Shown here: in pieces, positions 1-64,000 of the stretch
How positions within the stretch are numbered: the first letter of the stretch is position 1
Layout of the letters: each line of letters starts with the position of its first letter
Source of the DNA: an uncultured Bacilli bacterium
GTDB lineage: Bacteria; Bacillota_I; Bacilli_A; RF39; UBA660
Length of the DNA stretch: 64,000 nt
Direction of reading: 5' to 3'
NCBI GenBank assembly: GCA_934119965.1
Contig: CAKOTA010000003.1
Span: forward strand, 24,488 to 88,487
Translations under genes and position numbers: made by a program
Notes under the pieces: model-generated
Database searches by the model: none
What the model was told of the DNA's origin: nothing
What the model saw: the letters and a program-made list of their open reading frames with translations, nothing else

Positions 1-687
1 TTTTCTACCACATGTAGCGATATTCTCACTATCTTTACATCCTTTTGATTCATATAATTTAATAACTTCTTTTTGATATTCAATTGAGTCTTCAATGTCC
101 ATACCAATAGCATCAATATTAACTAATTCCTGACCTAATAATGCCATTTTTGATTCTAATTGTTTTTGTTGTTCAGCCATTGAAGCTTGTTTTTGTTTCA
201 TTTGTTCTTGTTTTTCTTTTGATTCTTCAATTGATTTATTGTATTTATCTATTAATGTTTCATTATATTTAGTTAGTTGTTCAGCTACAGCTGTTCGATA
301 AATAAAATCTGTAAAGTCACGAGCACCAAATGTATATTCTAGATAAGCTGATTCACCATTAGATACTTGTAAAAAATTAATAACATCTTTCATTTCTTTT
401 TCTTTAACTTTTATGTCTTGATTTAATTTTTCTATTTCTTTATCTAAGTTAGCCATATCAGTATATAAAGCATTTATTGTATTTTTAATAGTTGCGATAT
501 CATTATTTGCTTGATTAATTTCTTCTTGAGTTTCTGCTTTTTTATTTTCATTGGCTTTAAGCTCATTTTGTTTATCTTCTAATTCTTTTCTTAAATCTCC
601 TAATGTTTGAGCATGGGCAACATCAGGAACAAAAAAAGTTGGAAGTAAAAATACCATAATCATAAATAAATTTACTACTTTTTTCAT
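1..687 (-). CDS. Secreted coiled-coil protein, N-terminal part (PcsB/CwlO-like murein-hydrolase architecture); 3' end lies outside the window
   Basis: The frame is open from the window edge to ATG 687-685, with GAGGTGA upstream. It has a signal peptide (MKKVVNLFMIMVFLLPTFFVPDVAHA) followed by a long K/E/Q-rich heptad region. It is absent from the ORF track because its stop is off-window. Confidence 0.5.
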   Translation of the reverse strand, partial: MKKVVNLFMIMVFLLPTFFVPDVAHAQTLGDLRKELEDKQNELKANENKKAETQEEINQANNDIATIKNTINALYTDMANLDKEIEKLNQDIKVKEKEMKDVINFLQVSNGESAYLEYTFGARDFTDFIYRTAVAEQLTKYNETLIDKYNKSIEESKEKQEQMKQKQASMAEQQKQLESKMALLGQELVNIDAIGMDIEDSIEYQKEVIKLYESKGCKDSENIATCGRK

Positions 688-695
688 AGTTCACC

Positions 696-1325
696 TCAAT
701 CTTTTAGTTCATTACGAATTTTCTTATAATTTGGACAATATTTTTCTACTTGATTCCAAAAACTACGAGAATGATTAAAATGTAAGAAATGCGATAATTC
801 ATGTATTATTACATAATCTATTTTAGAAATATCATATTTAATTAATTCTGAATTAAGGGTTACAGTATTTGTTTTTTTATTGCATACACCCCATCTTGTT
901 TTCATTTTTCTAATTCTCAAATTTGGATAAGGAATATTTTCAGTAAATAAACCATAATTATAATCTAATCGTTCTTTAAATATTTTTTTTATTTGTTTTT
1001 TATACCATTTATTTAAAGTTTCTTCATTTTTAACATAAATTTTATCATCATATAGTTCTACATTACTATCAAGATATATTATATCATATTTCTTTCCTAA
1101 ATAATAGAACAATTCTTTTTTTTCATTTCTTTGTTTCATATTGTTTAGCATTTTAAATAAATAATCATAATTATTATCTAGTAATTTAATAACTTGTTTT
1201 TCTGTTGTAAAATAATTAGTTGTAACATATATATTTAAATCTTCTTTTATTCTAATATAGGTATTTTTATTATTCTTTTTTTCAATATAAACATTACATA
1301 AATAGTCATTAATCTTATATTGCAT
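696..1325 (-). CDS. YgjP-like (DUF45) M48-family metal-dependent hydrolase
   Basis: 209 aa. It has WGVC followed by an HExxH-type motif (HELSHFLHFNHS) near the C-terminus, as in this family. Confidence 0.7.
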   Translation of the reverse strand: MQYKINDYLCNVYIEKKNNKNTYIRIKEDLNIYVTTNYFTTEKQVIKLLDNNYDYLFKMLNNMKQRNEKKELFYYLGKKYDIIYLDSNVELYDDKIYVKNEETLNKWYKKQIKKIFKERLDYNYGLFTENIPYPNLRIRKMKTRWGVCNKKTNTVTLNSELIKYDISKIDYVIIHELSHFLHFNHSRSFWNQVEKYCPNYKKIRNELKD

Positions 1326-1349
1326 AATTCCTCCATTATGGAAAAAAAG

Positions 1350-2081
1350 CTATGCAGCTTTTTTCTTTTCTTCATTTGAATTTGAATTTAATTTTTCCTT
1401 TAAGTTTGGATACATTTTAGCAGCTACATTAAGAATATTTCTATCCGCTAATTCTAATGACATTGCAACATCATCAGACACTTCAAAATGATCATTTTTA
1501 AGAACAGTTATTATAGTCATTTCTCTATCGGTTAATTGTTGAATACTAGAAATCAATTCTTGTTTTTCTTCTTCTGTATAGGCAAAATCTTTTTTTTCAT
1601 TATATTCTTCTATGTCATTATTTCTTAAATATTCTAATAAGGCATCATATCTTTCAGACATTAATTTTTTTTGCTTTAATGATTCAATTTTTAATTTATA
1701 TTTTCTAACTAATTCATTTTGAACTAAAGAATTAAATTCGTAAAAAGTTCTTTTTACATCTAGTAATCTATTACCTTTTCTAGTTAGTAAATGCTCGGAT
1801 AATTTTTTTAATCTTTTATCATAGGCATCTATCATTTGCAATTCATTTTCATAATCTATTCTTTTCAAATTATATTGTTCGAATAAAAACATATATTGTA
1901 AATTATATTTTTCATGTTTTCTTATTTCATCAGTATAGCTATTTTTTGTCATTGCAAAATTATTCTTAAGATTATTTAATTGTTGTTCAGTTAAATATCT
2001 TTTTTTGTCATTATTACGTATCATTTTAAATACTGCAGCTTGTAATGATACTACTTTATTACATCGTTCAACAATATCCAT
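1350..2081 (-). CDS. Hypothetical coiled-coil protein with a possible C-terminal sigma-70 region-4-like HTH
   Basis: The ORF track gives 1350..2123. The start was moved to ATG 2081, which has GGAGGT upstream. The C-terminal LTDREMTIITVL...VAMSLELADRNILN looks HTH-like. No confident family assignment. Confidence 0.4.
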   Translation of the reverse strand: MDIVERCNKVVSLQAAVFKMIRNNDKKRYLTEQQLNNLKNNFAMTKNSYTDEIRKHEKYNLQYMFLFEQYNLKRIDYENELQMIDAYDKRLKKLSEHLLTRKGNRLLDVKRTFYEFNSLVQNELVRKYKLKIESLKQKKLMSERYDALLEYLRNNDIEEYNEKKDFAYTEEEKQELISSIQQLTDREMTIITVLKNDHFEVSDDVAMSLELADRNILNVAAKMYPNLKEKLNSNSNEEKKKAA

Positions 2082-2144
2082 AAGAATAACCTCCGTACTA
2101 TACAAAATTATAACACAAAACAAAAAAGATTACAATGTAATCTC

Positions 2145-3539
2145 TTAAATTAATGACATAATTGCTACTACAATTGTGATAGCAACTAGAACAGTAAATA
2201 AAAATTTATATGTGTTTTTAAACCAGTCTTTATAATCAATATCAAAGTATTTTAATCCAACTACTAGTAATACACTTGTTGGTGCTATAAATTGTACTAA
2301 TCCGTGAATTGATTGAACAATTATCCCCATTACTGAAGCACTACTTGAATAAATACTTGTTATTGGATCATAAATTGTACTCAATAAATATGGTAAGTCA
2401 TTATATAATAAACTTCCTATAAATGAAATTAAGCCAAATGTAATTACATTAAATCCATTAGCTAATCCAAATAAATAATTAGCAATTGTAGGGAAAATTG
2501 TATAACCTGTAGTTGTTGCATTCATTACTAAGAATAATGTGTTAGCAAGTACTGCGAAAAATGCAACTGGTATTAATTGTTTTACTCCACTTATAAATGC
2601 TTCATATATTTCTCTTAAAGTTAATTTATATATTTTTCCAATTAGGAATGTTGTAATTATTAAGATAAATGCTAATTCATAATTAGTCCATTTACCCATC
2701 TCATAGATTGAACCAATTATAAGACTAAATACTGGATATCCACTTATTTTAACACTAGTAATTTTTGTATATAAATCACTAAAGAATGTTATTTTAAATA
2801 ACTCTTCCCAATTAGTCATACCAACTATTAAAACAATCATCATTATAATAAGTGCTACAACTAAACCTGTTGTTTTTTTATATTCTTTCGAACTTATTTT
2901 TTCATATAAAATAGGTTCTTCTTTTGTTTTTGATTTTGATGTTTTAATTATCTTAATTAATAATAAAACTACTACTAATACAAATAACATAATTCGATAT
3001 ATAATTGAATCATTAATATCATTTGTAAAATATGTAATATAACCTGCTACATTAAAACCATAGGTTGATACTAAATTACCAATTAAAATAGAACCGATTG
3101 TTGAAAGCATAGCTGTAAATTTACTATACCCCATCATTATTAATATTGTAGAAAATAATGGTACCAAAATCAATAATGGTAAATCTAAGGCAGTTAAACT
3201 AGATAAAATTACAAATAATAATGTTGTAATTATTAAGAAAGTTTTTTCCTTGTTTTTGAATTTTTTTACTATCTTTTCTACTAAATTTTGATAAGCACCG
3301 GTTTTATTTAAAACACCATAAAATCCTCCAATTGATAATATTATTAGTGCCGTTAAAATAAATACTGAGCTAGTAAGAGTAATAATAGGATATCTTATAA
3401 TATCAAATAATCCTATTGGTGTTATATCTCCTTTTACATATGATCCACTAGAATAATATCCAGTTGGAATAACCCAAGTAAGTACTACATAAACTAAAAA
3501 CACAATTGTTAATGCTTTGAATAAACTTTTCTTTTTCAT
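2145..3539 (-). CDS. YfcC/DcuC-like polytopic membrane transporter
   Basis: About 465 aa with many TM segments. The N-terminal ...LTWVIPTGYY motif is typical of YfcC-family carriers. The start was set at ATG 3539 after GGAGG. Confidence 0.55.
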   Translation of the reverse strand: MKKKSLFKALTIVFLVYVVLTWVIPTGYYSSGSYVKGDITPIGLFDIIRYPIITLTSSVFILTALIILSIGGFYGVLNKTGAYQNLVEKIVKKFKNKEKTFLIITTLLFVILSSLTALDLPLLILVPLFSTILIMMGYSKFTAMLSTIGSILIGNLVSTYGFNVAGYITYFTNDINDSIIYRIMLFVLVVVLLLIKIIKTSKSKTKEEPILYEKISSKEYKKTTGLVVALIIMMIVLIVGMTNWEELFKITFFSDLYTKITSVKISGYPVFSLIIGSIYEMGKWTNYELAFILIITTFLIGKIYKLTLREIYEAFISGVKQLIPVAFFAVLANTLFLVMNATTTGYTIFPTIANYLFGLANGFNVITFGLISFIGSLLYNDLPYLLSTIYDPITSIYSSSASVMGIIVQSIHGLVQFIAPTSVLLVVGLKYFDIDYKDWFKNTYKFLFTVLVAITIVVAIMSLI

Positions 3540-3647
3540 ATTATACCTCCACAATAATTATAGCAAATTCTATTCAATATAGAAAGAAAAATTAATTTTT
3601 TTCACCTTTTTTTCACTTTTTTTAGTATAATATTACTTGGTGGTTTT

Positions 3648-4577
3648 ATGAAATTTAAATATTCACTAGATAATAAAAGATATCACACTTTAAATTATTA
3701 TTATCAAACCAAATTCAATTCTAAGGTTTTTAAGATAAGTCTAAATGCTGGTTTTACTTGTCCCAATATAGATGGTACTAAAGGAATTGGCGGCTGTATT
3801 TATTGTTCTAATACCGGAAGTGGCGAATATGGTGGCAATGTTAATGACGATTTAATAACACAATTCAATAATATTAAAAGTATATTACATAAGAAATGGC
3901 CTAATGGAAAATATATTGGATATTTTCAAGCTCATACTAATACTTATGCTGATATTAATATTTTAAAAGAAAAATATGAAACTATTTTAAATTTGGATAA
4001 TGTTATTGGTTTGTCGATTGCTACCAGACCAGATGCAATTAGCGAAGAATGTTATAAATATTTAGATGAATTAAATAAAAAAACATTTTTAACTATTGAA
4101 CTAGGTTTGCAAACAATTCATGAAAATACTTCGAAATTAATTAATAGATGTCATTCATTAGATTGTTTTGAAAAATGTGTTCAAAGATTAAGAAATTTAA
4201 ATATAAATGTAGTAGTTCATATTATCAATGGCCTACCTTATGAAACAAAGGATATGATGATAGAAACTATCAAATATTTAAATAAATTGGATATTCAAGG
4301 AATTAAAATTCATATGTTATCAGTTTTAAAAAATACAAAATTAGAAAAATTGTATAAAGAAGAGAATTTCAAAATTTTAACTAAAGAAGAATATATTGAT
4401 ATTGTTTGTGATCAATTGGAATATTTAAGGCCAGAAATTGTAATTAATAGAATTACTGCTGATCCAAAAATTGATGATTTAATTGAACCAGAATGGTTAA
4501 TTAAAAAATTCTGTGTTTTAAATGATATTGATAAGGAATTAGTAAGAAGGGATAGTTATCAAGGTTGTAAACTTTAA
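3648..4577 (+). CDS. TIGR01212-family radical SAM protein (YtqA/YhcC-like)
   Basis: 309 aa. It has a Cys cluster (CPNIDGTKGIGGCIYC) and the length and layout typical of this family. Confidence 0.75.
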   Translation: MKFKYSLDNKRYHTLNYYYQTKFNSKVFKISLNAGFTCPNIDGTKGIGGCIYCSNTGSGEYGGNVNDDLITQFNNIKSILHKKWPNGKYIGYFQAHTNTYADINILKEKYETILNLDNVIGLSIATRPDAISEECYKYLDELNKKTFLTIELGLQTIHENTSKLINRCHSLDCFEKCVQRLRNLNINVVVHIINGLPYETKDMMIETIKYLNKLDIQGIKIHMLSVLKNTKLEKLYKEENFKILTKEEYIDIVCDQLEYLRPEIVINRITADPKIDDLIEPEWLIKKFCVLNDIDKELVRRDSYQGCKL

Positions 4578-4586
4578 TAACTTTTT

Positions 4587-5471
4587 TTATATTTCTTGCA
4601 ATTCATAAGTAGTATTAAAAATTCTCTCATCGCTACAATATGACATTATATATTTATCTTCTTCTTTAGTAATTATTATTCCTATAGTATTATTTTCTTC
4701 TATCGTTTTTATATTTTTATTCACATAATTCATATAGGTTTCTATTTGCCCTATATGTTCTTTTTTTAGCTTTGTTATTTTTAGTTCTACTACAACATAA
4801 CATTTATATTTTATATTATATAAAAGCAAATCAATATAATTATAACTATTTCCTATTTTTATTTTATATTCATTTTCTATGAATGCAAAACCCTCACCTA
4901 ACTCTTTCAAAAAATTATTCATATTTTCTAAGATTAATTGTTGCAACATCTTTTCTTTTATTATTTCTTTATTTGTATTTAATATTATGGGATTTTTTAC
5001 TAAATCTTGTACATCTAATTTATTATCGTTTTTTAATTTTTCTTTTGTTTTTTCATCTAATCTTTCATATTCATTTGATTTTATTTTTTTCCTTAATTCT
5101 CTTTTACTTAAGTGTTTATCTTCGCATACTTTTATATAATAATTGATTTCGTCTATATTTTTTAATGGTAAAAGTTCAATGAAATGACTCCAACTCAATT
5201 GGCCAGCCAATGGCTGACCTTTATCTATTAAATAATAAAATTGACGCATATACTTTAAACTAGTTACTGTATATCCTTTTCCCAATTCATTTGTTAATTT
5301 TTCAGAATATTTTTTTATTATTCCTTCACCATAATTTTTCCCTGCTTCGCTTAACATTTTTCCGACATTGTAATATGTTTGTAAATCGCTTCTATTTTTA
5401 CTGTAATCTTTTACTTTTTTGTATATCTCATTATTGATTAATTCTTGTTTAATAATTTCATAATAATTCAT
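4587..5471 (-). CDS. DUF1016/YhcG-family PD-(D/E)XK nuclease-like protein
   Basis: The N-terminus (MNYYEIIKQEL...YYNVGKMLSEAG) and the C-terminal IDLLLYN...VVVELK (D...ExK) motif fit this family. The start was set at ATG 5471, preceded by AGGAGG. Confidence 0.65.
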   Translation of the reverse strand: MNYYEIIKQELINNEIYKKVKDYSKNRSDLQTYYNVGKMLSEAGKNYGEGIIKKYSEKLTNELGKGYTVTSLKYMRQFYYLIDKGQPLAGQLSWSHFIELLPLKNIDEINYYIKVCEDKHLSKRELRKKIKSNEYERLDEKTKEKLKNDNKLDVQDLVKNPIILNTNKEIIKEKMLQQLILENMNNFLKELGEGFAFIENEYKIKIGNSYNYIDLLLYNIKYKCYVVVELKITKLKKEHIGQIETYMNYVNKNIKTIEENNTIGIIITKEEDKYIMSYCSDERIFNTTYELQEI

Positions 5472-5472
5472 T

Positions 5473-6370
5473 TTAAGCCTCCTGTAATTCATAAGTAGTA
5501 TTAAAAATTCTTTCATCACTACAATATGACATTATGTATTTATTATCTTCTTTAGTAATTATTATTCCTATTGTTTTATCTTGATTTATATTTTTAATAT
5601 TTTTATCAATATAATTCATATAAGTTTCTATTTGTCCTATATGTTCTTTTTTTTAGTTTTGTTATTTTTAGTTCTACTACGACAAAACAATTATAAGTAT
5701 AATTAAATAATAATAAATCTATATAATTATAACTGTTTCCTATTTTTATTTTGTATTCACTTTTTATAAATGAAAAACCATTGCCTAATTGTTCTAAAAA
5801 ATCCTCCATATTTTCCAAAATTAATTGTTGTAACATCTTTTCTTTTATTATTTCTTTATTTGTATTTAATATTATAGGATTTTTTACTAAATCTTGTACC
5901 TCTAATTTATTATCGTTTTTTAATTTTTCTTTTGTTTTTTCATCTAATCTTTCATATTCTTTTGATTTTATTTTCTCTCTTAACTCCCTCACAGATAAAT
6001 TTTGTTCTTCTGATATCATAATGTAGTAATTTAGAATATCCTTACTATCCTTTAAACATAATAATTCGACATAATGACTCCAGTTCAATTTTCCAGACAT
6101 TGTCTGGAAAATTTGATTATTGTATATAAGATAATAAAAATTAAGCATATTATATAACGAACTTTTTGTATATTTCTTATTCACCTCTTCAATTAATTTT
6201 TCAGAATATTTTTTTATTATTCTTTCACCATAATGTTTACCTGCTTCACTTAATATTTTTCCGACATTATAATAAGTTTGTAAATCACTTCTATTTTTAC
6301 TATAATCTTTTACCTTTTTATAAACTTCATTTTTTATTAATTCTTCTTTTATTTCTGTATAATAATCCAT
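5473..6370 (-). pseudogene. Frameshifted tandem paralogue of the DUF1016/YhcG-family gene
   Basis: It is highly similar to 4587..5471. The + strand T-run is 8 nt here (5647-5654) against 7 nt in the intact copy (4761-4767). Removing one base restores ...KKEHIGQIETYMNY...TTYELQEA with a stop at 5473-5475. Confidence 0.6.
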
Positions 6371-6432
6371 AATTCCTCCTTAAATGTAATCTACATTAAC
6401 ACTTAAAAAGTAAAAATTTTGTCAAAAAAAAT

Positions 6433-7065
6433 CTATACTTTCGTATAAACTTTATTTTCAATCCTATTAACAGCATTTTCAAGTTCATCAGGATAACAAT
6501 CTGCTAAAGGAACTATCAATCTCCTAATATCCATAACTTCTCTTATATCTATTCCATCAAAATTATTAGATAACACTTCATAAAATAAATTCTCAACATC
6601 TTGTTTTACTTTTTCATCTAAAGTTAAACCTGTCATTCTTTTAACAATTTTTGATAATACTCTTTGATAACTATCCCATTCCTTAATAATAATATTAGGA
6701 TTTTCTAAAGGATAACATTTTTTATCTGGAACTGGCATTAAATTTTTCCCCATCGATGGTCTTTCATCATAACTATACTTACAACCTGTATTAGTTAACA
6801 TAGAACAAGTTGTTTTCATTGAAATCAAATCAATTATTTCCCTATTAGTGTTTCTAGCTCTAAGATATAAAAATGGATTAGCATACATTTTTCCATTAGG
6901 CAATTTTTCAAAATTTATTGTAGCTACTACTGATATATTTCCTTCTTCTAATTTTTTTAATAATCCATTAAAGGATAAATCAACAAAATCTTTTGGCAAA
7001 TAATCACATCCTGATTTTTTACAACAAGCTCCACCACATTTTTTACATATCTCTAAATTTTCCAT
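6433..7065 (-). CDS. YkgJ-type cysteine-cluster (CxxCxxxCC) protein
   Basis: 210 aa with the N-terminal motif CKKCGGACCKKSGCDY. Confidence 0.45.
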   Translation of the reverse strand: MENLEICKKCGGACCKKSGCDYLPKDFVDLSFNGLLKKLEEGNISVVATINFEKLPNGKMYANPFLYLRARNTNREIIDLISMKTTCSMLTNTGCKYSYDERPSMGKNLMPVPDKKCYPLENPNIIIKEWDSYQRVLSKIVKRMTGLTLDEKVKQDVENLFYEVLSNNFDGIDIREVMDIRRLIVPLADCYPDELENAVNRIENKVYTKV

Positions 7066-7107
7066 TTTATCATCCCCTTAACGATTAAATATTATATCAA
7101 AAAAAGT

Positions 7108-9252
7108 TTAAATTTCCAATAAACTTAAACTTACTTTTTCTTTTTCTTCATTTATTTCTAAAACATAACAATCAACTATATCACCAACTGACAAAATTTC
7201 ACTTGGATGTTTAATATAACTATCAGTTATTTTTGAAATATGAACTAAACCATCATTATGTAATCCTATATCAATAAATGCCCCAAAATCAACAACATTT
7301 CTTACTGTACCTTGTAACTTCATACCAACTTTTAAATCTTTGATATTTAAAACATCACTTTTTAGTACTGGTTGTGGCATTTCATCTCTAGGATCTCTGT
7401 TTGGTTTCTTTAAAGAAGAAACAATATCTTCTAAAGTATAAATATCCGTATTTAATTTATTTTTATATTCATCTAAATTAATATTATCTAATTTATTAAT
7501 TAGTTCATTTGTTCCAATATCATCTAAATTACAATTTAATTCTTTCAATAATTTCAAAGTTATATCATAGCTTTCTGGATGGATTCCTGTTTCATCCAAA
7601 ATATTATTTCCTTCAGTAATTCTTAAAAAACCTATTGCTTGTTCATATACTTTATCAGATAATATTTTTTTCTTTTTAATTTCTTCTCTTGAATTAAATC
7701 TTCCAAAATTATTTCGGTATTCAATTATTTTATCAATATTTTTTTTAGTAATTCCCGAAACATATTTCAATAATGAAGTTGAAGCTGTATTAATATTAAC
7801 ACCAACACTATTAACTGCTTTAGAAACGACAAAATCTAATCTTGTTTTTAATTCTTTCTCAGGTACATCGTGTTGATAAAGTCCTACTCCAATACCATCA
7901 GGTGGAATTTTTACAAGTTCAGCTAAAGGATCTTGTAATCTTCTTCCAATCGAAACAGCACTTCTTTCATTAGGAGATAAGTCTGGAAATTCCTCACTAG
8001 CAACTTTTTCCGTACTATATATTGAAGCTCCTGCTTCAGAAACAATTACATATTTAACAGTTAACTTATTTTCTCGTATTAAATCAGCACATAGTTTTTC
8101 ACTTTCTCTTGACGCAGTTCCATTTCCAATAACAATGATATCTATATTGTATTTTTTTATTAAATCTAATAAAACAGCTTTACTTTGTTCTAAATACTTT
8201 TCATTGTTACAAAAAGGTTTAATTATTGTAGAGGTTAAGTATTTACCAGTTTTATCAATTACCGCTAATTTACAACCATTTACAAAACCTGGATCAAAAG
8301 CTAAAACTACTTTTTCTTTCATTGGTGGAGTTAGCAACAATGCTTCTAAATTTTTGCCAAAATTTTCTATTGCTGCTTCATTAGCTATTTCAGTTAAATC
8401 ACTTCTTATTTCTCTTTCTACGGATGGGAAGATTAATCTTTTATAACTATCTAGTATTGCTTCACTAACATATATAGCCGTAAAAGAATTTTTATTTTTA
8501 ATTATTTTATTTTCTAAATATTCAATTATTTTAGTATTATCTATATTAATACTAACTGAAAGAATATTTTCTTTTTCAGCTCTATTTAAAGCTAAAACAC
8601 GATGAGGCTTAATTTTATTTACTTCTTCTTTATAATCATAATACATTTCATATTTTATATCTTCAGCATTTTTCTTTTTTTTAGATTCAATTATTCCATA
8701 ACGATACATACTATTTCTTATATATTTACGATAGTAAGCATTATCACTAATCCATTCTGCAATTATGTATTTTGCGCCTTCTAAAGCTTTATCTGTATTT
8801 TCCACTTTTTCTGTTATGAATTTCTTACATATTGTTTCAATATCGCCCGTAGTTGGAAACGACATTATTATTTTAGCAAGTGGCTCTAATCCGTTATTTA
8901 TAGCATCTGTGGCTTTTGTTTTTTTCTTTTCTTTATATGGCCTATATAAATCTTCAACTTCTACTAATTTTGTACATTCCATTATTTTATTTTTTAATTC
9001 ATCTGTCATTAATCCTTTTTCATCAATTAATCTAATTACATCTTCTTTTCTTTTTAATAAATTTATTTGATATTGATATACAGCATCAATGCTTCTAATT
9101 TTTTCTTCATCTAAAGCTCCTGTTGCTTCTTTACGGTATCTAGCAATAAATGGAACAGTATTTCCTTCTTGTAATAATTCTAATGTTTTTTCAATTTGTT
9201 TTTCATTTATATTTAAGTTTAAACTAATTTCTTTTATTATATCTTGATTCAT
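7108..9252 (-). CDS. tex: Tex-like transcription accessory protein with C-terminal S1 domain
   Basis: 714 aa. It has the N-terminal Tex motif (VPFIARYRKEATG), a YqgF-like and HhH region, and a C-terminal S1 domain (GTVRNVVDFGAFIDIG). Confidence 0.9.
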   Translation of the reverse strand: MNQDIIKEISLNLNINEKQIEKTLELLQEGNTVPFIARYRKEATGALDEEKIRSIDAVYQYQINLLKRKEDVIRLIDEKGLMTDELKNKIMECTKLVEVEDLYRPYKEKKKTKATDAINNGLEPLAKIIMSFPTTGDIETICKKFITEKVENTDKALEGAKYIIAEWISDNAYYRKYIRNSMYRYGIIESKKKKNAEDIKYEMYYDYKEEVNKIKPHRVLALNRAEKENILSVSINIDNTKIIEYLENKIIKNKNSFTAIYVSEAILDSYKRLIFPSVEREIRSDLTEIANEAAIENFGKNLEALLLTPPMKEKVVLAFDPGFVNGCKLAVIDKTGKYLTSTIIKPFCNNEKYLEQSKAVLLDLIKKYNIDIIVIGNGTASRESEKLCADLIRENKLTVKYVIVSEAGASIYSTEKVASEEFPDLSPNERSAVSIGRRLQDPLAELVKIPPDGIGVGLYQHDVPEKELKTRLDFVVSKAVNSVGVNINTASTSLLKYVSGITKKNIDKIIEYRNNFGRFNSREEIKKKKILSDKVYEQAIGFLRITEGNNILDETGIHPESYDITLKLLKELNCNLDDIGTNELINKLDNINLDEYKNKLNTDIYTLEDIVSSLKKPNRDPRDEMPQPVLKSDVLNIKDLKVGMKLQGTVRNVVDFGAFIDIGLHNDGLVHISKITDSYIKHPSEILSVGDIVDCYVLEINEEKEKVSLSLLEI

Positions 9253-9277
9253 ATTTCCTCCTAAAAAAAGATAGATT

Positions 9278-9835
9278 TTACATACTATCTATTAGTGCTT
9301 TAAAACGATTTTTATATTTCAAAGCTTCTATTTTCCCTTCTTTAATTTTTAATCTATCTAAATAAGTTAATTTATCTTTTTCAAATATTTGAGTTAATGA
9401 GTTTAAAGATTTCCTTTGTTTTTCTGTTATTGAAATAGGACTTTCAATTAATAGATATTTTTTAAAATTAAATATTATTATTTCGCCTTTATCAGCAAAA
9501 TAACTTGCTAATTTAATTAATAACTCATAATTTTCTACATTATAATCTATTTTTAATTCATTTAATTTTTCTAATTCTTCTTCATATCTATCTAGTGTAT
9601 AATCATAAAATTCGCTCATATATGTTTTAGTTTTTATATTTTCATCTATTTCTTTTCTTTTAATATTATCATTTTCTACTTTTTTTGAATATTTATTTAT
9701 TATGTCCATCTCATCTGGAGTTGCTACTTTAAGATCTAATTTATCTTGTCTATTCAAATTTTCAAATAGAAAATCAATTTCTCCATCATTTTTCGAATCA
9801 TTATGAACTACAATCATTTTTATATCTTGATTCAT
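9278..9835 (-). CDS. Hypothetical protein
   Basis: A 185-aa ORF with AGGTGG upstream, lying between dinB and tex on the same strand. No recognisable motif. Confidence 0.45.
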   Translation of the reverse strand: MNQDIKMIVVHNDSKNDGEIDFLFENLNRQDKLDLKVATPDEMDIINKYSKKVENDNIKRKEIDENIKTKTYMSEFYDYTLDRYEEELEKLNELKIDYNVENYELLIKLASYFADKGEIIIFNFKKYLLIESPISITEKQRKSLNSLTQIFEKDKLTYLDRLKIKEGKIEALKYKNRFKALIDSM

Positions 9836-9856
9836 ATTACCACCTATACAATTGTA

Positions 9857-11047
9857 TCATAATTTCTTTTTTAAGTCAGCATTTTCAATTATTTTATCAC
9901 CATATTTTTCTTTTAATTTATCTAAAGCTTTATCTAAATTACTATTTATATTAATTTTTTCATTATTTTCAAATAATGATCTTTGATAATTATAGTTTTC
10001 AACTAGATTATCTAGTCTAATTCCTATTAATCTGACACTATCATCATTCCACATATCATTTAATATTTGCTTTGACACTTCAAATATATCAATCGATGAA
10101 TTTATAGGATTTAGTAGTTTTTTTTGATGAGTTTTTCTTTTAAAATATTTATCTTTTATAATAACAGCCACAACATAAGCATATCTATTTTGTTTTCTAA
10201 GCCTAAGCCCTACTTTATTGGATAAAAATAGTAAATTATCATACAGTTCTGTTTTATTAGTTACATCTTTTTGTAATGTTATTTCATTACTTATACCTTT
10301 ACATATTACTTCTTCACTTACAACTCTATCTTTGTTAATTCCATTAGCACTTTCGATTAAAGATAAACTCATATTTTTAAAATATGGTCTTAATTTTTCT
10401 ACTGAAGTATTAGCCAAATCACCTATTGTATTTATATCTAATTTTAATAGTTTTTCGGTACTTCTTTTACCTACTCCAAATAAATCACTTATTGGAAGTG
10501 GCCACATTTTTTCTTTAACTTCTTCATCAAATAATGTATGTATTTTATTTGGTTTACTAAAATCACTTGCCATTTTAGCACATAACTTATTATTAGCAAT
10601 CCCAATGTTAACAGTAAAACCTAATGTTTCATTTATTTCCTTTTGTAGTTTTTTAGCAAATTCTAAAGGACTACCATATATTTTTTTAATATTTGTGTAT
10701 TCTAAATAACATTCATCAATTGAAGCTATTTCAACATCAGGTGTATATTTTTTAATTATATTAAATAATTTCCTAGACATTTCTTGATAATAGGGATAAT
10801 TCATTGGATAAGTTTTAAGAGCTGGACATTTACTTCTTGCTGAATAAAGTGTTTCACCAGTTACAACGCCTAATTTTTTAGCTGGAGTGGATTTTGCTAA
10901 AACAATACCTCTTCTAGATTTTTCATCACCACCTATAACAGCATAACTATTTCTTATATCATATTTGCTGCCGTTATTAAGTAAATATACTGCTGTCCAA
11001 GATAAAAAAGCATTATTTACATCTATATGCATCACTATTCTATCCAT
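9857..11047 (-). CDS. dinB: DNA polymerase IV (Y-family)
   Basis: It has HIDVNNAFLSW, SIDECYL and the typical Y-family layout. The start was set at ATG 11047 after GGTGAT. Confidence 0.9.
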   Translation of the reverse strand: MDRIVMHIDVNNAFLSWTAVYLLNNGSKYDIRNSYAVIGGDEKSRRGIVLAKSTPAKKLGVVTGETLYSARSKCPALKTYPMNYPYYQEMSRKLFNIIKKYTPDVEIASIDECYLEYTNIKKIYGSPLEFAKKLQKEINETLGFTVNIGIANNKLCAKMASDFSKPNKIHTLFDEEVKEKMWPLPISDLFGVGKRSTEKLLKLDINTIGDLANTSVEKLRPYFKNMSLSLIESANGINKDRVVSEEVICKGISNEITLQKDVTNKTELYDNLLFLSNKVGLRLRKQNRYAYVVAVIIKDKYFKRKTHQKKLLNPINSSIDIFEVSKQILNDMWNDDSVRLIGIRLDNLVENYNYQRSLFENNEKININSNLDKALDKLKEKYGDKIIENADLKKKL

Positions 11048-11063
11048 AAATATCACCACATTC

Positions 11064-11092
11064 ATTTTATCATATCGAACATTTGTTTACAA
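11064..11092 (-). promoter_or_regulatory. dinB promoter (TTGTAA-17-TAAAAT) overlapped by a LexA/Cheo-type box
   Basis: The + strand reads CGAACATTTGTTTA at 11076-11089, against the Bacillus LexA consensus CGAAC-N4-GTTCG. The -10 and -35 hexamers were read on the minus strand with 17-nt spacing. Confidence 0.55.
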
Positions 11093-11155
11093 GAAAAAAA
11101 GAAAACTATTTTAAGTCTTCTTTATTAATCATATATTTCTAAATAAGTAACAATT

Positions 11156-13519
11156 TTATTTATTTCTTAATTTAGCGCCTGTTTTTTCAACTTCTTCAAT
11201 TATTTTATTAAATGAGTTCATAACTTCTTCTTCGGATAAAGTGTGTGTAGGATCACTAAATACTAATTTGAATGCTAAAGATTTTGTATTTGAATCAATA
11301 TTTTCTCCAATATATAAGTCAAACAATTCACAGCTTTTTAATATTTTTCCTCCAGCTTTTTTAATGATTTTTTCTAATTCTTCACAAGTAACATCCTTAT
11401 CAACTATAAATGCTAAATCTTTAGTAGATGCTGGGAATTTACTTATTTCTTTATAAGTCATTCTACTGCTTCTATTAGCTAAAACTTTATCTAAATCTAA
11501 TTCTAAAGCATAGACATCGCCTTTAACTACATTTGGATGTAATTTACCAATAACACCTACTACTTTTCCTTGAAGTTCAATAATTGCACTTTGTCCTGGA
11601 TGAAATTCTTTTGGTAAATTAGAAACAACTAAACGATATCTATTATTATATCCAAGATAATCCATTAACTCTTCTAGTACACCTTTAATTACATAAAAAT
11701 CTACTTTTGTATTTTTTATGTCTAAATAATAATCTCCTGTCATAAGAATAGCTAATTTATTATTTTCTTTGTAGATTCCATCTTCTTCATAGAAACCTTT
11801 TCCCATTTCAAATATACTAATATTTTCTAAATTACGATCTTTATTATATTTATAAATTTCTTTTAATGAATAAAGTAAACTATATCTTAATGTGCTTCTA
11901 TCTTCACTCATTGGATCAGCTAAAGTAATTGGTTCAAAATCTTCAGTAGCAAATTCAAAAACATTATTAGATGGAATTAAAGAGTAACTTAAAGTTTCAT
12001 TTAACCCTAAATCAACTAATTTATTTTTAATTTTTCTTCTTGTTTTATTATAAGTTCCAGTAATAACATTTAAAACTGGTAATTTTCCTTTAATATTGTC
12101 CATTCCATAAATTCTTCCGGCTTCTTCAATTAGATCTTCTTTAATATTAATATCTAATCTTCTAGATGGAACTGTTACTGTTAAAATATCATTTCCTTCT
12201 ACTTTAAATCCTAAAGATTCATATATATCCTTTACAGTATTAGAATCAAGTTCAATTCCTAATACTTTATTAATTTTATCAATACTAATTTCTATTATTT
12301 TATCACTAGCATCAGTTTCGTCATATTTAACCATACCGCCTACTATAGTAGCATCAGCATATTTTTCTAATAAGTGGCAACTTCTTTCGATAGCCATATA
12401 TGTTCTTTTAGGATCTAAACCTTTTTCAAATCTATTTGAAGCTTCACTTCTTAATATTTTTTTAGATGTTTTTCTTACCTTTATACTATCAAAAATAGCT
12501 GATTCTATAATAATATTTTTTGTATCTTCTTCTACTTCGGTAGATAACCCACCCATTACACCAGCAAGGCCTACTGCACCACTATTATTAGCAATTACAA
12601 TATCATCATTTGATAAAGTTCTTTTAATATTATCTAGAGTAGTTAATTCTTCATTATCATTAGCGTCTCTAACTATTAATGTATCGCCTAATCTATCAGC
12701 ATCATAGTAATGTAATGGTTGACCAGTTTCAAGCATTACATAGTTTGAAATATCAACAACATTATTTATTGGTCTAATTCCAGAAGCAATAAGTCTATTT
12801 TTAATGAATTCTGGACTTTCTTTTATTGTAACATTAACAGCTTTTTTTGCTAAAAACAAAGGACAAGATTTAGTTTCTACTTTAACTTTAAATTCATTAT
12901 TAATATCACTATCGTTACTACTATAATCTAATTCAATATCTTTAACTTTCTTTTTATAAATTGCTCCTAGTTCATAGGCCATACCAATTACACTTAATAA
13001 ATCTCCTCTATTAGATGTTAATTCAAAATCAATTACTTCATCATCTAAGCCTAATGATTTAATTGGATCACTACCTACAATACTATCAAGTGGTAATTCA
13101 CAAATACCATTTACATCTTTTTCAGATAAAAATTTATGTTCTAAACCTAATTCTGCTACTGAACATAACATACCATTTGATACTTGTCCGCGAATCATTC
13201 CTTTTTTAATTTCACCGCCTGGTAATTTAGCGCCAGCCAAGGCAACAATTACTTTTATTCCTTTACGGCAGTTTGGAGCTCCACAAACAATATCCAATAT
13301 TTCTTTACCAATATCAACTTTACAAATGTGTAGATGATCACTATCAGGGTGATCAGCACATTCTATTACCTCACCAACTACTAAATTAGTACAATTAATT
13401 AATGGACAAGCTGTATCATATTCATTTCCTACATTTGTCATAGCTTCTGCTATATCTTTTATAGATAAAGATTCGTCTAAATCAATATAATCACTTACAA
13501 ATTTTCTACTTAATTTCAT
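11156..13519 (-). CDS. pheT: Phenylalanine--tRNA ligase beta subunit
   Basis: 787 aa with tRNA-binding, B3/4, B5 and FDX-ACB-like regions. Its start overlaps the pheS stop. Confidence 0.95.
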   Translation of the reverse strand: MKLSRKFVSDYIDLDESLSIKDIAEAMTNVGNEYDTACPLINCTNLVVGEVIECADHPDSDHLHICKVDIGKEILDIVCGAPNCRKGIKVIVALAGAKLPGGEIKKGMIRGQVSNGMLCSVAELGLEHKFLSEKDVNGICELPLDSIVGSDPIKSLGLDDEVIDFELTSNRGDLLSVIGMAYELGAIYKKKVKDIELDYSSNDSDINNEFKVKVETKSCPLFLAKKAVNVTIKESPEFIKNRLIASGIRPINNVVDISNYVMLETGQPLHYYDADRLGDTLIVRDANDNEELTTLDNIKRTLSNDDIVIANNSGAVGLAGVMGGLSTEVEEDTKNIIIESAIFDSIKVRKTSKKILRSEASNRFEKGLDPKRTYMAIERSCHLLEKYADATIVGGMVKYDETDASDKIIEISIDKINKVLGIELDSNTVKDIYESLGFKVEGNDILTVTVPSRRLDINIKEDLIEEAGRIYGMDNIKGKLPVLNVITGTYNKTRRKIKNKLVDLGLNETLSYSLIPSNNVFEFATEDFEPITLADPMSEDRSTLRYSLLYSLKEIYKYNKDRNLENISIFEMGKGFYEEDGIYKENNKLAILMTGDYYLDIKNTKVDFYVIKGVLEELMDYLGYNNRYRLVVSNLPKEFHPGQSAIIELQGKVVGVIGKLHPNVVKGDVYALELDLDKVLANRSSRMTYKEISKFPASTKDLAFIVDKDVTCEELEKIIKKAGGKILKSCELFDLYIGENIDSNTKSLAFKLVFSDPTHTLSEEEVMNSFNKIIEEVEKTGAKLRNK

Positions 13520-14562
13520 TAGTCTTCATCCTTTCTATTAAATTCTTCTAAAAATCTTAAATCATTTCCGTAGATTGTTCTAATATCTGGAATACCATAT
13601 TTAAACATAGCAAATCTATCTATTCCAGTACCAAACGCAAATCCTTGATATTTTTTAGAATCATAGCCACTCATTTCTAAAACATTTGGGTGTACCATTC
13701 CCGCCCCTAATACTTCAATCCAACCTGTTCCTTTACATAAGTTACATCCTTTACCACCACATTTAAAGCAAGTAACATCTACTTCAACTGATGGTTCTGT
13801 AAATGGAAAGTAACTTGGTCTAAATCTAACACTAGTTTTTTCGCCTAATATTTTTTTACAAAATAATTCTAATGTTCCTTTTAAGTCAGCCATTGAAATA
13901 TTTTCATCAATTACTAATCCTTCTATTTGCATAAATTGATGAGAGTGAGTAGCATCTTCATCCCTTCTATATACTTTTCCTGGGCATACTATTCTAATTG
14001 GGCCTTTTTCTTTATTTTCTTCCATAGCTCTTACTTGAGCGGTTGAGGTTTGACTTCTAAGTAACCAAGCATCATATTCATCTTTTAGATAGAATGTATC
14101 TTGAGCATCTCTAGCTGGATGTCCTATTGGTAAGTTTAATTTTTGGAAACAATTTTCATCACTTTCTATTTCTGGACCTTCATATACGGTATATCCCATT
14201 GAAACAAACAAGTCTTCAAAATCTTCTGTTACCCTAGTCATTGGATGTTTACTACCTTTTTTTACTTTTTTACTTGGCAAAGTTATATCTATTTTTTCAC
14301 TTTCTAGTTTTTTATTTAATTCTATATTATGAAATTCTTGTTTTTTTAAAGATAATATATTGTTTATTTCTTCTTTAAATTTATTAACTTTCATTCCATA
14401 TTCTTTTTTTTCTTCAGGATTTAATGTTCCCATAATACTCATTAATTCTGTAACTGGTCCTTTTTTACTAAAATATTTGGTTTCAATTTCACTTAATTCT
14501 TTAGTATTTTTTACATTTTCCAAACAATCTAATATTTCTTTTCTTAATTCTTCAATATTCAT
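13519..14562 (-). CDS. pheS: Phenylalanine--tRNA ligase alpha subunit
   Basis: 347 aa with class II aaRS motifs (FRPSYFPFTEPS, GAGMVHPNVL). Confidence 0.95.
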   Translation of the reverse strand: MNIEELRKEILDCLENVKNTKELSEIETKYFSKKGPVTELMSIMGTLNPEEKKEYGMKVNKFKEEINNILSLKKQEFHNIELNKKLESEKIDITLPSKKVKKGSKHPMTRVTEDFEDLFVSMGYTVYEGPEIESDENCFQKLNLPIGHPARDAQDTFYLKDEYDAWLLRSQTSTAQVRAMEENKEKGPIRIVCPGKVYRRDEDATHSHQFMQIEGLVIDENISMADLKGTLELFCKKILGEKTSVRFRPSYFPFTEPSVEVDVTCFKCGGKGCNLCKGTGWIEVLGAGMVHPNVLEMSGYDSKKYQGFAFGTGIDRFAMFKYGIPDIRTIYGNDLRFLEEFNRKDED

Positions 14563-14571
14563 AATTTCCTC

Positions 14572-15285
14572 CTATATTTTTTTCTTTCTACTTAATTTAT
14601 ATAACATATTAAATGTTATGAAATTATATATATATTTTGTTATTATCTCTTTTTTATTACTTTTAAATACTTGATGTCTAACGTTTTCTAGTATTATTAG
14701 TTCTTTTTTACAATTTAAGTTATCATAAACAAATTTGCTTGAATCTACTGATATTACATTATCAATGCTGCCATGTAATAGTAGTGTTGGGCAAGTTACT
14801 TTTTTGATATTTTTTTTGTTATTATCTGCCAATTTTTTATACTCAATCATTACTGATTTAGGAATTGTAAAAAATTTTTTTATTGCTCCTTCAAATCCTG
14901 TTCCAACCTCTTTATCAACTTTATTAGTTAAAATGTTTTTTAAGTCTTCTTTATTTTGTTTAAAACTTCCAAACTTAAAAGCACTAGATATAAGAACTAA
15001 TTTATCTACCTCTTTATATCTAGAGGCTAAATTAACAGCTAATATAGTTCCCATACTATGAGCTACTATCGTTACTTTTTTATATTTTTTTAGTATTTTT
15101 TTTAATTCTTCTTCTGATTTATCTAACCATTCTTTACCTGTTGACTTTGTTGTTGTATCGTTTTCGTGTCCTGGTAAGGTAAAGGTAAATAATTCTATGT
15201 TAGAATATTTTTTCATTTCGTTTATAAAATACTCATTGTCTTCTTTTTTTGCTGATAAACCATGAATAAACATTACTGCTTTCAA
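14572..15285 (-). CDS. Alpha/beta-hydrolase, carboxylesterase-like
   Basis: 237 aa with FIHGLSA and a nucleophile elbow (AHSMG). The likely TTG start at 15285 is preceded by GGAGA. Confidence 0.6.
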   Translation of the reverse strand: MKAVMFIHGLSAKKEDNEYFINEMKKYSNIELFTFTLPGHENDTTTKSTGKEWLDKSEEELKKILKKYKKVTIVAHSMGTILAVNLASRYKEVDKLVLISSAFKFGSFKQNKEDLKNILTNKVDKEVGTGFEGAIKKFFTIPKSVMIEYKKLADNNKKNIKKVTCPTLLLHGSIDNVISVDSSKFVYDNLNCKKELIILENVRHQVFKSNKKEIITKYIYNFITFNMLYKLSRKKKI

Positions 15286-15300
15286 AAAATCATCTCCAAT

Positions 15301-15495
15301 AAAAAAATCACATCCTATAAGGACGTGATTTACGTGGTACCACCTTAATTTATACTCAAAACTATAACGCGTTACCGTAAATAAGGCTAGAAGGTGAATT
15401 CATAAAATCAAGATTATGTTTACTTTCACCTTTATGTAAACTCTCTAAATAATCTAACATTTACTACTACTTCTTCATCACAGCTTTTAAACATA
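15301..15495 (-). promoter_or_regulatory. T-box leader, Phe specifier (UUC), with terminator
   Basis: On the minus strand I read AGAGAG, GGTGAAAG, GAA-TTC-A (the codon at 15396-15398), the T-box sequence AATTAAGGTGGTACCACG, and a terminator hairpin followed by a T-run (15301-15331). A TTGAAT-17-TATACT promoter lies at 15501-15529. Confidence 0.85.
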
Positions 15496-15521
15496 CAAAT
15501 AGTATATCACATTTTTAATTA

Positions 15522-15818
15522 TTATTCAATTTCATTTGCAATATCATCAAATGTTTTTTCAGTTTTATTAAATTCTATTGGCTCTTCTTTTGACACTTCA
15601 ATTATTTTAGGTATAAAAAGTATTGTATATGTTGTAGCTACCACTAAAAGTAAAAATAATTCACCAAAAATAATTATATTATTTTTCTTTTTTTTATTGG
15701 TAATTTCATTGCTTTTTATTTCAAAATTAATTGATGAAATATCTAAGCCACAATTCATACACATTGTATCATCATTTGATAAAGTATTATTACATTTTGG
15801 ACACACTATTTTTTTCAT
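15522..15818 (-). CDS. Zinc-ribbon membrane protein
   Basis: It has CPKCNN...CMNCG followed by one TM segment. The start was set at ATG 15818 after AGAGGTG. Confidence 0.5.
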   Translation of the reverse strand: MKKIVCPKCNNTLSNDDTMCMNCGLDISSINFEIKSNEITNKKKKNNIIIFGELFLLLVVATTYTILFIPKIIEVSKEEPIEFNKTEKTFDDIANEIE

Positions 15819-15854
15819 AAAGACACCTCTATTATTATTATATAACAAAGGTCT

Positions 15855-16289
15855 TTATTTTTTCAATTGTTTTTGATTATTTTCTGTTTCTTTATTTAAT
15901 TCAAAATTCATATAATTGTATATTTTAATTAATGTCCACTTATCAATCACACCATTTTCTATCAATTCTTTGGAATTTGAATCTATATCTATTTTATTAA
16001 GTACTTCTTCTGTCAAAATATTTTTTAATTTTTCTGTTTCGACTACATATTTTTTATTGAATACATGATTATATGTATTTTTTTCCATATCTGATATTTG
16101 ATATCTATTTTTTTTACATGATTTAAAAGAATCACCTGTTATTACTTCTTCCACGATATCATCATTTTTTAATTCAAATACAAAGTATTGATTAGATATT
16201 GTTTGAATTGGCCCCATACTTCTTCCTAAGTTTTCACATGCGTAAATTTTTCCAATTAATAAATTATTTATTAAATATGTTTCTTTCAT
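15855..16289 (-). CDS. Hypothetical protein
   Basis: The ORF track starts at a TTG at 16370. ATG 16289 has GGGGA upstream, and the region upstream of it carries the tRNA terminator. Confidence 0.45.
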   Translation of the reverse strand: MKETYLINNLLIGKIYACENLGRSMGPIQTISNQYFVFELKNDDIVEEVITGDSFKSCKKNRYQISDMEKNTYNHVFNKKYVVETEKLKNILTEEVLNKIDIDSNSKELIENGVIDKWTLIKIYNYMNFELNKETENNQKQLKK

Positions 16290-16365
16290 TATTATCATCC
16301 CCTTGTGGCTGTATATTATAGCACGTATTTTTTTTATGTCAAATAATGGGAAATATGACTTACTT

Positions 16366-16398
16366 CCCAAAAAATAAAATCAACATTACTGTTGATTT
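16366..16398 (-). terminator. Rho-independent terminator after the tRNA pair
   Basis: On the minus strand there is a hairpin (AATCAAC/GTTGATT) followed by a T-run. Confidence 0.55.
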
Positions 16399-16409
16399 AC
16401 TGCTTTAAA

Positions 16410-16486
16410 TGGTGACCAGTACGAGATTCGAACTCGTGAATGCTGCCGTGAAAGGGCAGTGTGTTAAGCCGCTTCACCAACTGGCC
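16410..16486 (-). tRNA. tRNA-Glu (anticodon UUC), CCA encoded
   Basis: The reverse complement reads GGCCAGTTGGTGAAGCGG...CTGCC-CTTTCAC-GGCAG...GGTTCGAATC...GGTCACCA, which folds as a cloverleaf by eye. Confidence 0.9.
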
Positions 16487-16493
16487 AAAAAAA

Positions 16494-16569
16494 TGGCGCC
16501 TAATGTAGGACTCGAACCTACGACCTATCGGTTAACAGCCGAGTGCTCTACCAACTGAGCTAATTAGGC
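16494..16569 (-). tRNA. tRNA-Asn (anticodon GUU), CCA encoded
   Basis: The reverse complement reads GCCTAATTAGCTCAGTTGGTAGAGC...GGCTGTTAACCG...GGTTCGAGTCC...ATTAGGCGCCA. Confidence 0.9.
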
Positions 16570-16595
16570 ACATCTTAATTGCTTAAGACTTTTTA

Positions 16596-16624
16596 ATTAT
16601 ATAATATATTTTATTTTTATGCAA
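16596..16624 (-). promoter_or_regulatory. Sigma-A-type promoter for the tRNA-Asn/tRNA-Glu pair
   Basis: TTGCAT-17-TATAAT on the minus strand, about 27 nt upstream of tRNA-Asn. Confidence 0.6.
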
Positions 16625-16749
16625 TACCTTTTATGAAATTTTTTATTTTTTTAATAAAATAATATATACCTCATAGAAAAATGAGGCATATATTAATTCA
16701 TATTTATAAGTATGAAACTTTTTTTCAAAGTTCATAATTCTTGTTTTTT

Positions 16750-16781
16750 ATAAAAAAAATAGGTAAAAAATTATACCTATT
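16750..16781 (-). terminator. Rho-independent terminator after ORF 16830..17294
   Basis: A hairpin (AATAGGTA/TACCTATT) followed by a T-run on the minus strand. Confidence 0.6.
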
Positions 16782-16829
16782 CGTCAACAATATGACACAA
16801 TATTTAAAATATTGTATTTTCTAAGAATA

Positions 16830-17294
16830 TTATCTATTTCTAGACATAGTTGTATTAACTGCTAATGAATAAACTTTATCAGGCTTTTCTGTAAATTCAT
16901 CAATAGTTTCTTTTGATAATACAACAGGATAGTCTTCACCTTCAATAAACATTAAATATATTTTTTCTCCTTTTGTCATATTTTCATCATAATATGAAGA
17001 ATTTATTGAACAAATCTTACAATTATAAGCTTCTGATTTATACAATGCTAACAATTCTACATCATGCATTTCATTAACTTGGCAAGGTGAATCAAATACT
17101 ATATATTCAGCATTAACATAATCACTAGCATAACTTTCATACCCACAAACGTTACATTTATAATGATATCTTTCTTTATATGTAATTTTTTTTGCTGGAT
17201 CCATACCATAATATTTTATCTTTTCAAGTTTTTCATCATGTATTTGTTGTGAAACTTGAACATCAAATGACTTACAAATTGGACATTCTTCCAT
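16830..17294 (-). CDS. Hypothetical zinc-ribbon protein
   Basis: 154 aa with CPICK...CNVCG cysteine pairs. No family recognised. Confidence 0.45.
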   Translation of the reverse strand: MEECPICKSFDVQVSQQIHDEKLEKIKYYGMDPAKKITYKERYHYKCNVCGYESYASDYVNAEYIVFDSPCQVNEMHDVELLALYKSEAYNCKICSINSSYYDENMTKGEKIYLMFIEGEDYPVVLSKETIDEFTEKPDKVYSLAVNTTMSRNR

Positions 17295-17385
17295 AATTAA
17301 CCTCCTTATTGCCGCTTAGTGTATCACTAATCATATATTATGTCGAGCTTTTTATCAATATTATATAAAATTTAAGAAATAATTA

Positions 17386-20205
17386 TTATATTAATAATTC
17401 CATTTTATTTACTATTATTTGAATTTTACCTTTACGCATTTCAATTCTTCCCCTTACTTTAACAATATCATTTATCTTAAATTCGGATAATTCTTTGAAA
17501 GCATTATCAAATATTACTCCTTCAAGACTTGTGAAATCATCACATAGTTCTATAAAACACATTTTTTTATTGTCTTTTGTAACTATTTCTTTTTTATAAT
17601 TTATAAATGCTATTAAATCAATAAATCTATTTATATAATATGAAACATTACTTAAAGTAATTTTGATATTTTTTTCTTTTCTATATTCTGTAATTGGATT
17701 ATTATTTAAATAAAATCCTAAAATTTCATATTCTTTTATAGTTAGTTCTTTTTTGTTATATTCATTATATTGAACCAAATCAGGTTTCATAACTAAATCA
17801 CTTCCTAGTTCAATATAATTATATATTACATCTAAATTTTCTATTAGGGTTTTTCTATTATCAAAGCTATCAAAACAACCAACTAAAATCATTTTGCTTA
17901 TTAATTCTTTACTAAATATTTTTAAATCGACTCTTTTTAAAAAATCATATATATCTATAAATTTACCATTTTTTCTTTCTTCTATTATATTTTTGCAGGC
18001 ATTATAATTGATAGCTAAAGTAAGTGGTAAAAACATACCATCATTTATAACATACTTATATTCACTTACATTAATATCTGGATTATTAAATTTAATATCC
18101 AAATTTTTAGCTTCCTTTATATATTCATTTGTACTTGATATTGAACCAATACAATAATCAAGTAAATTTTTATAAAATATTTCTTTATAATGAGCTTTTA
18201 AATATGCCATTTGATATGATATTAAAGCATAAGCAACAGAATGTGATTTGTTAAATCCATATTCTGCAAATTTTAAAATCAGGTTATAAATTGTAGTACT
18301 AAATTCTTCACTATAACCATTATCAATACTTCTTTTAATAAATTTATCTTTTTCATTAATTAAAATATCTTCTTTTTTCTTACTCATTGCTCTTCTTAAA
18401 ATATCCGCTTCACCTAATGAATATGAAGCCATTATGTTAGCTATTAACATAATTTGCTCTTGATATACTATTATTCCATAAGTAGATTTTAGAACATTTT
18501 CTAATGATTTATCGTAATAATCGATACTTTCTCTACCAGTTTTTCTTTTAATGAATGTATCAATATTTTCTTTAGGACCTGGTCTAAATATAGCTGATAA
18601 ATTATATAAATCTTCAAATTTATTAATTTTATATTTTTTTAATACATTTCTCATTCCTTCAGTTTCAAATTGAAATATACCTAAAGTATTTGATTTATTA
18701 AATATTTCAAATGTTTCTTTATCATTTAATGGAATATCATTTAAATTAATATTAACTTCATTTAAAATTGAAGAAATAAGTGTTAAATTCTTTAGGGCTA
18801 AAAAATCCATTTTAAGCAATCCAATATCTTCTAAAAAATTCATCGTATAACCAGCTAAATATAGATCATTATGTTTAACAAGAGGAACAAAGTTATCTAG
18901 TTCTTTATTACAAATAATTATTCCAGAAGCATTAACTGAAGTAGTTTTCTTTAGTCCTTCTAATTTTAAAGCAACTTTATATAAATTGTCTAAATCATTG
19001 TTTTTAGATAAATGATTTCTTATTTTATCTAAATTTAAATTGTTTTTTAAATCTAAATCATTATCCAGTAATTTAGTTAAATAATCCACTTCATCAGAAT
19101 TTATATCCATTACTTTTCCTAAATCTTTTAGAACTGCCTTAGTTCCTAATGTTGAAAATGTAATAATACCTGATACATTTTTTTCACCATATTTTTCTTT
19201 ACAATAATTTATTACTTCTTCTCTTCTATTTCCATCAAAGTCAATATCAATATCAGGCATAGTAATTCTATTTTTGTTTAAAAATCTTTCAAATAATAAT
19301 CCATATTTTAAAGGGTCTATCTCTGTTATTTCTAAGGTATAAGCAACTAATGAACCAACTGCACTACCACGGCCTGGTCCTACTAATATACCATTTTCTT
19401 TAGCAAATCTGACATAATCACTTACGATTAAAAAATAATCATTAAATCCCATTTCGTTTATTGTTTCTAATTCATATTTTAGTCTTTCTAAATATTTACT
19501 TCCAACTGTAGATCCAAATCTATTTTTTAGTCCTTCTTTACATTTTTCTTTTAACAATTTAAAACTATTATCAAAATGCGGCAACAAATTGTTTTGTTTC
19601 TCTATTTTTATATTTATCAAATCATACAAGAATGAATTGTCTTCAATATCTAGTTTCAAATAATTATCATATTCTTTAAAAGTTACAAGTTTACTTTCTT
19701 TGATTGCTTCTAAATAATTTAAATACTTTAAATCTTCTTTATTTAAAGTTCTTATTTCTTTCATATATATTTTATTATTTGTTTTAATTTTTTCTTTTTC
19801 TTCTTCATTTTCATATGAAATAAACAATTTATTATATATTTCTTTTATTTCATTGTATATTTTTCTACTAGTACAAGGTAATATACATAATATATTATTA
19901 CTATATTTTTTTAAATTTTCTAATGTTATTTCATTTGATGATAATTTTAATAGATTTACATATCCGTCATAGTTTGTAGCATATAATACAACTATTTCAT
20001 CATTATATTTTATATTTAGTCCTATTATAGGTTTAATATTGTTTTTAGTACATTCTAAATAGAATTCCATTGCTCCAAACATATTATCATCAGTAATAGT
20101 AAGTGCTTTTAAATTATTTTCTTTAGCAAATTTAACTAATTTTTTTATTTTTATCATACTATGTAATAATGAATAGTCAGTTCTAATATTAAGTGGTATA
20201 TACAT
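17386..20205 (-). CDS. dnaE: DNA polymerase III alpha subunit, DnaE type
   Basis: 939 aa with an N-terminal PHP domain (NIRTDYSLLHS), the polymerase core (PDIDIDF, GLLKMDFLALKNL) and a C-terminal OB fold. Confidence 0.9.
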   Translation of the reverse strand: MYIPLNIRTDYSLLHSMIKIKKLVKFAKENNLKALTITDDNMFGAMEFYLECTKNNIKPIIGLNIKYNDEIVVLYATNYDGYVNLLKLSSNEITLENLKKYSNNILCILPCTSRKIYNEIKEIYNKLFISYENEEEKEKIKTNNKIYMKEIRTLNKEDLKYLNYLEAIKESKLVTFKEYDNYLKLDIEDNSFLYDLINIKIEKQNNLLPHFDNSFKLLKEKCKEGLKNRFGSTVGSKYLERLKYELETINEMGFNDYFLIVSDYVRFAKENGILVGPGRGSAVGSLVAYTLEITEIDPLKYGLLFERFLNKNRITMPDIDIDFDGNRREEVINYCKEKYGEKNVSGIITFSTLGTKAVLKDLGKVMDINSDEVDYLTKLLDNDLDLKNNLNLDKIRNHLSKNNDLDNLYKVALKLEGLKKTTSVNASGIIICNKELDNFVPLVKHNDLYLAGYTMNFLEDIGLLKMDFLALKNLTLISSILNEVNINLNDIPLNDKETFEIFNKSNTLGIFQFETEGMRNVLKKYKINKFEDLYNLSAIFRPGPKENIDTFIKRKTGRESIDYYDKSLENVLKSTYGIIVYQEQIMLIANIMASYSLGEADILRRAMSKKKEDILINEKDKFIKRSIDNGYSEEFSTTIYNLILKFAEYGFNKSHSVAYALISYQMAYLKAHYKEIFYKNLLDYCIGSISSTNEYIKEAKNLDIKFNNPDINVSEYKYVINDGMFLPLTLAINYNACKNIIEERKNGKFIDIYDFLKRVDLKIFSKELISKMILVGCFDSFDNRKTLIENLDVIYNYIELGSDLVMKPDLVQYNEYNKKELTIKEYEILGFYLNNNPITEYRKEKNIKITLSNVSYYINRFIDLIAFINYKKEIVTKDNKKMCFIELCDDFTSLEGVIFDNAFKELSEFKINDIVKVRGRIEMRKGKIQIIVNKMELLI

Positions 20206-20436
20206 ATAAAAGCACCTCCATAAGATAATTTTACTATAATTTTAATCTTTTGTTAAGTTCTTTTTATTTACAACTTTTTATTATTTTATTGATAAATACA
20301 AATTTAAAACTTCATTAACTGAATAATAAAGTCTATATTCTATTCATTATAATTTTTCTGTTTTTCTTAGAATATTATATAGTAATTAATAATTTTAAAA
20401 AAAATCAGCTTTTATTCAGTTTTTTTTAAGTTTTAT

Positions 20437-20465
20437 TTGACTTATTCAGTACTTTGTAGTAAAAT
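20437..20465 (+). promoter_or_regulatory. rpmB promoter
   Basis: TTGACT-17-TAAAAT, about 40 nt upstream of the AAGGAGG RBS. Confidence 0.5.
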
Positions 20466-20507
20466 TAAATGGCATAGGAACAAAGATTATTTAAAGGAGG
20501 AAATGTT

Positions 20508-20702
20508 ATGGCTAATAAAGCAACTGCTAAAAAACCTTTATTTGGAAATAAAAGATCTCACTCATTAAGGGCTACAAAACACGCTCAAAAACCTAATTTA
20601 CAAAAAGTAACATTAGAAAACGGAAAAAAAGTAGTTATGAGTGCTAGAGAATTAAAAACACTAAGAAAAACTTCAAATAATGTTTCAGAAATAGAAGCAT
20701 AA
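20508..20702 (+). CDS. rpmB: 50S ribosomal protein L28
   Basis: 64 aa with ...[24 protein letters not shown], and a strong RBS. Confidence 0.9.
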
Positions 20703-20704
20703 AT

Positions 20705-20732
20705 AAAAGAATGATTTAAATCATTCTTTTTT
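20705..20732. terminator. Bidirectional terminator between rpmB and the convergent DUF421 gene
   Basis: An inverted repeat (AAGAATGATT / AATCATTCTT) flanked by A- and T-runs. Confidence 0.6.
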
Positions 20733-21362
20733 CTATATAACTTCATCTTTTTTTATGACATATGTTTTATTTTTAGTGTAGAAGGCATAAAAGATATCTT
20801 CTATTTTTATATTATTTTCTTTTACTAAATCATCCAGCCATTTTTCATTTTTTCCTATTTCTTCTAACACTCCATAATCTACCCTACCATCTAAAATCAA
20901 AGGTAATGGATAATCTTTTGTATTCTTAAATATTGACAAGTTACCACTATTTTCCAATATAGCATAATCAACTTCTTCAATATTTTTAACACCTTTTTCT
21001 CTTAATTGTGAAAGTAAATCATCTAGACTATATCTTAGTTTTGTCATTGTACTAAAATTAACAACACCATCTTTAATAATTACACTTGGTTTTCCGTCAA
21101 TAAAGTTTCTAATACTTTCACTTTTTAATGAAATAAAACTTATGCTAACTTGAATTATAACTAAAATAGTAATTGGAACTATTGAAACCATTATTGAAGT
21201 TTCTTTTTTCTCAATACAAATAGCCGCTAATTCTGCTATTAAAATAGTAACAATTAAATCTATTATACTTAATTCTCCTACTTCTTTTTTTCCCATAATT
21301 CGATATGCTAAAACAATAAAAAAATAAAGAATCGCTGTTTTTAAAGCCAATGCTATATACAT
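20733..21362 (-). CDS. DUF421 (YetF-like) membrane protein
   Basis: MGKKEVGELSIIDLIVTILIAELAA and a C-terminal soluble domain. The start was set at ATG 21362 after AGGTGA. Confidence 0.6.
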   Translation of the reverse strand: MYIALALKTAILYFFIVLAYRIMGKKEVGELSIIDLIVTILIAELAAICIEKKETSIMVSIVPITILVIIQVSISFISLKSESIRNFIDGKPSVIIKDGVVNFSTMTKLRYSLDDLLSQLREKGVKNIEEVDYAILENSGNLSIFKNTKDYPLPLILDGRVDYGVLEEIGKNEKWLDDLVKENNIKIEDIFYAFYTKNKTYVIKKDEVI

Positions 21363-21434
21363 AAATATCACCTGTTATCATTATGTTAAAAGAATAATTA
21401 TTTATACATTTCATATTATTTATTAGGTGATTTT

Positions 21435-21797
21435 ATGAAATATTTAAAAAATATTGGTATTATTTTTCTAATTATGTTGGGTATTATTTTTATATCTAGT
21501 TTAATTTTAACAACTTTAAATTATTTTGATATTTTTAGTAAAGGGACATTATCAATCTTTAAAATTTTAATTATCATAATTACTTATTTTATTGGTGGAT
21601 TATTGATAGGTAAAAAAAGTTCAAAAAAAGGATGGTTAGAAGGACTAAAGTTTGGTCTAATAATTTCTTCTATTTTAATACTTTTTGATTTATTAGGATT
21701 ACAACAAAAATTTGATTTGAAATTAATTTTCTATTACATAATCTTAATTACTTCTACCATTTTAGGAAGTATGATAGGTATAAACAAAAAGAACTAG
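21435..21797 (+). CDS. Small integral membrane protein (4 TM)
   Basis: A 120-aa hydrophobic ORF with AGGTGA upstream. Confidence 0.5.
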   Translation: MKYLKNIGIIFLIMLGIIFISSLILTTLNYFDIFSKGTLSIFKILIIIITYFIGGLLIGKKSSKKGWLEGLKFGLIISSILILFDLLGLQQKFDLKLIFYYIILITSTILGSMIGINKKN

Positions 21798-21798
21798 A

Positions 21799-21999
21799 TT
21801 ATCTAGTTCTTTCTTTTGAATATTTTTTTAGTGGTATTTGAATTTGAACACTTTTTTCATCAATAGGAATTATCATAGGTTCGCCAATTTCCCATCCAGA
21901 ATATTCACTATGTACCTTTTTTACAGCTCTAATTACATGTTCAACATCTTCTTTTAACACTGTTTTTTTAAATACTTCTTGATATTCTAAATCTTTCAT
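21799..21999 (-). CDS. Hypothetical small protein
   Basis: A 66-aa ORF with GGAGG upstream, directly downstream of tgt. Confidence 0.4.
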   Translation of the reverse strand: MKDLEYQEVFKKTVLKEDVEHVIRAVKKVHSEYSGWEIGEPMIIPIDEKSVQIQIPLKKYSKERTR

Positions 22000-22016
22000 T
22001 TAAACCTCCATAATAA

Positions 22017-23761
<1,745 letters not shown>

Positions 23762-23873
23762 AGTACCTCCAATTAATTTCAATTAACTTTCCTTTAAGAT
23801 TATACATTATTATTTTATAATTTGCAATTATTATATATTTTGTTATAATATTTAGCATTAGAGGTGATTTATA

Positions 23874-24476
23874 ATGCAAATAGATGTAAAAAAAGTGTTT
23901 CTATACAATGATGATAGTTTTGAAGCAAATGGTATTGATGATAAAAAATACGAACTAATAAAATATCATTCATATAAAGAAAGAGAAATTTGGAGAATAA
24001 ATAGTATTAATTTACATACAATAGCTACCGTTGAAAATTCAATAGCTACTTTATATAAGAAAACTTTAGAATTACTTATCGCTTATGATAATCTTAAAGG
24101 TAAAAAAATTACTCCTGATTTTGGAACTGCAGTAAATCTAAGCCGTCGTAATACTTTTACCTTTGAAACACCATTACAAAAACAAATTTTTATAAACAAT
24201 TTTATATTTTTACATAATGATAACTTAATCAAATTCTTATCAGTTTGTAATATTAAAACTGATAATATTGAAGAACTAATATCACTAATCAAATTAAAAC
24301 AAAAAAGAGCAAAATTAGATAATAATTATATATTAGAAATAAATAACGATTTATTCAATATTGAAGAATTGTGCAAAATATATAAATGTAAATACCCAAC
24401 TTTGATTATTAATAAATTATTAGAATTATATTATAAAAATCCTGAACTATTTAATAATTTAGAAAAAAAGAGATAA
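23874..24476 (+). CDS. Hypothetical protein
   Basis: A 200-aa ORF with AGAGGTGA upstream, convergent with ileS. Confidence 0.45.
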   Translation: MQIDVKKVFLYNDDSFEANGIDDKKYELIKYHSYKEREIWRINSINLHTIATVENSIATLYKKTLELLIAYDNLKGKKITPDFGTAVNLSRRNTFTFETPLQKQIFINNFIFLHNDNLIKFLSVCNIKTDNIEELISLIKLKQKRAKLDNNYILEINNDLFNIEELCKIYKCKYPTLIINKLLELYYKNPELFNNLEKKR

Positions 24477-24479
24477 ATT

Positions 24480-27400
24480 TTATCTCTTTTCTGTTTCTAT
24501 AAATACTTCATGACCATTTAAATCATATGAATTATTAATACCTTCTTTTACTGATATATTGATTGCTAAAGTTTCTTTCTTAATAAATTCATCAAATTTA
24601 TTAACAGCTTCATCCACTTCTTCATCACCTTTATAATATAAATTAATTCTATCAATTATATTATAATCATTTTCTTTTCTGATATTTTGAACTTTAGAAA
24701 TCATTTCTCTTGCTATACCTTCTAAAATTAAGTCTTTTGTTAAATTTGTATCTAGAATAATAAAATTATCATTTAGTGTAGCAACATTAAATCCTTCTTT
24801 AGAGGATACTCTAATATCAACTAATTCACTATTTATATCATAACTATTATTATTAACATCTAATTTAATAGTTTCACCATTTTGTAATTTAGTAATTTCA
24901 TCCATACTTAGCTCATTTAATTTACTACTATATTCTTTTATATTAGGTCCAAATATAGGTCCAGCTACTTTAAAGTTTGGTTTAACCATGAATTCCATAT
25001 AATTGCTTACATCTTTAATAAATGTAACCTTTTTAACATTTAATTCTTCTTCAATTAAAGTTAGTAAGTCACTTATTAATTCTTCGTTTTTAGCATCTAT
25101 TAGTACTTCACTAATTGGTTGTCTAACTTTTATCTTTGTTTCTTCTCTAACATTTCTACCTAAAGAAATTAAATCTCTTATTAAGTCCATTCTGGATTCA
25201 ATTAATTCATTTATTTTTGAATCATCACATTTTGGATAATCAGCTAAATGAACTGATTTATCTGTTAATTTGTTATAAATTTCTTCTGATATAAATGGAG
25301 CCATAGGAGCCATTAGTTTACATACTCCCATTAATATTTCATATGTTGTTTGATATACAGCTTTTTTACTAGTATCTAACTCGCTAGACCAGAATCTTCT
25401 TCTGTTTCTTCTGATATACCAATTTGATAAGTCTTCACTAACAAAATTACTTATTAATTTAACAGATTTATTCAAATCATATTCTTCCATACTGTTAGTT
25501 ACATTTTTAACTAATTTATTATATTTTGAAATCAACCATTTATCTATTTCTTCTAAATCATTATATTCAACTTTAAATGTTCTTGGATCTACTTCATCGG
25601 TATTAGCATACATACTAAAGAAAGTATAAGTATTTTTTAAAGTATTGAAAAATTTAGAAATTACTTCTTTTATTCCATCTTCATCAAATTTAAGTGGTGT
25701 CCATACTGGTGAAGCTGATAACATATACCAACGAGTAGCATCAGCACCATAATTTTCAATTGTAGCAAATGGTGATACTGAATTACCTTTTGATTTATGC
25801 ATTTTACCACCAAATTTATCTAATACTAAATCATTTACTAAAACATTTTTATATGGAGCACATCCTTTTAGGAAAGTTGATATTACAATTAGTGAATAAA
25901 ACCATCCTCTTGTTTGATCAATACCTTCACAAATGAAATCAGCTGGAAATTGTGATTCAAATAATTCTTTATTTTCAAATGGATAATGATATTGAGCAAA
26001 TGGCATTGAACCAGAATCAAACCAACAATCCATTACATCTGTTACCCTAGTCATTGGTTTACCACATTCACTACATTTAATATGAATATCATCTACATAT
26101 GGTCGATGTAATTCTATTTCTTCTGTTATATCTTCAATTGCTAATTCAGCTAATTCTTTTCTTGAGCCAACCATATGATTATGTCCACAAGAACATCTCC
26201 ATAATGGAATTGGTGTTCCCCAATATCTATTTCTTGAAATAGCCCAATCATTCATATTTTCAAGCCAATTTCCAAATCTTTTTTCTCCAACATAATCTGG
26301 ATACCAATTTACTTTTTTATTAGCTTCAATTATTTTATCTTTAAAATCTGTTACTTTTATATATAAACTTGGTTTTGAATAGTATAGAAGTGGTGTTCCA
26401 CATCTCCAACAATGTGGATAATTATGTTCCATTTTTTGTTTTTTAAATAGTTTGTCATTTGAAGCTAAATATTTAATTATTTCTATTTCTAAATCAGTAT
26501 CTAATACAAATCTTCCTTCCCAAGGTCCACTTGTATATTTTCCTTGTTCATCTACTGGATTTAAGACTGGTAAATCATATTTTAAACCTACTTCATAGTC
26601 ATCTTGACCAAAGGCTGGAGCAATATGAACAATACCTGTACCATCTTCCATAGTTACATAGTCGGCACATGTTATATAAAATGCTTTCTTATTTACTTTT
26701 AAGATTGGAAGTAATTGTTCATATTCTTTATATTCTAAGTCTTTTCCTTTGTATGTTTCTACTATTTCGTATTCGTCACCCAATACTTTGTTTGCTAACT
26801 TTTTAGCTACTATAAAATTATAACCTTTTGAATTACATTTTACATATTCTTCATTTGGATTTACACAAGCTGCAACATTTGCTAACAACGTCCAAGGTGT
26901 TGTTGTCCATACTAAAAGGTAAGCATCTTCATCTTTTAATTTAAAAGGAACTGTTACTGTATTTACGGATATTTCTTTATATCCTTGTGCTACTTCGTGT
27001 GATGCTAATCCTGTTCCACATCTAGGACAATATGGTAATATTTTAAGTCCATCATAAATTAATCCTTTATTAAAGAATTCTTTTAATATCCACCATTCTG
27101 TTTCAATATAATTATTATCATATGTTATATAAGGATGTTCCAAGTCAATAAATTGTCCCATTTTTTCTGTAAAATCTTTGAAGGCTGCTTCATTTTTCCA
27201 AACAGATTCACGACATTTTTGATTGAATTCTTTTATTCCATATTTTTCAATGTCTGTTTTTCCCTCAAATCCAAGTTCTTTTTCTACTTGTACTTCTACT
27301 GGTAATCCATGAGTATCCCAACCAATTTTTCTAAGTACTCTATATCCTTGCATTGTTTTGTATTTACATACTGTATCTTTTAAAAGTTTTGCTAACATAT

Positions 27401-27575
27401 GATGGATTCCAGGCATTCCATTTGCTGTTGCTGGACCATCGTAAAATACAAAGTTTTCACTTTCTTTTCTATTTTCTATTGATTTATTAAATGTATCATT
27501 TTTTTTAAATTGTTCTAATACTTTTAATTCATTTTCACTAACTTTACCTTTTTCTAATTCTTCAAATTTTTTCAT
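24480..27575 (-). CDS. ileS: Isoleucine--tRNA ligase (long, type 2-like)
   Basis: 1031 aa with a HIGH-type motif (MPGIHHMLAK), a KMSKS-type motif (KMHKSKGN) and a CP1 editing region. Confidence 0.95.
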   Translation of the reverse strand: MKKFEELEKGKVSENELKVLEQFKKNDTFNKSIENRKESENFVFYDGPATANGMPGIHHMLAKLLKDTVCKYKTMQGYRVLRKIGWDTHGLPVEVQVEKELGFEGKTDIEKYGIKEFNQKCRESVWKNEAAFKDFTEKMGQFIDLEHPYITYDNNYIETEWWILKEFFNKGLIYDGLKILPYCPRCGTGLASHEVAQGYKEISVNTVTVPFKLKDEDAYLLVWTTTPWTLLANVAACVNPNEEYVKCNSKGYNFIVAKKLANKVLGDEYEIVETYKGKDLEYKEYEQLLPILKVNKKAFYITCADYVTMEDGTGIVHIAPAFGQDDYEVGLKYDLPVLNPVDEQGKYTSGPWEGRFVLDTDLEIEIIKYLASNDKLFKKQKMEHNYPHCWRCGTPLLYYSKPSLYIKVTDFKDKIIEANKKVNWYPDYVGEKRFGNWLENMNDWAISRNRYWGTPIPLWRCSCGHNHMVGSRKELAELAIEDITEEIELHRPYVDDIHIKCSECGKPMTRVTDVMDCWFDSGSMPFAQYHYPFENKELFESQFPADFICEGIDQTRGWFYSLIVISTFLKGCAPYKNVLVNDLVLDKFGGKMHKSKGNSVSPFATIENYGADATRWYMLSASPVWTPLKFDEDGIKEVISKFFNTLKNTYTFFSMYANTDEVDPRTFKVEYNDLEEIDKWLISKYNKLVKNVTNSMEEYDLNKSVKLISNFVSEDLSNWYIRRNRRRFWSSELDTSKKAVYQTTYEILMGVCKLMAPMAPFISEEIYNKLTDKSVHLADYPKCDDSKINELIESRMDLIRDLISLGRNVREETKIKVRQPISEVLIDAKNEELISDLLTLIEEELNVKKVTFIKDVSNYMEFMVKPNFKVAGPIFGPNIKEYSSKLNELSMDEITKLQNGETIKLDVNNNSYDINSELVDIRVSSKEGFNVATLNDNFIILDTNLTKDLILEGIAREMISKVQNIRKENDYNIIDRINLYYKGDEEVDEAVNKFDEFIKKETLAINISVKEGINNSYDLNGHEVFIETEKR

Positions 27576-27595
27576 TCTTTCACCTCTTTAAAATT

Positions 27596-27802
27596 AAAAA
27601 AATCACATCCTAATTATAAGGACGTGATTTACGTGGTACCACCTTAATTTATACTCAAAACTATAACGCGTTACCGTTTTTATCTTATCCATAAAACACA
27701 ACTTGAAAGTGATCTAGATTTAAGTTTATTTATTCCTTTTCACCAAACAGGAACTCTCTTTTCAAATAATTAAATAAATCTCGTCTTTCGCACTTGTTTA
27801 TC
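27596..27802 (-). promoter_or_regulatory. T-box leader upstream of ileS (candidate AUC specifier) with terminator
   Basis: On the minus strand I read AGAGAG, GGTGAAAAG, a candidate AG-ATC-A specifier (27711-27713), AATTAAGGTGGTACCACG, and a terminator with a T-run. A TTGAAC-17-TATAAT promoter lies at 27809-27837. Confidence 0.8.
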
Positions 27803-27846
27803 AAATTAATTATATAATATTTTTATATTTTGTTCAAGTTTTTTTA

Positions 27847-28971
27847 TTATTTTTTACTATTAATGATTTTAATTTTTACTTTTTCTATTATTTCATTATA
27901 TTCATCATTATCTAAATTATATTTATTTTTTATATTTTCTTCGTAATTTGCTACTCTATTTTCTAATAAATAACTCATATAATCAATAATTTCTCTTTCA
28001 GTAATATCTAAATTCACATCTTGTAATACTTTAGAATTATATTCTTCATAATTAATATCAGAATTATATTTTTTATTATCTATTAGTTGCAATGTGTTTT
28101 TATTAATAAATTTATGTAGTGATTTAATACAATAAGAATATATTGATAAGAATAAAATATTCTTATCCTCACATTCATAAAAGAAATCTCCACATTTATC
28201 TATTATAATATCAAGAACACATCCCTTTAAATCGTTAATTAAATGAATACAATTGTATTTTTTAGCAAAATTAATTGAAACAATATGACACATTTTTAAG
28301 ATAAATTCTTTATTGTTTTCTAATTGCTCTTTTGTACATTGATAACTATTTCCTATCCATAATTGTTTATCATTGTTTAGATTTTTTATTATCTCTTCTT
28401 TTAATAATTTATTTTTAATTTTAAAAATATCCAAAAATTTAGAAATATCAATATTTAATTTATGACATATTTCTTCTATTTCTTTTTTTCTATAAAATCT
28501 ATTAATTGTATATTTTAATTTAAAATACTTTTTAATTTCATCATCATTATGATAGCTATTTTTAAACATTACTAAATTTTCAACATTTTTATATTTTTCG
28601 TATAATAAATAATACATATCAAACTCAACGATTTTATTTATACTAATATTTTCTTGTTTTAATAGTTTTATTATTTTTTTAATTTTGTCTGATTTACCAA
28701 CCGCTAATATACTTAAACAATTCTTTACATCTATATTTTATTGCTTTAATGTTTCAATTATTTTTTCTATTTCATCTGATTTACCTTGACCTAATACCGT
28801 TAAACATTTTCTTATATCTATATTTTCTTGTTTTAATATCTCTATTATCTTTTCTATCTCGTCTATTTTTCTTCCGAAAATTCTTTTAATATTCTTGGAT
28901 AATATATAATTGATTAATTCTTTTTCATATTCATTTTTTTCCAATATATTAATGAAATCCGCTTTTGTCAT
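27847..28971 (-). pseudogene. Helical-repeat protein gene interrupted by one in-frame TAA (28738-28740)
   Basis: ORFs 28738..28971 and 27847..28617 are in the same frame. The 40 codons between them are open and continue the ~30-aa repeat (...SDEIEKIIETLKQ*NIDVKNCLSILAVGKSDKIKKIIKLLKQENI...). Confidence 0.6.
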
Positions 28972-29038
28972 AATATCACACTCATTAGTCCTTTATTATA
29001 AATATTTCTCTATAATATGTCAATTAAAAAAAATAGAA

Positions 29039-29497
29039 TTATAATTCTATTTTATCCAATTCATCTACCATTTCAGATTGAGCATCAACTATTTCTTTAA
29101 TTCTTTTTTTAAATATAGTAGTATTTCTTCTTAATAAATTTGCTTCATTTTCAGCTTTTTCTGCTCTAAGTAATGCTTCATTAACAATTCTGTTAGCATT
29201 TCTTTTAGCATCTTCTAAAATAGTTTCAGCTTCATTATGAGCATTAACTTTAATTTGCTCACTTGTTTTTTCAGCCATTATTATTGCTTTATTAAGTGTC
29301 CCTTCCATACGTTCATATTGAAGAAGTTTTTCTTTTAAAGCCTTATTTTCAATTTCAAAAGATTGTAATTCTTTAATTTTGTTGTCCTTTTCATTCATTT
29401 CGTTAACCATCGTTTCAACTTGATTAATTACTTTATCCAAAAAGTTATTAACTTCCTCTGGATCGTATCCTCTCATTGTACGGCTAAATTTTTCCAT
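29039..29497 (-). CDS. divIVA: DivIVA-family cell-division protein
   Basis: It has F.RTMRGYDPEEVNNFLDKV followed by a coiled coil. The start was set at ATG 29497 after GAGGTG. Confidence 0.85.
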   Translation of the reverse strand: MEKFSRTMRGYDPEEVNNFLDKVINQVETMVNEMNEKDNKIKELQSFEIENKALKEKLLQYERMEGTLNKAIIMAEKTSEQIKVNAHNEAETILEDAKRNANRIVNEALLRAEKAENEANLLRRNTTIFKKRIKEIVDAQSEMVDELDKIEL

Positions 29498-29534
29498 ACC
29501 ATTCACCTCATAAAGCTATTTAATAGCGTATTTT

Positions 29535-29945
29535 TTACCATTCAATATTAATATCATCATTATCATGAATGTCTTTTCCTTGAGTTTCCTCAGTTATTTT
29601 CCCCTGAATGTTTATGTTATTTGGTGTACATAAGAATATTCCACCACCGATTTTTTGTAAATCACCGCTTATAGCATAGATAGTTCCTGCTAAAAAATCT
29701 ATTATTCTTTTTGCTTGATCACTTGTTACTCTTTTTAAATTAACAACAACTGTATTTCTCATTTTTAAATGATCGGCAATTTGTTGTGCTTCAGAATAAG
29801 CGCGTGGTTCTAATAGTATCATTTTAGTGCTGCCATCATTTTCTTTTAATGCCTCTTCTGGTTTTAAATCATAGTATTCGTCACCTGATATGTTATCAGT
29901 TAATATATCTTCATCATTTGATAAAATTTTCTTTAATATTCCCAC
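29535..29945 (-). CDS. sepF: Cell division protein SepF
   Basis: 136 aa with ...[41 protein letters not shown]. Confidence 0.85.
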
Positions 29946-30040
29946 TTTTTCTTCCTCCTAGCGATACTCTAACTCTATAAATAATTTTACCACATATATT
30001 TATAAAAGCAAATGATTTTTAGAAAAAAAAAGCAGAATTT

Positions 30041-31411
30041 TTAAAATTCTGTTTTCTTTGTTATATAGTCAACTACATCATCTAATGATATAGTGATTTG
30101 TTTCATTGTATCTCTATTTCTAACTGTTACTGTATTATTATTTAAAGTTTCATCATCGATAGTTATAGCATATGGTGTTCCCATAATATCTTGTCTTCTA
30201 TATCTTTTACCAATATTACCTGATTCATCATATGAAACCATAAAATGTTTACTCAAATTTTTATAAACATTCATAGCTTTATCAGCATGATATTTTTTAA
30301 TTAGTGGTAATACCGCTACTTTATAAGGGGCTAAAAATGGATGAAATTTCATTACTTCTCTTTCTTCACCAGTTTCTAATTCTTCAACCTCATAAGCATT
30401 TGACAATACTGTTAATACTGTTCTTTCCACTCCTAAGCTAGGTTCAATTACATAAGGAATATATTTTTCATTTGTTTCTGGGTCCAAATATTCCATTGAA
30501 ACTCCTGAAAACTTTTGATGTTGTTTTAAATCATAATCAGTTCTACTTGCTATTCCCCAAAGTTCCCCCCAACCAAACGGAAATTTATATTCAATATCTG
30601 TTGTTGCATTACTATAGAAACATAGTTCTTCTTTTGAATGATCTCTTAGTCTTAAATTTTCTTCTTTAATTCCTAAAGATAATAAGAAATTTTTACAATA
30701 ATCTTTATAATATTTAAACCACTCTAATTCCGTACCTGGTTTGCAGAAAAATTCTAGTTCCATTTGTTCAAACTCTCTTACTCTAAAAATAAAGTTACCT
30801 GGAGTTATTTCATTTCTAAAACTTTTACCTGCTTGACCAATTCCAAAAGGTACTTTTAAACGCATACTTCTTTGAACATTCAAGAAATCAGCAAATATAC
30901 CTTGGGCTGTTTCTGGTCTTAAATAAATTGTACTTTTTGAATCTTCAGTAACACCTTGGAATGTTTTAAACATTAAATTGAATTTTCTAATATCTGTATA
31001 ATCTAATTTACCACAATTTGGACATACAATATTATGTTCATAAATATATTTCATTAATTCTTCATCATTCATTGAACCTGCTTCAACGCCAGTATCCTCT
31101 ACTAACTTATCAGCTCTATGTCTTGTTTTACAATTTTTACAATCAATTAAAGGATCTGAAAAAGTACTTATATGACCACTTGCTTCCCATGTTTTAGGAT
31201 TCATTAATATCGCACTATCTAGTCCTACATTATTTGGATCTTCTTGAATAAATTTCTTTAACCAAGCTTTTTTAATATTACTTTTTAGTTCCGCACCAAG
31301 TGGACCATAATCCCAAGTATTTGCTAAACCACCATATATTTCACTTCCTTGAAATATAAAACCATATTGTTTACATATATTTACTAATTTATCCATTGTT
31401 AATTTTTCCAT
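30041..31411 (-). CDS. glyQS: Glycine--tRNA ligase (alpha2 type)
   Basis: 456 aa with class II motifs ([25 protein letters not shown]) and an anticodon-binding C-terminus. Confidence 0.95.
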
Positions 31412-31977
31412 TATTTCACTCTCCCTTTTTTTAAATTATCATACTCAATTTTATAATATTCATTTTTAAATTCATTTGGATTTTTAATTACCTTAAACAT
31501 ATCAAATATATCTTCTGAAGCAAATCCTTCATTTACTAATTCTTTCAATGATTCAATAATTTTACCATAAAAATTATTTTCATCATAAATTATTATTGGT
31601 TTATCACTATCATTCGACCTTTTTTCTTCTATATAGGTCAATAATTCTGATACTGTTCCAACGCCACCAGGTAAACAAACAATAAAATCACTATTGAAAA
31701 ACATATCTTTTTTCAAATCAAAGGTTGTTTCTCTTATATAATGTTTACTTTTACCTAAGTTTTTTAAATCATCTGCATATTTTTTAGTTGTAAACGAATA
31801 AACATTTCTATTATTTTTAACAAACTCTTCATAACAAATTCCCATCATTGAAGAGGATGCCGCACCAAATACTAAATCACATCCAGAATCCGCCAAAAAT
31901 TTAGATACATCTCTAGCAACACATTTATAATAAGAATCAATATCTTCTCTAGATGAAGATATAATCAATACATTCAT
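31411..31977 (-). CDS. LOG-family (TIGR00730) nucleotide phosphoribohydrolase-like protein
   Basis: 188 aa with the [10 protein letters not shown] motif. Its stop overlaps the glyQS start. Confidence 0.7.
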
Positions 31978-31995
31978 ATATACCTCCTAAATTCC

Positions 31996-32110
31996 AAAAA
32001 ACTTCTAGAAAATGTAAGGACGATTTTAATCGCGGTTCCACCTTACTTATTCTAGAAGAATCAGCTTTATTCTATATTGCTCAGGGTTTCCAATCCGTCA
32101 ACACATTTAT
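31996..32110 (-). promoter_or_regulatory. T-box-like attenuator (antiterminator/terminator half) upstream of LOG-glyQS
   Basis: On the minus strand, AAGGTGGAACCGCG is embedded in a long terminator helix (CTTCTAGAA...TTCTAGAAG plus a T-run). I could not find a canonical Stem I or specifier in the ~115 nt before the sigma-gene stop. Confidence 0.5.
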
Positions 32111-32127
32111 ACTTATATAGTAATACT

Positions 32128-32751
32128 TTATTTATGTTTAGTCAATGTTTTTGATTTATATTTTATCAATAACTTAGCTCTTATATTTTTTATCATTCTA
32201 GATAAATATGATTGGCTTATTCCCAATAATAAAGCAATCTCTTTTTGAGTTTTATAGTTGCCACCAATGCCATAGTACAACTGAATAATCATTAGTTCCT
32301 TTTCAGTTAAAAAAGATAACAAATGACTTATTTCTTCTTTAGTTTCGTTACTCAAATAATCTTCTAAAATATCATATTCACTATCATACAAAGTTTCTTC
32401 AATTGTTAATCCATTACCAACCTCATCTGTTGCTATATTTTCATATATACTACAAATATTGTCATGTCTTTTTATTTTTCTCAAATACATCAAAATTTGA
32501 TTTCGAATACAAGTACTTGCATATGTAGAAAATTTAACAGGTTTTTTATTATCAAATGAATCTACTGCTTTAATTAAACCAATTTGCCCCTCAACAACAT
32601 AATTGTCATCATATTGCAAATTCAACTTATTTATAATAATATATGGAACTAACTTCATATAATTTAAAATTATCTTTTATCTATATTCTAGTTTTCCTTG
32701 TTTTAATAGTTCAAAATATTCTTTAATTTCGTCATCACTTTTATATTGCAT
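32128..32751 (-). pseudogene. SigE/SigK-like sporulation-type sigma-70 factor interrupted by one in-frame TAA (32677-32679)
   Basis: Downstream of the stop I read region 2 (FSTYASTCIRNQILMYLRK) and region 4 (QKEIALLLGISQSYLSRMIKNIRAKL). Upstream, the same frame encodes MQYKSDDEIKEYFELLKQGKLEYR, then the stop, then KIILNYMKLV. Confidence 0.6.
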
Positions 32752-32802
32752 ATTTTTCTCTCTTTCTATAAAACATACAACATAAAACACACAACTTACT
32801 AC

Positions 32803-33519
32803 TTATAAATTAACATTATGGTATACATTTTGGACATCTTCAACATCATCCAACATTGATAATATTCTTTCAAAAATAACTAAATCATCACCTGATATAT
32901 CTATTTTTTCTTTAGCGATATATGTTATTTCATCAATATCAAATTCAACATTTGGTAATTTAGATGATATTGCTTCCTTTATTTGGTATAAATCTTGTGG
33001 ATTACCGTAAACGACAATACTGTTATCATCATTTTCCATATCAATAAAGTCAGCACCATTTTCAATTAATGCTTCCATTGTTTCTTCTTCTGATAATCCC
33101 TTAAATCCTACCACACACAAATGGTCATAATTAAATAGAACACTACCCATAGCGCCCATTTTTATATGACATTTGTTTACTACTGCTCTAAGTTCACTAA
33201 CTGTTCTATTTAAATTATCAGTTAAACATTCAATTACTAATGTTGATCCAGCAGGCCCAAACATTTCATATACAGTTTGTTGATAATTTTCGTCAACACC
33301 ACTATTAACTTTATCAATTGCTCTTTTAATAATGTCACTTGGAACTTGTTCTTTTTTTGCTCTATCTAGTAATCTTTTTAATGTTGCATTACTAGCCGGT
33401 TCCGTTCCTCCATTTTTTGCCGCTTGGTATATTTCTTTAGCATACATAGTATAAATTTTACCCCTTGCAGCACCTGTTTTTTGAATACTCGCTTTTCTTA
33501 CTTCATAAGCTCTTCCCAT
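32803..33519 (-). CDS. yebC: YebC/PmpR-family transcriptional regulator
   Basis: 238 aa with a family-typical N-terminus and length. Confidence 0.85.
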   Translation of the reverse strand: MGRAYEVRKASIQKTGAARGKIYTMYAKEIYQAAKNGGTEPASNATLKRLLDRAKKEQVPSDIIKRAIDKVNSGVDENYQQTVYEMFGPAGSTLVIECLTDNLNRTVSELRAVVNKCHIKMGAMGSVLFNYDHLCVVGFKGLSEEETMEALIENGADFIDMENDDNSIVVYGNPQDLYQIKEAISSKLPNVEFDIDEITYIAKEKIDISGDDLVIFERILSMLDDVEDVQNVYHNVNL

Positions 33520-33607
33520 ACTTTATGCCTCCAATACATTATATTTTACATTATTTTTTTTATTTAGTAAATGTATTTTTACCTTTTTAGAGATATTATT
33601 GTCATAA

Positions 33608-33638
33608 CACCAAAAATGAATAGTATAAACTATTCATT
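33608..33638 (-). terminator. Rho-independent terminator overlapping the prsA stop
   Basis: A 10-bp stem (AATGAATAGT/ACTATTCATT) followed by TTTTGG on the minus strand. Confidence 0.6.
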
Positions 33639-34820
33639 TATTGATTTTTCATAACTTGATTTAATTTTAGTATCTTTGATATCTAGTTTATAATCTTTTC
33701 TTATTTTAACCCAAGTACTATTATATAAATTAGAATCATTGTTTAATTTTTCATTTATAAGAGCATCAACTATATCTTTTTTAGAATCAGCTAATGATTT
33801 TTTAGCAGTTTCACTAACTTTTAAAATTACATGATATCCAAAACTAGATTTAACTGGTTCACTAGTATATTCACCATCTTTAAGTGCTACTGAAGCTTTA
33901 AAGAATTCATCATCAACATCACCTTTAGTAAAGTTTTCAACTAAACCTTCAGATTCTTTTGATCCTTCATCTTCAGAGTAATCATTAACTAATGTTTTCC
34001 AATCTTCACCAGCAGCATATTTAGTAATTACTTCTTGTGCTTTAGCTTTAGCAGCTTCTTCAGCAGCAGTTTTTTCTTCATCTGTCATTTCATCTGTTGT
34101 TGCAGGTTTTACTAAAATATGTTTAACTGTATATGTACCATAAATATTTTCATCATAATATTTTTTAATTTCATCGTCAGTTAATTGTTTTTCTAAATAA
34201 TTAGTAACTACTTTTTGTTGTTTTACGGATACTAAATATTCATTAACTAATGCATCTTCGTTAGCATATCCATATTGTTTTAAAACATCATCCCAAGTGT
34301 ATCCAGCAGATTCATATTGAGATTTAATTGAATCAATATATTTTTTAGCTTCAGTTTTAGCATCTGCTTTATCATCATCTGATAATTCTTTATCACTAAT
34401 ATATTCATCAATTAATGTAACTAAAGCATCTTTACCATATTTATCTTTTAAAGTATCAAATAATTGTTCAGCAGTATATTCTTTGTCTTTAATACTTGCT
34501 ATTACTTCGTTACCATTTGATAATTTAACTTTATGTCCTAAAACAATTAGAACAATGTTAATAACTAGTAAAATGCAAATTAAACCTAATAATAAGTTTT
34601 TAGAATTATCTTTAACAAAGTTAGAAGATTTAACTTCTTTTTTTACTTCAATTTTCTTTTCTACTGGTTTAACTTCTTTTTCTACTGGTTTAGTTATTTC
34701 TTCTTTTACAGTTTTTACTTCTTTTACTGGTGCTTTTTTAGTAGCACTTTTAGCTACAGTTTTTTTAGTTGTACTTTTTGTACTTGTGCTCTTTTTTGTT
34801 GTTTTTTTACTTTCAGCCAT
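33630..34820 (-). CDS. prsA: PrsA-like parvulin-type peptidyl-prolyl isomerase (foldase), membrane anchored
   Basis: It has a Lys-rich N-terminus, one TM segment and a PpiC domain (YTVKHILV...SSFGYHVILK). The start was set at ATG 34820 after GAGGAGG. Confidence 0.75.
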   Translation of the reverse strand: MAESKKTTKKSTSTKSTTKKTVAKSATKKAPVKEVKTVKEEITKPVEKEVKPVEKKIEVKKEVKSSNFVKDNSKNLLLGLICILLVINIVLIVLGHKVKLSNGNEVIASIKDKEYTAEQLFDTLKDKYGKDALVTLIDEYISDKELSDDDKADAKTEAKKYIDSIKSQYESAGYTWDDVLKQYGYANEDALVNEYLVSVKQQKVVTNYLEKQLTDDEIKKYYDENIYGTYTVKHILVKPATTDEMTDEEKTAAEEAAKAKAQEVITKYAAGEDWKTLVNDYSEDEGSKESEGLVENFTKGDVDDEFFKASVALKDGEYTSEPVKSSFGYHVILKVSETAKKSLADSKKDIVDALINEKLNNDSNLYNSTWVKIRKDYKLDIKDTKIKSSYEKSINE

Positions 34821-34952
34821 TTTCCTATCCTCCTCGTACATATACATTTTATCAAAATAATAAAAAAAAAACAATAAATTTAGTCAGAAATAATCACAAA
34901 TATAGTATTTTTCCATAGAATAATGTGAAAAGATAAAAAGGAGGAATGCTTT

Positions 34953-35036
34953 ATGTGTAATACAGGTGTATCTGGAGCTGCAATCGTTTTAGTATTATTT
35001 ATTCTTTTAATTATTATACTAGGGGCTTATATTTAA
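34953..35036 (+). CDS. YjcZ-like tiny transmembrane (sporulation-type) peptide, 27 aa
   Basis: The sequence is MCNTGVSGAAIVLVLFILLIIILGAYI, with AAAGGAGG upstream. It is not in the ORF track because it is too short. Confidence 0.65.
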   Translation: MCNTGVSGAAIVLVLFILLIIILGAYI

Positions 35037-35056
35037 GTCTTTAGGAGGTGAAAAAT

Positions 35057-35173
35057 ATGTCATGCTCTAAATCTTGCAGTGAAAATACAAACAAACCAAC
35101 TTGCGGAAATAACTATGTTTGTATATTAGTTTTATATATATTATTAGCTATTATAGTTGGTTCATTTATTTAA
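35057..35173 (+). CDS. YjcZ-like tiny transmembrane peptide, 38 aa
   Basis: The sequence is MSCSKSCSENTNKPTCGNNYVCILVLYILLAIIVGSFI, with AGGAGG upstream. It is followed by a hairpin (AAGGGA/TCCCTT) and a T-run. Confidence 0.65.
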   Translation: MSCSKSCSENTNKPTCGNNYVCILVLYILLAIIVGSFI

Positions 35174-35189
35174 GGGATTTATCCCTTTT

Positions 35190-35939
35190 TTATTTTACAA
35201 TTTCCTTTATACTATCGTAATTATATCCTTTACTATAAAGTTTATTTTTTAATTGATATTTTAATTCTTCATTTTTATATTTTTTTGATAATTTTTTTAA
35301 TAATATTTCATAATCTTTTTTAATATTATTTGCTTCATCTATCTTATAATTATCTAGTTCATTTATTATTTCTTCTTTATCATATCCTGATTCTATTAAT
35401 TCATTTATCATTTTTTGTTTAAACATATATATTGATTTATTATTACTTTTAATTTTTTTTGATATAATTTTATTTATTCTCTCAGGATAGATATTTTCAT
35501 ATTTTTCTAGTTCTTCATTTATTTTAGCTAATTCAATATTATGATCTAATAATTCTTTTCTTATTTTATTTGGACCAGTTAAAGTTAAACACATCTTATC
35601 ACTTATGTAAGCTTTTAAATATAAATCATCATTTATCAAATTAATACTTTTGAGTTTCTTTATTATTTTTTCTTTTTCTAAACATTCGAGTTTATCAAGG
35701 TATTTATTTATTTCAACTTCACTTCTCATTTTAGTAGAAATATATTTTAATGTTTTATTATAAATATCATAATAATTATTTTCTAAATTTAGTTTGTTAT
35801 ACAAATCAGAATCAATATTTTTTTTAAATAATAAACCATTATCTAATATTACATCTTCGTATAATTGTAATTTTGTATGATCATCTAATTCTATTAAATA
35901 TTTACCCGATTTTTGTTTTTTAATTTTTTCTATATTCAT
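35190..35939 (-). CDS. recX: RecX-like regulatory protein
   Basis: A 249-aa helical-repeat protein with a RecX-like N-terminus. The start was set at ATG 35939 after GGTGAT. Confidence 0.6.
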   Translation of the reverse strand: MNIEKIKKQKSGKYLIELDDHTKLQLYEDVILDNGLLFKKNIDSDLYNKLNLENNYYDIYNKTLKYISTKMRSEVEINKYLDKLECLEKEKIIKKLKSINLINDDLYLKAYISDKMCLTLTGPNKIRKELLDHNIELAKINEELEKYENIYPERINKIISKKIKSNNKSIYMFKQKMINELIESGYDKEEIINELDNYKIDEANNIKKDYEILLKKLSKKYKNEELKYQLKNKLYSKGYNYDSIKEIVK

Positions 35940-35954
35940 TATATCACCATTCAC

Positions 35955-35983
35955 ATTATATCAAACATTTGTTTGTTTATCAA
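35955..35983 (-). promoter_or_regulatory. recX promoter (TTGATA-17-TATAAT) with a LexA-type palindrome in the spacer
   Basis: The + strand reads CAAACATTTGTTTG at 35962-35975. It resembles the dinB box (CGAACATTTGTTTA). Confidence 0.5.
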
Positions 35984-35999
35984 GTCCTAAAAAAACAGA

Positions 36000-36332
36000 T
36001 TACTCTGCTTTTTTAGGGCTTGATAAATAAGTCACTTTTTCAGCTACTACTTCTACTACTTGTCTTCTTGTTTCTTCATCTAGTTCAATATTTCGTGATT
36101 GAATTCTTCCTTTTACACCTAATAAATCACCTTTATGGCAATATTCGGCTGCATTTTCAGCAATACCCTTCCATAAAACACAAGTTATAAAGTCAGTATC
36201 ATATTCACCATCAACATTTTTATAACTGCGGGGAACTGCTAAAGTAATATTAGTAACTTTATTACCATTTTCAGTTGTATAAAGTTCAGGATCTCTCACT
36301 AATCTACCTACTATCACAGTTTGATTAAGCAT
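36000..36332 (-). CDS. ssb: Single-stranded DNA-binding protein, short form without an acidic C-terminal tip (SsbB-like)
   Basis: It has an OB fold (VIVGRLVRDPEL...FITCVLWKGIAEN) and ends ...SSPKKAE. The start was set at ATG 36332 after AGGAGG. Confidence 0.8.
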   Translation of the reverse strand: MLNQTVIVGRLVRDPELYTTENGNKVTNITLAVPRSYKNVDGEYDTDFITCVLWKGIAENAAEYCHKGDLLGVKGRIQSRNIELDEETRRQVVEVVAEKVTYLSSPKKAE

Positions 36333-36477
36333 AATTTCCTCCTTTCTGTAATCAATATACATAATAAAAAAAAGGATTTCAAATGACTAAAAATCCTTTT
36401 TCACTAACCAATTTTTTTAATTGTCTAACCAATTTTACAATTTGAATGCAATATTTGTATAAAACAAACAAAATTCA

Positions 36478-37779
36478 CTAAAAATAATTTTTTAGTAAAT
36501 TATTTAATTCTACTGCATATTCCATTGGAAGTTCTTCTCTAAATCTATCAATAAATCCCATTATAATTAATTCTTTAGCTTTTTCTTCGCTAATTCCCCT
36601 ACTCATTAAATAGAATAATTTATCTTTTGATATTTTAGAAACAGTTGCTTCATGATTGATATTAGATGATTCATTATTTACGATATTAGTTGGAATTGTA
36701 TCAGATTTAGATATATCATCTAATATAATGGTATCACATTTAACTATAGCACTAGAGTTAGTAGCATTCTTACTTATTTTAACTAATCCCCTATATGTTG
36801 CATTTCCACCATTAGCCGCTACCGATTTACTAATAATATTACTTTCAGTATAAGGCGCTAAATGGATCATTTTAGCTCCTGCATCTTGTATTTGATCTTT
36901 GGTAGCAATTGCAATTGATATACAATTTCCTTTTGCTTTTTTACCATTTAAAATACAGCAAGGATATTTCATATTAGTTTTAGATCCAATATTACCATCT
37001 ATCCATTCCATTAAACCATTCTCTTCAACAATTGCTCTCTTAGTAACTAAATTATAAACATCTGTTGACCAATTTTGAATAGTCGTATAACGACATTTAG
37101 CATTTTTCTCAACATAAATTTCAACAACCGCAGCGTGTAAAGAATCTGAAGTATATGTAGGGGCTGTACAACCTTCCATATAGTGTAAACTAGAGTTTTC
37201 ACCAACAACTATAATTGTTCTTTCAAATTGTCCCATATTTTTACTATTAATTCTAAAGTAACTTTGTAATGGTCTATCAATAACAGTATTAGGCGGAATA
37301 TAAATAAATGTTCCTCCGCTCCATACTGCTCCATTTAAAGCAGTGTATTTATTTTCATCATATTTAACTAAATTGTTAAAATATTTTTTAAATATATCAG
37401 GATATTTTTTTAAGGCTGTATCTGTATCACAAAATATTACATTTTTTTCTTCTAGATACTCTAACATATTATGATATACAACTTCACTATCAAATTGAGC
37501 TCCAACACCATCTAAATATTTATGTTCAGCTTCTATTAAACCGATTTTATCGAAAGTTTCTTTTATATCTTTATCAACATCATTCCAATTATCTTTTAAA
37601 TCAGATATTTTTTTATAATAGTTAATTATATCAAAATCTATATCTAATTTTGGACCAAAATTTGGATTATTTAATTCAATAAATTTTTTATAAGCATTTA
37701 TTCTAAAATTTTTCATCCATAGTGGTTCTTTTTTTATTTTTGATATTTCTTCTACTTTTTCTATATTAATATTTTTCAT
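36478..37779 (-). CDS. sufB: Fe-S cluster assembly protein SufB
   Basis: 433 aa with a SufB/D beta-helix core (...TYRGLVKISKNATNS..VKCDTIILDD). No other suf genes lie adjacent. Confidence 0.75.
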   Translation of the reverse strand: MKNINIEKVEEISKIKKEPLWMKNFRINAYKKFIELNNPNFGPKLDIDFDIINYYKKISDLKDNWNDVDKDIKETFDKIGLIEAEHKYLDGVGAQFDSEVVYHNMLEYLEEKNVIFCDTDTALKKYPDIFKKYFNNLVKYDENKYTALNGAVWSGGTFIYIPPNTVIDRPLQSYFRINSKNMGQFERTIIVVGENSSLHYMEGCTAPTYTSDSLHAAVVEIYVEKNAKCRYTTIQNWSTDVYNLVTKRAIVEENGLMEWIDGNIGSKTNMKYPCCILNGKKAKGNCISIAIATKDQIQDAGAKMIHLAPYTESNIISKSVAANGGNATYRGLVKISKNATNSSAIVKCDTIILDDISKSDTIPTNIVNNESSNINHEATVSKISKDKLFYLMSRGISEEKAKELIIMGFIDRFREELPMEYAVELNNLLKNYF

Positions 37780-37835
37780 ACTAATCACCAATCAATATTA
37801 TATCTTATTTTATTTAAAATAAAAAGCAAAATTTT

Positions 37836-40424
37836 TTATTTTGCTTCATACCAATCATTTCCATATTCAAAATCGACTTTAAGTGGTACTGATATTTTAT
37901 AACAATTTTCCATAATGTTATCAGCTATTTCAATTACTTTATCTAGTTCTTCTTTTAAACAATCAAATACTAATTCATCGTGTACTTGTAAAATCATTTT
38001 TGATTTAATATTTTGTTTTTTAAATTCTTTATCAATTTCCACCATTGCTAACTTAATTAGATCAGCACAAGTTCCTTGAATTGGTGTATTAAGTGCAATT
38101 CTTTCACCACTTGCTTGAATATTTTTATTTTTATTAAACAGTTCTGGTATTGTTCTGATTCTACCCATCAATGTTCTTACATATCCATCAATATATGCTT
38201 TACTAATTGTTGTTTCCATATATTCTTTTATACCTGGATAAGTATTTAAGTAATTTTTGATAAATTGATCAGCTTCAGTAGTTGAAATTTTTAAATTTTC
38301 TGATAAACCATATTTACTGATTCCATAAATAATTCCAAAGTTTACGGCTTTAGCAATTCTTCTATCATTAGATGTTACTTCATCAATACTTTTATTAAAT
38401 ATATCTGATGCTGTTTTAGTATGAATATCAACATTATTTAAAAACGCATCTTTAAGAGAATCTATATTAGCCATATGAGCCATTAATCTAAGTTCAACTT
38501 GAGAATAATCACCACTAACTATTACTGAGTTTGGACTTGGAACAAAAGCTTTTCTAATCATTCTTCCATATTCATTTCTAATTGGAATATTTTGTAAGTT
38601 TGGATCAATTGATGATAATCTACCTGTTCTAGTTAATGTTTGGGTATAAATTGTATGTATTTTGCCATCTTCTAAAATATAGTTTTTTAATCCCTCAATA
38701 TAGGTTGTATATAATTTAGTAACTAATCTATATTCAATTATTTTATCAATAATTGGATGTTCATTTCTTATTTTTTCTAAGATATCTATTGATGTAGAAA
38801 AACCTTTTTTATTTTTTTTACCGTGCATCAAGTTTAATTTTTCAAATAATATTTCTCCTAATTGTTTAGGTGATGCTATATTAAATGTTGTTCCTGCTAA
38901 ATCATATATTTCTTGTTCTAAAACTTCTATTTTTCCTCTAAATTCAACTCCCATTTCATCTAAAGTATCAACATTAACATAAACTCCATTAAATTCCATA
39001 TCTCCTAAAACATAAGAAAGTGGTATTTCAATTTCTTTAAACAAATATGTTAATTCTTTTTTTTCAATATTACTATATAGTAGTTCTTTTGTATCATAAA
39101 TAAATCTAGCTTTTTTACAAGCTTCTTTGGCTGTTATTCTTGAATCACATTCTACATATATTTCTTTTGATTTTAGTTTTTTGTACATTGTATCGTAAAA
39201 TGTAATATCATAGTTTAAAGTATTTGCTAAATAAGAAACATCATCTTTTATATTATATTCAAGTAGATATCCGGCTATTTCAGCATCATAATCAATACTT
39301 CTTAATTCTTTACCTAATTTTTTTAAGATTACATAATGTTTCTTTAAATCATATGTATATTTAATATTTTCATTAATTACTTTTGGATCAAATATTTCAT
39401 ATGGAATAAAAATATTTTCTTTACTATTTGATATTGCTATTCCTAATATTTTAGACATATGATAATTATAACCTAATATTTCAATATATATGCTTGATGG
39501 TTCAGTTATATTAACTTCATCTATATTATCAATTATTTTGTAATTAAATTCTTTTTTTTCAATTTGTTTATTTTGTTTTAGAAATGAATAAAATTCTAAT
39601 TCCTCATACATTTCATTTAATTTATCTATATTTTTTTCTTTTACTTTTATATCATTTAAATTTATTTCCATTGGAACATCTTTAATGATGGTTGCTAAAT
39701 GATATGACATATAAGCATTATCTTTATCAGTTTCTAATTTTTCGCGCATTTTTGGAGTCAATTTATCTAAATTCTCATATACTCCATCTAATGAATCATA
39801 GTCTTGTAATAATTTTAAGGCTGTTTTTTCACCTATTCCTTTTACACCTGGAATATTATCGGAAGAGTCTCCCATTAAAGCTTTTAAATCAATTACTTTT
39901 ATTGGATCAATTCCATATTCATTTCTAAATGTTTGTTTATTATATCTTATATAGTCTTTTTGTTTTAATAATTTTATTTCTACTTCATCAGATATTAATT
40001 GTAATAAATCTTTATCACTACTTACGATTAATCCTTCATATTCAGGATCCATTTCGCAATATTTTGAAAATGTTCCTATGATATCATCAGCTTCATAATT
40101 ATCTATTTCATAATATTTAATTCCCATATTAGTTAATAATTCTTTTGCAACTGGAAATTGAACTTTTAATTCTTCAGGTGTTTCATCTCTTCCACCTTTA
40201 TATTCCTTATATTCATTATGTCTAAATGTTTTACCTTTATCAAAAGCTACTATCATATGTGTTGGATTTTCTTCATTTATTATTTTATTAATCATATTTA
40301 AAAATCCATATAAACCATTTGTTGGAAATCCTTTGCTATTTTTCATAAAATTTCCATTGTATGCTGTTGCATAATAACTTCTGAATAATAAGTTATTACC
40401 ATCTACCATTATTATTTTTTCCAT
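37836..40424 (-). CDS. polA: DNA polymerase I
   Basis: 862 aa with a 5' nuclease domain and Klenow-type motifs (DYSQVELRLMAH, QVHDELVF). Confidence 0.95.
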   Translation of the reverse strand: MEKIIMVDGNNLLFRSYYATAYNGNFMKNSKGFPTNGLYGFLNMINKIINEENPTHMIVAFDKGKTFRHNEYKEYKGGRDETPEELKVQFPVAKELLTNMGIKYYEIDNYEADDIIGTFSKYCEMDPEYEGLIVSSDKDLLQLISDEVEIKLLKQKDYIRYNKQTFRNEYGIDPIKVIDLKALMGDSSDNIPGVKGIGEKTALKLLQDYDSLDGVYENLDKLTPKMREKLETDKDNAYMSYHLATIIKDVPMEINLNDIKVKEKNIDKLNEMYEELEFYSFLKQNKQIEKKEFNYKIIDNIDEVNITEPSSIYIEILGYNYHMSKILGIAISNSKENIFIPYEIFDPKVINENIKYTYDLKKHYVILKKLGKELRSIDYDAEIAGYLLEYNIKDDVSYLANTLNYDITFYDTMYKKLKSKEIYVECDSRITAKEACKKARFIYDTKELLYSNIEKKELTYLFKEIEIPLSYVLGDMEFNGVYVNVDTLDEMGVEFRGKIEVLEQEIYDLAGTTFNIASPKQLGEILFEKLNLMHGKKNKKGFSTSIDILEKIRNEHPIIDKIIEYRLVTKLYTTYIEGLKNYILEDGKIHTIYTQTLTRTGRLSSIDPNLQNIPIRNEYGRMIRKAFVPSPNSVIVSGDYSQVELRLMAHMANIDSLKDAFLNNVDIHTKTASDIFNKSIDEVTSNDRRIAKAVNFGIIYGISKYGLSENLKISTTEADQFIKNYLNTYPGIKEYMETTISKAYIDGYVRTLMGRIRTIPELFNKNKNIQASGERIALNTPIQGTCADLIKLAMVEIDKEFKKQNIKSKMILQVHDELVFDCLKEELDKVIEIADNIMENCYKISVPLKVDFEYGNDWYEAK

Positions 40425-40523
40425 AATATCAACTCTCTTTTGTTTTATTATAACATATTTTAAAGTATTTTATTTAATAATTTATAATTCATTTAAATTA
40501 TAACAAAAATATTATAATATATA

Positions 40524-40551
40524 TTGATACACGAATATATGTTGCTATAAT
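40524..40551 (+). promoter_or_regulatory. Promoter of small-peptide gene, copy A (TTGATA-16-TGcTATAAT, extended -10)
   Basis: Read directly from the sequence. Copy B has the same elements at about 40957-40985 with 17-nt spacing. Confidence 0.6.
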
Positions 40552-40614
40552 ACTTATAGGAACATTTAATAGTTGGGTGATTTGCCAATCTTCTAACGAA
40601 GGGAGACTGGTAGC

Positions 40615-40698
40615 ATGAATAAGAAAGATTTTTTAATCTTATCCTTAATCATTATTATCATTCTATTAGTATTTTTACTATTTATAGTTTTAATATAA
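40615..40698 (+). CDS. 27-aa hydrophobic peptide, candidate type I toxin (copy A)
   Basis: The sequence is MNKKDFLILSLIIIIILLVFLLFIVLI, with GAAGGGAG upstream. Confidence 0.55.
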   Translation: MNKKDFLILSLIIIIILLVFLLFIVLI

Positions 40699-40702
40699 TA
40701 AG

Positions 40703-40810
40703 AAAAAATCACCTAACTCAGCAATGATTTAGGTGAAACCAAATTTATGAGGCAACACTCAATATGCGATATTGAATGTTCCTTTTTTATTTTATGTAAT
40801 GTCGCTTGAC
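40703..40810 (-). ncRNA. Predicted convergent antisense RNA (candidate antitoxin, copy A)
   Basis: A minus-strand promoter (TTGTAA-17-TATTAT) lies at 40817-40845. A hairpin (TCACCTAA/TTAGGTGA, 40709-40736) is followed by TTTTTT on the minus strand. The RNA would overlap the sense 3' UTR. Confidence 0.4.
40751..40788 (+). terminator. Rho-independent terminator of the peptide mRNA (copy A)
   Basis: GGCAACACTCAATAT-GCG-ATATTGAATGTTCC followed by TTTTTT. Confidence 0.6.
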
Positions 40811-41047
40811 ATATTCATAATATCATATTAATTAATTTTTTACAAGTTCTTCTTATGTGGATTTTTTTAATTTCACATAATTTTCTTTATATTTTAAGTA
40901 TTTTATTTAATAATTTATAATCCATTTAAATTATAACAAAAATATTATAATATATATTGATGCACGAATATATGTTTGCTATAATATTTATAGGAACATT
41001 TAATAGTTGGGTGATTTGCCAATCTTCTAACGAAGGGAGGCGATAGT

Positions 41048-41131
41048 ATGAATAAGAAAGATTTTTTAATCTTATCCTTAATCATTATTATCATTCTATT
41101 AGTATTTTTACTATTTATAGTTTTAATATAA
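41048..41131 (+). CDS. 27-aa hydrophobic peptide, candidate type I toxin (copy B, identical peptide)
   Basis: Same ORF as copy A, with GAAGGGAGG upstream. Confidence 0.55.
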   Translation: MNKKDFLILSLIIIIILLVFLLFIVLI

Positions 41132-41242
41132 TAATAAATCACCTAACCCAGCAATGATTTAGGTGACTGTCTAACTAACAAGGCAACACTCAACACGCTA
41201 ACATTAAATGTTCCTTTTTTATTTTATGTAATGTCGTTTGAC
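41131..41242 (-). ncRNA. Predicted convergent antisense RNA (copy B)
   Basis: The TTGTAA-17-TATTAT promoter is conserved at 41249-41277 and the hairpin at 41139-41166. The T-run is weaker than in copy A. Confidence 0.3.
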
Positions 41243-41373
41243 ATATTCATAATACCATATTAATCAATTTTTTACAAGTTCTTCTTATGTGGTTTTTTTA
41301 ATTTCGCATAATTTTCTTTATATTTTAAGTATTTTATTGTTTAATTTTTAAATAATAATAAAGGTGATTATTT

Positions 41374-42300
41374 ATGAAAATAAGACTTGGATATGCTTGT
41401 ATAAGTACAACCTTAGATATTACTACATCTGGTACTATTACTTATACCAATTTTCTAAAAGAAAAAAATTACAATAAAATTAATAATTTAATTACATCTA
41501 ATTTAACTAATTTAAAAGAATTATTAATTTATAATATTAAAAACAATATTCATTTTTTTAGAATGAGTTCAAATTTAATTCCTTTAGCAACTAAAGATGA
41601 TGTTTGTTTTGATTATATTAAACCATATAAAAAAAACTATAATGAACTTAGCAAAATCATAAATGACAATAATATAAGAGTTGATTTTCATTTGCCTGAG
41701 TTTTGCGTTTTAAACAGTACTTCTAAAGAAACTGTTGCTAATTCTATTAAAATAATAGAATATCATTATAATTTATTAAAAGTAATGAATATTAAAAATA
41801 AAGTTTTAGTGTTACACATAGGAAGTTCTGTGTTAGGTAAAAAAAATTCTATAACTAGATTTATCAACAATTTCAATAACCTACCCAACTATTTAAAAGA
41901 AATAATTGTTATTGAAAATGATGACAAAATTTTTAATATCGAAGACTGTTTAGAAATAAATAAAAAAACAAACATTCCTATTGTTTTAGATTATCATCAC
42001 TATATGTGTAATCCATCTGATTTAAATTTTGAAAGTATTTTCTCCACTTGGAAAACTACACCTAAAGTTCATTTTTCTAGTCCTAAAAGTAAAATTAAGA
42101 AAGAATTTAGAAGCCATAATGATTATATAAATAGTGACGATTTTATTGTTTTTTTAGATAAAATCAAGAATTTAAATTACGACATTGATATTATGATTGA
42201 AGCTAAAAAGAAAGACGAAGCTTTATTTAAATTAGTAAGAGAATTAAAATATAAGACTAATTATGATTTTATAGATGAAACTACTTTTATAATAAAATAA
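41374..42300 (+). CDS. uvdE: UV damage endonuclease UvdE
   Basis: 308 aa with a TIM-barrel UvdE-like N-terminus (IRLGYACIS). Confidence 0.75.
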   Translation: MKIRLGYACISTTLDITTSGTITYTNFLKEKNYNKINNLITSNLTNLKELLIYNIKNNIHFFRMSSNLIPLATKDDVCFDYIKPYKKNYNELSKIINDNNIRVDFHLPEFCVLNSTSKETVANSIKIIEYHYNLLKVMNIKNKVLVLHIGSSVLGKKNSITRFINNFNNLPNYLKEIIVIENDDKIFNIEDCLEINKKTNIPIVLDYHHYMCNPSDLNFESIFSTWKTTPKVHFSSPKSKIKKEFRSHNDYINSDDFIVFLDKIKNLNYDIDIMIEAKKKDEALFKLVRELKYKTNYDFIDETTFIIK

Positions 42301-42307
42301 ATACGAA

Positions 42308-42964
42308 TTATTTCGTATTTATTTTTGTATCATAATATATAATTTTATCGTCACTACCAACCAATGATAAAGCATAATTTTTTAAACTATCTTCATTAGC
42401 ATTTACATCATTAATTAACTTAATTTTATCAGAATTCGTCAAAATACAAGTACCATCTTGTAATTTTATTTTGATTTTATCATCCTTCTTATAATCCTTC
42501 CAAGTATCCAATTCTACTATTGTAGCTATACCATCAGATAAGATTATTGCCTTATTATAAAAATAATTCAAATTCATTATATTTTTGTTACAAATATTAA
42601 ATGAGTAATCAATACTTGTATTTGCTAACTGATCATAAAAAACGATATTTTCTTGATCATCAACAAGTGATTCAACATAATTATTAATTGCTACCTCATC
42701 TTTACATTTTAATAATTGTGTTTGTGATGTACTACTTAAAACTAATAATCCATCTTCAGTAACAAATTGAATCTGTGAATTATTATAATCACAATATTGA
42801 CTTATACCTACTACAGATACATTATCAAAATTCTTTTCAACTACAATGTTAAATGATTTATTGAAATCAATTAACTGTTTATTACATCCATTAAGGGATG
42901 TTAAAGTTATTAAACCAGTTGTTCCTAACATTGCTATCTTTTTATACAATTTTAAATTTTTCAT
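42308..42964 (-). CDS. Lipoprotein, function unknown
   Basis: A signal peptide with a lipobox (LTSLNGC). Confidence 0.6.
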   Translation of the reverse strand: MKNLKLYKKIAMLGTTGLITLTSLNGCNKQLIDFNKSFNIVVEKNFDNVSVVGISQYCDYNNSQIQFVTEDGLLVLSSTSQTQLLKCKDEVAINNYVESLVDDQENIVFYDQLANTSIDYSFNICNKNIMNLNYFYNKAIILSDGIATIVELDTWKDYKKDDKIKIKLQDGTCILTNSDKIKLINDVNANEDSLKNYALSLVGSDDKIIYYDTKINTK

Positions 42965-43011
42965 AAATATCCCCTAGATTCGTCCCGTATTATAACATTA
43001 TTATAATATTG

Positions 43012-44490
43012 TCAAATTTTTAAATAATTAGGATTTTTGCCTAAACCTGGTAACATCATTACATTACCCATATATACAATTATAAAGCCTGCCCCATTAC
43101 TTATACTAATATCTGTAATAGTCATTTCATTATTTTTAGGATAACCCAACTTTTTAGAATCATCAGTTATACTATATGGAGTTTTAGCAAGACAAATTGG
43201 TAATTTATATTTATCATAAAATTTAATTTTTTCTAATACATTACTATCATAATTAATTTTATTACAGTCAAAATATTGTAATAATTTTTTAATTTTATTT
43301 TCTAATGTATCATTTAAAGAATAAATTTCATTTTTAATTTTATTTTCATTTAAATTTAAAATTATATTTGCCAAATCTAAACAACCATCCTCACCATCTT
43401 TATACATTGTCGATACTACAAATGGTACATTTAATTTACTACAAAAATGTTCAACTTGTTTTATTTCTTCAACTAAATCATTCTCAAATTTATTAAGCGA
43501 TACAATAACATTACTATTAAATTTTTTCATATTATTAATATGATATTCTAAATTAGACAAACCATTATTATACTTAATACTTTGAATTGTTACATTAATT
43601 ACAACAACATCAGGATATATATCATTATTTCTACATTTTATATCAAATAATTTAATTGCTCCCATATCACTACCAAAACCAGCTTCTGTAATCACATAAT
43701 CAGCTACATCTAGTCCTAAATTGGTAGCAACTAATGAGTTACAACCATGAGCTATATTAGCAAATGGGCCTCCATGAATTATTACTGGATTTTCATATAA
43801 AGATTGAACTAAATTAGGTTTAAATGCTTCTTTAAGTAAAACATATAATGCATTTACACAATTTAAATCTCTAGCAAATATTTCTTTTTTCTCTTTAGTA
43901 TACCCTATTATAATATTACCTAGTCTTGCTTTTAAGTCATTTGTATCTTTAGCTAAACAAAGTATTGCCATTATTTCTGAAGCCGGTGTTATTACAAATG
44001 ATTCATTTCTATTTTTTAATTTTACATTTCTTAATTCACGGTCATTCATATCTATACATCTTTTAAATACAACTTTATCTATATTTAATTCATTACCTTG
44101 ATATATATGATTATCTATAATTGCACATAATAAATTATTCGAACTTGTTATTGCGTGAAAATCTCCTGTAAAATGCAAATTAATATCTTCTTCAGGAACA
44201 ACTGTTGCTTTTCCTCCACCTGTTGCTCCTCCTTTACTCCCAAATACTGGTCCTAAAGATGGTTCTCTTAATATAGCTACACTTTTTTTATTTAATTTAT
44301 TTAATGAATCATTTAATCCAATTGTTAGTGTAGTTTTTCCTTCTCCATATGGTGTAGGATTTACAGATGTAATTAAAATTAATTTACCTTTTTTTTGACT
44401 TTTATTACTATTAATTTTTGCTTTATAGTTACCATATAATTCAATATCTGTTAATTCTAAAGCATCAGCAATTTCATTTATTTTTTTCAT
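43012..44490 (-). CDS. fhs: Formate--tetrahydrofolate ligase
   Basis: 492 aa with a P-loop region (PTPYGEGKTTLTIGL). Confidence 0.85.
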   Translation of the reverse strand: MKKINEIADALELTDIELYGNYKAKINSNKSQKKGKLILITSVNPTPYGEGKTTLTIGLNDSLNKLNKKSVAILREPSLGPVFGSKGGATGGGKATVVPEEDINLHFTGDFHAITSSNNLLCAIIDNHIYQGNELNIDKVVFKRCIDMNDRELRNVKLKNRNESFVITPASEIMAILCLAKDTNDLKARLGNIIIGYTKEKKEIFARDLNCVNALYVLLKEAFKPNLVQSLYENPVIIHGGPFANIAHGCNSLVATNLGLDVADYVITEAGFGSDMGAIKLFDIKCRNNDIYPDVVVINVTIQSIKYNNGLSNLEYHINNMKKFNSNVIVSLNKFENDLVEEIKQVEHFCSKLNVPFVVSTMYKDGEDGCLDLANIILNLNENKIKNEIYSLNDTLENKIKKLLQYFDCNKINYDSNVLEKIKFYDKYKLPICLAKTPYSITDDSKKLGYPKNNEMTITDISISNGAGFIIVYMGNVMMLPGLGKNPNYLKI

Positions 44491-44521
44491 ATTTTCCTCC
44501 TAGTAAAAAAATAGGATTATC

Positions 44522-45337
44522 CTATTTAGTTATTATAAACACAAATCTATCCAACCCTTGTAAATCTTGTTCAATAGTAATTACTGAATTTGGAAAGTAA
44601 TTTTCAGCAAATTCTTTAATTTTATTACCTTGTTTTTGACCTATTTCAAAAGCAATGATACTTTTTTCTTTTAAATATTTTTTACTATTTTTAATAATTT
44701 CTTTATAGAAATATAAACCATTATCTTCAGCATATAAAGCTATATTAGGTTCATTATTTTTCACAATATCCATTATTTCTTCATCATAGGCAATATAAGG
44801 TGGATTAGAAATAATTACATCATATTTTTTATTTAAAGGTTCTAACATATTTCCTTGATATAAGTTAATATCTAGATTATATTTTTGAATATTTTTGCGT
44901 GCTACATCTAATGCTTCACTAGATATATCTACAGCATCCACATTACAATCTAATTCCTTTTTTAGAGTAATAGCTATACAACCTGATCCTGTTCCTATAT
45001 CAACTATATCAATTTTTTTATCAAATATATTTTTTATATAATTAATTGTTTTTTCTACTAATAATTCTGTTTCAAATCTAGGTATTAATACATTTTCATT
45101 TATATCAATTATATTCCCATAAAAATCAACATTACCAATTACATATTGAATAGGTTTTTTGATTTTTACAGCTTCTACTTGTTTCTTAAAAATTTCTATT
45201 ATTTCACTATCAACTTTTTGATTTAAATAATTTAATAGTTCTAATGAATTTAAGTTTAACAAATTTGATAGTAGAATATTTACCAAGTCTGAATGAATAT
45301 ATTTTTTACCATATATAATTAATTCTTCTATAGTCAT
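44522..45337 (-). CDS. prmC: Release-factor glutamine N5-methyltransferase
   Basis: It has the SAM motif DIGTGSG and the NPPY motif (ISNPPYI). Confidence 0.85.
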   Translation of the reverse strand: MTIEELIIYGKKYIHSDLVNILLSNLLNLNSLELLNYLNQKVDSEIIEIFKKQVEAVKIKKPIQYVIGNVDFYGNIIDINENVLIPRFETELLVEKTINYIKNIFDKKIDIVDIGTGSGCIAITLKKELDCNVDAVDISSEALDVARKNIQKYNLDINLYQGNMLEPLNKKYDVIISNPPYIAYDEEIMDIVKNNEPNIALYAEDNGLYFYKEIIKNSKKYLKEKSIIAFEIGQKQGNKIKEFAENYFPNSVITIEQDLQGLDRFVFIITK

Positions 45338-45344
45338 AATAATC

Positions 45345-45623
45345 CTATTTTACAAAGAAGAATAATATTCCTTGAAGAAACATAAAAATACTACTTGGTA
45401 TTAAAATGTATATTATCTTTTTCATATTCTCTTTTAATATATATTTATATATTATATAGTTTATTGCTATATTAACTAAAACAATTGCAACTAAAACTGA
45501 TATATCTAAAATTGTTGAAAATGAACAATTAACTGATAATATCAAATAATTCATTAATCCATAAAAACTAATTAACGCCAAAAATATATTAGTTATTATA
45601 CTTATAGTAAAATATTTTTTCAT
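45345..45623 (-). CDS. Small membrane protein (3 TM)
   Basis: A 92-aa hydrophobic ORF. Its start overlaps the prfA stop (TAATG). Confidence 0.45.
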   Translation of the reverse strand: MKKYFTISIITNIFLALISFYGLMNYLILSVNCSFSTILDISVLVAIVLVNIAINYIIYKYILKENMKKIIYILIPSSIFMFLQGILFFFVK

Positions 45624-46678
45624 TATTCACCTCTTAATTTACGATTTTGATCTTCAGTAATTAATGCATCTATTACTTTATCGATATCACCATTCATAAC
45701 TCTATCTAAAGTATTTAAGGTAAATCCAATTCTATGATCAGTTACTCTATTTTGAGGATAATTATATGTTCTTATTTTTTCAGATCTATCACCGGTACCA
45801 ATTTTACTTCTTCTTTCAGCACCCATTTTTTCTTGTTCTTGTTGTTCATAATAATCGTATAATCTTGTTTGTAATATTTTAATAGCTTTTTCTTTGTTTT
45901 TTATTTGTGATCTTTCTGTTTGTGAATAAACAACAATACCGGTTGGAATGTGTGTTAATCTTACAGCAGAATCTGTTGTATTTACTCCTTGACCACCACA
46001 ACCTGAACTTCTAGTTATATCAATTCTAACTTCATTCATATCTAGATTAAAATCTACTTCTTCAGCTTCTGGCATAACTAAAACTGTTGCTGTTGAAGTA
46101 TGAACTCTACCTTGAGTTTCAGTAACAGGAACTCTTTGAACTCTATGGGCACCTGATTCATATTTTAATTTTGAATAAACATTTTCACCTTTAACCATAA
46201 AGCTTATTAAAGTATATCCACCAGCTTCAGAATGTTCTTCATCTAATACTTCAATTTTCCATCCTTCTTTTTCAGCTAATTTTCTATACATTTCATATAA
46301 GTCTCCAGCGAAAATATTTCCTTCATCTCCACCAGCTGCTCCTCTAATTTCAACAATAACATTTTTTCCATCATTAGGATCCTTAGGAAGTAATACAATT
46401 TCTATTTCTTTTTTTAGTTCTTCTAAACGATTTTCTAATTTGTTTAGTTCTTCCTTAGCCATTTCTCCTATTTCTGGATCTTTTACCATTTCTTTAGCAT
46501 CTTCAATACCATTAATAACTTCTTTATATTCTTGATAAATATTATATGCATCTTTTAATAAAGCTTGTTCTTTTGTTATTCTTAATGTCTCTTTTACATT
46601 ACTAATAACTTCAGGTTTCATTAATTCTTCATTTAATTCATTATATTTTTTTTCAATGTTTTCTAATCTTTCAATCAT
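45623..46678 (-). CDS. prfA: Peptide chain release factor 1
   Basis: It has a GGQ motif (SGCGGQGVNTTDSAVR) and a PVT-type tripeptide region. The start was set at ATG 46678. Confidence 0.95.
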   Translation of the reverse strand: MIERLENIEKKYNELNEELMKPEVISNVKETLRITKEQALLKDAYNIYQEYKEVINGIEDAKEMVKDPEIGEMAKEELNKLENRLEELKKEIEIVLLPKDPNDGKNVIVEIRGAAGGDEGNIFAGDLYEMYRKLAEKEGWKIEVLDEEHSEAGGYTLISFMVKGENVYSKLKYESGAHRVQRVPVTETQGRVHTSTATVLVMPEAEEVDFNLDMNEVRIDITRSSGCGGQGVNTTDSAVRLTHIPTGIVVYSQTERSQIKNKEKAIKILQTRLYDYYEQQEQEKMGAERRSKIGTGDRSEKIRTYNYPQNRVTDHRIGFTLNTLDRVMNGDIDKVIDALITEDQNRKLRGE

Positions 46679-46763
46679 ATTAAACATCCTTTCAATGACT
46701 ACTAAATTATACTATAAATATCAGAAATTATCAATAAAACAGAAAAAAAAGTAGTTTAACTAC

Positions 46764-47141
46764 TTATACTAATAGATATAATGCGCAAAGATATAGTAGT
46801 CCTAAAAGACTCATTACTAAGCTTAATAGCATTGGTTCAGCATACCCTAATTCAATATTTTCATATAATCTTGCTTTACCATTTCTTTTTACTTTTTGTT
46901 TTCCCCTTGTTTCACCACTATTTATTTCTGGATTTTCTTTTTGAATTTCTGGATAAGCATATACTGCATTACGATACTCATTTGCTACAGTAACTGGTAA
47001 TATTCCTTCATTAATATCTCTTTCTAATAAAGAAGGATCATTAATATATTGTGTTAATAAATCTATATTGATATTAGGTTTTATTTCTAATTCAGTTGTT
47101 TCTCCAAATATATCTTCTAATTCATCAAAGTTATTATTCAT
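46764..47141 (-). CDS. Hypothetical tail-anchored membrane protein
   Basis: 125 aa with an acidic N-terminus and a single C-terminal TM segment. Confidence 0.4.
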   Translation of the reverse strand: MNNNFDELEDIFGETTELEIKPNINIDLLTQYINDPSLLERDINEGILPVTVANEYRNAVYAYPEIQKENPEINSGETRGKQKVKRNGKARLYENIELGYAEPMLLSLVMSLLGLLYLCALYLLV

Positions 47142-47170
47142 AGTATCACCTACGATAATTATATCAAAAA

Positions 47171-47198
47171 AAGAAAAAAATGCAAAGATGACTTTACA
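47171..47198 (-). terminator. Rho-independent terminator after the FGE-domain gene
   Basis: A hairpin (TGTAAAG/CTTTGCA) followed by a T-run on the minus strand. Confidence 0.6.
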
Positions 47199-47242
47199 CT
47201 TTTTTTAATCATTATTTCTAGTTTTAAAATGAAGTTTGTATT

Positions 47243-48601
47243 TTAGCCTTTTAGAACTAGACGGAAGCCAACGACGCTGTCAGCAGCACCTTTGCTCCTA
47301 TCGAAGTCGAACTGACCTGCAATAACACCATGGTAGCAATTGCCGCCACGGCGGAACCAAGGGTTATAAGAGTCAACGAAAATCGAGAAGTCAGCGTACC
47401 AACTATTATGATATCTTGAATTGTTATCCCCATCAAGGTAATTTTGAAATGGTCCCATTTCTCCTGTCGCATCTCCTAAGATTCGATATTGATAACTTGT
47501 TTGTGTACTTGATGCATTATAAACATCAAAGTATTTTGAATCATAATCGGTTGGTGTTAATCCACTTGAGCCTGGTTTCCCACTTACGTATCCAGCCACA
47601 TATTCCCAAGCACCACCACTCATATCATAAATCCCTGTTATATTTCCAGTTGTACTTGCTAGATAGCCTATCTCTGTATTATATGGCTTATTATATTTAT
47701 CTCCGTCACCAGTTTTTCCTTGATATATGTTTTGATTTGTTGATGGTAAAGCACTATATCCAGTCTTATATGAACTATTATTATTGATATTTACTTCTAC
47801 ACCTATTCCATATTTTGAATGTGATAGGTATGCTACTGCTCCCCATTCTGTATTCTTCATCATATGACTATCTAATTCTCTTTTATAATTATAACTTGTT
47901 AAAAAGATATTTCCTACTGTTATATTTCTCCAACTATAAACATTTGGCTTTATTATTACTTTACTTGAATCATTACTATTTACTTGTGCTGTTGCTGTAC
48001 TAGTTGCTCCATTATATCCCGTTTCAAATTTTCCTACCCAAAATCCATTACTATTAAATGTTGTAAATGCCGGATGTGTTAACCACTCTCCATTATTACT
48101 TCCTGTACTTGCTGAAACATCTTTTGTTTCAAATTCTATTTCTATTGAATGTGCTTTCTTTATTGCTGTTCCTGTATTCCATAATTTATATCTGAATCTT
48201 GGTATCCATACAAAATATGATTCAATTGAACTGTCTGGTATTGTATCTCCTACTTTATATGTTCCACTTGATACTATTACTGCATTAGCCCATTCTTTAT
48301 TACAATAGTTATACCATTTACTATTTGTGTCTGCATATTTTACTGTTCCATCATTACTTATTGTTACTGGTATTAAATCTCCTTTTATTTCTGGAGTTGC
48401 CACATTACTTGTACAGCCTCCCATATTCATATTATTATATAATTCATCTAAGGCTGTATTTACATCTGTTGTTGTTCCATCTTTTTTATTATATACTACT
48501 TCACTTGCTTGATATTTATTTGCTGCATATAGTGTTCCACTTATACCTAATATCATTGCTATTACTGCTACAAATAATCTGCTTTTTATTATTTTCTTCA
48601 T
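47243..48601 (-). CDS. Secreted/membrane-anchored protein with a C-terminal FGE-sulfatase (SUMF1/C-type-lectin-fold) domain
   Basis: It has an N-terminal signal anchor. Domain motifs include GIYDMSGGAWEYV, WFRRGG and a terminal VGFRLV. Confidence 0.7.
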   Translation of the reverse strand: MKKIIKSRLFVAVIAMILGISGTLYAANKYQASEVVYNKKDGTTTDVNTALDELYNNMNMGGCTSNVATPEIKGDLIPVTISNDGTVKYADTNSKWYNYCNKEWANAVIVSSGTYKVGDTIPDSSIESYFVWIPRFRYKLWNTGTAIKKAHSIEIEFETKDVSASTGSNNGEWLTHPAFTTFNSNGFWVGKFETGYNGATSTATAQVNSNDSSKVIIKPNVYSWRNITVGNIFLTSYNYKRELDSHMMKNTEWGAVAYLSHSKYGIGVEVNINNNSSYKTGYSALPSTNQNIYQGKTGDGDKYNKPYNTEIGYLASTTGNITGIYDMSGGAWEYVAGYVSGKPGSSGLTPTDYDSKYFDVYNASSTQTSYQYRILGDATGEMGPFQNYLDGDNNSRYHNSWYADFSIFVDSYNPWFRRGGNCYHGVIAGQFDFDRSKGAADSVVGFRLVLKG

Positions 48602-48624
48602 TCATAATTCCTACTTTCTATATT

Positions 48625-48653
48625 TAGTATACCCCCTCCCAGCATACTTTTCA
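48625..48653 (-). promoter_or_regulatory. Promoter of the FGE-domain gene (TTGAAA-17-TATACT)
   Basis: Read on the minus strand about 25 nt upstream of the ATG. The spacer contains GGGAGGGGG. Confidence 0.45.
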
Positions 48654-48720
48654 AGCAGAAATTTTGTTCGATTTATACAAATTTTTAAATTAATATATAC
48701 AACTTTTGTCAAATTAAAAT

Positions 48721-48747
48721 ATAAAAAAATAGTGTTTTCACACTATT
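48721..48747 (-). terminator. Rho-independent terminator after the Rpn-family gene
   Basis: A hairpin (AATAGTGT/ACACTATT) followed by a T-run on the minus strand. Confidence 0.6.
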
Positions 48748-48752
48748 AAAAA

Positions 48753-49658
48753 TTATAATTTTTCTATTTCTTCTTTTGTTAATCCAGTTGCTTTAGATAT
48801 AGTATCAATATCTGTACCAATATTTTTAAAATTTCTTGCTATTTCTATACTTTTATTTACAGATCCTTGTTCAATTCCTTGTTTAAGACCTTGCTTAATA
48901 CCGCTTTGTTTTGCTTCTTCTATTAATGTATTGTATTCTAGTTCTTCTCTTGATTTTTCAAAATATAATGCTACTACATCTTCATCACTTGAATATTTCA
49001 TTGTTTCATCCATTAATTTTGATTTTGTTTCTTTTCCCATCAAATCATCCCCTAAATATTTTCTAAATTCTTCTTCTGTTTTTGCTGTTAAAACTGTACA
49101 CCATCTTGCTAATTTATTATTGTATTCATTATAACAAATTTTTCTTCCTATTACCATATCTAAATTATCTATTTCAAATTTTTCACTTAATATTTTCCCT
49201 TCTTCATTTCTTAGATAATATTTATCTATTAATTTGTTATTTTGATTTTTTAAATCCACATTTAGATTGATTTGAATTGTTTTTTTTATTTTACTATAAT
49301 TATTATCTCCATATCCTAAACTTCTTGAATGAACATTACAAGCATATACTATATTTCTTTCCTTTTTTCCATCTGAATGTTTATTATTTAATTCTATATT
49401 TATTGTTTCATTTTCTAGTTCTAATAATAAATCTATTTGTTTATTTTTGGCTTTTTTACTTTCTAATTCTAGTTCTCTTGGTAATATTTTTAATCTTCCT
49501 TTTATATCATTAATATCCATATCAAAGTAGCAAGCTAAAAAGCTTTCTAAGATATCTATATTTTCTTTTTTAGTAAATATTGCTTCAAATACAAAATCAA
49601 AGTTTAATGGTATTATTTCTCCTTCTTTTAATTCAGTTTTTCTTATATCTTGTTTCAT
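48753..49658 (-). CDS. Rpn-family recombination-promoting nuclease / putative transposase (PD-(D/E)XK_2)
   Basis: 301 aa with the N-terminal block IPLNFDFVFEAIF...ILESFL and IDLLLELENETINIELN, typical of the family. Confidence 0.6.
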   Translation of the reverse strand: MKQDIRKTELKEGEIIPLNFDFVFEAIFTKKENIDILESFLACYFDMDINDIKGRLKILPRELELESKKAKNKQIDLLLELENETINIELNNKHSDGKKERNIVYACNVHSRSLGYGDNNYSKIKKTIQINLNVDLKNQNNKLIDKYYLRNEEGKILSEKFEIDNLDMVIGRKICYNEYNNKLARWCTVLTAKTEEEFRKYLGDDLMGKETKSKLMDETMKYSSDEDVVALYFEKSREELEYNTLIEEAKQSGIKQGLKQGIEQGSVNKSIEIARNFKNIGTDIDTISKATGLTKEEIEKL

Positions 49659-49728
49659 AAACTTTTCCTTTCTTTTTGTGAAATTGCAACTTCATAAACT
49701 TTATAACATATTTAAAAGAAGGAGTAAA

Positions 49729-49788
49729 ATGACTAATTTTGAATTTTGGAATATAATTTTAACTTTTTTATTAGTTTTTGTTAAATAA
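49729..49788 (+). CDS. Possible 19-aa hydrophobic peptide
   Basis: The sequence is MTNFEFWNIILTFLLVFVK, with GAAGGAG ending 4 nt upstream of the ATG. It is very short and could be fortuitous. Confidence 0.2.
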   Translation: MTNFEFWNIILTFLLVFVK

Positions 49789-49815
49789 AAAAAGAAAATT
49801 GATTAATCAATTTTC
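49787..49815 (-). terminator. Rho-independent terminator of the gpmI-fusion operon
   Basis: A palindrome (GAAAATTGAT/ATCAATTTTC) followed by TTTTTTT on the minus strand. Confidence 0.65.
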
Positions 49816-49837
49816 AATTTTAGATAAATTCTAAATG

Positions 49838-50848
49838 TTATTTATCAAACAACATCCAAGCATTTGGAATCCATCTTTCTCCGGTAACACTTACAGCACA
49901 TGGCTTATTAACAATATTGCCTTTTTCAACTAAACTTGAAGAGGCACCACCATCTAAATTAGCAGCGTTATAAGCCTTATATTTTACTAATAAGTCTGTC
50001 ATTTCAACCATACCAATTCCTAAACTATATCCGGGTTGTCTTCCATCAATAACAAAGAATAGTACTATTCCATCTTTTCTTTGAGCAATTACAGTTCTAG
50101 AAGCAAGTCCCCAGCCTCCATTACCTTTTACCATAGCTCTTTTACCATTTACTATTAAGAAAGGTCCAAAATCTACTGCATCTACCATACCTTTTCTAAT
50201 AGCTTCATCAGGAGAATCTTTAGTTAAAACTAATACATGGTCTTTATTAAAACCAATTAATCCTCCACCCCAACCAGTGTCAACACCTTGGTAAAGAATA
50301 CTACCATTTGATATTACTGTTCCAGTTGGAATACCACCACTACCGACACCGCCAGCATCAGCAAATCCACCAGCATTAACAGAAACTAGTGAATTGTGAT
50401 ATTTAGACATTTCTTGTAAAAATTCACCTTGTTCTCCTAAGTATCTAGTACTTACTAAGTCTATTTTTGATGGGTCATAAATTACTACCATATATCCTAC
50501 ATATGTTGATCCCGTAATTTGAACAATTTTATACAAATCATTATCGCCTTTTTTTAATACTTGTTCTTCATATTCAGAATCATATTTATCAGTTTCTTTC
50601 AAATCTTGAAATTTTATTTCATTACTGTTTGTATTTTCGTTTACTTCTTCTATATAGTTTTTATTTGTGACTTTTGCAATCGTTTTTTCACTATATAAAA
50701 TTCTTGCTAAATATTTATGATCTTTAGTTGTCATTGCTGTTGTTATAAGTAATTCTCTGAAATAACTTATTGGTCCATATGCAAAGAACAAAAATATTAC
50801 TGCTAATACATCTAAAATTAATAATGTCTTAAATCCTTTATTTTTCAT
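49838..50848 (-). CDS. Phosphodiester glycosidase family (DUF2233/NAGPA-like) protein, membrane anchored
   Basis: An N-terminal TM segment, Gly-rich beta-sandwich motifs and NLDGGASSSL. Confidence 0.55.
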   Translation of the reverse strand: MKNKGFKTLLILDVLAVIFLFFAYGPISYFRELLITTAMTTKDHKYLARILYSEKTIAKVTNKNYIEEVNENTNSNEIKFQDLKETDKYDSEYEEQVLKKGDNDLYKIVQITGSTYVGYMVVIYDPSKIDLVSTRYLGEQGEFLQEMSKYHNSLVSVNAGGFADAGGVGSGGIPTGTVISNGSILYQGVDTGWGGGLIGFNKDHVLVLTKDSPDEAIRKGMVDAVDFGPFLIVNGKRAMVKGNGGWGLASRTVIAQRKDGIVLFFVIDGRQPGYSLGIGMVEMTDLLVKYKAYNAANLDGGASSSLVEKGNIVNKPCAVSVTGERWIPNAWMLFDK

Positions 50849-50855
50849 ATTACAC

Positions 50856-53621
50856 CTATTCTACCACAAATGGATCATTTATTGTTCCAACTCCGCCAAG
50901 TACTTTAATATCTTTTGTTAAATATACTGAAGGATAAATATCTAATTTTGCTGTTTTTTCACTAGCATATAGCATACCATTTTCATTTAAAGATAATACT
51001 TGTTCATCTCTTTTAGAGTTTAAGATATAAGAATTAACAAATGAATTTTCATATACATTTAATAATCCTACTTTAAATGCCCCTTCTTTTTGTTTTATTT
51101 CTTCATAATTATTGTCATATTCTCCAACATACCATTTACCATCAATAATGTATTTTTTATCTAAACTATTATAGAAATTATTATTTAAATATCTTGCTAC
51201 TGAATTATATTCTCTTACATTAAATTCACTGCTAGTATATGAATATGGCATTTTTTTACAAGTATCATTTTCTTTTAAACATTCATTCAATACAACTTTT
51301 ACATATTCATCGGTTTTGTCAACAATTTTCCATAAATGTCCGCTATAAGTAAGATATTTTCCTGTAGCTACACCATATGAACTATCGATTACATATGGGT
51401 CTTCTTTTGTTCCTGTACCACTATATCCTACATCTTTTTTTAGAACTATTGATGGTCTTACTCCTAAGCTATAATCAATACTATTAGAGTTTACACCACC
51501 TTCTTTGAATACATACCATACTGATTTGTCATCTTTTTTATTAATTGTCCACCAGTATTTATTTATATTTAGGTAACCATTATTAGCCCCTGATTTTATG
51601 TATTCATCATATGTTAATAAACCAATGTTTGATTCGATTTTTGTTTTACAAACATCTGAATTTTTATCAATTTTATCAATGCACCAAGTTGATTTTTGAA
51701 GATATTTTTTTGTTTTTGTCAATTTTGGATAGAATTCATTTTCTAGATATGATTTTATATAAGAATCATTATATTCTAAATCATCACCCCAGTTAATTGC
51801 TGTAACAACATCATCAGTTACTAATTTAACTGTTCGATCATTATTAACTTTTACTATCCTCCATAAATATCCTGAATATGAAACATAATTATTTTTAATA
51901 TTTCCCTTTAATGTATAGTCATTATCTTTCATATAAAATTCATCTACTTCATTATCTTCTAATACTTTATGAGCTAAACTATTGTCAGTATAATTTGCTT
52001 TTGGATGTTCAATTTTATAATAATGAACTAATCTATATGTATATATACCAACTAATGATAATAAGAATAATAATGATATTATCATAAAAATATTTTTAAT
52101 TTTATCGTGTTTTATTAATGATACTCCTGTCATTTCTTTTGGTTTTTCCAGGTTCATTAATTCTAACATTGTTGGTACTACATCACATAATCTACCATTA
52201 TTTAATTTTACTTTTTCATCAGTTACTATACAAGGAACTAAGTTTGTTGTATGGCTTGTTACAGGATTATGATCTTTATCCCACATAACATCACAATTAC
52301 CGTGATCGGCTATTATAACTAATGTCCCTCCTATTTCCTCTACTTTTTTATATATTTTTCCAACACATTCATCTAATACTTCAACAGCTTTAACGGCAGC
52401 ATCATAATTACCAGTATGTCCTACCATATCTCCGTTTGCTAAATTCATAATTGTAACATCATAATTATTTACTTCTTCTAAAAATTTATCAGTTACTTCA
52501 TATGCACTCATTTCTGGTTTCAAGTCATATGTTGCAACTTTAGGTGATGGTATAAGTATTTTTTTCATATCGTCGTATTCTACTTCTTTACCACCATCAA
52601 AGAAAAATGTTACATGAGCAAATTTTTCAGTTTCGGCTATTCTTAATTGACTTAAATTATGATTATGTAAATAGTCAACTAGAATGTTTTTCATATCATT
52701 ATCGTGGAAAGCATATGGTGCTTTTACGCTGTTAACTACTGGCATCATTGTTACAACACTTAAGTTTTTGAATTTTTTTAATTCCAATCCTTTTTCGTTG
52801 GCTGCAGTTTGATATTCAAGAGGGTTAGTAATACAAGTTAACATTTCTCTTAAACGATCTTTTCTAAAATTAAATACTATTAATCCATCATTATCTTCTA
52901 ATGTTATTTTGTTTATTATACCTGGTTCTATAAATTCATCAGTAATGTTTTTTTCATAATTACTGTTTATTAATTCCTCTACACTACTATATATTTTGCC
53001 TTCACCGTAAACTATGGTATCATATGATTTTTTTAGTCGATCAAAATTATTGTCACGATCCATTCCATAGTATCTACCACCTATAGTAGCGATTTCACCA
53101 ATTCCTGATTCTTTAATTTTATCTTCTAATTGTTTTATATATTTTAAGGCACTTTTTGGTTCAACATCTCTTCCATCTGTAAATATATGAAAGTAAAGTT
53201 TTTCTATTTTATTTTGCTTTGCCATATCTATTAGCGCAAACAAATGATTAATACTAGAATGTATTCCTCCATCTGATAATAATCCCATTATGTGCAATTT
53301 TGAATTATTTTGTTTAACACGGTTTATGGTTTTTAGTAGTTCTTCATTTTTAAATATTGTTTTATCTTTTATTGATTTATTTATAAATTCCAATGGTTGA
53401 TATGTTAATCTACCTGATCCAATATTCATATGTCCTACTTCACTAGTTCCCATTTGTCCTTTAGGAAGTCCAACAGCTTCGCCACTAGCTTTTAATAATG
53501 AATGTGGATATTTCTTCATAAGTGAGTCTAAATTAGGTTTTTTAGCATTTTTAAAAGCATTTCCGTCTTTATTTTTTCTTATTCCACATCCATCTAATAT
53601 ACATAGTACCATTTTTTTCAT
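50856..53621 (-). CDS. gpmI: 2,3-bisphosphoglycerate-independent phosphoglycerate mutase fused to a TM helix and a ~390-aa extracytoplasmic two-module domain
   Basis: The first ~504 aa are canonical iPGM (LDGCG, SEVGHMNIGSGR, ADHGN) ending ...TGVSLIK (K codon at 52110-52112). The frame then continues HDKIKNIFMIISLLFLLSLVGIYTYRLV (TM at about 52026-52091) and runs to 50856. The start was set at ATG 53621 after AGGTGAT. Confidence 0.75.
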   Translation of the reverse strand: MKKMVLCILDGCGIRKNKDGNAFKNAKKPNLDSLMKKYPHSLLKASGEAVGLPKGQMGTSEVGHMNIGSGRLTYQPLEFINKSIKDKTIFKNEELLKTINRVKQNNSKLHIMGLLSDGGIHSSINHLFALIDMAKQNKIEKLYFHIFTDGRDVEPKSALKYIKQLEDKIKESGIGEIATIGGRYYGMDRDNNFDRLKKSYDTIVYGEGKIYSSVEELINSNYEKNITDEFIEPGIINKITLEDNDGLIVFNFRKDRLREMLTCITNPLEYQTAANEKGLELKKFKNLSVVTMMPVVNSVKAPYAFHDNDMKNILVDYLHNHNLSQLRIAETEKFAHVTFFFDGGKEVEYDDMKKILIPSPKVATYDLKPEMSAYEVTDKFLEEVNNYDVTIMNLANGDMVGHTGNYDAAVKAVEVLDECVGKIYKKVEEIGGTLVIIADHGNCDVMWDKDHNPVTSHTTNLVPCIVTDEKVKLNNGRLCDVVPTMLELMNLEKPKEMTGVSLIKHDKIKNIFMIISLLFLLSLVGIYTYRLVHYYKIEHPKANYTDNSLAHKVLEDNEVDEFYMKDNDYTLKGNIKNNYVSYSGYLWRIVKVNNDRTVKLVTDDVVTAINWGDDLEYNDSYIKSYLENEFYPKLTKTKKYLQKSTWCIDKIDKNSDVCKTKIESNIGLLTYDEYIKSGANNGYLNINKYWWTINKKDDKSVWYVFKEGGVNSNSIDYSLGVRPSIVLKKDVGYSGTGTKEDPYVIDSSYGVATGKYLTYSGHLWKIVDKTDEYVKVVLNECLKENDTCKKMPYSYTSSEFNVREYNSVARYLNNNFYNSLDKKYIIDGKWYVGEYDNNYEEIKQKEGAFKVGLLNVYENSFVNSYILNSKRDEQVLSLNENGMLYASEKTAKLDIYPSVYLTKDIKVLGGVGTINDPFVVE

Positions 53622-53677
53622 ATCATCACCTATTATATATTCTATCACAATTTAATATAGAGATAAAGAAAAAATCA

Positions 53678-53881
53678 CTATCGTGATTTAGTTTTTTCTC
53701 CACTTTTACTTAGTTGTTGTTCTAACCCATTTATAGCGTATAAAGCATAGGCTTTTGCCTTTTCTAAGTCTTCACTACTTTTAGCGTTATCTATCATTGT
53801 TTTCACTTGGTTTAATAGTCCAATTGTATTATCAACTGATCCATTTAAACTATATTTTTCTAGTGCTAAATTATTATCCAT
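53678..53881 (-). CDS. Hypothetical small helical protein
   Basis: A 67-aa ORF with GGAGGG upstream, between spo0A and gpmI. Confidence 0.4.
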   Translation of the reverse strand: MDNNLALEKYSLNGSVDNTIGLLNQVKTMIDNAKSSEDLEKAKAYALYAINGLEQQLSKSGEKTKSR

Positions 53882-53929
53882 ATTAATCCCTCCATATAAA
53901 TTTTAGCACAAAAAAAAAGTAAAATAAAG

Positions 53930-54697
53930 TTACATTCCTATTTTACTTCCTTCTAGTCTTAATTTATCAGCTATTGTAACTATAAATTCTGAATTAGTTG
54001 GTTTTGCTTTGTCAATATCAACACTATGTCCAAATATTTCTTCCATTAAGTCCCAATTACCACGATTCCAACTTACTTCAATTGCGTGTCTGATTGCTCT
54101 TTCAACTCTTGAAGTTGTTGTTTCAAATTTGTTTGCTAACTCAGGATATAGTTCTTTAGTTATACCTCCTATTTTTTGAGGTTTATTATATATTATACTT
54201 ATTCCTTCTCTTATATATTGATAACCTTTTATATGAGATGGAATACCTAATTCGTGAAGAATTTTAGTGATTGATATTTGTAAATTATTGTGTCTAAAAT
54301 CTATATTTTTGCTTGTTTTATTTTCATCAGATGTAATTTCTATAATTCTCTTTTCTAAATCAACTAATTCGAATGGTTTAAGCAAAAAATAACTTACACC
54401 ATATTCTGACACTTTTCTTATTACATCACTAGCGTTGTAACTAGTTGATACAATTACTTTTTTATCAATATTTCTAGCTTTCATTTCTTCTAATACATAC
54501 ATTCCATCTTTATTTGGCATTATTAAGTCTAAAACTATTACATCATACATATCTTGTTTTTCTTCAATTAATTTTATTCCTTCTAAACCATCATGCGCTT
54601 CTAAAACAATACTAACATTACTACTTTTAAAATACTCCTTAATCATTTCAATTAAACTTATATTATCATCAACCATAAGTACACGTATTTTTTCCAT
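53930..54697 (-). CDS. spo0A: Sporulation master regulator Spo0A
   Basis: A receiver domain (VLMVDDN...DLIMPNKDG) and a Spo0A-specific C-terminal domain ([39 protein letters not shown]). Confidence 0.9.
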
Positions 54698-54819
54698 ATT
54701 CATTCCCTCTCTATTAGTACTACTTCAACAATAAAATTATACAACATATTACTACAATTATAAAGAATTTAATTTATCTAGTTTTGACGGATTTTGTCGT
54801 TTTTAGTAAAAAAAAGTCG

Positions 54820-55494
54820 TTAGCTATTAACAACTTCTATAATTTTTAAAAACTCTACTACATCAGTTGATGCTTTACCTATTAAAACACCATCTGTTAC
54901 CTTTATTATTTCAGAAATATTACTACTATTAACACTTCCACCATATAAAACTTTTGTGTTTACTATTTCTTTTATTTTACTTATATTGTTTTCTATTTCA
55001 GAAACAGTTGGCACAATATTTGTTCCTATTGCCCATATTGGTTCATAGGCTATTATGACTTCTTCATTTACATCTTTCAAGCATTCATTTATTTGTTTTT
55101 TTAATACTTCAATTGTTTTATTATTTTGTTTTTCTTCTAATGTTTCTCCGATACATAGGATTACTTTTAAATTATTTTTTAAAGCTTCCTTTATTTTATG
55201 ATTAACTACTATATTTGTTTCAATAAAGTTTGTTCTTCTTTCAGAGTGTCCAATTATTGCATATGAAATTCCTAGACTTTTAGCTTGTTTAGCAGTTATT
55301 TCACCTGTACAAGTTTTATCATTTAAATAGATATTTTGAATTCCTACTTCAAACTTTTTATTTAAAAAATAAGGTATAAAAATATTTGATGGACAAATTA
55401 CAACATTTTCTATTTTGTCTATTTGTTTCAAATATATAGCAGTATCATGAGCATCCATATAATTTTTAAGATTACCTACTATTAATTTTTCCAT
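54820..55494 (-). CDS. tpiA: Triosephosphate isomerase
   Basis: 224 aa with GNLKNY, IIGHSERR and AYEPIWAIGT. Its start overlaps the upstream GT4 gene by 13 nt. Confidence 0.85.
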   Translation of the reverse strand: MEKLIVGNLKNYMDAHDTAIYLKQIDKIENVVICPSNIFIPYFLNKKFEVGIQNIYLNDKTCTGEITAKQAKSLGISYAIIGHSERRTNFIETNIVVNHKIKEALKNNLKVILCIGETLEEKQNNKTIEVLKKQINECLKDVNEEVIIAYEPIWAIGTNIVPTVSEIENNISKIKEIVNTKVLYGGSVNSSNISEIIKVTDGVLIGKASTDVVEFLKIIEVVNS

Positions 55495-56696
55495 TTTATT
55501 ACCCCTTTTAGTTTATCAATGAACGATTCATTTTTAGAACCATTTATTGTTATATTATAAACATCTAATATTTTTTCAGCATAGTATTTTAAAGAATGTG
55601 ATTCAGCTGTTACTCTAGCTTGTTTGCACATTACTTTATATTGTTCTTTATTTTTATACAAATTTTCTATTGCGTTTACATATTCTTTATCATTCTTAAA
55701 TACTTTACCATTTAAACCATCAATGACAGCATCTTTAAACGACTCATCATCAGCACATACAACTGGAATAGATGCAGCCATTGCTTCTATAACGGTTAAT
55801 CCTTGAGTTTCAGTTACTGATGCGGTTACAAATATATTAGAAATTGCATAATAGCTTGCAATCTCATAGTGAGGCACAGCTCCAGTAAATATTACTTTAT
55901 CTTCTAAATCTAATTTTTTTACCATTTCTTTAAATTTTTCTAAGTCTGGTCCATTACCTACTATCATAAGTTTGCATTTTTTATTTAATTTGGTATGATT
56001 ATTAATCAAAAATTCGATATTTTTTTCTTCAGCTAATCTTCCAACATAAGTTATTATAAAGTCATCTTTTTTAAATTTTAATTCTTTTTTTAATAATTCT
56101 AATTCTTTTTTATTTTGATTTTCAATATAAAATTTTTCAACATCTATACCAGTTGGTACTATATGAATTGTTTTATTTACTTTATATTTTTCTTTAAATA
56201 AATCATAGGTCTTTTTGCTTGGAACAATTAATTCTTTAGCTGTTTTGTCACAGTAAAATTTGGTAAAATATTCGGCTAATTTTTTACTAGATTTATCAAA
56301 ATAACCTTTGGTAATATAATGAACATAATCTTCATACATTGTATGGTATGTATGAACTAATGGTATATTAAATTGTTTAGCTATTATTCTAGCGAATGTT
56401 CCAACTCCAAATTCAGTATGTGAATGGATTATATCTAAGTTCCATTTTTTAATTTTATTGATTGCTCTTAGTGGATAAATTCCTGTTAACCTATAATCAT
56501 ATATTCCTGTAGGGATTCCTGGAATTCTTATTATATGATCATCATCTTCATATTTGTATGTTAGGTTTTCGGAATTAACTGTTACGATATATACTTCATG
56601 GCCTTTTGCTTTCAAAGCTTTTTCTAAACTTACAATACTTGTTGATACTCCATTTATATATGGAGGATATGTATCGGTAAATATTCCTATTCTCAT
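55482..56696 (-). CDS. GT4-family glycosyltransferase, diacylglycerol glucosyltransferase-like (glycolipid synthase)
   Basis: It begins MRIGIFTDTYPPYINGVSTSI and has the EX7E region ETQGLTVIEAMAASIPVV. Confidence 0.7.
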   Translation of the reverse strand: MRIGIFTDTYPPYINGVSTSIVSLEKALKAKGHEVYIVTVNSENLTYKYEDDDHIIRIPGIPTGIYDYRLTGIYPLRAINKIKKWNLDIIHSHTEFGVGTFARIIAKQFNIPLVHTYHTMYEDYVHYITKGYFDKSSKKLAEYFTKFYCDKTAKELIVPSKKTYDLFKEKYKVNKTIHIVPTGIDVEKFYIENQNKKELELLKKELKFKKDDFIITYVGRLAEEKNIEFLINNHTKLNKKCKLMIVGNGPDLEKFKEMVKKLDLEDKVIFTGAVPHYEIASYYAISNIFVTASVTETQGLTVIEAMAASIPVVCADDESFKDAVIDGLNGKVFKNDKEYVNAIENLYKNKEQYKVMCKQARVTAESHSLKYYAEKILDVYNITINGSKNESFIDKLKGVIKWKN

Positions 56697-57691
56697 TTTT
56701 TAGCCCCTTTTCCGATACTTAGTGTAATTGCTCCTAATATCATTGCGAAATAATAAGTGATAAAGCGCCATAATAACATTATAGCTGTTACTATTTTAGT
56801 ACTATCAAAGTTTGAGAAAAAGGCTACAAATCCATATTCTAGGCCTCCTGTACCACCTGGTATCGGAACAAATGATCCAATTAGCATAACATAGGCTGAT
56901 GTTGCTATTGCTATTAATGGATTAATGTATATACCAACTCCCATAAATAATACAAATGGAATTAGATATAAAGATGTTAATGAAACAAATTGTAAAAATA
57001 TTAGTCCCAAAAATTGGGGTTTGTTTTCAAATATTTTTTTAGCGCCTTCATTAAATTCTTTTATATATTTATCTAAATCTTCTAATGTTTTATCTTTATT
57101 TTTAAATATTTTGAATTTATTTAATATTTTAACTATAAAAGAAAGAATTAATTTACTTATTTTTTTAGTAAATGATAGTAAGAATAATACTACTATTACT
57201 AAAAAATTAATAATAAATCCTAATGTAACTAGTTTTTCCAATAAATTGTTTTTAGGAAACAGGTTCAAAAAATAGTTACTTATAATTGCAATTGTTCCAA
57301 GTAATACTAGTGCAATTTGATATATTATAAATGATTGAACTGACACATTTGTAGCATCTGTTAATTTTATATTGTTCTTTTTTAATGAGTATATTTCGTA
57401 TGGTTGTCCACCTGTTGAAAATGGTGTTATAGCGTGAAAAAAGTTTGTTTCTACAACCATTCTAAATGCATTTCTAAAGCGATATTTTCCGTACTTTTTA
57501 GTTACAATCCACATAGTTATGGCTTTAAAAAACCAATAACTAAATAATAGGAAAAATCCTAACAATAAAAATTTCTTGTCAATATTTAAGATTGTATCTA
57601 TTACAGTAGTATAGTCATCTTTTAGTGAAAAATATAAAACCAATATAGTCACAATTATCAATAAAATTGCGTTTATTATTTTCTTTTTCAT
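56693..57691 (-). CDS. UPF0104 / lysyl-PG-synthase-TM-like flippase-type membrane protein
   Basis: 332 aa with about 8 TM segments and a PIPGGTGGLEYGF motif. ATGA overlaps with the GT4 gene. Confidence 0.6.
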   Translation of the reverse strand: MKKKIINAILLIIVTILVLYFSLKDDYTTVIDTILNIDKKFLLLGFFLLFSYWFFKAITMWIVTKKYGKYRFRNAFRMVVETNFFHAITPFSTGGQPYEIYSLKKNNIKLTDATNVSVQSFIIYQIALVLLGTIAIISNYFLNLFPKNNLLEKLVTLGFIINFLVIVVLFLLSFTKKISKLILSFIVKILNKFKIFKNKDKTLEDLDKYIKEFNEGAKKIFENKPQFLGLIFLQFVSLTSLYLIPFVLFMGVGIYINPLIAIATSAYVMLIGSFVPIPGGTGGLEYGFVAFFSNFDSTKIVTAIMLLWRFITYYFAMILGAITLSIGKGAKK

Positions 57692-57692
57692 T

Positions 57693-58865
57693 TTATCCCT
57701 CGATTACTTCTATCCCTGGTAATTTTTTTCCTTCTAATAATTCTAATGAAGCTCCTCCGCCTGTTGATATATGAGTCATATAGTCTTTATAACCCAAATT
57801 TACAATTGCTGATGCTGTATCGCCTCCACCAATTATTTTTGTTGCGTCTAAATTTTTTAGAATTTCGCAAATTCCAATTGTTCCTTTGTTGAACTCTTCT
57901 TGTTCAAACATTCCAACTGGTCCATTCCAAATAATTGTTTTGCTGTTTTCTAAATATGTTTTAAATAATTTTACTGTATTATATCCAATGTCTAATCCCA
58001 TTTCATTATCTTTTATTTCGTTTATGAAACAAGTTCTTCCTGATTCATTTATATCTATAGCATTAACACTATCAATTGGCAATATTATTTTATCTTTGTA
58101 TTTTTCTAACATTTCTTTACAAAATTCAATTGATTCTTCATCTAATAAGGACTTTCCAATATTAATTCCAGTTGCTTTTAAGAATGTATAAGCCATTCCA
58201 CCACCTATTAAAATATAGTCAGCTACATTTACTAGATTTTTAATTACTCCGATTTTATCTTTTACTTTCGCACCACCTAATATTACTGTTAATGGTCTAT
58301 CTGGATTTGTTAAAACTTTATTAAAGGCATTTAATTCTTTTTCGATTAAAAAACCTATACCACTTGGTAAATTTGAAGCAATTCCTACATTTGATGCATG
58401 AGCTCTATGACTTGTTCCAAATGCATCATTTATATAAATATCTCCTAATGATGCCCAATATTTTCCTAATTCTTGGTCATTACTTGATTCTTTTTTTCCG
58501 TCTAAATCTTCATATCTAGTATTTTGAATTAATAATACTTCACCATTATTCATATTATTAATTCTATCCTCTAATATTTTTCCCCTTGTATGGTTAGAAA
58601 ATAGAACTTTTTTATTTAATAATTCACTTAAACGAATAGCTACAGGATATAGATTATTTTTTTCTAAATCACTTTCTTCTTTTATTCTTCCTAAATGTGA
58701 TAATAGTATTACTTTTGCACCTTTATCTATTGCATAGTTAATTGTTTCTAAACTTTCTTTTATTCGGGTATCATCTGTAATTACTCCATCTTTCATAGGA
58801 ACATTAAAATCGACTCTTATGATTATTTTTTTACTATTTAATTCAAAGTCTCTGATTGTTTTCAT
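57693..58865 (-). CDS. pgk: Phosphoglycerate kinase
   Basis: 390 aa with RVDFNVP, SHLGRP-like and GGGDTA motifs. Confidence 0.95.
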   Translation of the reverse strand: MKTIRDFELNSKKIIIRVDFNVPMKDGVITDDTRIKESLETINYAIDKGAKVILLSHLGRIKEESDLEKNNLYPVAIRLSELLNKKVLFSNHTRGKILEDRINNMNNGEVLLIQNTRYEDLDGKKESSNDQELGKYWASLGDIYINDAFGTSHRAHASNVGIASNLPSGIGFLIEKELNAFNKVLTNPDRPLTVILGGAKVKDKIGVIKNLVNVADYILIGGGMAYTFLKATGINIGKSLLDEESIEFCKEMLEKYKDKIILPIDSVNAIDINESGRTCFINEIKDNEMGLDIGYNTVKLFKTYLENSKTIIWNGPVGMFEQEEFNKGTIGICEILKNLDATKIIGGGDTASAIVNLGYKDYMTHISTGGGASLELLEGKKLPGIEVIEG

Positions 58866-59227
58866 TTTGATTCCACCATTTCGAATTGTAATATATTTTC
58901 TTCATTTTTATAAACTTTAATTTGAATTTTCTTATTTTCTTCATCTTTTACTTTTTTATTATTATTTGGATTAATTAAATCACTTTTTAAATATCCTGAT
59001 TTTAATAATTCATCTATTGTAACATAAGTTGCATCGGTTGTTATAACAATTCCCTCTTCTTGAACATATGCCTCTGTTGCAATATAAACATCATTTAAAA
59101 AATTTTCTTCAGCGTTTGTATCACCTTGTTTAATCATATTAGTTATGTACGGCACTGAAATAAGTAATATAATTGCTGTTATTGTAAATACTGCTAACAA
59201 CTCTATCATTGTAAATCCTTTTTTCAT
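58862..59227 (-). CDS. Prepilin-type (type IV pilin/pseudopilin-like) protein, small
   Basis: It has a class III signal (MKKGFTMIELLAVFTITAIILL). The start was set at ATG 59227 after GGTGA. Its stop overlaps the pgk start (ATGA). Confidence 0.7.
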   Translation of the reverse strand: MKKGFTMIELLAVFTITAIILLISVPYITNMIKQGDTNAEENFLNDVYIATEAYVQEEGIVITTDATYVTIDELLKSGYLKSDLINPNNNKKVKDEENKKIQIKVYKNEENILQFEMVESK

Positions 59228-59304
59228 TATTATCACCATATATAATTTTAACAATTTTTAGTTATTTTAGCAAGGTATATATAAAAGAAAAAGACTATTA
59301 GTCT

Positions 59305-60948
59305 TTAATCTATTACATATGGATTTTGTAATGTACCATTACCTGATGTAACAGTAGTAGCAATATTTACCACTATTACTGGTCTTATTGCTAATTCATC
59401 AGAGATATTATTATCACTAACATACCCTGAGGCTTTAAGATTATCAGACAAAATTGTGGTATTATACCCTGTTATATAATATGCATTTGTTTCATTTGTA
59501 GTTTTATTAAGCACCCAATAATCTTTTGTTTCTGATATTGACGCACTTTGACTAGATAACATTTCACCTATTCTAATTAATCCTACTTTTGCTTTTATTT
59601 GACCATCTCTATTGTTTAATATGTCAATATATTTTTCTCCACCTATAAATCCTGTTCCTTGATACCAATCAGAATTTACAATTTTTTTTGAATTACTTAA
59701 CCAATCCAATACTTCATTATTCAAAAATTTTCCTATTCCTGATGAGACATCAAAACCAGTACTTGTTCCATACATAGTTGATGAATCATAGTAACCATCA
59801 TATATTAATTTTGTTCCCGTTGAATTTTTACTTACTACTCTATATATTTTATCATTCAAAGTTACATATTCACCACTAGTTGCGATTTTATTCAATTTTC
59901 CTGTTTGATCATTTATATCTTGACTCAATATATATGGATTAGCAATTGAGCCGTCACCACTATTAATAACTACATAGGGACTTATATTTATAACCGGTCT
60001 CACTCCTGCATAGGTATTAGCTCCCATATGGTTATATTTATTTTGAAGAATACTATTAGGAATAGTAGCATTATATGGTGTTAAAGTCCAAAAATGATCA
60101 TTAGTCCCTAAATAATATGTTGAATTTGTTATTGTTTCACTTAATGTAAATTCATCTGCACTTATCAATCCTACTTTTGCAGTTATTAATTTTCCACCCG
60201 TACAATCAGTTCTATTATATGGTCCAACGCTCTGATTAATACACCAATTACTATCTTGAATAATAGCATTTTTTTCACTACTTAGGTTACCTAGAAAATA
60301 ATCATTTAACCAATCTTTTAAATATCCTTCACTATCATAATTTAGTGTTGCAGATTCTTTTGCCCAAGCAACTGTTCCAACACTTTCTTGTGTAATTAAT
60401 CTAATTGTTCCATCTTCATTTAACCCCATTATTCGCCATAAAAAACCATTATACCAAACATAGTTATTTGTTTGAATTCCTTTTAAATATGTTCCATTCA
60501 TGTAATTATAATTTCCATAGGAATTGTTGTCAAGTAATTCTTGAGTAACTTTATTTATGTAAAAAGGTTCAAAATGTTTTTCTAATAGTTTATATTTATA
60601 TTCATTGTCATCATTCATAAATAATTCTACTGTATAATCTTCTTCTTTTACATTTTTTTTATTTTTAGGATCTGTAATTGTAGCTTTTAAATATCCAGAT
60701 TCTAATAATTCCGAAAAATATACATAAACTTTGCTTGAATTATAGTTTAAGGCTGGATATTTATTGATATTTTTTTGAACATATGCTTCAGTTGATAAAA
60801 ATATATCACTCAAAAATCTTTCATATTCATTTTCTCTCGCTTTTTTATAAACATTTGTTATTTCTGGAAAGACAATTAGAAAAATAATTGTCAAAACTGA
60901 TAAAACTACCAACATTTCTACTAAAGTGAAGCCCTTTTTATTCTTCAT
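59305..60948 (-). CDS. Prepilin-type protein with a large C-terminal two-module domain
   Basis: It begins MKNKKGFTLVEMLVVLSVLTIIFL. The pilin-like ~125 aa are paralogous to 58862..59227. Two modules follow, ending GVRPVINIS...SGDGSIANPYIL and AIRPVIVVN...SGNGTLQNPYVID. Confidence 0.7.
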   Translation of the reverse strand: MKNKKGFTLVEMLVVLSVLTIIFLIVFPEITNVYKKARENEYERFLSDIFLSTEAYVQKNINKYPALNYNSSKVYVYFSELLESGYLKATITDPKNKKNVKEEDYTVELFMNDDNEYKYKLLEKHFEPFYINKVTQELLDNNSYGNYNYMNGTYLKGIQTNNYVWYNGFLWRIMGLNEDGTIRLITQESVGTVAWAKESATLNYDSEGYLKDWLNDYFLGNLSSEKNAIIQDSNWCINQSVGPYNRTDCTGGKLITAKVGLISADEFTLSETITNSTYYLGTNDHFWTLTPYNATIPNSILQNKYNHMGANTYAGVRPVINISPYVVINSGDGSIANPYILSQDINDQTGKLNKIATSGEYVTLNDKIYRVVSKNSTGTKLIYDGYYDSSTMYGTSTGFDVSSGIGKFLNNEVLDWLSNSKKIVNSDWYQGTGFIGGEKYIDILNNRDGQIKAKVGLIRIGEMLSSQSASISETKDYWVLNKTTNETNAYYITGYNTTILSDNLKASGYVSDNNISDELAIRPVIVVNIATTVTSGNGTLQNPYVID

Positions 60949-61088
60949 ATTATCACCTAAGATGATTATAACAAAAAAATTAAAAGTTTTAAACTATTTA
61001 TACAATATCATTTTAAATTTATATAATTATTGTATATTTTAATAGTATATTGTTTTCAATTATGGTAAAATAAGATTGAGGTGATAAT

Positions 61089-62489
61089 ATGAACAAAAGT
61101 ATTCGTACTATATTTATGGTTTTGTTTTTACTTGTTCTAATTATTTGTAGTTTTCTTATTTCAAAAAAGAATCCAGATATTAAGAAAGATGAATCAAGTA
61201 TAAATTTTAAAACTTCTTATAATAAAAATAATACTGTTGATATAGTTGTTGAAACTAATGACAAAGACATCCAATATTCATTCGATAATGGAAAAACATG
61301 GCAAAAAGAAAATTCTTTTGTTGCTACTAAAAATGGAACTTATAATATCAAAATTAAGGATAGTAATGGTATTATAAAATCAACAAAATGTATTGTAAAT
61401 AAAATAGATGATGAAGGACCTGAATTATCTATAAATTTACCTCAGGAAATAACAGTTGGTGAAGAAATAAATTTAGCTGATTATGCAAAAATAACAAATA
61501 ATGATAAATTATCTGGAAATATTGTTATAACACCTAATAAAATAGATACTTCTACAAAGAACGACTATTATATTACTTATTCAGCCACTGATATTTATGG
61601 AAATACATCAACTAAAGAGGTAAAAATTAGAGTCGTAGATAAAGTAAATAATTCTGTCACAACAATATTTGGTAGCACTCTAAAACCAGCTGATGATAAA
61701 ACTTATTATAGATATAGAACTAAAAAAACTGTTACATATGATTGTAACGAATATGATTGTAGTTATTTGGATGTTTCTACTAAAGAAGTCGCTAATGTAA
61801 AATATAATAATCCAGATTGTCCTAATGGTGGAGCATATATAAATAATCCATGTCCTATAGGTAGTAGTTGTACAGCAAATATGGTATCAAGTAATAATTC
61901 AAAAGGAAATATTTGTTATAGCCGTAGTTACATATATGGTAAAAATTCATCAACAAATACAGGAAAAGAAAAAACTGAATGTACTGATGGTGAGATTAAA
62001 ATAGGTGATTATTGTCATAAAATTATGGCGATTGGAACTTATCCTGAAGGATGTACTGATAGTTCATGTGTTGAATTTCCTAGTGGTCCTTGTAATGGTG
62101 ATGATGGTCCTGAAATTAATACACCTTGTCCAATTGGAAAACAATGTGTAACAGTAATGACTAATACTTATAAGAGATATCAAAATTATTGTTATAATGT
62201 TTCGTATATTTATAATTATTCTTCGAATAATGCTTATGATAAATATGGTAATAAAGTTGTTTGTGATAGTGACGAAATTAAGATAGGTAACTATTGCCAC
62301 AAAATTATTGAAAAAGGTTCCTACTATTGTAATTCTAATGAAGAACTAAAAGATGGTTACTGTTATTCAAAAATTATAAAATCTTGTTCTAATAGTTGTA
62401 AAAAAGATGTTTGGAGTGAGTGGAGTGATTGGTCTACAATTCCAGTTAGCCCATCTCTTAATGTTGATGTTGAAACGAAATCCAATTAA
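61089..62489 (+). CDS. Signal-anchored Cys-rich surface protein with an Ig-like domain
   Basis: An N-terminal TM segment and an Ig-like segment (DDEGPELS...ITYSATDIYGNTSTKEVKIRVVD). There are two ~95-aa Cys-rich modules and a C-terminal WSEWSDWS. Confidence 0.55.
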   Translation: MNKSIRTIFMVLFLLVLIICSFLISKKNPDIKKDESSINFKTSYNKNNTVDIVVETNDKDIQYSFDNGKTWQKENSFVATKNGTYNIKIKDSNGIIKSTKCIVNKIDDEGPELSINLPQEITVGEEINLADYAKITNNDKLSGNIVITPNKIDTSTKNDYYITYSATDIYGNTSTKEVKIRVVDKVNNSVTTIFGSTLKPADDKTYYRYRTKKTVTYDCNEYDCSYLDVSTKEVANVKYNNPDCPNGGAYINNPCPIGSSCTANMVSSNNSKGNICYSRSYIYGKNSSTNTGKEKTECTDGEIKIGDYCHKIMAIGTYPEGCTDSSCVEFPSGPCNGDDGPEINTPCPIGKQCVTVMTNTYKRYQNYCYNVSYIYNYSSNNAYDKYGNKVVCDSDEIKIGNYCHKIIEKGSYYCNSNEELKDGYCYSKIIKSCSNSCKKDVWSEWSDWSTIPVSPSLNVDVETKSN

Positions 62490-62517
62490 AAAACTTTCAA
62501 AATGAAAGTTTTTTTGT
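62488..62517. terminator. Bidirectional terminator between the Cys-rich gene and gap
   Basis: AAACTTTC-AAAAT-GAAAGTTT flanked by A- and T-runs. Confidence 0.7.
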
Positions 62518-62541
62518 TGAAAAAAAATAAATAGTTTAAAA

Positions 62542-63555
62542 CTATTTATTCATTAATTTTCCTAAATACTTAGCTGTTCTAACCATTTGAGTAGTATAAC
62601 CCATTTCATTATCATACCAAGCAACTATTTTAACTAATTGTCTACCATCTGACTCTAATACTGATGTTGATAATCCATCAACTAAAGATCCTAGATGAGA
62701 TCCAATTATATCACTTGAAACAACTGGATCGTATGTTATATCAATTGTTTCATTTTTGTTGATTTCAAATACTTTATTAATATTTTCTACTGTTGTTTTT
62801 ACTTTTAGTTCTAGTGTTAAATCAATTACAGAACCTGTTGTTACTGGAACTCGCATTGCCATTCCATCTAATTTTCCTTCTAAATTAGGTAATACTCTAC
62901 CAATGGCAGCAGCAGCACCTGTTGTAGCTGGAATTATATTTGCAGCGGCAGCTCTTCCTCTTCTTGCTTTAATTCCTTTTTTATGTGGAACATCTAATGT
63001 AGCTTGATCATTCGTATATGCATGAACAGTAGTCATATATCCTTTTTCAATTTTAAAGTAATAATCTAATATTCTAAGTACTGGCGCTAAACAATTTGTT
63101 GTACAAGAAGCTGCAGATATAATTTCTTCACTTCCATCTAATGTTTTTTCATTAACGTTATAAACTATTGTTTTTAAGTCTCCTTTTGCTGGAGCACTGA
63201 TTATTACTTTTTTTGCTCCTGCTTCAATATGAGCGTGAGCAGCATCTTTATCAGTAAATTTTCCAGTACATTCAAATACGATATCTACATCTAATTCTTT
63301 CCAAGGTAAATTTTTAGGATCCATCTCAGAGTATATTCTGACTTTTCTTTCACCTACTACAATAGAATCTTCTGTATTGCTAATTTCATTTACTCTATAA
63401 TTTCTATGACTTGTATCATATTTTAATAAATAAGCTAGTTGTTCAGCATCAGTTAAATCGTTGATGGCAACTACTTCAAAATTTGGATCTTCTTCCATTA
63501 ATCTAAATACTAATCTACCTATTCTTCCAAATCCATTTATTGCGACTTTTATCAT
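62542..63555 (-). CDS. gap: Glyceraldehyde-3-phosphate dehydrogenase
   Basis: 337 aa with INGFGRIGR and the SCTTNCLAP active site. Confidence 0.95.
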   Translation of the reverse strand: MIKVAINGFGRIGRLVFRLMEEDPNFEVVAINDLTDAEQLAYLLKYDTSHRNYRVNEISNTEDSIVVGERKVRIYSEMDPKNLPWKELDVDIVFECTGKFTDKDAAHAHIEAGAKKVIISAPAKGDLKTIVYNVNEKTLDGSEEIISAASCTTNCLAPVLRILDYYFKIEKGYMTTVHAYTNDQATLDVPHKKGIKARRGRAAAANIIPATTGAAAAIGRVLPNLEGKLDGMAMRVPVTTGSVIDLTLELKVKTTVENINKVFEINKNETIDITYDPVVSSDIIGSHLGSLVDGLSTSVLESDGRQLVKIVAWYDNEMGYTTQMVRTAKYLGKLMNK

Positions 63556-63612
63556 TTTTATTCCCCTTTTCTATTCATATAATAATTCATTTTTTATTAA
63601 AATTTTGTCGTA

Positions 63613-64000
63613 TTATTTAAAGAAACAACTTTTTCCAATAAATTCTCTAAGTACTGAGTCTGAAGGAATGTTATCACTTGGTATTGGTAAGAAGTTTCTT
63701 AAGAAATTTATAAGTCTTAATGCCTCTGCATAACATTCATCATTTTCGTTAACTGAAAATAATAATGGCTCAGCGTATGTTTTTAATATACCGACTTCAT
63801 AAATAAGAGCTGAATTTAATATTACATCAACATCATCTTGATAAGGGAAGACATATTTTTCCTCTCCTTCTCTTATTGTTTTCCACATTTTTAATGTAGC
63901 TGCTGCTGAAGCTGATCTATATTGATTATCTCTAATTATTCTTCTTAATTTTCTTGTATCACTTGTATGTATACGATTGTGATTATCAATATTTAATTGT
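63613..64000 (-). CDS. Uridine-kinase-family nucleoside kinase, C-terminal part (5' end outside the window)
   Basis: The frame is open to the window edge. It reads ...RRIIRDNQYRS.SAAATLKMW..IREGEEKYVFPYQ...NSALIYE...LREFIGKS, typical of the long uridine-kinase-like proteins. Confidence 0.55.
   Translation of the reverse strand, partial: QLNIDNHNRIHTSDTRKLRRIIRDNQYRSASAAATLKMWKTIREGEEKYVFPYQDDVDVILNSALIYEVGILKTYAEPLLFSVNENDECYAEALRLINFLRNFLPIPSDNIPSDSVLREFIGKSCFFK

Follow-up and report, generated by a model that had tools for sequence, protein, structure and literature searches.

Type I toxins are typically hydrophobic, membrane-type peptides of 20-60 aa encoded on short mRNAs of 150-400 nt, and Gram-positive families carry the antisense RNA on the 3′ side (PMC8594479). 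The typical toxin has a polar or positively charged C-terminus, an APxxxG motif defines the Fst/Ldr superfamily, and in the Fst and SprA1 systems the RNA interaction is thought to begin at the terminator loops (PMC8309996). In the mRNA of bsrG a helix, P1, joins nt 1-35 to nt 232-262, the Shine-Dalgarno sequence (SD) sits in a 4-bp helix and the antisense RNA SR4 binds the 3′ end (PMC3834814). [quoted passage not shown]

Here we describe a locus in a 64,000-nucleotide stretch of DNA from an uncultured Bacilli bacterium (the window), which an earlier note had interpreted as a duplicated, unannotated type I TA-like module. Comparison with homologues supports that interpretation, in that each structural element it named is conserved in around 80 distinct homologous loci of different MAG species among the matches listed. 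We conclude from these sequence comparisons that each unit is probably a self-contained type I TA-like module of a new, previously unannotated family in uncultured low-GC gut Bacilli. On our best reading, the architecture closest to that of the new family is found in the Gram-positive families with 3′-overlapping antisense RNAs (bsrG/SR4 and Fst).

Two tandem units between polA and uvdE

Every feature described previously proved to be present in the sequence, position for position (Table 1). The two units are ~433 bp each and share 96% identity over 437 alignment columns, and the junction motif ATATTTTAAGTATTTT occurs for a third time at 41320-41335. The flanks were confirmed by Pfam (5_3_exonuc_N and DNA_pol_A for PolA, PF03851 for UvdE), which bears out the proposed tandem duplication between polA and uvdE.

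Both units also carry the extended -10 sense promoter that had been proposed for them. In unit 1 it matches 11 of the 12 consensus positions plus the TG, and most homologues have TTGnnn-17-TGnTATAAT 6-8 nt upstream of GGAAC. Signals of this kind in a single sequence are not significant alone, since shuffles are equally promoter-rich (12 promoter-like matches in this DNA of 25% GC, against 13.1 expected) and a terminator scan detected none, the stems being AT-rich. Their significance comes from conservation in homologues.

Table 1. Features of the tandem locus. Coordinates are positions in the window; RNAs and their structures are predictions.
Feature	Coordinates	Strand	Details
Tandem unit 1 (complete module)	40456..40888	+	96% identical to unit 2; nhmmer family profile: 40555-40816, 206.9 bits
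Tandem unit 2 (complete module)	40889..41320	+	nhmmer family profile: 40989-41248, 213.8 bits
Sense promoter, unit 1	40524..40551	+	-35 TTGATA 40524-40529, 16-nt spacer, extended -10 TGcTATAAT 40543-40551
Sense promoter, unit 2	40957..40985	+	TTGATG-17-TGcTATAAT
Predicted toxin mRNA, unit 1, ~235 nt	40558..40792	+	start inferred from -10 box and onset of conservation/pairing; end from U-run
Predicted toxin mRNA, unit 2	40992..41226	+	5′ AGGAACAUUUAAU pairs with AUUAAAUGUUCCU at 41203-41215
Closing helix, 5′ strand	40558..40579	+	AGGAACAUUUAAU (A), then A-GUUGGGUG (B)
Anti-SD/SD hairpin	40589..40606	+	UCUUCU 40589-40594 with GGGAGA 40601-40606; seen in MFE
27-aa ORF, candidate toxin, unit 1	40615..40698 (incl. 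stop codon)	+	MNKKDFLILSLIIIIILLVFLLFIVLI
27-aa ORF, unit 2	41048..41131	+	peptide identical to unit 1
Post-stop hairpin	40707..40736		UCACCUAA 40709-40716 / UUAGGUGA 40729-40736; predicted antisense terminator on minus strand
Sense terminator region	40756..40792	+	CACUCAAU (E, 40756-40763), AUUGAAUGUUCCU (F, 40771-40783), U-run from 40783
Antisense promoter, unit 1	40817..40845	-	-35 TTGTAA 40845-40840, 17-nt spacer, TGa-TATTAT, -10 at 40822-40817
Antisense promoter, unit 2	41249..41277	-	TTGTAA-17-TG-g-TATTAT
Predicted antisense RNA, unit 1, ~110 nt	40700..40810	-	fold -28.5 kcal/mol, z = -3.7
Predicted antisense RNA, unit 2	41132..41242	-	terminator hairpin is complement of 41139-41166; -28.4 kcal/mol, z = -2.4

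The module recurs in unrelated contexts

A degenerate peptide pattern was scanned against one-genome-per-species contigs (GTDB species representatives) and returned at least 120 loci, of which at least 117 are tiny ORFs of the same family (117 of the 120 among the matches listed). The three remaining listed matches, L029, L035 and L094, are long unrelated proteins and were placed outside the family. Among the matches listed, the hosts are almost all low-GC gut MAGs titled Bacilli, Tenericutes or Mollicutes, and the module is also present in small chromosomes of ~1.5 Mb (OZ007022.1 and OZ007038.1). Subfamilies with 22-aa peptides show the same architecture built from different sequences, for example AGGAAUACCUAGU : ACUAGGUAUUCCU.

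The gene neighbourhoods are unrelated, with no recurrent neighbouring gene among the matches listed; polA and sufB relatives lie near the module in 3 of these 120 loci and uvdE adjoins it in none. One conceivable reading is that the ORF is a leader peptide or attenuator of the downstream uvdE, or a chance ORF in AT-rich repeated DNA, given that uvdE follows unit 2 on the same strand and that promoter-like motifs are no commoner than in shuffles. However, the module has its own terminator followed by a convergent promoter, and conservation extends over the whole unit in more than 100 species. We rejected both forms of this reading on the strength of the conserved unit and its unrelated neighbourhoods, and consider them extremely improbable.

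Tandem copies are frequent, 29 loci among the matches listed having two to four, some of them partial, and within the arrays different paralogue types stand beside copies that are decayed or truncated. In a strain whose PolA is 99% identical the copy is truncated. This frequent tandem duplication, together with a patchy and context-independent distribution, is what is looked for in a type I system. Furthermore, 30 of the 117 modules among the matches listed lie within 300 nt of a contig end, an enrichment that is expected for multi-copy repeats.

The same peptide pattern gave no matches in viral contigs, and of the 26 viral contigs matched by a relaxed pattern none has the module by nhmmer. 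A blastn search of the unit against phages found no match, and against plasmids its sole match, to a Fusobacterium plasmid (65 nt, 78%, E = 6e-4), was set aside as noise; tblastn of the peptide against plasmids and phages found no match, the low-complexity filter probably masking the query. An exact 5′-UTR 23-mer was found in one contig only (L002) of the JGI metagenomes.

The 27-aa peptide

The ORF was previously said to encode a polar head followed by a hydrophobic tail, and this holds for both units, in which the peptide begins with a short charged head, MNKKD, and ends in a hydrophobic tail of 22 residues; its helix contains no P and no G. A hydrophobic ORF of 27 aa on a predicted RNA of ~235 nt lies within the size range of type I toxins. 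The family is invisible to gene callers because the ORF is only 84 nt long.

The family comprises 69 distinct coding sequences and 43 distinct peptides. The entropy by codon position is 0.49, 0.06 and 0.67, the third position being the most variable, with the reservation that these coding statistics are biased because the search pattern required T as the second base of 14 codons. We considered whether the ORF might be untranslated, its frame kept by RNA-level constraints only, in a structured non-coding RNA pair or mobile intergenic repeat. Such an element would account for the very high nucleotide conservation, for the dispersed, multi-copy occurrence in variable contexts and for the dense structure with covariation described below, which in part lies within the ORF at synonymous sites (GC:50 / AU:27). 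Several features of the ORF itself nevertheless speak for translation. The ATG is invariant, nearly all copies have a correctly spaced consensus SD in front of it, and stop codons interchange (TAA 63, TAG 3, TGA 3) while their position stays fixed. Variants of 24 aa lack three residues of the 27-aa consensus, paralogues of 22-33 aa retain both the head and the hydrophobic tail, and codons 21-27, which are free of the search-pattern constraint, stay hydrophobic. Hence we regard an untranslated ORF as improbable.

The statement that the peptide lies outside any named family was borne out, with no Pfam, NCBIfam or Rfam match. The 27-aa peptide matched no curated toxin family in Pfam or NCBIfam at E up to 10; the best NCBIfam match, NF007290 HokA, scored 12.4 bits against a cut-off of 89 (E = 0.12), which is noise, and membership of Hok/Gef was rejected. 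Membership of the Fst/Ldr superfamily was likewise rejected, there being no curated model match and no APxxxG, and the common form having no polar tail. In Rfam the window gave sub-threshold matches only, to BsrG, the one family matched by either unit, and to the L20 leader, and 11 homologous loci gave none. The BsrG (RF01412) scores in the window, 17.1 and 11.9 bits, fall short of the gathering score of 55, and with nothing in the homologous loci BsrG membership was rejected too. A protein search with a 30-aa read-through query found no match among 1.84 billion representatives, ten exact peptide variants were all absent from a 15-billion-protein collection, and the peptide motif had no occurrence in indexed papers.

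Two properties of the peptide count against the TA reading. Identical 27-mers occur in many species, a degree of conservation that is unusual for a type I toxin, and most 27-aa members, the commonest form, end without polar or positively charged residues; many paralogues end in K, KK or R. Both properties, like the presence of the module in small chromosomes, would suit a conserved non-toxic small membrane protein, such as a membrane-complex modulator, encoded by an accessory gene whose mRNA is regulated by structure and a cis-antisense RNA with no TA pair. There is a precedent in B. subtilis, where Fozo et al. overproduced a tested member of a tandemly duplicated small-protein family and growth was not stopped (PMC2887945). 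Against such a protein stand the lack of a conserved partner gene or location, the mixing of paralogue types with decayed and truncated copies in arrays, and the enrichment of modules at contig ends in the manner of multi-copy repeats. A lock on the SD as tight as that predicted below would also be unusual for a protein needed in quantity. We judge this alternative unlikely, and a type I TA-like module remains the reading that we favour.

The 5′ end of the mRNA is predicted to pair with the terminator region

The putative toxin mRNAs fold with -63.8 kcal/mol (z = -6.1) in unit 1 and -65.3 kcal/mol (z = -7.6) in unit 2, and none of 200 shuffles was as stable. In the predicted structure the first ~22 nt of the mRNA pair with the last ~30 nt, that is with both arms of the terminator region, making the whole transcript one domain, and 74 of 77 homologues are predicted to adopt this closed fold. 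The local terminator hairpin is weak, with a family median of -5.4 kcal/mol, compared with -25.1 kcal/mol for the 5′:3′ duplex.

For the comparative analysis the helices were scored on anchor-extracted arms, as the MAFFT alignment mis-registers the AGTTGGGTG region. The A:F helix has 13 pairs, five with double changes, and B:E has eight pairs. Together with the post-stop hairpin (C:D) these helices are 97.2% paired and include eight pairs with double changes, a result reached by none of 500 shuffles; in slid-partner controls 35-44% of cells were paired as against 97%. The independent covariation events are fewer than the cell counts suggest, because two large clades (GGGUGA and GGGUGG types) contribute. 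The G-U pairs are biased to the sense strand (61+55 sense versus 8+3 antisense).

Covariation across homologous loci had been set as the test of two pairings between the 5′ and 3′ parts of the mRNA, and compensatory changes were found. The first pairing, of GGAACATT (40559-40566) with AATGTTCC (40775-40782), is supported by such changes and turns out to be part of the larger closing helix of 13 bp + 8 bp. The second, of AGTTGGGTGATT (40571-40582) with AATCACCTAACT (40707-40718), is supported as well. This B:C helix shows compensatory changes, with double changes in four of its 12 pairs, but it is not the main pairing predicted for the full-length RNA, in which GUUGGGUG pairs with the terminator 5′ arm CACUCAAC in 69 of 77 homologues and with the post-stop arm in three of 77. 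This 12-bp helix probably represents an alternative or transient conformation, and GUUGGGUG most likely pairs with the post-stop arm in a transient structure, formed during transcription or in the processed state.

The SD, GAAGGGAG at 40598-40605, is predicted to be sequestered in a short hairpin; its core has a probability of 0.001 of being unpaired, whereas the median over 24 ordinary genes in the window is 0.073. Among 70 distinct homologous leaders the SD region is paired in 69, and the pairs covary from GCC:GGC to ACC:GGU. Hence, on in silico and comparative evidence, translation appears to be restrained by the fold of the mRNA itself, as in type I systems. Blocking the 3′ UTR with the antisense RNA in silico lowered SD accessibility by a further ~6-fold (median 0.0007 versus 0.0046), which recalls the dual action of SR4. 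The predicted accessibility is very low in every modelled state, and this counts against the TA reading.

A predicted antisense RNA covers the 3′ UTR

The hairpin after the stop codon has the DNA arms TCACCTAA (40709-40716) and TTAGGTGA (40729-40736), and the T-run beside it is present on the minus strand only (complement of 40700-40708), just as the earlier note had it. Both the hairpin and the A-run are conserved in homologues, and AAAAGAAA, downstream of the stop codon, is nearly invariant in the family. The C:D helix has eight pairs and is 97.5% paired, with CG:25 / UA:22 at the closing pair; the segment 40707-40718 doubles as the alternative partner of 40571-40582.

A convergent minus-strand promoter, also claimed previously, was found in both units. 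The pattern TTGnnn-17-TGnTAnnnT is present on the minus strand in 74 of 83 homologous loci, and its distance is fixed: in 63 of these 74, 34-35 nt separate the end of the -10 box from the GGAACA complement. The minus strand downstream of this promoter carries a 5′ stem-loop, the sense terminator in complement, and a hairpin with a U-run ending at the stop codon. The predicted antisense RNA would end at the stop codon, and its complementarity would span the entire 3′ UTR of the toxin mRNA, an overlap of ~90 nt.

The fold predicted for the antisense RNA of unit 1 has two main stem-loops, with UUUUUUCUUAUU after the second, and a 3-bp hairpin at the 5′ end. All 60 distinct homologues have a predicted 5′ stem-loop, built from many different stem sequences; its stability on the antisense strand exceeds that on the sense strand by 1.1 kcal/mol on average. 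Pairing of the antisense RNA in trans with the 5′ UTR was rejected, as by inspection it amounts to 8 bp and is weaker than the 12-bp cis pairing.

Comparison with described systems and a model for the module

The predicted architecture resembles that of bsrG/SR4 from the Bacillus subtilis SPbeta prophage in its convergent cis antisense RNA overlapping the 3′ end of the toxin mRNA, and in the long 5′-3′ helix that closes this mRNA with the SD in a short helix (PMC3834814). The sub-threshold Rfam alignment to BsrG (RF01412) uses the same helix between the 5′ UTR and the post-stop region. In contrast, the peptide has 27 aa where BsrG has 38 (PMC8309996), the predicted antisense RNA of ~110 nt stops at the stop codon whereas SR4 has 183 nt, and the 5′ end pairs with the terminator's own arms whereas P1 of bsrG lies upstream of a separate terminator, SL4.

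With Fst/RNAI-RNAII (par, pAD1) and SprA1/SprA1as the module shares a Gram-positive setting and the 3′-side position, outside the ORF, of its predicted antisense RNA (PMC8594479), as well as an SD sequestered in an intramolecular stem-loop (PMC8309996). Fst also has a charged K-D near its N-terminus followed by a hydrophobic helix, and its homologues occur in tandem; a resemblance of SLVI..IF to Fst, seen by eye, is a lead only. The APxxxG motif and hydrophilic C-terminal tail of Fst are absent here. Moreover, the par RNAs share one bidirectional terminator and pair via 5′ direct repeats outside the overlap, whereas the RNAs predicted here have separate terminators and a perfect 3′ overlap of ~90 nt.

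The peptide recalls those of Ibs/Sib and ShoB/OhsC of Escherichia coli, which have 19-26 aa, are almost wholly hydrophobic and have no positive C-terminus (PMC8309996), and ibs-sib loci are likewise repeated several times within one intergenic region (PMC2887945). Those systems, however, are Gram-negative and no sequence similarity to them was detected. A long-distance 5′-3′ interaction keeps the full-length mRNA of hok/Sok and AapA1/IsoA1 inactive, as is predicted here, and one segment has alternative or metastable pairings during synthesis (PMC6733600 and PMC9841398), comparable to the predicted pairing of B with C or E. They are set apart by an antisense RNA that is directed at the 5′ portion of the mRNA or extends over the ORF, and by activation that needs 3′ trimming.

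These comparisons suggest a model in which the 27-aa peptide would be a single-pass membrane toxin. Its mRNA would be made constitutively, and the closed fold would keep it stable and translationally silent. The ~110-nt antisense RNA would act as the antitoxin by pairing with the ~90-nt 3′ UTR, and because it would occupy the partners of the mRNA 5′ end it would strip that end from its protective helix; the resulting duplex would be a substrate for RNase III. Once the unstable antisense RNA was lost, the stable mRNA would be expected to yield toxin.

A bolder proposal, which we think doubtful, is that the closing helix is itself the intrinsic terminator. The mRNA 5′ end would then serve as the upstream arm of a whole-transcript hairpin abutting the U-run, an idea prompted by the energies of the local hairpin (~-5 kcal/mol) and the 5′:3′ duplex (-25 kcal/mol). 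Termination, 5′-end protection and silencing would be functions of a single structure, opened by antisense strand displacement, and the peptides of dozens of species in unrelated contexts would be nearly identical because the module, selfish or defensive, had spread horizontally and acted on one specific, conserved membrane target in reduced-genome gut Bacilli.

The family is large: at least 117 loci, from uncultured gut Bacilli with small genomes whose hosts are rabbits, ruminants, chickens and humans. Its natural variants form an unusually rich covariation record of the folding pathway of a toxin mRNA, with three alternative partners for one 5′ segment. The family may also furnish tools for RNA devices or plasmid stabilisation in low-GC hosts. 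MAG assemblies, moreover, seem to break at the module, with a quarter of the copies among the matches listed located at contig ends.

A tandem pair of units in the window

Two head-to-tail units encoding the same small peptide lie between polA and uvdE, as the earlier note had described. All the motifs it had listed were found where it had placed them, namely the extended -10 sense promoter and the GAAGGGAG Shine-Dalgarno (SD) sequence, the post-stop hairpin with a T-run on the minus strand only, the sense terminator, the convergent TTGTAA-17-TATTAT promoter and the two 5'/3' complementarities. Promoter-like matches in the AT-rich window (24.9% GC) number 12 against 13.1 expected and hence alone are not above chance. 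A terminator scan of the window overlooked the AT-rich stems of the sense terminators.

Features of the module and other small elements in the window
Feature	Position	Strand	Remark
Two tRNA genes	16413-16569	minus	
Second tiny ORF, 27 aa, MCNTGVSGAAIVLVLFILLIIILGAYI	34953-35036	plus	follows strong SD AAAGGAGG
polA	37836-40424	minus	flanks the tandem units
Unit 1	40456-40888		head-to-tail with unit 2; 96% identity between units
In-ORF anti-SD pairing	40601-40606 against 40654-40662		ORF reads AUC AUU CUA
27-aa ORF MNKKDFLILSLIIIIILLVFLLFIVLI, unit 1	40615-40698		same peptide in both units
In-ORF hairpin	40625-40640		AAGGAUU...AAUUCU
Predicted antisense RNA, ~110 nt	40810 to about 40700	minus	
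Unit 2	40889-41320		head-to-tail with unit 1
27-aa ORF, unit 2	41048-41131		same peptide in both units
uvdE	41374-42300	plus	flanks the tandem units

A family of related modules

In a set with one genome for each GTDB species, a degenerate DNA pattern (M-[NK]-[KR]-[KR]-[DE], then four NTN codons, a free codon and ten more NTN codons) matched at least 120 loci; in 2.9 million viral contigs it gave no match. Among the matches listed, 117 of 120 were tiny ORFs of the module family, the median locus GC was 26.6%, and nearly all host MAG titles read uncultured Bacilli, Tenericutes, Mollicutes, Mycoplasma or Erysipelotrichaceae, from guts of rabbit, deer, goat, chicken and human. The two named host genera, Candidatus Onthousia and Candidatus Coprosoma, are classed as Bacilli or Bacillota incertae sedis. 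Some module-bearing contigs are titled Muribaculaceae (L046, L071, L078, L088, L089, L102 and L105) or Paludibacteraceae (L093); their GC is 24-34%, which is atypical for these Bacteroidales families, and the bin labels therefore look doubtful.

The commonest peptide length is 27 aa (for example MNKKDFLILSLVIIIFLLLFLLFIVLI, with GAAGGGAGGCGA upstream), and sub-types of 22, 24, 25, 29, 30 and 33 aa also occur, many of them with K, KK, R or N at the C-terminus; the 24-aa variants correspond to the 27-aa consensus minus three residues. Ten peptide variants were absent from a collection of 15 billion proteins, a 30-aa read-through of the ORF had no match among 1.84 billion protein representatives, and the peptide string was not found in the indexed literature. 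Nor did the peptide match any Pfam or NCBIfam model, which bears out the earlier view that it belongs to no named family.

The 69 distinct coding sequences, which encode 43 peptides, all share the ATG and the stop position, while the stop codon itself varies (TAA 63, TAG 3, TGA 3). Entropy at codon positions 1, 2 and 3 was 0.49, 0.06 and 0.67 and pN/pS was 0.20, values biased by the search pattern, which required T as the middle base of 14 codons; codons 21-27, free of this constraint, gave the same trend (0.50, 0.17 and 0.60). By these measures, the ORF behaves as a coding sequence.

Folding and covariation of the sense RNA

The predicted plus-strand RNAs of units 1 and 2 fold far better than shuffled sequences (z = -6.1 and -7.6), and both mRNAs are predicted to pair a 22-nt 5' segment with the 3' end and to hold the SD inside a hairpin. 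Anchors were used to cut six helix arms out of 77 loci (55 distinct rows): A and B from the 5' end, C and D from the post-stop hairpin, E and F from the terminator region. The combination of A:F (AGGAACAUUUAAU : AUUGAAUGUUCCU, at the 5' end), B:E (GUUGGGUG : CACUCAAC) and C:D was paired in 97.2% of cells, with two-sided changes at eight pairs, whereas slid controls reached 35-44%. On three of five measures (cells paired, two-sided changes and covariation score) none of 500 shuffles matched it.

The two 5'/3' pairings of the earlier note, one in the helix containing A:F and the other an alternative B:C (AGUUGGGUGRNN : NNYCACCUAACU), both carry compensatory changes. Scored jointly with A:F, B:C gave 94.0% paired cells overall and 92% within B:C, with two-sided changes at nine pairs, four of them inside B:C (including GC:26 / AU:25 and UA:25 / AU:21). 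However, the minimum free energy (MFE) structure paired B with C in just 3 of the 77 homologous mRNAs and with E in 69; it joined the 5' end to the 3' end in 74. B:C probably forms transiently, either ahead of the transcription of E and F or once the 3' end has been trimmed. The local terminator hairpin has little stability of its own: its family median is -5.4 kcal/mol against -25.1 kcal/mol for the 5':3' duplex.

G-U pairs numbered 61, 55 and 65 in the sense orientation but 8, 3 and 8 in the antisense orientation, a strong bias implying that the helices act in the plus-strand RNA. Several compensations can occur within one locus, as in L037 (AGAAACACUUGAU with AUCGAGUGUUUC), and the 22-aa sub-families keep the architecture with other sequences (AGGAAUACCUAGU : ACUAGGUAUUCCU; AGGGGUG : CACCC; anti-SD CCUUUC : GAAAGG). 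Covariation partly follows two large clades, so independent events are fewer than the cell counts. A further hairpin within the ORF (columns 95-99 with 106-110 of a MAFFT alignment of the module) covaries at synonymous sites (GC:50 / AU:27; AAG/CUA against AAA/UUA), which may be lineage-linked.

Of 70 distinct leaders, 69 pair the SD window with the conserved UUGCCAAACUU segment, and this helix covaries from GCC:GGC to ACC:GGU. Thermodynamic predictions put the probability of an unpaired SD core at 0.001 and 0.0004 in window units 1 and 2 and at a median of 0.0046 in full-length family mRNAs, or 0.0007 with the 3' UTR blocked as if antisense RNA were bound, compared with a median of 0.073 for 24 ordinary window genes. 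The ribosome-binding site is sequestered in these models, which do not account for any switching-on of translation. In most homologues RNAalifold also pairs the SD (GGGAGG) with an in-ORF CUUCCU in codons I-F-L (columns 70-75 with 129-134 of the MAFFT alignment). This second anti-SD is weaker in the window copies, since AUC AUU CUA replaces the CUUCCU codons.

A predicted convergent antisense gene

A minus-strand TTGnnn-17-TGnTAnnnT promoter was present in 74 of 83 loci, and in 63 of these 74 a distance of 34-35 nt separates the end of its -10 box from the position complementary to the mRNA 3' end. The predicted antisense RNA has two main elements, of which one complements the sense terminator and the other is the post-stop hairpin with UUUUUUCUU after it; the A-run past the stop codon, source of the antisense U-run, is nearly invariant. 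The predicted 5' stem-loop has only 3 bp in the window unit, and stems of at least 4 bp, of many different sequences, occur in 60 of 60 distinct homologues. Its predicted mean stability is better on the antisense strand by 1.1 kcal/mol (32 loci against 15), a weak bias in the expected direction.

Many homologues (for example L058, L079, L081, L087, L129 and L138) also have a hairpin AAAACGAC-UUUUUUACAA-GUCGUUUU around the antisense -35 box, some 60-90 nt past the sense terminator. It covaries, as with AAAAGGAAC/GUUCCUUUU in L057, and, as it has a T-run on each side, resembles a bidirectional terminator or insulator at the module boundary. Both window units lack it.

Genomic context and copy number

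Among the matches listed, only 3 of 120 loci had polA and sufB relatives close to the module and no locus had uvdE there, and no neighbour gene family recurred at a fixed position in the related loci. A profile search found 158 copies in 119 sequences, with direct tandem arrays of two to four copies in 29 loci, which often mix paralogue types and in some cases include partial copies. The module stands alone, is multi-copy and is dynamic. Mixed arrays include L033 (3465-3727 and 3916-4180), L061 (1245-2206) and L148 (1367-2296), and one array has a 27-aa form beside the 30-aa form MNKKDFLILSLVVMLFVQEILMFFMICTLK. Remnants truncated at the 5' end also occur within arrays; some copies have lost promoter, 5' UTR and SD (L103, L069, L135, L096) and others the 3' antisense region (L056, L082). 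In some relatives tRNA gene clusters are no more than a few hundred nt away from the module (L045, 1721-2119; L090, 1975-2136).

Among the matches listed, 30 of 117 modules lay less than 300 nt from a contig end and 40 less than 600 nt. By a rough estimate, the former count far exceeds what a feature present once would give on contigs tens of kb long. Such an excess is the usual effect of dispersed repeats on assemblies, and suggests that MAG assemblies break at the module and that genomes in truth carry more copies than are seen.

The metagenome contig OGPT01014060.1, whose PolA is identical to the window PolA at 854 of 862 residues, carries one copy in the stretch 2648-3368. Homology ends at ORF codon 6-7 (position 2860) and gives way to unrelated DNA of 29.5% GC, whose product resembles by eye the C-terminal portion of an FtsX-type permease. 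The candidate toxin gene was either disrupted by rearrangement or insertion, or the assembly is chimeric.

Relation to known type I systems

Gram-positive type I families have the antisense RNA on the 3' side (PMC8594479), and the module, with its predicted antisense RNA, shares this architecture. The nearest system is bsrG/SR4 for the 5'-3' helix and SD helix, and Fst and SprA1 for an antisense RNA outside the ORF; the peptide, hydrophobic almost throughout, is similar in this to Ibs and ShoB, and the alternative long-range pairings are reminiscent of hok and AapA1. Membership of BsrG was rejected (17 bits for the window against a threshold of 55; 0 of 11 homologous loci match), as was that of Fst, Ldr and Hok, whose models gave no match; the peptide also lacks the APxxxG motif.

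The conserved small ORF, the closed mRNA fold with its occluded SD, and the conserved convergent promoter and terminator support the earlier reading of a duplicated type I toxin-antitoxin-like module. We are highly confident that the module combines a small ORF, a structured mRNA and an antisense gene, and consider it likely that it works as a toxin-antitoxin pair. The peptide would be a single-pass membrane toxin and the closed fold would hold a stable mRNA silent. Antisense RNA could form a duplex of about 90 nt with the 3' UTR, a putative RNase III substrate, and may also take the partners of the mRNA 5' end, leaving that end exposed. It might further tighten SD occlusion, as SR4 does on bsrG mRNA (PMC3834814). 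As far as these tools can see, this family of type I toxin-antitoxin-like modules is real, conserved and undescribed. The kind is known and the family new; its interest lies in breadth, host lineage and the quality of the covariation record rather than in any new principle.

The second tiny ORF in the window narrowly missed two YjcZ models: it scored 19.6 bits with YjcZ_2 (PF09680), whose cut-off is 21, and 16.3 bits with TIGR01732, the YjcZ family sporulation protein, whose cut-off is 21.35. The YjcZ family is probably the glycine/aromatic-rich B. subtilis family already considered in the toxin literature. Fozo et al. 2010 present such a family, without a name, as a possible type I toxin candidate (PMC2887945).

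What the first reader, a model, noticed from the sequence alone, without database searches (positions are those of the whole stretch)
47243..47410. GC-rich, adenine-poor 3' end of the FGE-sulfatase-domain gene: DGR variable-region-like signature without a visible DGR
**Seen in sequence:**
- In the last ~150 nt of the CDS (47246-47395) I hand-count about 76 G+C, roughly 51%.
- Only about 27 coding-strand adenines occur there, roughly 18%.
- The rest of this gene and neighbouring genes are about 18-35% G+C, with an A-rich coding strand.
- Codons in the patch are mostly NNC/NNT (tac gac ttc tgc agc gtc ggc cgc ...).
- The patch encodes the extreme C-terminus ...WFRRGGNCYHGVIAGQFDFDRSKGAADSVVGFRLVLKG.

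**Established knowledge:** in diversity-generating retroelements, the variable region usually lies at the C-terminal end of a C-type-lectin/FGE-sulfatase-fold target. Adenine-specific mutagenesis depletes A relative to the template.

**Inference:** this may be a remote or orphan DGR target, or a relic of one. Alternatively it is a recombination patch from a higher-GC donor. No template repeat, avd or reverse transcriptase is present in this window.
Basis: partly seen in the sequence, partly recalled or inferred. Interest (0 to 1): 0.65.

Follow-up and report, generated by a model that had tools for sequence, protein, structure and literature searches.

The report
Retroelement-written variable tip, template unseen
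The odd GC-rich, adenine-poor end of this surface-protein gene is the variable region of a diversity-generating retroelement (DGR) target; relatives carry the full mutagenic cassette beside the gene, but this copy has none nearby and looks static, so it is a new member of a known kind.

Summary
Window 47246-47395 is 50.7% G+C with 27 coding-strand adenines, in a 24.9% G+C window; only two tRNA genes are as GC-rich.

The patch (codons 402-450, 47252-47398) matches, in position and scaffold, the VR/TR repeat of DGRs in related uncultured gut Bacilli. There, 21 cassettes have the layout target(VR)-TR-MutS-like-Avd-RT. Their TR/VR pairs differ at 309 template adenines against 16 other sites. Their VRs have the same composition as this patch (G+C 0.50-0.62, A 0.12-0.18).

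So the patch was written by adenine-mutagenic retrohoming, not imported from a high-GC donor.

No TR, Avd or RT lies in the window, in 10 kb beyond each end, or beside two paralogues attributed to the organism. No cognate TR was found in any collection searched; the best has 16 non-adenine mismatches.

The VR is identical in five further assemblies from five samples, although the same gene underwent two recombination swaps. It lacks the strong hairpin that follows most cassette VRs.

Most likely it is an orphan or rarely refreshed non-adjacent target. A live remote target is not excluded. Interest is moderate to low.

The parts
47243..48601 (-). Target gene, 452 aa. It has an N-terminal hydrophobic signal/anchor and a C-terminal FGE-type C-type-lectin-like domain. 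It belongs to a very large family (at least 8000 database proteins) from uncultured gut Bacilli.
   Evidence: ORF; homologues. Pfam FGE-sulfatase scores E=0.03 for this protein, but 28 of 74 family members match, best E=2e-6. The best solved-structure hit by sequence is 5VF4 = TaqVP, a DGR variable protein, at E=0.04. An AF2 model was too poor to use (pLDDT 45).
47252..47398 (-). Variable region (VR), codons 402-450: YADFSIFVDSYNPWFRRGGNCYHGVIAGQFDFDRSKGAADSVVGFRLVL. This is the GC-rich, A-poor patch.
   Evidence: TRs of relatives align from residue 400-402 to residue 450. The non-scaffold codons are all NNY and can be reached from AAY by changes at the two A positions. Composition lies inside the range of 21 cassette VRs.
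47240..47251 (-). Last two codons, stop codon and 3 nt beyond (AAA GGC TAA AAT). This is the tail of TR/VR homology in some relatives (GCAG[G/A]CTAAAAT in L019 and L015).
47225..47245 (-). Weak hairpin TAAAAT-ACAAACTTC-ATTTTA (6 A/T pairs, 9-nt loop). It sits where most cassette VRs carry a perfect hairpin of 8-13 bp. It lies inside an imperfect 12-bp inverted repeat, 47218-47260.
   Evidence: 16 of 21 cassette-linked VRs have a perfect stem of 8 bp or more at this offset.
47223..47238 (-). 16-mer CAAACTTCATTTTAAA. It is identical to sequence just downstream of the TR in locus L122. Its origin is ambiguous: TR spacer, or VR flank with the hairpin deleted.
   Evidence: 0 of 200 shuffles reach the score. 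However, AACTTCATTT also follows the hairpin in the VR flank of L020.
47174..47202 (-). Terminator-like hairpin followed by a T-run (GTGTAAAG-TCAT-CTTTGCAT, then TTTTTT).
47560..47822 (-). Gene-conversion tract within the lectin domain. This is a second, DGR-independent way in which the gene varies.
   Evidence: All 40 differences between the window and contig L001 over 21.4 kb lie here. The window's version equals that of paralogue P0004/P0243.

Best explanation
The patch is the variable region (VR) of a diversity-generating-retroelement target.

SHOWN in relatives. A cassette with the order target(VR)-TR-MutS-like-Avd-RT is present. The TR is a ~150-nt copy of the gene's 3' end. In it the ligand-contacting codons are AAY, and the scaffold codons avoid adenine.

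FROM ESTABLISHED DGR BIOLOGY. The RT copies the TR RNA into cDNA and misincorporates opposite adenines. The cDNA then replaces the VR.

INFERRED for this gene.
- Its last 49 codons were written in that way. This explains three features at once: G+C twice the genome's, A at 17%, and NNY at every variable codon.
- The cassette that wrote it is not in the window, so this is a non-adjacent copy, one of several paralogues in the genome.
- My committed reading is that it is now static: an orphan, or at most a rarely refreshed target. Its VR does not vary among assemblies, it lacks the strong post-VR hairpin, and no cognate TR could be found.

The protein itself is most likely a surface-anchored ligand-binding lectin. 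This part is inferred only.
For: 1. Homology of the patch to TR/VR. A TR-specific pattern found 32 loci in Bacilli MAGs. They translate to YADNSNFVDSSNPWFNRGGNYNNGVLAGQFNFNRNTG..N.NIG.RLVL. They align to window residues 400-450.

2. These are real DGRs.
- Layout is target-TR-MutS_I-bAvd-RT(YMDD).
- Pfam gives RVT_1 3e-16, bAvd 9e-22, MutS_I 4e-9.
- NCBIfam gives DivGenRetAVD 3e-20.
- The RT carries IGNFTSQ.
- 21 TR/VR pairs show 309 adenine-site mismatches against 16 others.

3. Composition. Cassette TRs have G+C 0.49 and A 0.245. Cassette VRs have G+C 0.56 (0.50-0.62) and A 0.147 (0.12-0.18), inside loci of 24-35% G+C. The window VR has 0.50 and 0.17.

4. The family's hypervariable columns equal the TR's AAY codons. 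Within 90% clusters of cassette-linked relatives, 9 of 11, 10 of 13 and 11 of 14 differences fall in the last 52 aa.

5. Non-adjacent.
- No RT, Avd, MutS-like gene or TR in the 64 kb.
- None 10 kb beyond either end.
- None next to paralogues L119 and L005.
- The site after pheT, which holds the cassette in syntenic relative L118, is empty here.

6. Static.
- The VR is identical in L001, L002, L003 and L120 (DNA compared) and in the window's own NCBI/ENA record (P0241, the identical protein). The same gene meanwhile acquired a 260-bp internal conversion tract and a 5'-end swap.
- Only two VR alleles were seen in the two clusters nearest the window lineage.
- Only a 6-bp A/T hairpin follows the VR, where 16 of 21 cassette VRs have 8-13 bp.
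- Every TR found has at least 16 non-adenine mismatches to this VR, against 0-3 in 20 of the 21 cognate pairs and 6 in one.
- Paralogue VRs attributed to the same organism (L119, from the same metagenome sample; L005, from another sample) are further AT-decayed, at G+C 0.41.
Against: - No cognate TR or RT for this VR was found anywhere, so the DGR origin rests on homology and composition, not on a TR/VR pair from this genome.
- The genome beyond about 113 kb attributed to this organism could not be examined. MAGs often lose TR-bearing contigs, and many TR loci found here sit at contig ends.
- The assemblies that share the VR are nearly clonal: 0 differences outside the gene in 21 kb. VR identity therefore says little about long-term stasis. 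Consensus contigs also hide minority variants.
- VR G+C and scaffold are as intact as in active VRs. Three remote GC-rich VRs in L004 also lack the canonical hairpin.
- The lectin fold of this protein is supported only weakly.
Confidence: 0.55

Rival explanations
1. Live remote target. The origin is the same, but a DGR cassette elsewhere in this genome still rewrites this VR in trans, as in Treponema and Legionella-type cellular DGRs with targets more than 100 kb from the RT.
For: - VR composition and scaffold cannot be told apart from active cassette VRs: G+C 0.50 against 0.51 in L118.
- This VR is fresher than the paralogue VRs, which are at 0.41.
- Remote targets are documented for non-phage DGRs (PMC5758913).
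- This RT clade and TR type are absent from viral contigs, so the lineage is cellular.
- In L004, three GC-rich VRs share scaffold codons with no RT within 10 kb.
Against: - The VR is identical in the five further assemblies.
- The hairpin is weak.
- No cognate TR was found in genome, metagenome, viral, phage or plasmid collections.
- No RT was listed on contigs known from this organism: none of the 120 hits listed in each of two RT searches sits on a contig of a matching length.
Confidence: 0.32
2. Second-hand VR. The patch was written by a DGR in a different, cassette-linked paralogue. It reached this locus by ordinary homologous gene conversion between paralogues, not by retrohoming into this gene.
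For: - The gene is visibly mosaic. It has a 260-bp tract identical to paralogue P0004/P0243, and 5'-end swaps.
- The identical VR sits on two different backbones, P0241 and P0245.
- A PDDEXK_2/Rpn-like gene lies directly upstream.
Against: No donor paralogue with this VR at a cassette has been seen. The reading is not exclusive of the two above.
Confidence: 0.1
3. A horizontally acquired or recombined patch from a higher-GC organism, unrelated to DGRs.
For: Only the raw G+C jump.
Against: - The closest sequences to the patch are TRs and VRs inside genomes of 24-35% G+C.
- The jump coincides with the TR boundary.
- Adenine avoidance and NNY codons are not explained by a donor's G+C.
- No phage or plasmid match was found.
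Confidence: 0.02
4. Chance, or amino-acid or codon selection unrelated to retrohoming.
For: None beyond the fact that Gly/Arg/Phe-rich motifs raise G+C.
Against: - Synonymous choices flip inside the patch: TTC 6 of 6 against 1 of 11; GGC/GGT against GGA; GAC 4 of 5 against 3 of 20; A3 8% against 51%.
- z=4.8.
Confidence: 0.01

Closest known systems
Cellular (non-phage) DGRs with MutS-like (MSL) plus Avd accessory genes: 'Architecture D' of Wu et al. 2018 (PMC5758913), which includes the Legionella DGR
   Same: Relatives of this gene carry target-TR-MSL-Avd-RT cassettes, with adenine-specific TR/VR differences and an FGE-type lectin target whose VR lies at the extreme C-terminus.
   Different: In the window itself none of TR, MSL, Avd or RT is present. 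Only the written product (the VR) is there.
Remote or non-adjacent DGR targets (Treponema denticola TvpA paralogues; 29 targets more than 100 kb from the RT in Wu et al. 2018)
   Same: A VR-bearing paralogue sits away from any cassette, in a lineage whose DGRs are not phage-borne.
   Different: Known remote targets are defined by an adenine-only match to a TR in the same genome. Here that TR has not been found, and the VR shows no variation among assemblies.
DGR variable proteins of the FGE-type C-type-lectin fold (Mtd, TvpA, TaqVP/5VF4)
   Same: The VR carries the C-terminal ...W.RGG....G..AG.F.F.R..G......GFRLV motif. The best solved-structure hit by sequence is TaqVP, and it covers the start of TaqVP's lectin domain.
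   Different: Sequence similarity is marginal (E=0.04; Pfam E=0.03). No reliable model was obtained. Some family members carry type IV prepilin N-termini or sit beside a T2SSE ATPase. No paper in the searched library holds both 'diversity-generating retroelement' and 'prepilin'.

Membership tests
Diversity-generating retroelement (system) | Reverse transcriptase of the DGR clade ([ILV]GxxxSQ, YxDD) in the element | tested here: not met
   No RT in the window: YxDD scan and tblastn with two cassette RTs, all E>2. None within 10 kb beyond either end. The rest of the genome could not be tested. Relatives do have it.
Diversity-generating retroelement (system) | Template repeat: a near-copy of the VR differing only at template adenines | tested here: not met
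   No repeat of the patch in the window. A pattern that matches the VR and, if its non-variable codons are unchanged, its TR found nothing in genome, viral or metagenome collections. The closest TRs have 16-18 non-adenine mismatches.
Diversity-generating retroelement (system) | Accessory gene (Avd, MSL or HRDC) | tested here: not met
   tblastn with Avd and MutS-like proteins of L118 and L122 gives only chance hits.
DGR target / variable region | Homology of the region to TR/VR repeats of bona fide DGRs, in register, at the 3' end of the ORF | tested here: met
   TRs of 30 or more loci align to residues 400-450. Those loci are demonstrated DGRs.
DGR target / variable region | Variable codons derivable from AAY by substitutions at adenines only; adenine-poor scaffold | tested here: met
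   All codons at family-variable positions are NNY. Scaffold A3 is 8% against 51% in the rest of the gene.
DGR target / variable region | Hypervariability confined to the VR among close relatives or strains | tested here: not met
   For this lineage, the VR is identical in L001-L003, L120 and P0241; only two VR alleles were seen in the two nearest 90% clusters. It is met for cassette-linked relatives.
DGR target / variable region | Cis element downstream of the VR (IMH plus hairpin/cruciform) | tested here: inconclusive
   Only a 6-bp A/T stem with a 9-nt loop is present, where 16 of 21 cassette VRs have perfect stems of 8-13 bp. The requirement is known from the Bordetella phage DGR (my knowledge) and is not shown for this clade.
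FGE-sulfatase / C-type-lectin fold (PF03781) | Significant profile match or structural match | tested here: inconclusive
   - This protein scores E=0.03, below the gathering score.
- 28 of 74 family members match, best E=2e-6.
- The solved-structure sequence hit TaqVP scores E=0.04.
- A profile search of solved structures found nothing.
- The AF2 model has pLDDT 45.

The most novel reading that the evidence does not exclude
This is a live trans-target in a lineage of AT-rich gut Bacilli. One cellular DGR would serve a dispersed set of lectin paralogues, some of them type-IV-pilin-like or next to a T2SSE ATPase. The paralogues additionally shuffle 0.25-0.5-kb segments by gene conversion. That would be a two-tier diversification system: retrohoming plus segmental conversion. 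Paralogue VRs would be caught at different stages of refresh and AT-decay. A sub-variant is that the 16-mer shared with the L122 TR's downstream flank is a footprint of cDNA that carried spacer sequence into a new target.
Probability: 0.25. Interest if true: 0.5.

Novelty: new member of a known kind. Interest (0 to 1): 0.33.

Why it matters
The case shows that, in a very AT-rich genome, a short GC-rich, adenine-poor, NNY-coded 3' end is enough to flag a DGR-written variable region when the retroelement is not in view.

That is practically useful for fragmented MAGs. The TR/VR repeat breaks assemblies, and the cassette is often lost.

The work also documents three things:
- A very large, essentially unannotated family of DGR-diversified lectins in uncultured gut Bacilli.
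- A series of paralogue VRs that appear to be at different stages of decay.
- Gene conversion acting on the same genes.

None of this changes what is known about how DGRs work.

Tried and rejected
1. Cognate TR hunt, all negative.
- An IUPAC pattern that keeps the VR's A's and allows X-or-A in the variable codons was scanned over genome, viral and metagenome contigs: 0 hits, not even the VR itself.
- blastn against phages and plasmids: none.
- A family TR pattern in viral contigs: none.
- RT-anchored loci from viral contigs (80 loci, 50% identity or less) have no VR-like DNA.
- RT-anchored loci from metagenome contigs (55 loci) added no closer TR.
- Two RT protein searches gave thousands of hits. 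None of the 120 listed in each sits on a contig of a length matching those known from this organism.
- The RT closest to L118's RT (P0171, 88%) is on a 1.3-kb contig from another sample.
- P0176 (L122-124) gave the TR most similar in scaffold, but it is still non-cognate.

2. Walking 10 kb beyond both window ends found housekeeping genes only.

4. Structure. The AF2 model came from a 63-sequence alignment whose members are all at least 60% identical to the query. It gave pLDDT 45, so no fold search was run. A profile search of solved structures was empty.

5. The idea that the VR flank derives from the TR spacer was examined. The 16/16 match to the L122 TR flank is significant on its own. However, window-flank scores against TR flanks and against VR flanks do not differ overall (Mann-Whitney p=0.40). 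The core motif also occurs in a VR flank. This is left as ambiguous.

6. The high-GC donor and chance explanations were rejected.

Full report
OBSERVATION

The gene is ORF 47243-48601 on the minus strand, 452 aa. Window 47246-47395 has 50.7% G+C and, on the coding strand, 27 A, 36 C, 40 G and 47 T.

The window as a whole is 24.9% G+C. For 150-nt windows the mean is 0.249 and the sd 0.053. Only two stretches reach 0.44. One is this patch. The other, 16373-16599, is tRNA-Glu plus tRNA-Asn.

Inside the gene the break is sharp and is a synonymous-site effect. Codons 402-450 have GC3 0.51 and A3 0.08. Codons 1-401 have 0.135 and 0.51 (Fisher p about 1e-9). Examples are TTC 6 of 6 against 1 of 11, and GGC/GGT against GGA.

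WHAT THE PATCH IS HOMOLOGOUS TO

The protein has at least 8000 homologues, nearly all unnamed metagenomic proteins of 450-470 aa.

Aligned, their C-termini show a fixed scaffold with hypervariable columns: WYxDxSxFVDSSxPWFxRGGxYxxGVLAGQFxFxRxTGxxxxxxGFRLVL.

I wrote a TR-specific DNA pattern with AAY at two variable codons and scanned one genome per GTDB species. It returned 32 loci, nearly all labelled as uncultured Bacilli or other Bacillota MAGs (rabbit, Hadza, mouse, rumen, Firmicutes CAG:582), plus three labelled Muribaculaceae.

These loci translate to YADNSNFVDSSNPWFNRGGNYNNGVLAGQFNFNRNTG..N.NIG.RLVL. Asparagine sits at the family's variable columns. The upstream sequence has no coding continuity with the target gene.

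They lie 300-440 nt downstream of a homologue of the window gene. They are followed by a MutS-domain-I protein of about 120 aa, a bAvd protein and a YMDD reverse transcriptase of about 350 aa.
- Pfam gives RVT_1 3e-16, bAvd 9e-22 and MutS_I 4e-9.
- NCBIfam gives DivGenRetAVD 3e-20.
- The RT has the DGR-type IGNFTSQ motif.

Across 21 distinct TR/VR pairs, 309 mismatches are at template adenines and 16 are elsewhere. These are canonical DGRs of the MSL+Avd architecture described by Wu et al. 2018 (PMC5758913).

The TRs align to the window protein from residue 400-402 to 450. That is exactly the patch, 47252-47398.

WHY IT IS GC-RICH AND A-POOR

In those cassettes, TRs average G+C 0.49 and A 0.245. 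VRs average G+C 0.56 (0.50-0.62) and A 0.147 (0.12-0.18). The loci themselves are 24-35% G+C.

The window VR has G+C 0.50 and A 0.17. The signature therefore comes from two sources:
- A template whose scaffold codons avoid adenine, so that structural residues are not mutagenised.
- Conversion of AAY adenines to G, T or C.

A high-GC donor is not needed. The nearest sequences all sit in equally AT-rich genomes.

Every non-scaffold codon of the window VR is NNY and can be reached from AAY. Examples are AAC to TTC, CGC, TAC, GAC, AGC or GTC, and AAT to ATT, CAT or GAT.

WHERE THE RETROELEMENT IS

It is not here.
- There is no repeat of the patch in the window.
- There is no YxDD RT. The two motif hits are in a 1035-aa ORF that lines up with the isoleucyl-tRNA synthetase gene and in an unrelated 191-aa ORF.
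- tblastn finds no trace of RT, Avd or MutS-like proteins.

The window protein is identical to a database entry on a 108,770-nt NCBI/ENA contig.

Ten kb beyond each window end holds only housekeeping genes.

A relative at 25% G+C, L118, is syntenic with window 11130-16765 (tRNAs to pheS-pheT). It has its cassette right after pheT. The window has other genes there.

Two paralogues attributed to the same organism also have no cassette nearby. They are L119, from the same metagenome sample as L002, and L005.

Every search for a cognate TR failed. The closest TRs (L015/L019 and L122) still have 16-18 non-adenine mismatches. Cognate pairs have 0-3 in 20 of 21 cases and 6 in one.

Both the RT clade and the TR type are absent from viral contigs. 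This is a cellular DGR lineage, the kind for which remote targets are documented.

IS IT STILL BEING REWRITTEN?

Evidence for stasis:
- The last 210 nt are identical in L001, L002 and L003.
- The Hadza contig L120 is identical from 46085 to about 48200.
- The identical VR sits on two different protein backbones, P0241 and P0245.
- Meanwhile the gene acquired a 263-bp conversion tract. All 40 differences from L001 over 21.4 kb lie in 47560-47822. It also acquired a 5'-end swap.
- Cassette-linked relatives behave differently: each member of a 90% cluster has its own VR.
- 16 of 21 cassette VRs are followed at once by a perfect hairpin of 8-13 bp. The window has only TAAAAT-9 nt-ATTTTA.
- Paralogue VRs attributed to the same organism have drifted to G+C 0.41, with C-to-T changes at third positions. 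VRs in this lineage can therefore sit unrefreshed.

Evidence against over-reading this:
- The assemblies are nearly clonal.
- Contigs hide minority variants.
- TR-bearing contigs are often lost from MAGs.
- The VR is compositionally as fresh as an active one.

I put about 0.9 on 'DGR-written VR'. Within that, I put about 0.55 on 'now orphan or rarely refreshed' and about 0.3 on 'live remote target'.

THE PROTEIN

It has an N-terminal hydrophobic anchor.

Evidence for an FGE-type lectin fold is weak for this protein but consistent across the family:
- Pfam E=0.03 here; 28 of 74 members match, best 2e-6.
- The best solved-structure hit by sequence is TaqVP, a DGR variable protein.
- The AF2 model failed, with pLDDT 45.

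Some relatives carry prepilin N-termini or lie in tandem arrays beside a T2SSE ATPase.

Function is inferred: a surface ligand-binding protein whose binding face is the VR.

VERDICT

The finding is a new member of a known kind, not a new mechanism. The open question is whether this copy is a fossil or a live remote target.

Noticed in passing
window 47560-47822: All 40 nucleotide differences between the window and the otherwise identical 21.4-kb contig L001 fall in this 263-bp tract inside the target gene. The window's version equals paralogue P0004/P0243. This is segmental gene conversion between paralogues.
   Followed up: partly
window 48200-48670; loci L119, L120: The 5' end of the gene (signal/anchor and first domain) is swapped in the Hadza contig L120 and in paralogue L119. 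The central 700 nt of the paralogue are almost identical to the window gene (5 differences).
   Followed up: partly
window 48753-49658 (-): A PDDEXK_2 (Rpn/YhgA-like 'transposase') gene lies directly upstream of the mosaic target gene. In L120 the alignment to the window ends at 48670, just short of this gene.
   Followed up: no
window 40459-41351; L118 9390-9557: Two to three tandem units of about 433 bp, 92-98% identical. Each carries a small hydrophobic ORF (MNKKDFLILSLIIIIILLVFLLFIVLI) behind a ribosome-binding site. A copy also lies in relative L118.
   Followed up: no
window 15316-15378 and 27615-27677: An exact 63-nt repeat upstream (minus strand) of two ORFs that look like pheS and ileS. 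Its reverse complement contains GGTGGTACCACG, so these are probably T-box leaders sharing an identical segment.
   Followed up: no
window 59305-60948 (-) and 61089-62489 (+): A 547-aa protein with a ComGC-like type IV prepilin N-terminus lies next to a 466-aa Bact_surface_Ig-like protein. Some homologues of the DGR target carry these same domains.
   Followed up: partly
locus L004 7164-14891: Five tandem paralogues of the target lie downstream of a T2SSE ATPase. Three have GC-rich VRs (0.51-0.55) that share scaffold codons and two have AT-rich VRs (0.39). No RT lies within 10 kb and no cognate TR was found.
   Followed up: partly
window 47223-47238; L122 about 510-540: The 16-mer CAAACTTCATTTTAAA just after the VR is identical to sequence just downstream of the TR in L122. 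It could be spacer-derived cDNA, or a VR flank that lost its hairpin. This is ambiguous.
   Followed up: partly
loci L006-L037, L118, L122 (TR flanks): Sequence downstream of the TRs is conserved across species: GACTAAAAT.ATAAAAG...ACTTC[AG]T...TTTAAGGA/TACGGAC...TTATTTTAGAAA. CTAAAATA and TATTTTAG could pair at long range. This is probably the structured 3' part of the DGR RNA.
   Followed up: no
window 4587-6370: Two tandem DUF1016/YhcG (PD-(D/E)XK) paralogues, 79-88% identical at the DNA level.
   Followed up: no

Follow-up and report, generated by a model that had tools for sequence, protein, structure and literature searches.

The canonical form of iPGM (GpmI), as known from Geobacillus stearothermophilus (1EJJ, 1O98), is a soluble protein of about 510 amino acids with a phosphatase and a transferase domain. 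The enzyme belongs to the alkaline-phosphatase superfamily, which also holds the membrane enzymes LtaS and EptA; LtaS and EptA/MCR-1 are anchored by several N-terminal membrane passes and expose the catalytic domain outside the cell. An N-terminal cytoplasmic catalytic domain followed by a single helix and repeated extracellular ligand-binding modules is the layout of the PASTA Ser/Thr kinases (PknB/PrkC). Modules of the DUF6273 family have been described in the N-terminal domain of the Thomasclavelia ramosa IgA peptidase (PDB 9qa6; PMC12402451) and in the phage receptor-binding/DGR-target proteins called 'tentaclins' (PMC10743442). The locus described here joins a complete iPGM, in a single reading frame, to a transmembrane (TM) helix and two modules of this type. 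The first-pass annotation had known of no described counterpart. That holds for the literature searched, in which no paper describing a TM-fused iPGM was found, but not for the databases, where the architecture is common within one lineage; none of the sequence sources gives the fused proteins a name.

The fused gene lies on the reverse strand at 50856..53621 of the 64-kb window, ie the whole stretch of DNA that was analysed, and encodes 921 amino acids from its ATG. The ORF listing gives a single frame, 50856..53648 on the same strand, with 930 amino acids counted from a GTG further upstream. The true start is the ATG at 53621, because the Shine-Dalgarno (SD) sequence AGGTGA (53626..53631, reverse strand) precedes it by 4 nt and a 100%-identical database protein (P0121) is also 921 amino acids long. 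The iPGM part ends in EMTGVSLIK, with K504 (numbered in the 921-residue protein) encoded at 52110-52112, and no stop codon follows. The frame continues through HDKIKN-IFMIISLLFLLSLVGIYTYRLV, the latter part being the one hydrophobic helix, and runs on for about 390 more residues. This uninterrupted junction, and the lack of an SD motif before the internal ATG at 52085, had been reported in the first-pass annotation and were seen again when the translation and the sequence were checked.

Residues 1-504 (52110..53621, reverse strand) form a complete iPGM that is predicted to be cytoplasmic. Pfam assigns Metalloenzyme (PF01676, E=1.8e-80) and iPGM_N (PF06415, E=2e-75) to this part, and the TIGR01307 equivalog model is matched at 655.6 bits against a cut-off of 330.65, with residues 2-503 on profile positions 1-504 of 504. 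The same residues align with positions 4-509 of the 511-residue chain of B. stearothermophilus iPGM (1EJJ, E=1e-152); this alignment is end to end, and therefore the enzyme is complete to about two residues from the canonical C-terminus. All 13 catalytic, metal-binding and substrate-binding positions of 1EJJ were found in the query by the alignment, and the corresponding residues (D10, S60, H121, R151, D152, R183, R189, K333, D398, H402, D439, H440 and H457) do not vary across 58 fused proteins. Their counterparts in the B. stearothermophilus enzyme are Asp12, Ser62, His123, Arg153, Asp154, Arg185, Arg191, Lys336, Asp403, His407, Asp444, His445 and His462, of which Asp12, Ser62, Asp403, His407, Asp444, His445 and His462 form the catalytic serine and the two-metal site. 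The protein has the family model and the catalytic residues of an iPGM but, at 921 amino acids, not the soluble form of about 510 that ends after EMTGxSLI. Its gene is placed in the gap-pgk-tpi-gpmI glycolytic cluster of the window, and motif scans found neither a second PGM (iPGM or dPGM motif) nor an enolase within the 64 kb. Judged by sequence, the iPGM half is very probably catalytically active, and the fused gene is the gpmI of this local cluster.

The enzyme is followed by HDKIKN (residues 505-510; 52092..52109, reverse strand), which the translation and the orthologue alignment define as a short, basic, in-frame linker. The linkers of the orthologues are K/R-rich, with a median of nine residues (6-21 in 56 of 58), and linker and TM helix are in frame in every one of the 58 aligned fused proteins. 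From hydropathy, charge bias and AF2 modelling, the single helix IFMIISLLFLLSLVGIYTYRLV (residues 511-532; 52026..52091, reverse strand) is predicted to be a signal-anchor in N-in/C-out orientation. It peaks at 2.31 on the Kyte-Doolittle scale, no other segment reaches 1.6, and the N-terminus is without a hydrophobic segment. Averaged over the 58 sequences, the net charge is +3.4 on the N side of the helix and +0.7 on the C side. AF2 draws one unbroken helix from residue 507 to 538 with a lower-confidence segment after it, and a juxtamembrane stalk was placed from the AF2 models at residues 533-559 (51945..52025, reverse strand). The single hydrophobic segment, the lack of an N-terminal signal and this charge bias predict a positive-inside topology, in which the fused protein would be bitopic, with the iPGM in the cytoplasm and the modules on the far side of the membrane. 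Export of the modules is supported because stand-alone homologues start with a short K/R-rich tail and the same helix, like type II signal-anchors, because the same modules sit on an exported prepilin-type protein, and because a cysteine pair is conserved in module 1.

Module 1 (residues ~560-745; 51387..51944, reverse strand), which ends GVRPSIVL...GTGTKEDPYVI, was identified with Pfam PF19789 (DUF6273; 28.2 bits, cut-off 23.5), AF2 and Foldseek. Module 2 (residues ~746-921; 50859..51386, reverse strand) ends IYPSVYL...GVGTINDPFVVE; it is without a Pfam match and is called DUF6273-like from its homology to module 1 (BLASTP E=3e-13, 29% identity), in agreement with the two related modules that had been read from the translation. 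The likeness that had been proposed between the extension and a pilin-like protein was also recovered. That protein (59305..60948, reverse strand) is a paralogous carrier, ie a prepilin-type protein with Pfam matches to N_methyl and DUF6273 and two DUF6273-like modules, and BLASTP aligns it with the extension colinearly across both modules (E=2e-26, 25% identity), with DUF6273 detected by Pfam in both. The AF2 model of the DUF6273 part has a pLDDT of 92.8, module 2 also being modelled with high confidence. Foldseek matched it to 9qa6, the T. ramosa IgA peptidase with its DUF6273 N-terminal domain (E=3.3e-6), and to DUF6273 phage proteins (E down to 5.5e-11), and BFVD gave 20 matches at E<=1e-3, annotated DUF6273 for the most part. 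DUF6273 is reported to resemble the C-type lectin domain (PMC10743442), and this report is the main basis for assigning the modules to that class; among the fold matches obtained here, Lcl (8q4e, prob 0.75) and the CTLDs of the mannose receptor were weak ones. About 77% of orthologues keep the cysteine pair of module 1, C647/C658. We infer that the modules bind a glycan or a sugar-phosphate polymer.

A prepilin identity for the fused protein itself was rejected. It has no N_methyl match, and its helix is internal and without the G-F-T-L-x-E motif; within the window the prepilin motif is confined to ORFs 59305..60948 and 58862..59254. DUF6273 is a known DGR target. A DGR variable protein was likewise rejected, as 48000-63000 contains no repeat of at least 40 nt that would link the gene to a template-like copy, and the C-terminal GxGTxxxP(Y/F) motif is conserved rather than variable among orthologues.

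Envelope genes (for pilins, a flippase-like protein and an Mgs-like GT4) are mixed in among the glycolytic genes of the window and translationally coupled to them. Next downstream of the fused gene, at 49838..50848 on the reverse strand, is the gene for a membrane-anchored phosphodiester glycosidase of the NAGPA/DUF2233 family (Pfam PF09992, E=7.9e-38). The stop codon of the fused gene lies partly within the SD (AGGTG) of this downstream gene. A NAGPA gene stands directly downstream of the homologous DUF6273 gene at all 11 loci of the neighbourhood comparison, and again in L012, L014-L019 and L021-L025; the synteny is obligate among the loci examined. NAGPA acts on sugar-phosphodiesters (PMC13474241), and nothing specific on the function of bacterial NAGPA was found in the literature searched. 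The DUF6273 modules presumably cooperate with the NAGPA-family enzyme.

A search with the extension by itself met no iPGM proteins, as if the fusion were unique to this genome. This was rejected, as that search missed fusions owing to a limitation of word-index searching, and the full-length search found the same architecture in at least 57 clusters of proteins (90% identity level), which are 880-960 amino acids long and match 99% of the query at 42-100% identity. Pfam iPGM_N and Metalloenzyme are present throughout and DUF6273 in most, and the sources are independent assemblies in ENA, Logan, JGI and NCBI, plus MGnify. Intact fusions are present in the species-representative genomes L002, L003, L005 and L007. 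L002, a second assembly of the same species, has the identical in-frame junction, and L003, an 88%-identical species, keeps the junction in frame with synonymous differences; in one relative, L006, the ORF is broken. The genome scan, made with five query sequences, gave at least 10 loci, a sample of the taxonomic breadth; the records are labelled uncultured Bacilli, Tenericutes or Firmicutes, apart from two that are evidently mis-binned as 'Muribaculaceae'. The fusion is real and conserved in a lineage of uncultured gut Bacilli. The first-pass annotation had proposed a membrane-tethered iPGM with the surface domain of the pilin-like protein, and that proposal is borne out by the recurrence, the invariant residues, the one helix with its charge bias and the significant homology of the extension to the pilin-like protein.

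In L024 and L025 two genes take the place of one in an order that is otherwise the synteny of the window, GT4-tpi-spo0A-...-gpmI(499 aa)-TGAGG-9/11 nt-ATG-TM-2xDUF6273(451-453 aa)-NAGPA, and the gpmI stop codon sits within the ribosome-binding site of the next gene. The gpmI and TM-2xDUF6273 genes of L012 are also separate, and overlap by 14 nt. Separate genes in related genomes had been named beforehand as speaking against a fusion; they were found in these three sister lineages, but the fusion in the lineage of the window stands. From the sequences compared, the two-gene state of L012, L024 and L025 is likely to be the unfused, ancestral one, and most likely the fusion arose when two closely coupled neighbours lost the stop codon that separated them. 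A further sub-lineage has a decayed iPGM remnant of about 150 amino acids before the helix, with the metal-binding motifs gone and the extension kept. This relic is free of frameshifts in several diverged lineages at 37-58% identity, and in L021 and L022 it is wholly lost; L008-L011 have the pair of TM-2xDUF6273 and NAGPA genes and no iPGM nearby. The sister clade also has gpmI as a stand-alone gene, in unrelated surroundings (L013, L020 and L026). Because no sample overlap between the relic lineages and these stand-alone loci could be shown, duplication of gpmI followed by subfunctionalisation is offered for the relic lineages as a hypothesis. Fused and unfused forms are interleaved in an NJ tree of iPGM domains, which was made without support values and so cannot count or orient fusion and fission events.

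A model can be put together from these observations. The ancestor would have been one of the uncultured, very AT-rich, spore-forming gut Bacilli in which gpmI already lay beside a TM-2xDUF6273 gene and was coupled to it in translation, and loss of the stop codon, the Shine-Dalgarno sequence and the start codon would have joined the two. In the product, the complete N-terminal iPGM would be held at the inner face of the membrane by the six-residue basic linker, and the signal-anchor helix would export the two tandem DUF6273 modules to the cell surface, where they may bind a glycan or sugar-phosphate polymer and act with the translationally coupled NAGPA enzyme. We consider it probable that the gene makes one bitopic protein, whose iPGM is active in the cytoplasm and whose exported modules bind glycan and work with NAGPA, the two halves probably being independent of each other. 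The halves probably act separately, with the fusion tolerated or mildly useful (fixed stoichiometry, co-expression) and not a signalling device, because L008-L011, the relic lineages and L021/L022 have the extension without a working iPGM attached or nearby. Persistence of the fusion to about 42% identity, the short linker and the in-frame relic would argue against full independence, and the cytoplasmic domain could matter to the membrane protein beyond catalysis.

The simplest alternative is that a sequencing error, or a recent stop loss in one genome, joined two genes that are truly separate, as the first-pass annotation had allowed. The junction is A/T-rich, its +1 frame reads TAATAA across TCATTAATAAAA, the sister lineages have separate genes and the ORF of L006 is broken, but the same in-frame junction in L002 and, with synonymous changes, in L003, the at least 57 full-length clusters from many projects and the linker and helix in frame in every aligned protein leave this explanation with practically no credit. 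A homopolymer error common to all these assemblies is implausible, given how far their junction sequences have diverged. It is also rather improbable that the one ORF yields two proteins, a soluble iPGM and a membrane protein, by internal initiation near the helix or by proteolysis of the linker. The in-frame ATG at 52085 does stand at the start of the helix, the basic linker could serve as a protease site, and the unfused relatives show that each product works alone; against this, the ATG has no SD, its Met is found in just 7 of the 58 orthologues and any nearby Met in 11, and the linker alignment shows no evident cleavage motif that is conserved. Still less probable is an iPGM-like domain repurposed for some other, envelope-linked phosphotransfer of the alkaline-phosphatase superfamily, acting for example on a sugar phosphate or a precursor of a glycerate-containing polymer. 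Kinship with LtaS and EptA and the substrates of the NAGPA partner would suit such a role, but the match to the iPGM equivalog model goes beyond the superfamily level, the substrate-binding Arg, Lys and His residues of the transferase domain are all invariant, and the gene occupies the gpmI slot of a glycolytic cluster in a window with no other PGM motif.

More weight is due to a fusion in which the link itself was selected, either because the ectodomain senses a glycan or wall cue and modulates the mutase, in a layout like that of PASTA kinases or anti-sigma factors, or because the tether brings lower glycolysis to envelope synthesis, although we still think this unlikely. The fusion is retained over a broad clade, the very short, length-conserved linker would press the phosphatase domain on the membrane, an iPGM-derived pseudoenzyme is kept in frame in diverged lineages, and glycolytic genes are locally interleaved and translationally coupled with envelope genes. 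However, the cassette of ectodomain and NAGPA occurs without iPGM in L008-L011 and L021/L022, the ectodomain gene is a separate neighbour of gpmI in L012, L024 and L025, and a single TM helix on a monomeric enzyme offers no obvious mechanism of transduction. A receptor-type enzyme, in which glycan binding or the NAGPA-processed state of the envelope switches or sequesters the mutase via the helix and short linker, is a speculation to which we give little chance. If it were true, glycolytic flux would respond directly to an extracellular carbohydrate cue, be it cell-wall or host/gut glycan, the switch could act in spore-formers on the 3-phosphoglycerate pool, and the iPGM relics would be pseudoenzyme scaffolds kept for signalling or assembly.

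Under the preferred reading, that of a bitopic protein with largely independent halves, a housekeeping glycolytic enzyme would be an integral membrane protein with a lectin-like ectodomain, which is unusual. In an entire lineage of uncultured gut Bacilli, sampled from humans, ruminants and other animals, the fused form is the normal GpmI. Automatic annotation will label the protein simply 'phosphoglycerate mutase' and overlook its envelope half, and in the relic forms it would likewise overlook the descent from an enzyme. Coupled neighbours, fusion, decayed pseudoenzyme relic and loss make up a natural series in which to follow how fusions arise, persist and dissolve. The TM-2xDUF6273 protein and the NAGPA-type phosphodiester glycosidase constitute a conserved envelope cassette, and the family provides a testable handle on the physiological meaning of tethering a glycolytic enzyme to the membrane.

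Compared to canonical GpmI, the fused protein has the same phosphatase and transferase domains, the same catalytic and metal residues and the same slot after tpi, but carries 417 extra residues that comprise the TM helix and an extracytoplasmic domain. With the stand-alone TM-2xDUF6273 proteins (for example P0008 and P0012; L008-L011, L024 and L025) it shares the K/R-rich tail, the helix, the juxtamembrane motif YR(L/F)(V/I)H(Y/F)Y, both modules (29-38% identity over the full length) and NAGPA next downstream; those proteins lack an enzyme domain and have only 10-60 residues ahead of the helix, whereas here an iPGM precedes it. The DUF6273 domains of the IgA peptidase and the tentaclins agree with the modules in PF19789 and in fold, and all of them serve Firmicutes or their phages as binding modules outside the cell, but here two stand in tandem on a simple signal-anchor that follows a metabolic enzyme, outside any peptidase or tail-fibre context. 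LtaS and EptA/MCR-1 are alike in catalytic superfamily and membrane anchoring; the catalytic domain of the fused protein, in contrast, is N-terminal, predicted to lie inside, and matches the iPGM equivalog. The likeness to the PASTA kinases is one of layout only, without homology, and the enzyme placed before the helix is a housekeeping metabolic one and not a signalling enzyme.

A single open reading frame on the reverse strand (50856..53648) encodes 930 residues when counted, in the ORF listing of the window, from an upstream GTG. The true start of the fused gene is the ATG at 53621, because it is preceded by AGGTGA and because a database protein that is 100% identical to the product (P0121) has 921 residues; the 921-aa form is used for numbering. 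The iPGM part occupies residues 1-504, with the last codon, K504, at 52110-52112. Translation of the same strand continues with a linker, HDKIKN (residues 505-510), and a transmembrane (TM) helix, IFMIISLLFLLSLVGIYTYRLV (residues 511-532). There are 389 more residues after the helix, then a TAG at 50856-50858, and no stop separates the iPGM from the extension. The first-pass annotation had placed the K504 codon at this position and had read the frame as open through HDKIKN, and translation bore out both.

Residues 1-504 match the Pfam models Metalloenzyme and iPGM_N, and score 655.6 bits against the NCBIfam equivalog TIGR01307 (cut-off 330.65). Alignment to 1EJJ, the 511-aa iPGM of B. stearothermophilus, runs end to end (query 2-503 on chain 4-509, E=1e-152), in agreement with the earlier description of this part as complete. 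By sequence this part is a full cofactor-independent phosphoglycerate mutase. Across 58 aligned fused orthologues, D10, S60, H121, R151, D152, R183, R189, K333, D398, H402, D439, H440 and H457 are invariant, among others; mapped onto the iPGM 1EJJ, they correspond to its phosphoserine nucleophile, its two-metal site and the residues that bind substrate. Within a cluster ordered gap ... pgk ... tpi ... gpmI, the fused gene takes the gpmI position. In a motif scan of the 64-kb window it was the sole carrier of iPGM motifs, and no dPGM or enolase motifs were found. The enzyme half looks active and cytoplasmic.

The extension comprises two homologous modules. Module 1 (residues ~560-745) scores 28.2 bits on Pfam DUF6273 (cut-off 23.5), and module 2 (residues ~746-921) is homologous to it with E=3e-13. 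An earlier alignment by eye to the prepilin-type protein encoded at 59305..60948, which carries N_methyl and DUF6273 Pfam matches, proved correct, the two being colinear across both modules with E=2e-26. The extension itself has no N_methyl motif and was rejected as a pilin; by sequence it is a DUF6273 member. When the AF2 model was searched with Foldseek, the sole significant PDB match was 9qa6, the IgA peptidase of Thomasclavelia ramosa (E=3.3e-6), the N-terminal domain of which is a DUF6273 (PMC12402451). Weak matches were obtained to C-type-lectin-like domains, namely the Legionella Lcl C-terminal domain (prob 0.75) and mannose-receptor CTLDs. In the viral library there were 20 matches with E<=1e-3, mostly gut-phage DUF6273 proteins, some of them annotated as receptor-binding or tail proteins. 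DUF6273 domains are reported to be similar to C-type lectin domains and to serve as targets of DGRs in the receptor-binding proteins of phages (PMC10743442). No DGR-type repeat of 40 nt or more was found around the fused gene (48000-63000), and the extension was rejected as a DGR target here.

Hydropathy analysis gave one hydrophobic segment, as first noticed, with a Kyte-Doolittle peak of 2.31 at 508-526, and the same scan found no N-terminal signal-like segment. The mean net charge over 58 sequences is +3.4 in the 15 residues before the helix versus +0.7 after it, which by the positive-inside rule predicts an N-in/C-out orientation. In the full-length AF2 model (mean pLDDT 88.6) the iPGM is followed by a single unbroken helix at 507-538 and then by two modules rich in beta structure; the extension modelled alone gave a pLDDT of 92.8 and a pTM of 0.86. 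The cysteine pair C647/C658 is kept in ~77% of orthologues, which fits an extracytoplasmic domain.

A full-length search returned 57 clusters at the 90% identity level (880-960 aa, 99% query coverage, 42-100% identity) from ENA, Logan, JGI, NCBI and MGnify assemblies. All bear the iPGM Pfam domains and most of them DUF6273 too. Past the iPGM end, all 58 aligned orthologues continue in frame with a basic linker of few residues and then a hydrophobic helix; the median linker length is 9 residues (6-21 in 56 of the 58). The same fusion was also found intact at four loci in species-representative genomes. One (L002; CAKPKR010000001.1, 'uncultured Bacilli', a Hadza gut MAG) is a different assembly of the window's species, 99% identical, with a V-to-A difference in the helix. 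A second (L003) is 88% identical, and the other two (L005 and L007) have 39-40% identity in the extension. The junction DNA of L003 differs synonymously from the window and retains KHDKIKNIFMI, the signature of purifying selection on the in-frame linker. The fused gene of L006 (491-3244; UMGS900, URDT01000024.1) is broken into ORFs of 646 and 261 aa inside the module region, whether by misassembly or because it is a pseudogene. A search of 1.84 billion representatives clustered at 50% identity gave, among its best 150 matches, only a single full-length fusion (P0145), a single partial one (P0272) and a single form with a decayed iPGM (P0001); on a global scale the architecture thus belongs to one lineage-restricted family. 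A word-index search with the extension only listed no fused protein, not even P0121, which the full-length query did find; this gap reflects the limits of word-index searching and not true absence.

A likely origin is suggested by two loci with the window's synteny but two genes in place of one (L024, GCA_050259235.1, and L025). Their order is GT4-tpi-spo0A-...-gpmI (499 aa), a TM-2xDUF6273 gene (451-453 aa), then a gene for an NAGPA-family phosphodiester glycosidase. The TGA that ends gpmI is part of the next gene's RBS (TGAGG), with that gene's ATG 9-11 nt further on; at L012 there is a 14-nt overlap between the two genes. We propose that the fused gene would result if such a pair lost the stop, Shine-Dalgarno motif and start. 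The nearest relatives of the window's extension (P0001, P0002, P0005-P0007; 581-584 aa) have a ~150-aa N-terminal segment before it, a decayed iPGM (BLASTP E=2e-14 against residues 362-503) with the transferase domain and metal-binding motifs deleted. This relic precedes the same TM-2xDUF6273 protein at L001 8001-9746, L004 5509-7263 and L014-L019, and an identical relic-bearing protein occurs on seven independent contigs. Relics are 37-58% identical to each other versus 65-76% for the rest of the protein, with almost no indels; constraint on them is relaxed, not absent. The relic is a candidate pseudoenzyme domain. L021 (3990-4058) and L022 have the same BacA...GTPase synteny as the relic loci, but no relic; there the gene begins shortly ahead of the TM helix, behind a spacer of only 68 nt, and the loss of the relic is complete. 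The gpmI genes that stand alone and cluster next to the window's clade sit in unrelated contexts, and fused and unfused forms are interleaved in an NJ tree of iPGM domains, which carries no support values.

Downstream of the fused gene by 8 nt starts the gene for the membrane-anchored NAGPA-family enzyme (PF09992, E=7.9e-38), the AGGTG of which overlaps the fused gene's TAG. It is directly downstream of the homologous DUF6273 gene at 11 of 11 loci in one set analysed, and also at L012, L014-L019 and L021-L025. At the more distant L008-L011 the pair is present with no gpmI nearby. The adjacency is independent of iPGM attachment, so TM-2xDUF6273 and NAGPA form a conserved two-gene envelope cassette. 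It can be duplicated: at L011 4032-8247 a stand-alone TM-2xDUF6273 gene lies between two NAGPA genes. Directly downstream of NAGPA, here (48753-49658, reverse strand) and at L002, is a PD-(D/E)XK nuclease-family transposase-like (Rpn-type) gene. The human NAGPA homologue cleaves a GlcNAc-alpha-1-phosphate linkage (PMC13474241). Tentatively, the lectin-like modules might attach to an envelope polymer that contains sugar phosphate and is also the target of the glycosidase.

Elsewhere in the window, glycolytic genes are interleaved with envelope genes at 54820-60948 (reverse strand), in the order pilin-like (547 aa), pilin-like (130 aa), pgk, flippase-like, Mgs-like GT4 glycosyltransferase and tpi. 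Consecutive genes overlap stop to start, the 130-aa pilin-like gene with pgk at 58862-58865, with further junctions at 57691-57693 (flippase-like), 56693-56696 (GT4) and 55482-55494 (tpi), and the region looks like one long operon mixing glycolysis with surface and glycolipid functions. Between tpi and gpmI lies spo0A (53930-54703, reverse strand; Response_reg and Spo0A_C), as at L002, L005 and L024, an unusual location for the master regulator of sporulation; the order tpi-spo0A-...-gpmI is kept in distant relatives, fused and unfused alike. A 67-aa ORF with its own GGAGG (53678-53881, reverse strand), for which no family match was found, separates spo0A from gpmI, and L024 has a DAGK gene in its place. 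Divergently oriented between gap and the pilin genes, an ORF at 61089-62489 (forward strand) encodes a Cys-rich, probably secreted product with an Ig-like surface domain and an internal duplication (CPIG..C...CY..SYIY...EIKIG.YCHKI twice).

The reading we favour, and hold to be probable, is that the fused gene yields one polypeptide. Its iPGM would fold in the cytoplasm and serve glycolysis while tethered to the membrane, the TM helix would act as a signal-anchor, and the two exported lectin-like modules would work alongside NAGPA, on or at the envelope. The two halves are probably functionally independent, since in related genomes either one is found, and maintained, in the absence of the other. 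That the fusion persists, the linker is uniformly short, the relic stays in frame and glycolytic and envelope genes are habitually interleaved here would speak for a coupled fusion with a receptor-like or localisation role, which we hold to be unlikely; a strong receptor-like version is more doubtful still.

Separate products from the one ORF are about as improbable as that strong version: no Shine-Dalgarno motif was found in the sequence upstream of the internal ATG at 52085 (M513), as the first-pass annotation had it, and just 7 of the 58 orthologues have this Met. A repurposed, non-glycolytic enzyme is very improbable, since the equivalog model is matched and the residues that bind substrate are invariant. 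The chance of a sequencing error at the junction is negligible; this or a stop lost in this genome alone, the alternative raised at the outset, is excluded for practical purposes by the 57 clusters, the second assembly at L002 and the synonymous junction of L003.

The fusion of iPGM to a membrane-anchored, lectin-like extension is real, conserved and undescribed, with a likely ordinary origin in fused operon neighbours. No paper on an iPGM with a TM anchor or a DUF6273 fusion came up in full-text literature searches, so the claim that it had no described counterpart stood for the literature, but not for databases, where at least 57 clusters share the architecture. By every sequence criterion tried the enzyme half is a GpmI family member, save for format: the family is usually soluble and of ~510 aa, and the fused protein departs from this. 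Its overall layout is similar to that of the PASTA kinases, which are bitopic receptor enzymes, a likeness of layout only. Compared to LtaS and EptA, membrane-bound members of the alkaline-phosphatase superfamily, it is the topological opposite.

Follow-up and report, generated by a model that had tools for sequence, protein, structure and literature searches.

The two genes between gap and pgk in the window, by which we mean the whole 64,000-nt stretch of DNA analysed, are by their sequence genuine type IV pilin-family genes. We consider it likely that they encode filament-borne pilins, a large modular adhesin and a small carrier, and that they sit in a conserved gap/pgk slot in which the cargo is exchangeable. 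The large pilin is a modular pilin in which a carrier of ~125 aa is followed by two C-type-lectin-like DUF6273 modules, and its putative role is most likely that of a ligand-binding adhesin. The small gene is a duplicated carrier without cargo.

Prepilin signals, carriers and cargo

The large gene (59305..60948, minus strand) encodes 547 aa beginning with MKNKKGFTLVEML, and the small gene (58862..59227, minus strand) encodes 121 aa that comprise the carrier module only and begin with MKKGFTMIELL. For the small gene the start is ATG 59227, which follows GGTGAT and is kept in orthologues, whereas the open reading frame listing had placed it at TTG 59254. The class III signal is defined by a short, basic leader with Gly or Ala as its last residue, by F and E at positions +1 and +5, and by a hydrophobic tract of ~21 residues. 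Both proteins carry such a signal, with MKNKKG preceding mature FTLVEMLVVLSVLTIIFLIVFP in the large pilin and MKKG preceding mature FTMIELLAVFTITAIILLISVP in the small one; in the large pilin, cleavage is predicted before F7, so that E11 becomes the mature +5 residue. The scores exceed the cut-offs for Pfam N_methyl (33.4 bits for the large and 24.3 bits for the small pilin, cut-off 21.2) and for NCBIfam TIGR02532 (27.8 and 21.2 bits, cut-off 16.3). Across all six frames of the window, the pattern [GA]F[TSA]xxE occurs at two sites only, each at the start of a pilin gene.

Conservation and structure prediction agree with this assignment. In 60 homologues with 34-56% identity, F7, T8, E11 and P28 (F+1, T+2, E+5 and P+22) are invariant and G-1 is nearly so. 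Profiles of the pilin family match solved type IV pilins with E down to 1e-11, and F1 of the solved mature proteins aligns with the predicted cleavage site. The carrier of the large pilin (residues 1-125, 60574..60948, minus strand) is delineated by conservation, profile matches and the AlphaFold2 model (mean pLDDT 88.7, pTM 0.84), which places helix 9-59 and a small beta-sheet in it. The small pilin is modelled with helix 7-58 and strands (pLDDT 83.9). Both models thus have the predicted lollipop shape of a pilin, a helix of ~50 residues under a small beta-sheet head. Foldseek with the small-pilin model returned no significant PDB match. In BLASTP, the small pilin is 38% identical to the N-terminus of the large one over 123 aa (E 6e-26).

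Beyond the carrier, Pfam and Foldseek identify a DUF6273 module at residues 126-345 (59914..60573, minus strand), with Pfam DUF6273 (PF19789) covering residues 204-323 at 31.1 bits (cut-off 23.5). The second module (residues 346-547, 59308..59913, minus strand) is a diverged repeat of the first, with 24% identity and E 3e-7 in BLASTP, and is recognised solely via its homology to module 1 and to the pilin family. The top PDB match of the large-pilin model in Foldseek is 9qa6, the IgA peptidase of Thomasclavelia ramosa (E 2.7e-6, 16% identity), the N-terminal domain of which is a DUF6273 domain (PMC12402451). Phage DUF6273 and receptor-binding proteins are among the BFVD matches of the cargo. 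C-type-lectin matches of the whole model are weak, so the assignment of a C-type-lectin fold rests on 9qa6 and on the DUF6273 literature, in which the fold is described as C-type-lectin-like (PMC10743442). With carrier residues 1-125 followed by two DUF6273 modules, the large protein corresponds to the published definition of a modular pilin (PMC8179133). An earlier note on this DNA had read class III signals on both genes, paralogy of their first ~125 aa and two added modules in the large one, all of which is borne out by the results above. It had proposed minor-pilin or pseudopilin-type adhesins, and the results support minor-pilin-type proteins with adhesin-like cargo.

Signals and transcription units around the gap/pgk junction

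The upstream neighbour of the pilin slot is gap (62542..63555, minus strand; Pfam Gp_dh_N and Gp_dh_C), encoding GAPDH. It is followed by a terminator-like hairpin, AAUAAAUAGUUUUAAACUAUUUAUU with a U-run (62500..62541, minus strand), which folds with -20.9 kcal/mol (z -5.3) and is kept in the related loci L001 and L080. A simple terminator scan of the window gave zero hits, since the hairpins here are AT-rich and contain at most two G-C pairs, and RNA folding was used in its place. After the gap hairpin comes a second one, which serves a convergent gene. This gene lies in an insertion of ~1.5 kb (61015..62520, plus strand), delimited by blastn breakpoints and alignment, that is absent from L001, L079 and L080 and has a copy of the ~29-nt gap terminator on either side. 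Its product (61089-62489, plus strand) is a signal-anchored, Ig-like, Cys-rich surface protein of 466 aa with a Pfam Bact_surface_Ig-like match. Between this protein and the 795-aa upstream pilin there is just weak similarity in Ig-like repeats.

Just past the gap terminator, scanning revealed a promoter-like site of the large gene with an extended -10 element, TTTAAA-17-TGtTATAAT (60965..60993, minus strand), and a GGTGAT ribosome-binding site then follows; TGTTATAAT and GGTGAT at this site are kept in L001 and L080. The stop codon of the large gene is overlapped by the hairpin AAAGACU-AAU-AGUCUUU with a U-rich tail (59281..59306, minus strand; fold z -2.9), which resembles a terminator or attenuator. 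Its counterpart in L001 has z -7.4, and L080 has a different hairpin in the same place. A further promoter-like site, TTGCTA-17-TGtTAAAAT (59245..59273, minus strand), precedes the small gene, was found by scanning, is kept in L001 and L080 and matches the conserved pattern TTGnnA-17-TGnTAAAAT. The stop of the small gene overlaps the pgk start in ATGA (58862..58865, minus strand), as the earlier note had read it, and overlaps are also found in L001 and L080. From there, pgk, a gene for an LPG_synthase_TM-family membrane protein, a GT4 glycosyltransferase gene and tpi, all identified by Pfam, are tightly packed or overlapping (54820..58865, minus strand).

The earlier note had placed both prepilin genes at the head of the pgk unit, and this stands for the small gene only. 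With a promoter-like site of its own, a hairpin past its stop and a conserved promoter-like site between it and the small gene, the large gene in the window probably does not head the pgk unit, whereas the small gene clearly does. The small gene would then be the first cistron of a unit with pgk, LPG_synthase_TM, GT4 and tpi, co-transcribed with pgk and translationally coupled to it. The large gene would form a separate unit just upstream, from which read-through may occur. A tie between pilin expression and glycolysis is suggested by gene layout only.

Further along the same strand, gpmI (iPGM; 50856..53621, minus strand) is joined in frame, via a membrane helix, to two DUF6273-like modules, which are homologous to the cargo of the large pilin. 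We considered a separate internal start for this extension. It is unlikely because the in-frame ATG is not preceded by a Shine-Dalgarno-like sequence and the GpmI/extension junction is kept in L001 and P0427.

Cargo exchange and assembly machinery in relatives

The link of the pilin genes with pgk is conserved in relatives. A pilin gene lies directly upstream of pgk in five other assemblies (L001, L008, L049, L059 and L080) and adjoins gap in two more (L048 and L079). L001, L008, L049 and L059 share with the window the gene order gap, pilin(s), pgk, LPG_synthase_TM, GT4, tpi, spo0A, and parts of the gap-pilin-pgk-tpi-spo0A order are present in L048, L079 and L080; in L008, the large-pilin gene ends 13 nt upstream of the pgk ATG. 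Between the window and L001, identity amounts to 94% for Gap and 87% for Pgk, to 70% for the carrier and to 46-48% for the cargo. In L079 and L080, the Gap protein is identical to that of the window and the carrier is 82-83% identical at the nucleotide level, while the cargo is an ALK_LTK_GRD domain, with the break from the window pilin at residue ~126. This carrier/cargo joint is the recombination breakpoint seen in L080. By sequence comparison, a near-identical strain thus keeps the pilin carrier and has a different cargo domain. We propose that the boundary between gap terminator and pgk promoter is an old, conserved home of such pilin genes in the clade, and that the cargo evolves fast and is replaced by recombination at the joint.

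The family extends well beyond this slot. Among 8,000 candidates scored, 647 are homologues of the large pilin at E <= 0.001, and single genomes of uncultured RF39-like gut Bacilli contain many paralogues. Other members are located after rplQ, valS and rnfD, next to ecfA and beside bacA. Many family members outside the window are targets of diversity-generating retroelements (DGRs); the window copy is not. In related MAGs, the targeted members have a variable region (VR) at the end of each module, and their loci contain a template repeat (TR) with adenine-specific differences, avd and a reverse transcriptase; paralogues in L083, L026, L036, L038 and L043 qualify as such targets. Nothing resembling a TR or VR occurs in the window, and the Pfam scan of its open reading frames found no RVT_1, so that the window pilin was rejected as a DGR target. 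In the large pilin of the window, the loop that corresponds to the hypervariable one of the family has diverged.

The earlier note had seen no PilB-, PilC-, PilD- or PilM-like gene in the 64 kb, and our searches agree. The Pfam scan of the 56 window open reading frames of >= 90 aa found no T2SSE, T2SSF, Peptidase_A24 or PilM, and phmmer with E. coli and clade-specific PilB, PilC and PilD gave no match in the window. The E. coli probes (HofB, HofC, GspE, GspF and GspO) matched only the ATPase in relatives; the clade-specific PilC and PilD probes were taken from L085. Precomputed Pfam lists of identical or near-identical contigs reaching ~9.5 kb and ~10 kb past the window contain no assembly genes, and a scan of loci L001-L074 and the window for the PilD motif GxGD[VIFALM]K gave no match. 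The window with its ~20 kb of extensions is without pilB, pilC and pilD, and the machinery is demonstrated in relatives only. A PilB-like ATPase adjoins a pilin-family member in L037, and > 120 clusters match it at 72-94% identity, among them one from Ca. Faecisoma merdavium, which also has a pilin-family member (L033). L085, whose UvdE is just 46% identical to that of the window, has pilB-pilD-pilC with two small pilins, and in L086 and L087 pilC-pilD follows rpoD-trmK. Among many 'Bacilli bacterium' MAGs, identity of PilD amounts to 63-82%. Because relatives scatter pilB, pilC-pilD and other pilin genes among housekeeping genes, the missing machinery in the window says little.

In the proposed mechanism, a prepilin peptidase would cut after Gly6 in the large and Gly4 in the small pilin, and a PilB/PilC machine with its genes at other sites of the genome would insert both proteins into a type IV filament via their helices. 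The bulky modular pilin would be located at or near the filament tip. By analogy with the PilA-PilC pair of Streptococcus sanguinis, the small paralogue may be a partner or stabiliser of the large pilin, or a filament subunit.

A prepilin-like N-terminus could also be a membrane anchor only, displaying type II membrane proteins on the surface and never in a filament. The dispersed genes with no machinery close by are consistent with this, and GpmI bears homologous cargo on an ordinary membrane helix; some relatives even have N-termini lacking E5 (MNNKGFAVSG in L077, NNRGFAISG in L057). With such plain-helix cargo and E5-less relatives, filament-free surface display is possible in the clade. 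For the pilins themselves we regard it as unlikely, as a simple anchor would hold neither G-1, F+1, E+5 and P+22 nor a pilin head of ~100 aa across 60 homologues, and few proteins of the clade are as well conserved as PilB and PilD. Moreover, pilins without E5 are normal as tip subunits, GspK being an example. GspK is a tip minor pilin (PMC8179133).

The gene neighbourhood raises a second alternative, in which pilin-anchored lectin modules catch glycans for fermentation and are for this reason wired into a glycolysis operon. The conserved gap-pgk position in several species, the overlap of the small gene with pgk, the fusion of the same modules to GpmI and the lectin-like fold of the cargo would fit such a bindosome-like nutrient capture, analogous to the sugar-binding proteins with class III signals of Sulfolobus. 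The members after rplQ, valS and rnfD and by ecfA and bacA rather point to a general tendency to insert at the borders of operons, the exchange of modules and their targeting by DGRs better fit arms-race or adhesion surfaces than nutrient binding, and no transporter is linked, which makes nutrient capture distinctly improbable. Least probable of all are ComG-type competence pseudopilins for DNA uptake: the host belongs to the monoderm Bacillota, the small pilin has about the size of ComGC and the best partial NCBIfam matches are ComGC, ComGE and ComGD, but all Com scores of the two pilins are far under the equivalog cut-offs (ComGC 39 and 31 bits versus 75, ComGE 35 and 24 bits versus 49), the clade ATPase scores 490 bits as GspE and 482 as PilB versus 266 as ComGA, with all three below equivalog cut-offs, comE, comF and dprA are absent from the neighbourhood, and the cargo is a lectin-like domain also found in phage receptor-binding proteins and DGR targets (PMC10743442).

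Beyond filament-borne pilins in a conserved slot, a further step would make the gap/pgk boundary a dedicated, constitutively expressed cassette slot with a functional coupling between surface recognition and glycolytic flux. We consider this step unlikely. If true, a conserved carrier receives interchangeable, fast-evolving binding modules (twice DUF6273, or ALK_LTK_GRD), and the slot would belong to a broader integration of surface-recognition modules into the central-metabolism operons of a reduced-genome gut clade. GpmI, covalently fused to the same extracellular modules, would be the extreme case, and the placement would be more than a by-product of where insertions are tolerated.

Comparison with known systems

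The best comparison is with the modular pilins of Streptococcus sanguinis, PilB with a vWA module and PilC with a lectin module, and their small partner pilin PilA (PMC8179133, PMC9934059). Both cases share a class III pilin carrier, a short linker and a bulky binding module in a monoderm host, and a small cargo-less pilin encoded beside the modular one; tip adhesion is the expected role. Unlike in S. sanguinis, the cargo in the window consists of two DUF6273 modules and not of a vWA or ConA-like module, the genes are located between gap and pgk and not in a pil locus, and the carrier and the small pilin are recent paralogues. In addition, the cargo here is swapped between strains and, in many paralogues, diversified by retroelements. 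The cargo belongs to the same domain family as C-type-lectin variable proteins of DGRs, including the phage DUF6273 'tentaclins' (PMC10743442). In contrast to these, the window gene is without TR and VR, the window is without reverse transcriptase and the anchor is a type IV pilin carrier; among VR-bearing domains, a GspG-type pilin domain appears as a rare entry in one DGR survey (PMC11661182) and is not listed in another (PMC6642488). The IgA peptidase of T. ramosa, the best solved-structure match, is likewise a surface protein of a gut Bacillota; there, DUF6273 precedes an M64 peptidase in a probably sortase-anchored protein, whereas the window pilin has no peptidase domain (PMC12402451).

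Modular pilins hereby gain a large, uncharacterised family from uncultured RF39-like gut Bacilli. Its cargo can be diversified in two ways, by whole-module exchange at the carrier/cargo joint and through hypermutation by retroelements, which affects two sites in each protein. A type IV filament system can be complete and yet spread through housekeeping operons, and for this reason the lack of adjoining pil genes is a poor argument against function. The gap/pgk slot and the fusion of GpmI to surface modules offer handles on the expression and variation of adhesins in gut symbionts with reduced genomes.

In Bacillus subtilis, cggR-gapA is followed by pgk-tpi-pgm-eno from an internal promoter. 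As in that operon, the gap/pgk junction of the window is a boundary of transcription units, with pgk and tpi following. Unlike in B. subtilis, this boundary holds pilin genes, and the envelope genes LPG_synthase_TM and GT4 lie between pgk and tpi. Further, spo0A is found between tpi and gpmI, eno is located ~19 kb outside the window, past its other end, and gpmI itself is fused to surface modules.

The two pilin proteins and their family

Two pilin genes lie between gap and pgk on the minus strand, one for a large pilin of 547 aa (59305-60948, N-terminus MKNKKGFTLVEML) and one for a small pilin of 121 aa (ATG at 59227 to 58862, N-terminus MKKGFTMIELL). The class III signal that the earlier note had read at both starts is borne out by Pfam N_methyl and NCBIfam TIGR02532, which both proteins pass, and six-frame translation of the whole window finds the prepilin motif in these two ORFs only. 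Neither reaches the cut-off of an NCBIfam ComG equivalog model. Their N-terminal paralogy holds as well, with 38% identity over the first ~123 aa (E 6e-26), as do the two extra modules of the large ORF. These modules (126-345 and 346-547, the cargo, following the carrier 1-125) are mutually homologous, and Pfam recognises the first as a DUF6273 domain.

Among 8,000 candidates scored, 647 relatives of the large pilin are found at E <= 0.001, most of ~570 aa and with its architecture. In an alignment of 60 homologues, F+1, T+2, E+5 and P+22 are invariant and G-1 is almost so. The family profile matches solved type IV pilins (S. sanguinis PilE1, E 1e-11; geopilin; PilA; GspG) and aligns the predicted cleavage site with their mature F1. 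As the earlier note proposed, the structure of the 547-aa protein was predicted; in the AlphaFold2 model (pLDDT 88.7, pTM 0.84), residues 9-59 form a helix and are followed by a small sheet and two globular modules, and the model of the small pilin has a helix at 7-58 and strands (pLDDT 83.9). Among solved structures, the large model matches the T. ramosa IgA peptidase best; DUF6273 is the N-terminal domain of that protein (PMC12402451). In a viral structure library, the matches of the large model are phage DUF6273 proteins and receptor-binding proteins. A published account (PMC10743442) describes DUF6273 as C-type-lectin-like and reports that diversity-generating retroelements target it. From signal, family profile, model and DUF6273 matches, we conclude that the large protein is a modular type IV pilin and the small protein a carrier-only paralogue.

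Exchange and diversification of the cargo

Identity between the window and the related locus L001 is 94% for Gap, 87% for Pgk, 70% for the carrier and 46-48% for the cargo modules; the whole large pilin is 51% identical (53% in the 60-homologue alignment). In the near-identical strain contigs L079 and L080, the Gap protein is identical to that of the window, small pilin and pgk share 92% of nucleotides and the carrier 82-83%. Their cargo is a glycine-rich ALK_LTK_GRD domain in place of DUF6273, and homology to the large pilin of the window ends at residue ~126, the exact joint of carrier and cargo. We infer from these comparisons that the cargo evolves fast and is exchangeable.

In related MAGs, many paralogues of the large pilin are targets of diversity-generating retroelements. 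At locus L083 (10915-13864), a template repeat, an Avd gene and a fragment of a broken reverse transcriptase (RT) gene lie downstream of a family member; a variable region ends each of the member's two modules, with mismatches to the template at adenines. The 161-nt template repeat follows family members in eleven loci besides L083, lying ~60-100 nt past the stop codon and 84-96% identical (78% in L039). The loci of this type are L083, L009, L013, L016, L025, L026, L028, L029, L033, L036, L038, L039 and L043. L025, L026, L036, L038 and L043 retain both avd and RT intact, an orf136-avd-RT cassette adjoins some targeted members, and in L028 the repeat stands without avd or RT alongside. For the large pilin of the window, a search of the window found no variable region, template repeat, avd or RT.

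Cargo-like modules recur in an in-frame fusion of 921-930 aa (50856-53621, to 53648, minus strand) that involves gpmI, the gene for cofactor-independent phosphoglycerate mutase (iPGM). Behind a full iPGM domain (656 bits against a cut-off of 331), the reading frame continues through a membrane helix, IFMIISLLFLLSLVGIYTY, and a pair of DUF6273-like modules that share homology with the pilin cargo (E 2e-26, 24% identity over 426 aa). No ribosome-binding site was found ahead of the internal in-frame ATG, and the junction is kept in L001 (933 aa) and in the related protein P0427 (934 aa). Such fusions are very rare, about three among 1.84 billion representative proteins. The related proteins P0429 and P0446 are N-terminally shorter, query residues 1-422 and 1-339, respectively, lying outside the best matched stretch.

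Host lineage and filament machinery

The window has ~24% G+C and almost every gene on the minus strand. Pfam identifies Spo0A, DivIVA and SepF; the source is thus a walled Bacillota lineage retaining the sporulation regulator Spo0A. A metagenome contig (ENA ERZ28613985, locus L077) is 100% identical to the window. The relatives identified are MAGs of uncultured gut bacteria labelled 'Bacilli bacterium' or 'Tenericutes'; Candidatus Pelethosoma and Ca. Faecisoma are among them, and Ca. Faecisoma is placed in GTDB order RF39 (PMC8035907). Two neighbouring tRNA genes (16413-16569, minus) are the only Rfam matches of the window. It also holds a tandem pair of YhcG/DUF1016 PD-(D/E)XK nuclease paralogues (4587-6370, minus), the second with a truncated nuclease domain, a PDDEXK_2 transposase-like gene (48753-49658), and a gene for a 452-aa protein with signal-like N-terminus and no Pfam match (47243-48601, minus), adjoined by one for a 125-aa protein with a hydrophobic C-terminal tail (46764-47141).

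The earlier note saw no assembly genes in the 64 kb, and this is confirmed: T2SSE, T2SSF, Peptidase_A24 and PilM are absent by Pfam from all 56 ORFs that reach 90 aa, and homology probes, including clade-specific PilB, PilC and PilD, gave zero matches in the window. Assembly genes are likewise absent from ~20 kb of contig extensions around it. In relatives, a GspE/PilB-like ATPase gene flanks two small conserved pilin genes (loci L037, L071, L084, L085) and in L037 (4135-7496) adjoins a family member. At 72-94% identity, the L037 ATPase matches more than 120 clusters; one of them includes Ca. Faecisoma merdavium, a species that also has a family member (L033). L085 (8886-14092) groups pilB, pilD (GGGDIKL motif) and pilC, and L086 (6063-8768) and L087 carry pilC-pilD 3' of dnaG-rpoD-trmK. 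Across many MAGs, PilD keeps 63-82% identity. Further pilin genes follow rplQ, valS and rnfD or precede ecfA. As judged from relatives' genomes, type IV filament machinery is present in the clade but scattered, and dispersal of such genes at operon borders appears to be the rule. In the clade, pilB and the two small pilin genes adjoin queH-bacA; in L037 one of these pilins is fused to an ALK_LTK_GRD domain.

The slot at the gap/pgk boundary

Pilin genes precede pgk in L001, L008, L049 and L059, as the synteny check suggested by the earlier note reveals, and in L048 a family member follows gap. In L001 the order is gap, large pilin, small pilin, pgk, LPG_synthase_TM, GT4, tpi, spo0A, gpmI fusion and NAGPA; in L008 just 13 nt separate pilin stop and pgk start. 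The overlap of the small pilin TGA with the pgk ATG is confirmed in the window sequence. The unusual genetic context is real and conserved. The glycolysis cluster (53930-57691, minus) is mixed with non-glycolytic genes in an order common to L001, L008, L049 and L059: pgk is separated from tpi by genes for an LPG_synthase_TM-family membrane protein and a GT4 glycosyltransferase, and tpi from gpmI by spo0A.

The predicted transcription signals would divide the two genes, which had been read together as heading the pgk unit. 3' of gap, an AT-rich hairpin and U-run precede TGTTATAAT and GGTGAT ahead of the large pilin, a succession kept in three genomes. A hairpin with U-rich tail is predicted by folding after the large pilin (z -2.9 in the window, z -7.4 in L001), and a conserved TTGnnA-17-TGnTAAAAT site and GGTGAT precede the small pilin. 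Because of these promoter-like sites and the hairpin between the genes, the proposed head of the pgk unit stands for the small gene, whereas the large gene is probably a transcription unit of its own, with possible read-through. The proposed tie between expression and glycolysis is a plausible hypothesis for the small gene. A ~1.5-kb insertion (61015-62520, plus), missing from L001, L079 and L080, encodes a signal-anchored surface protein of 466 aa, Ig-like and rich in Cys, and is bordered on both sides by a copy of the ~29-nt gap terminator, one of the two being degenerate.

Two extra pilin-like genes lie ~5 kb upstream of gap on L077, just past window position 64000, which brings the total to four in ~11 kb. 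The 450-aa protein (L077 3812-5164) starts with MNNKGFAVSGIIYG and lacks E5, as would be expected for a tip subunit; the 795-aa protein (5176-7563) opens canonically with MKKGFTLVELL, carries Ig-like repeats and is Cys-rich at its end.

The large protein fits the definition of modular type IV pilins in PMC8179133, and the description that suits the arrangement best is a new modular-pilin variant, housed in a cassette-like slot where gap and pgk meet.
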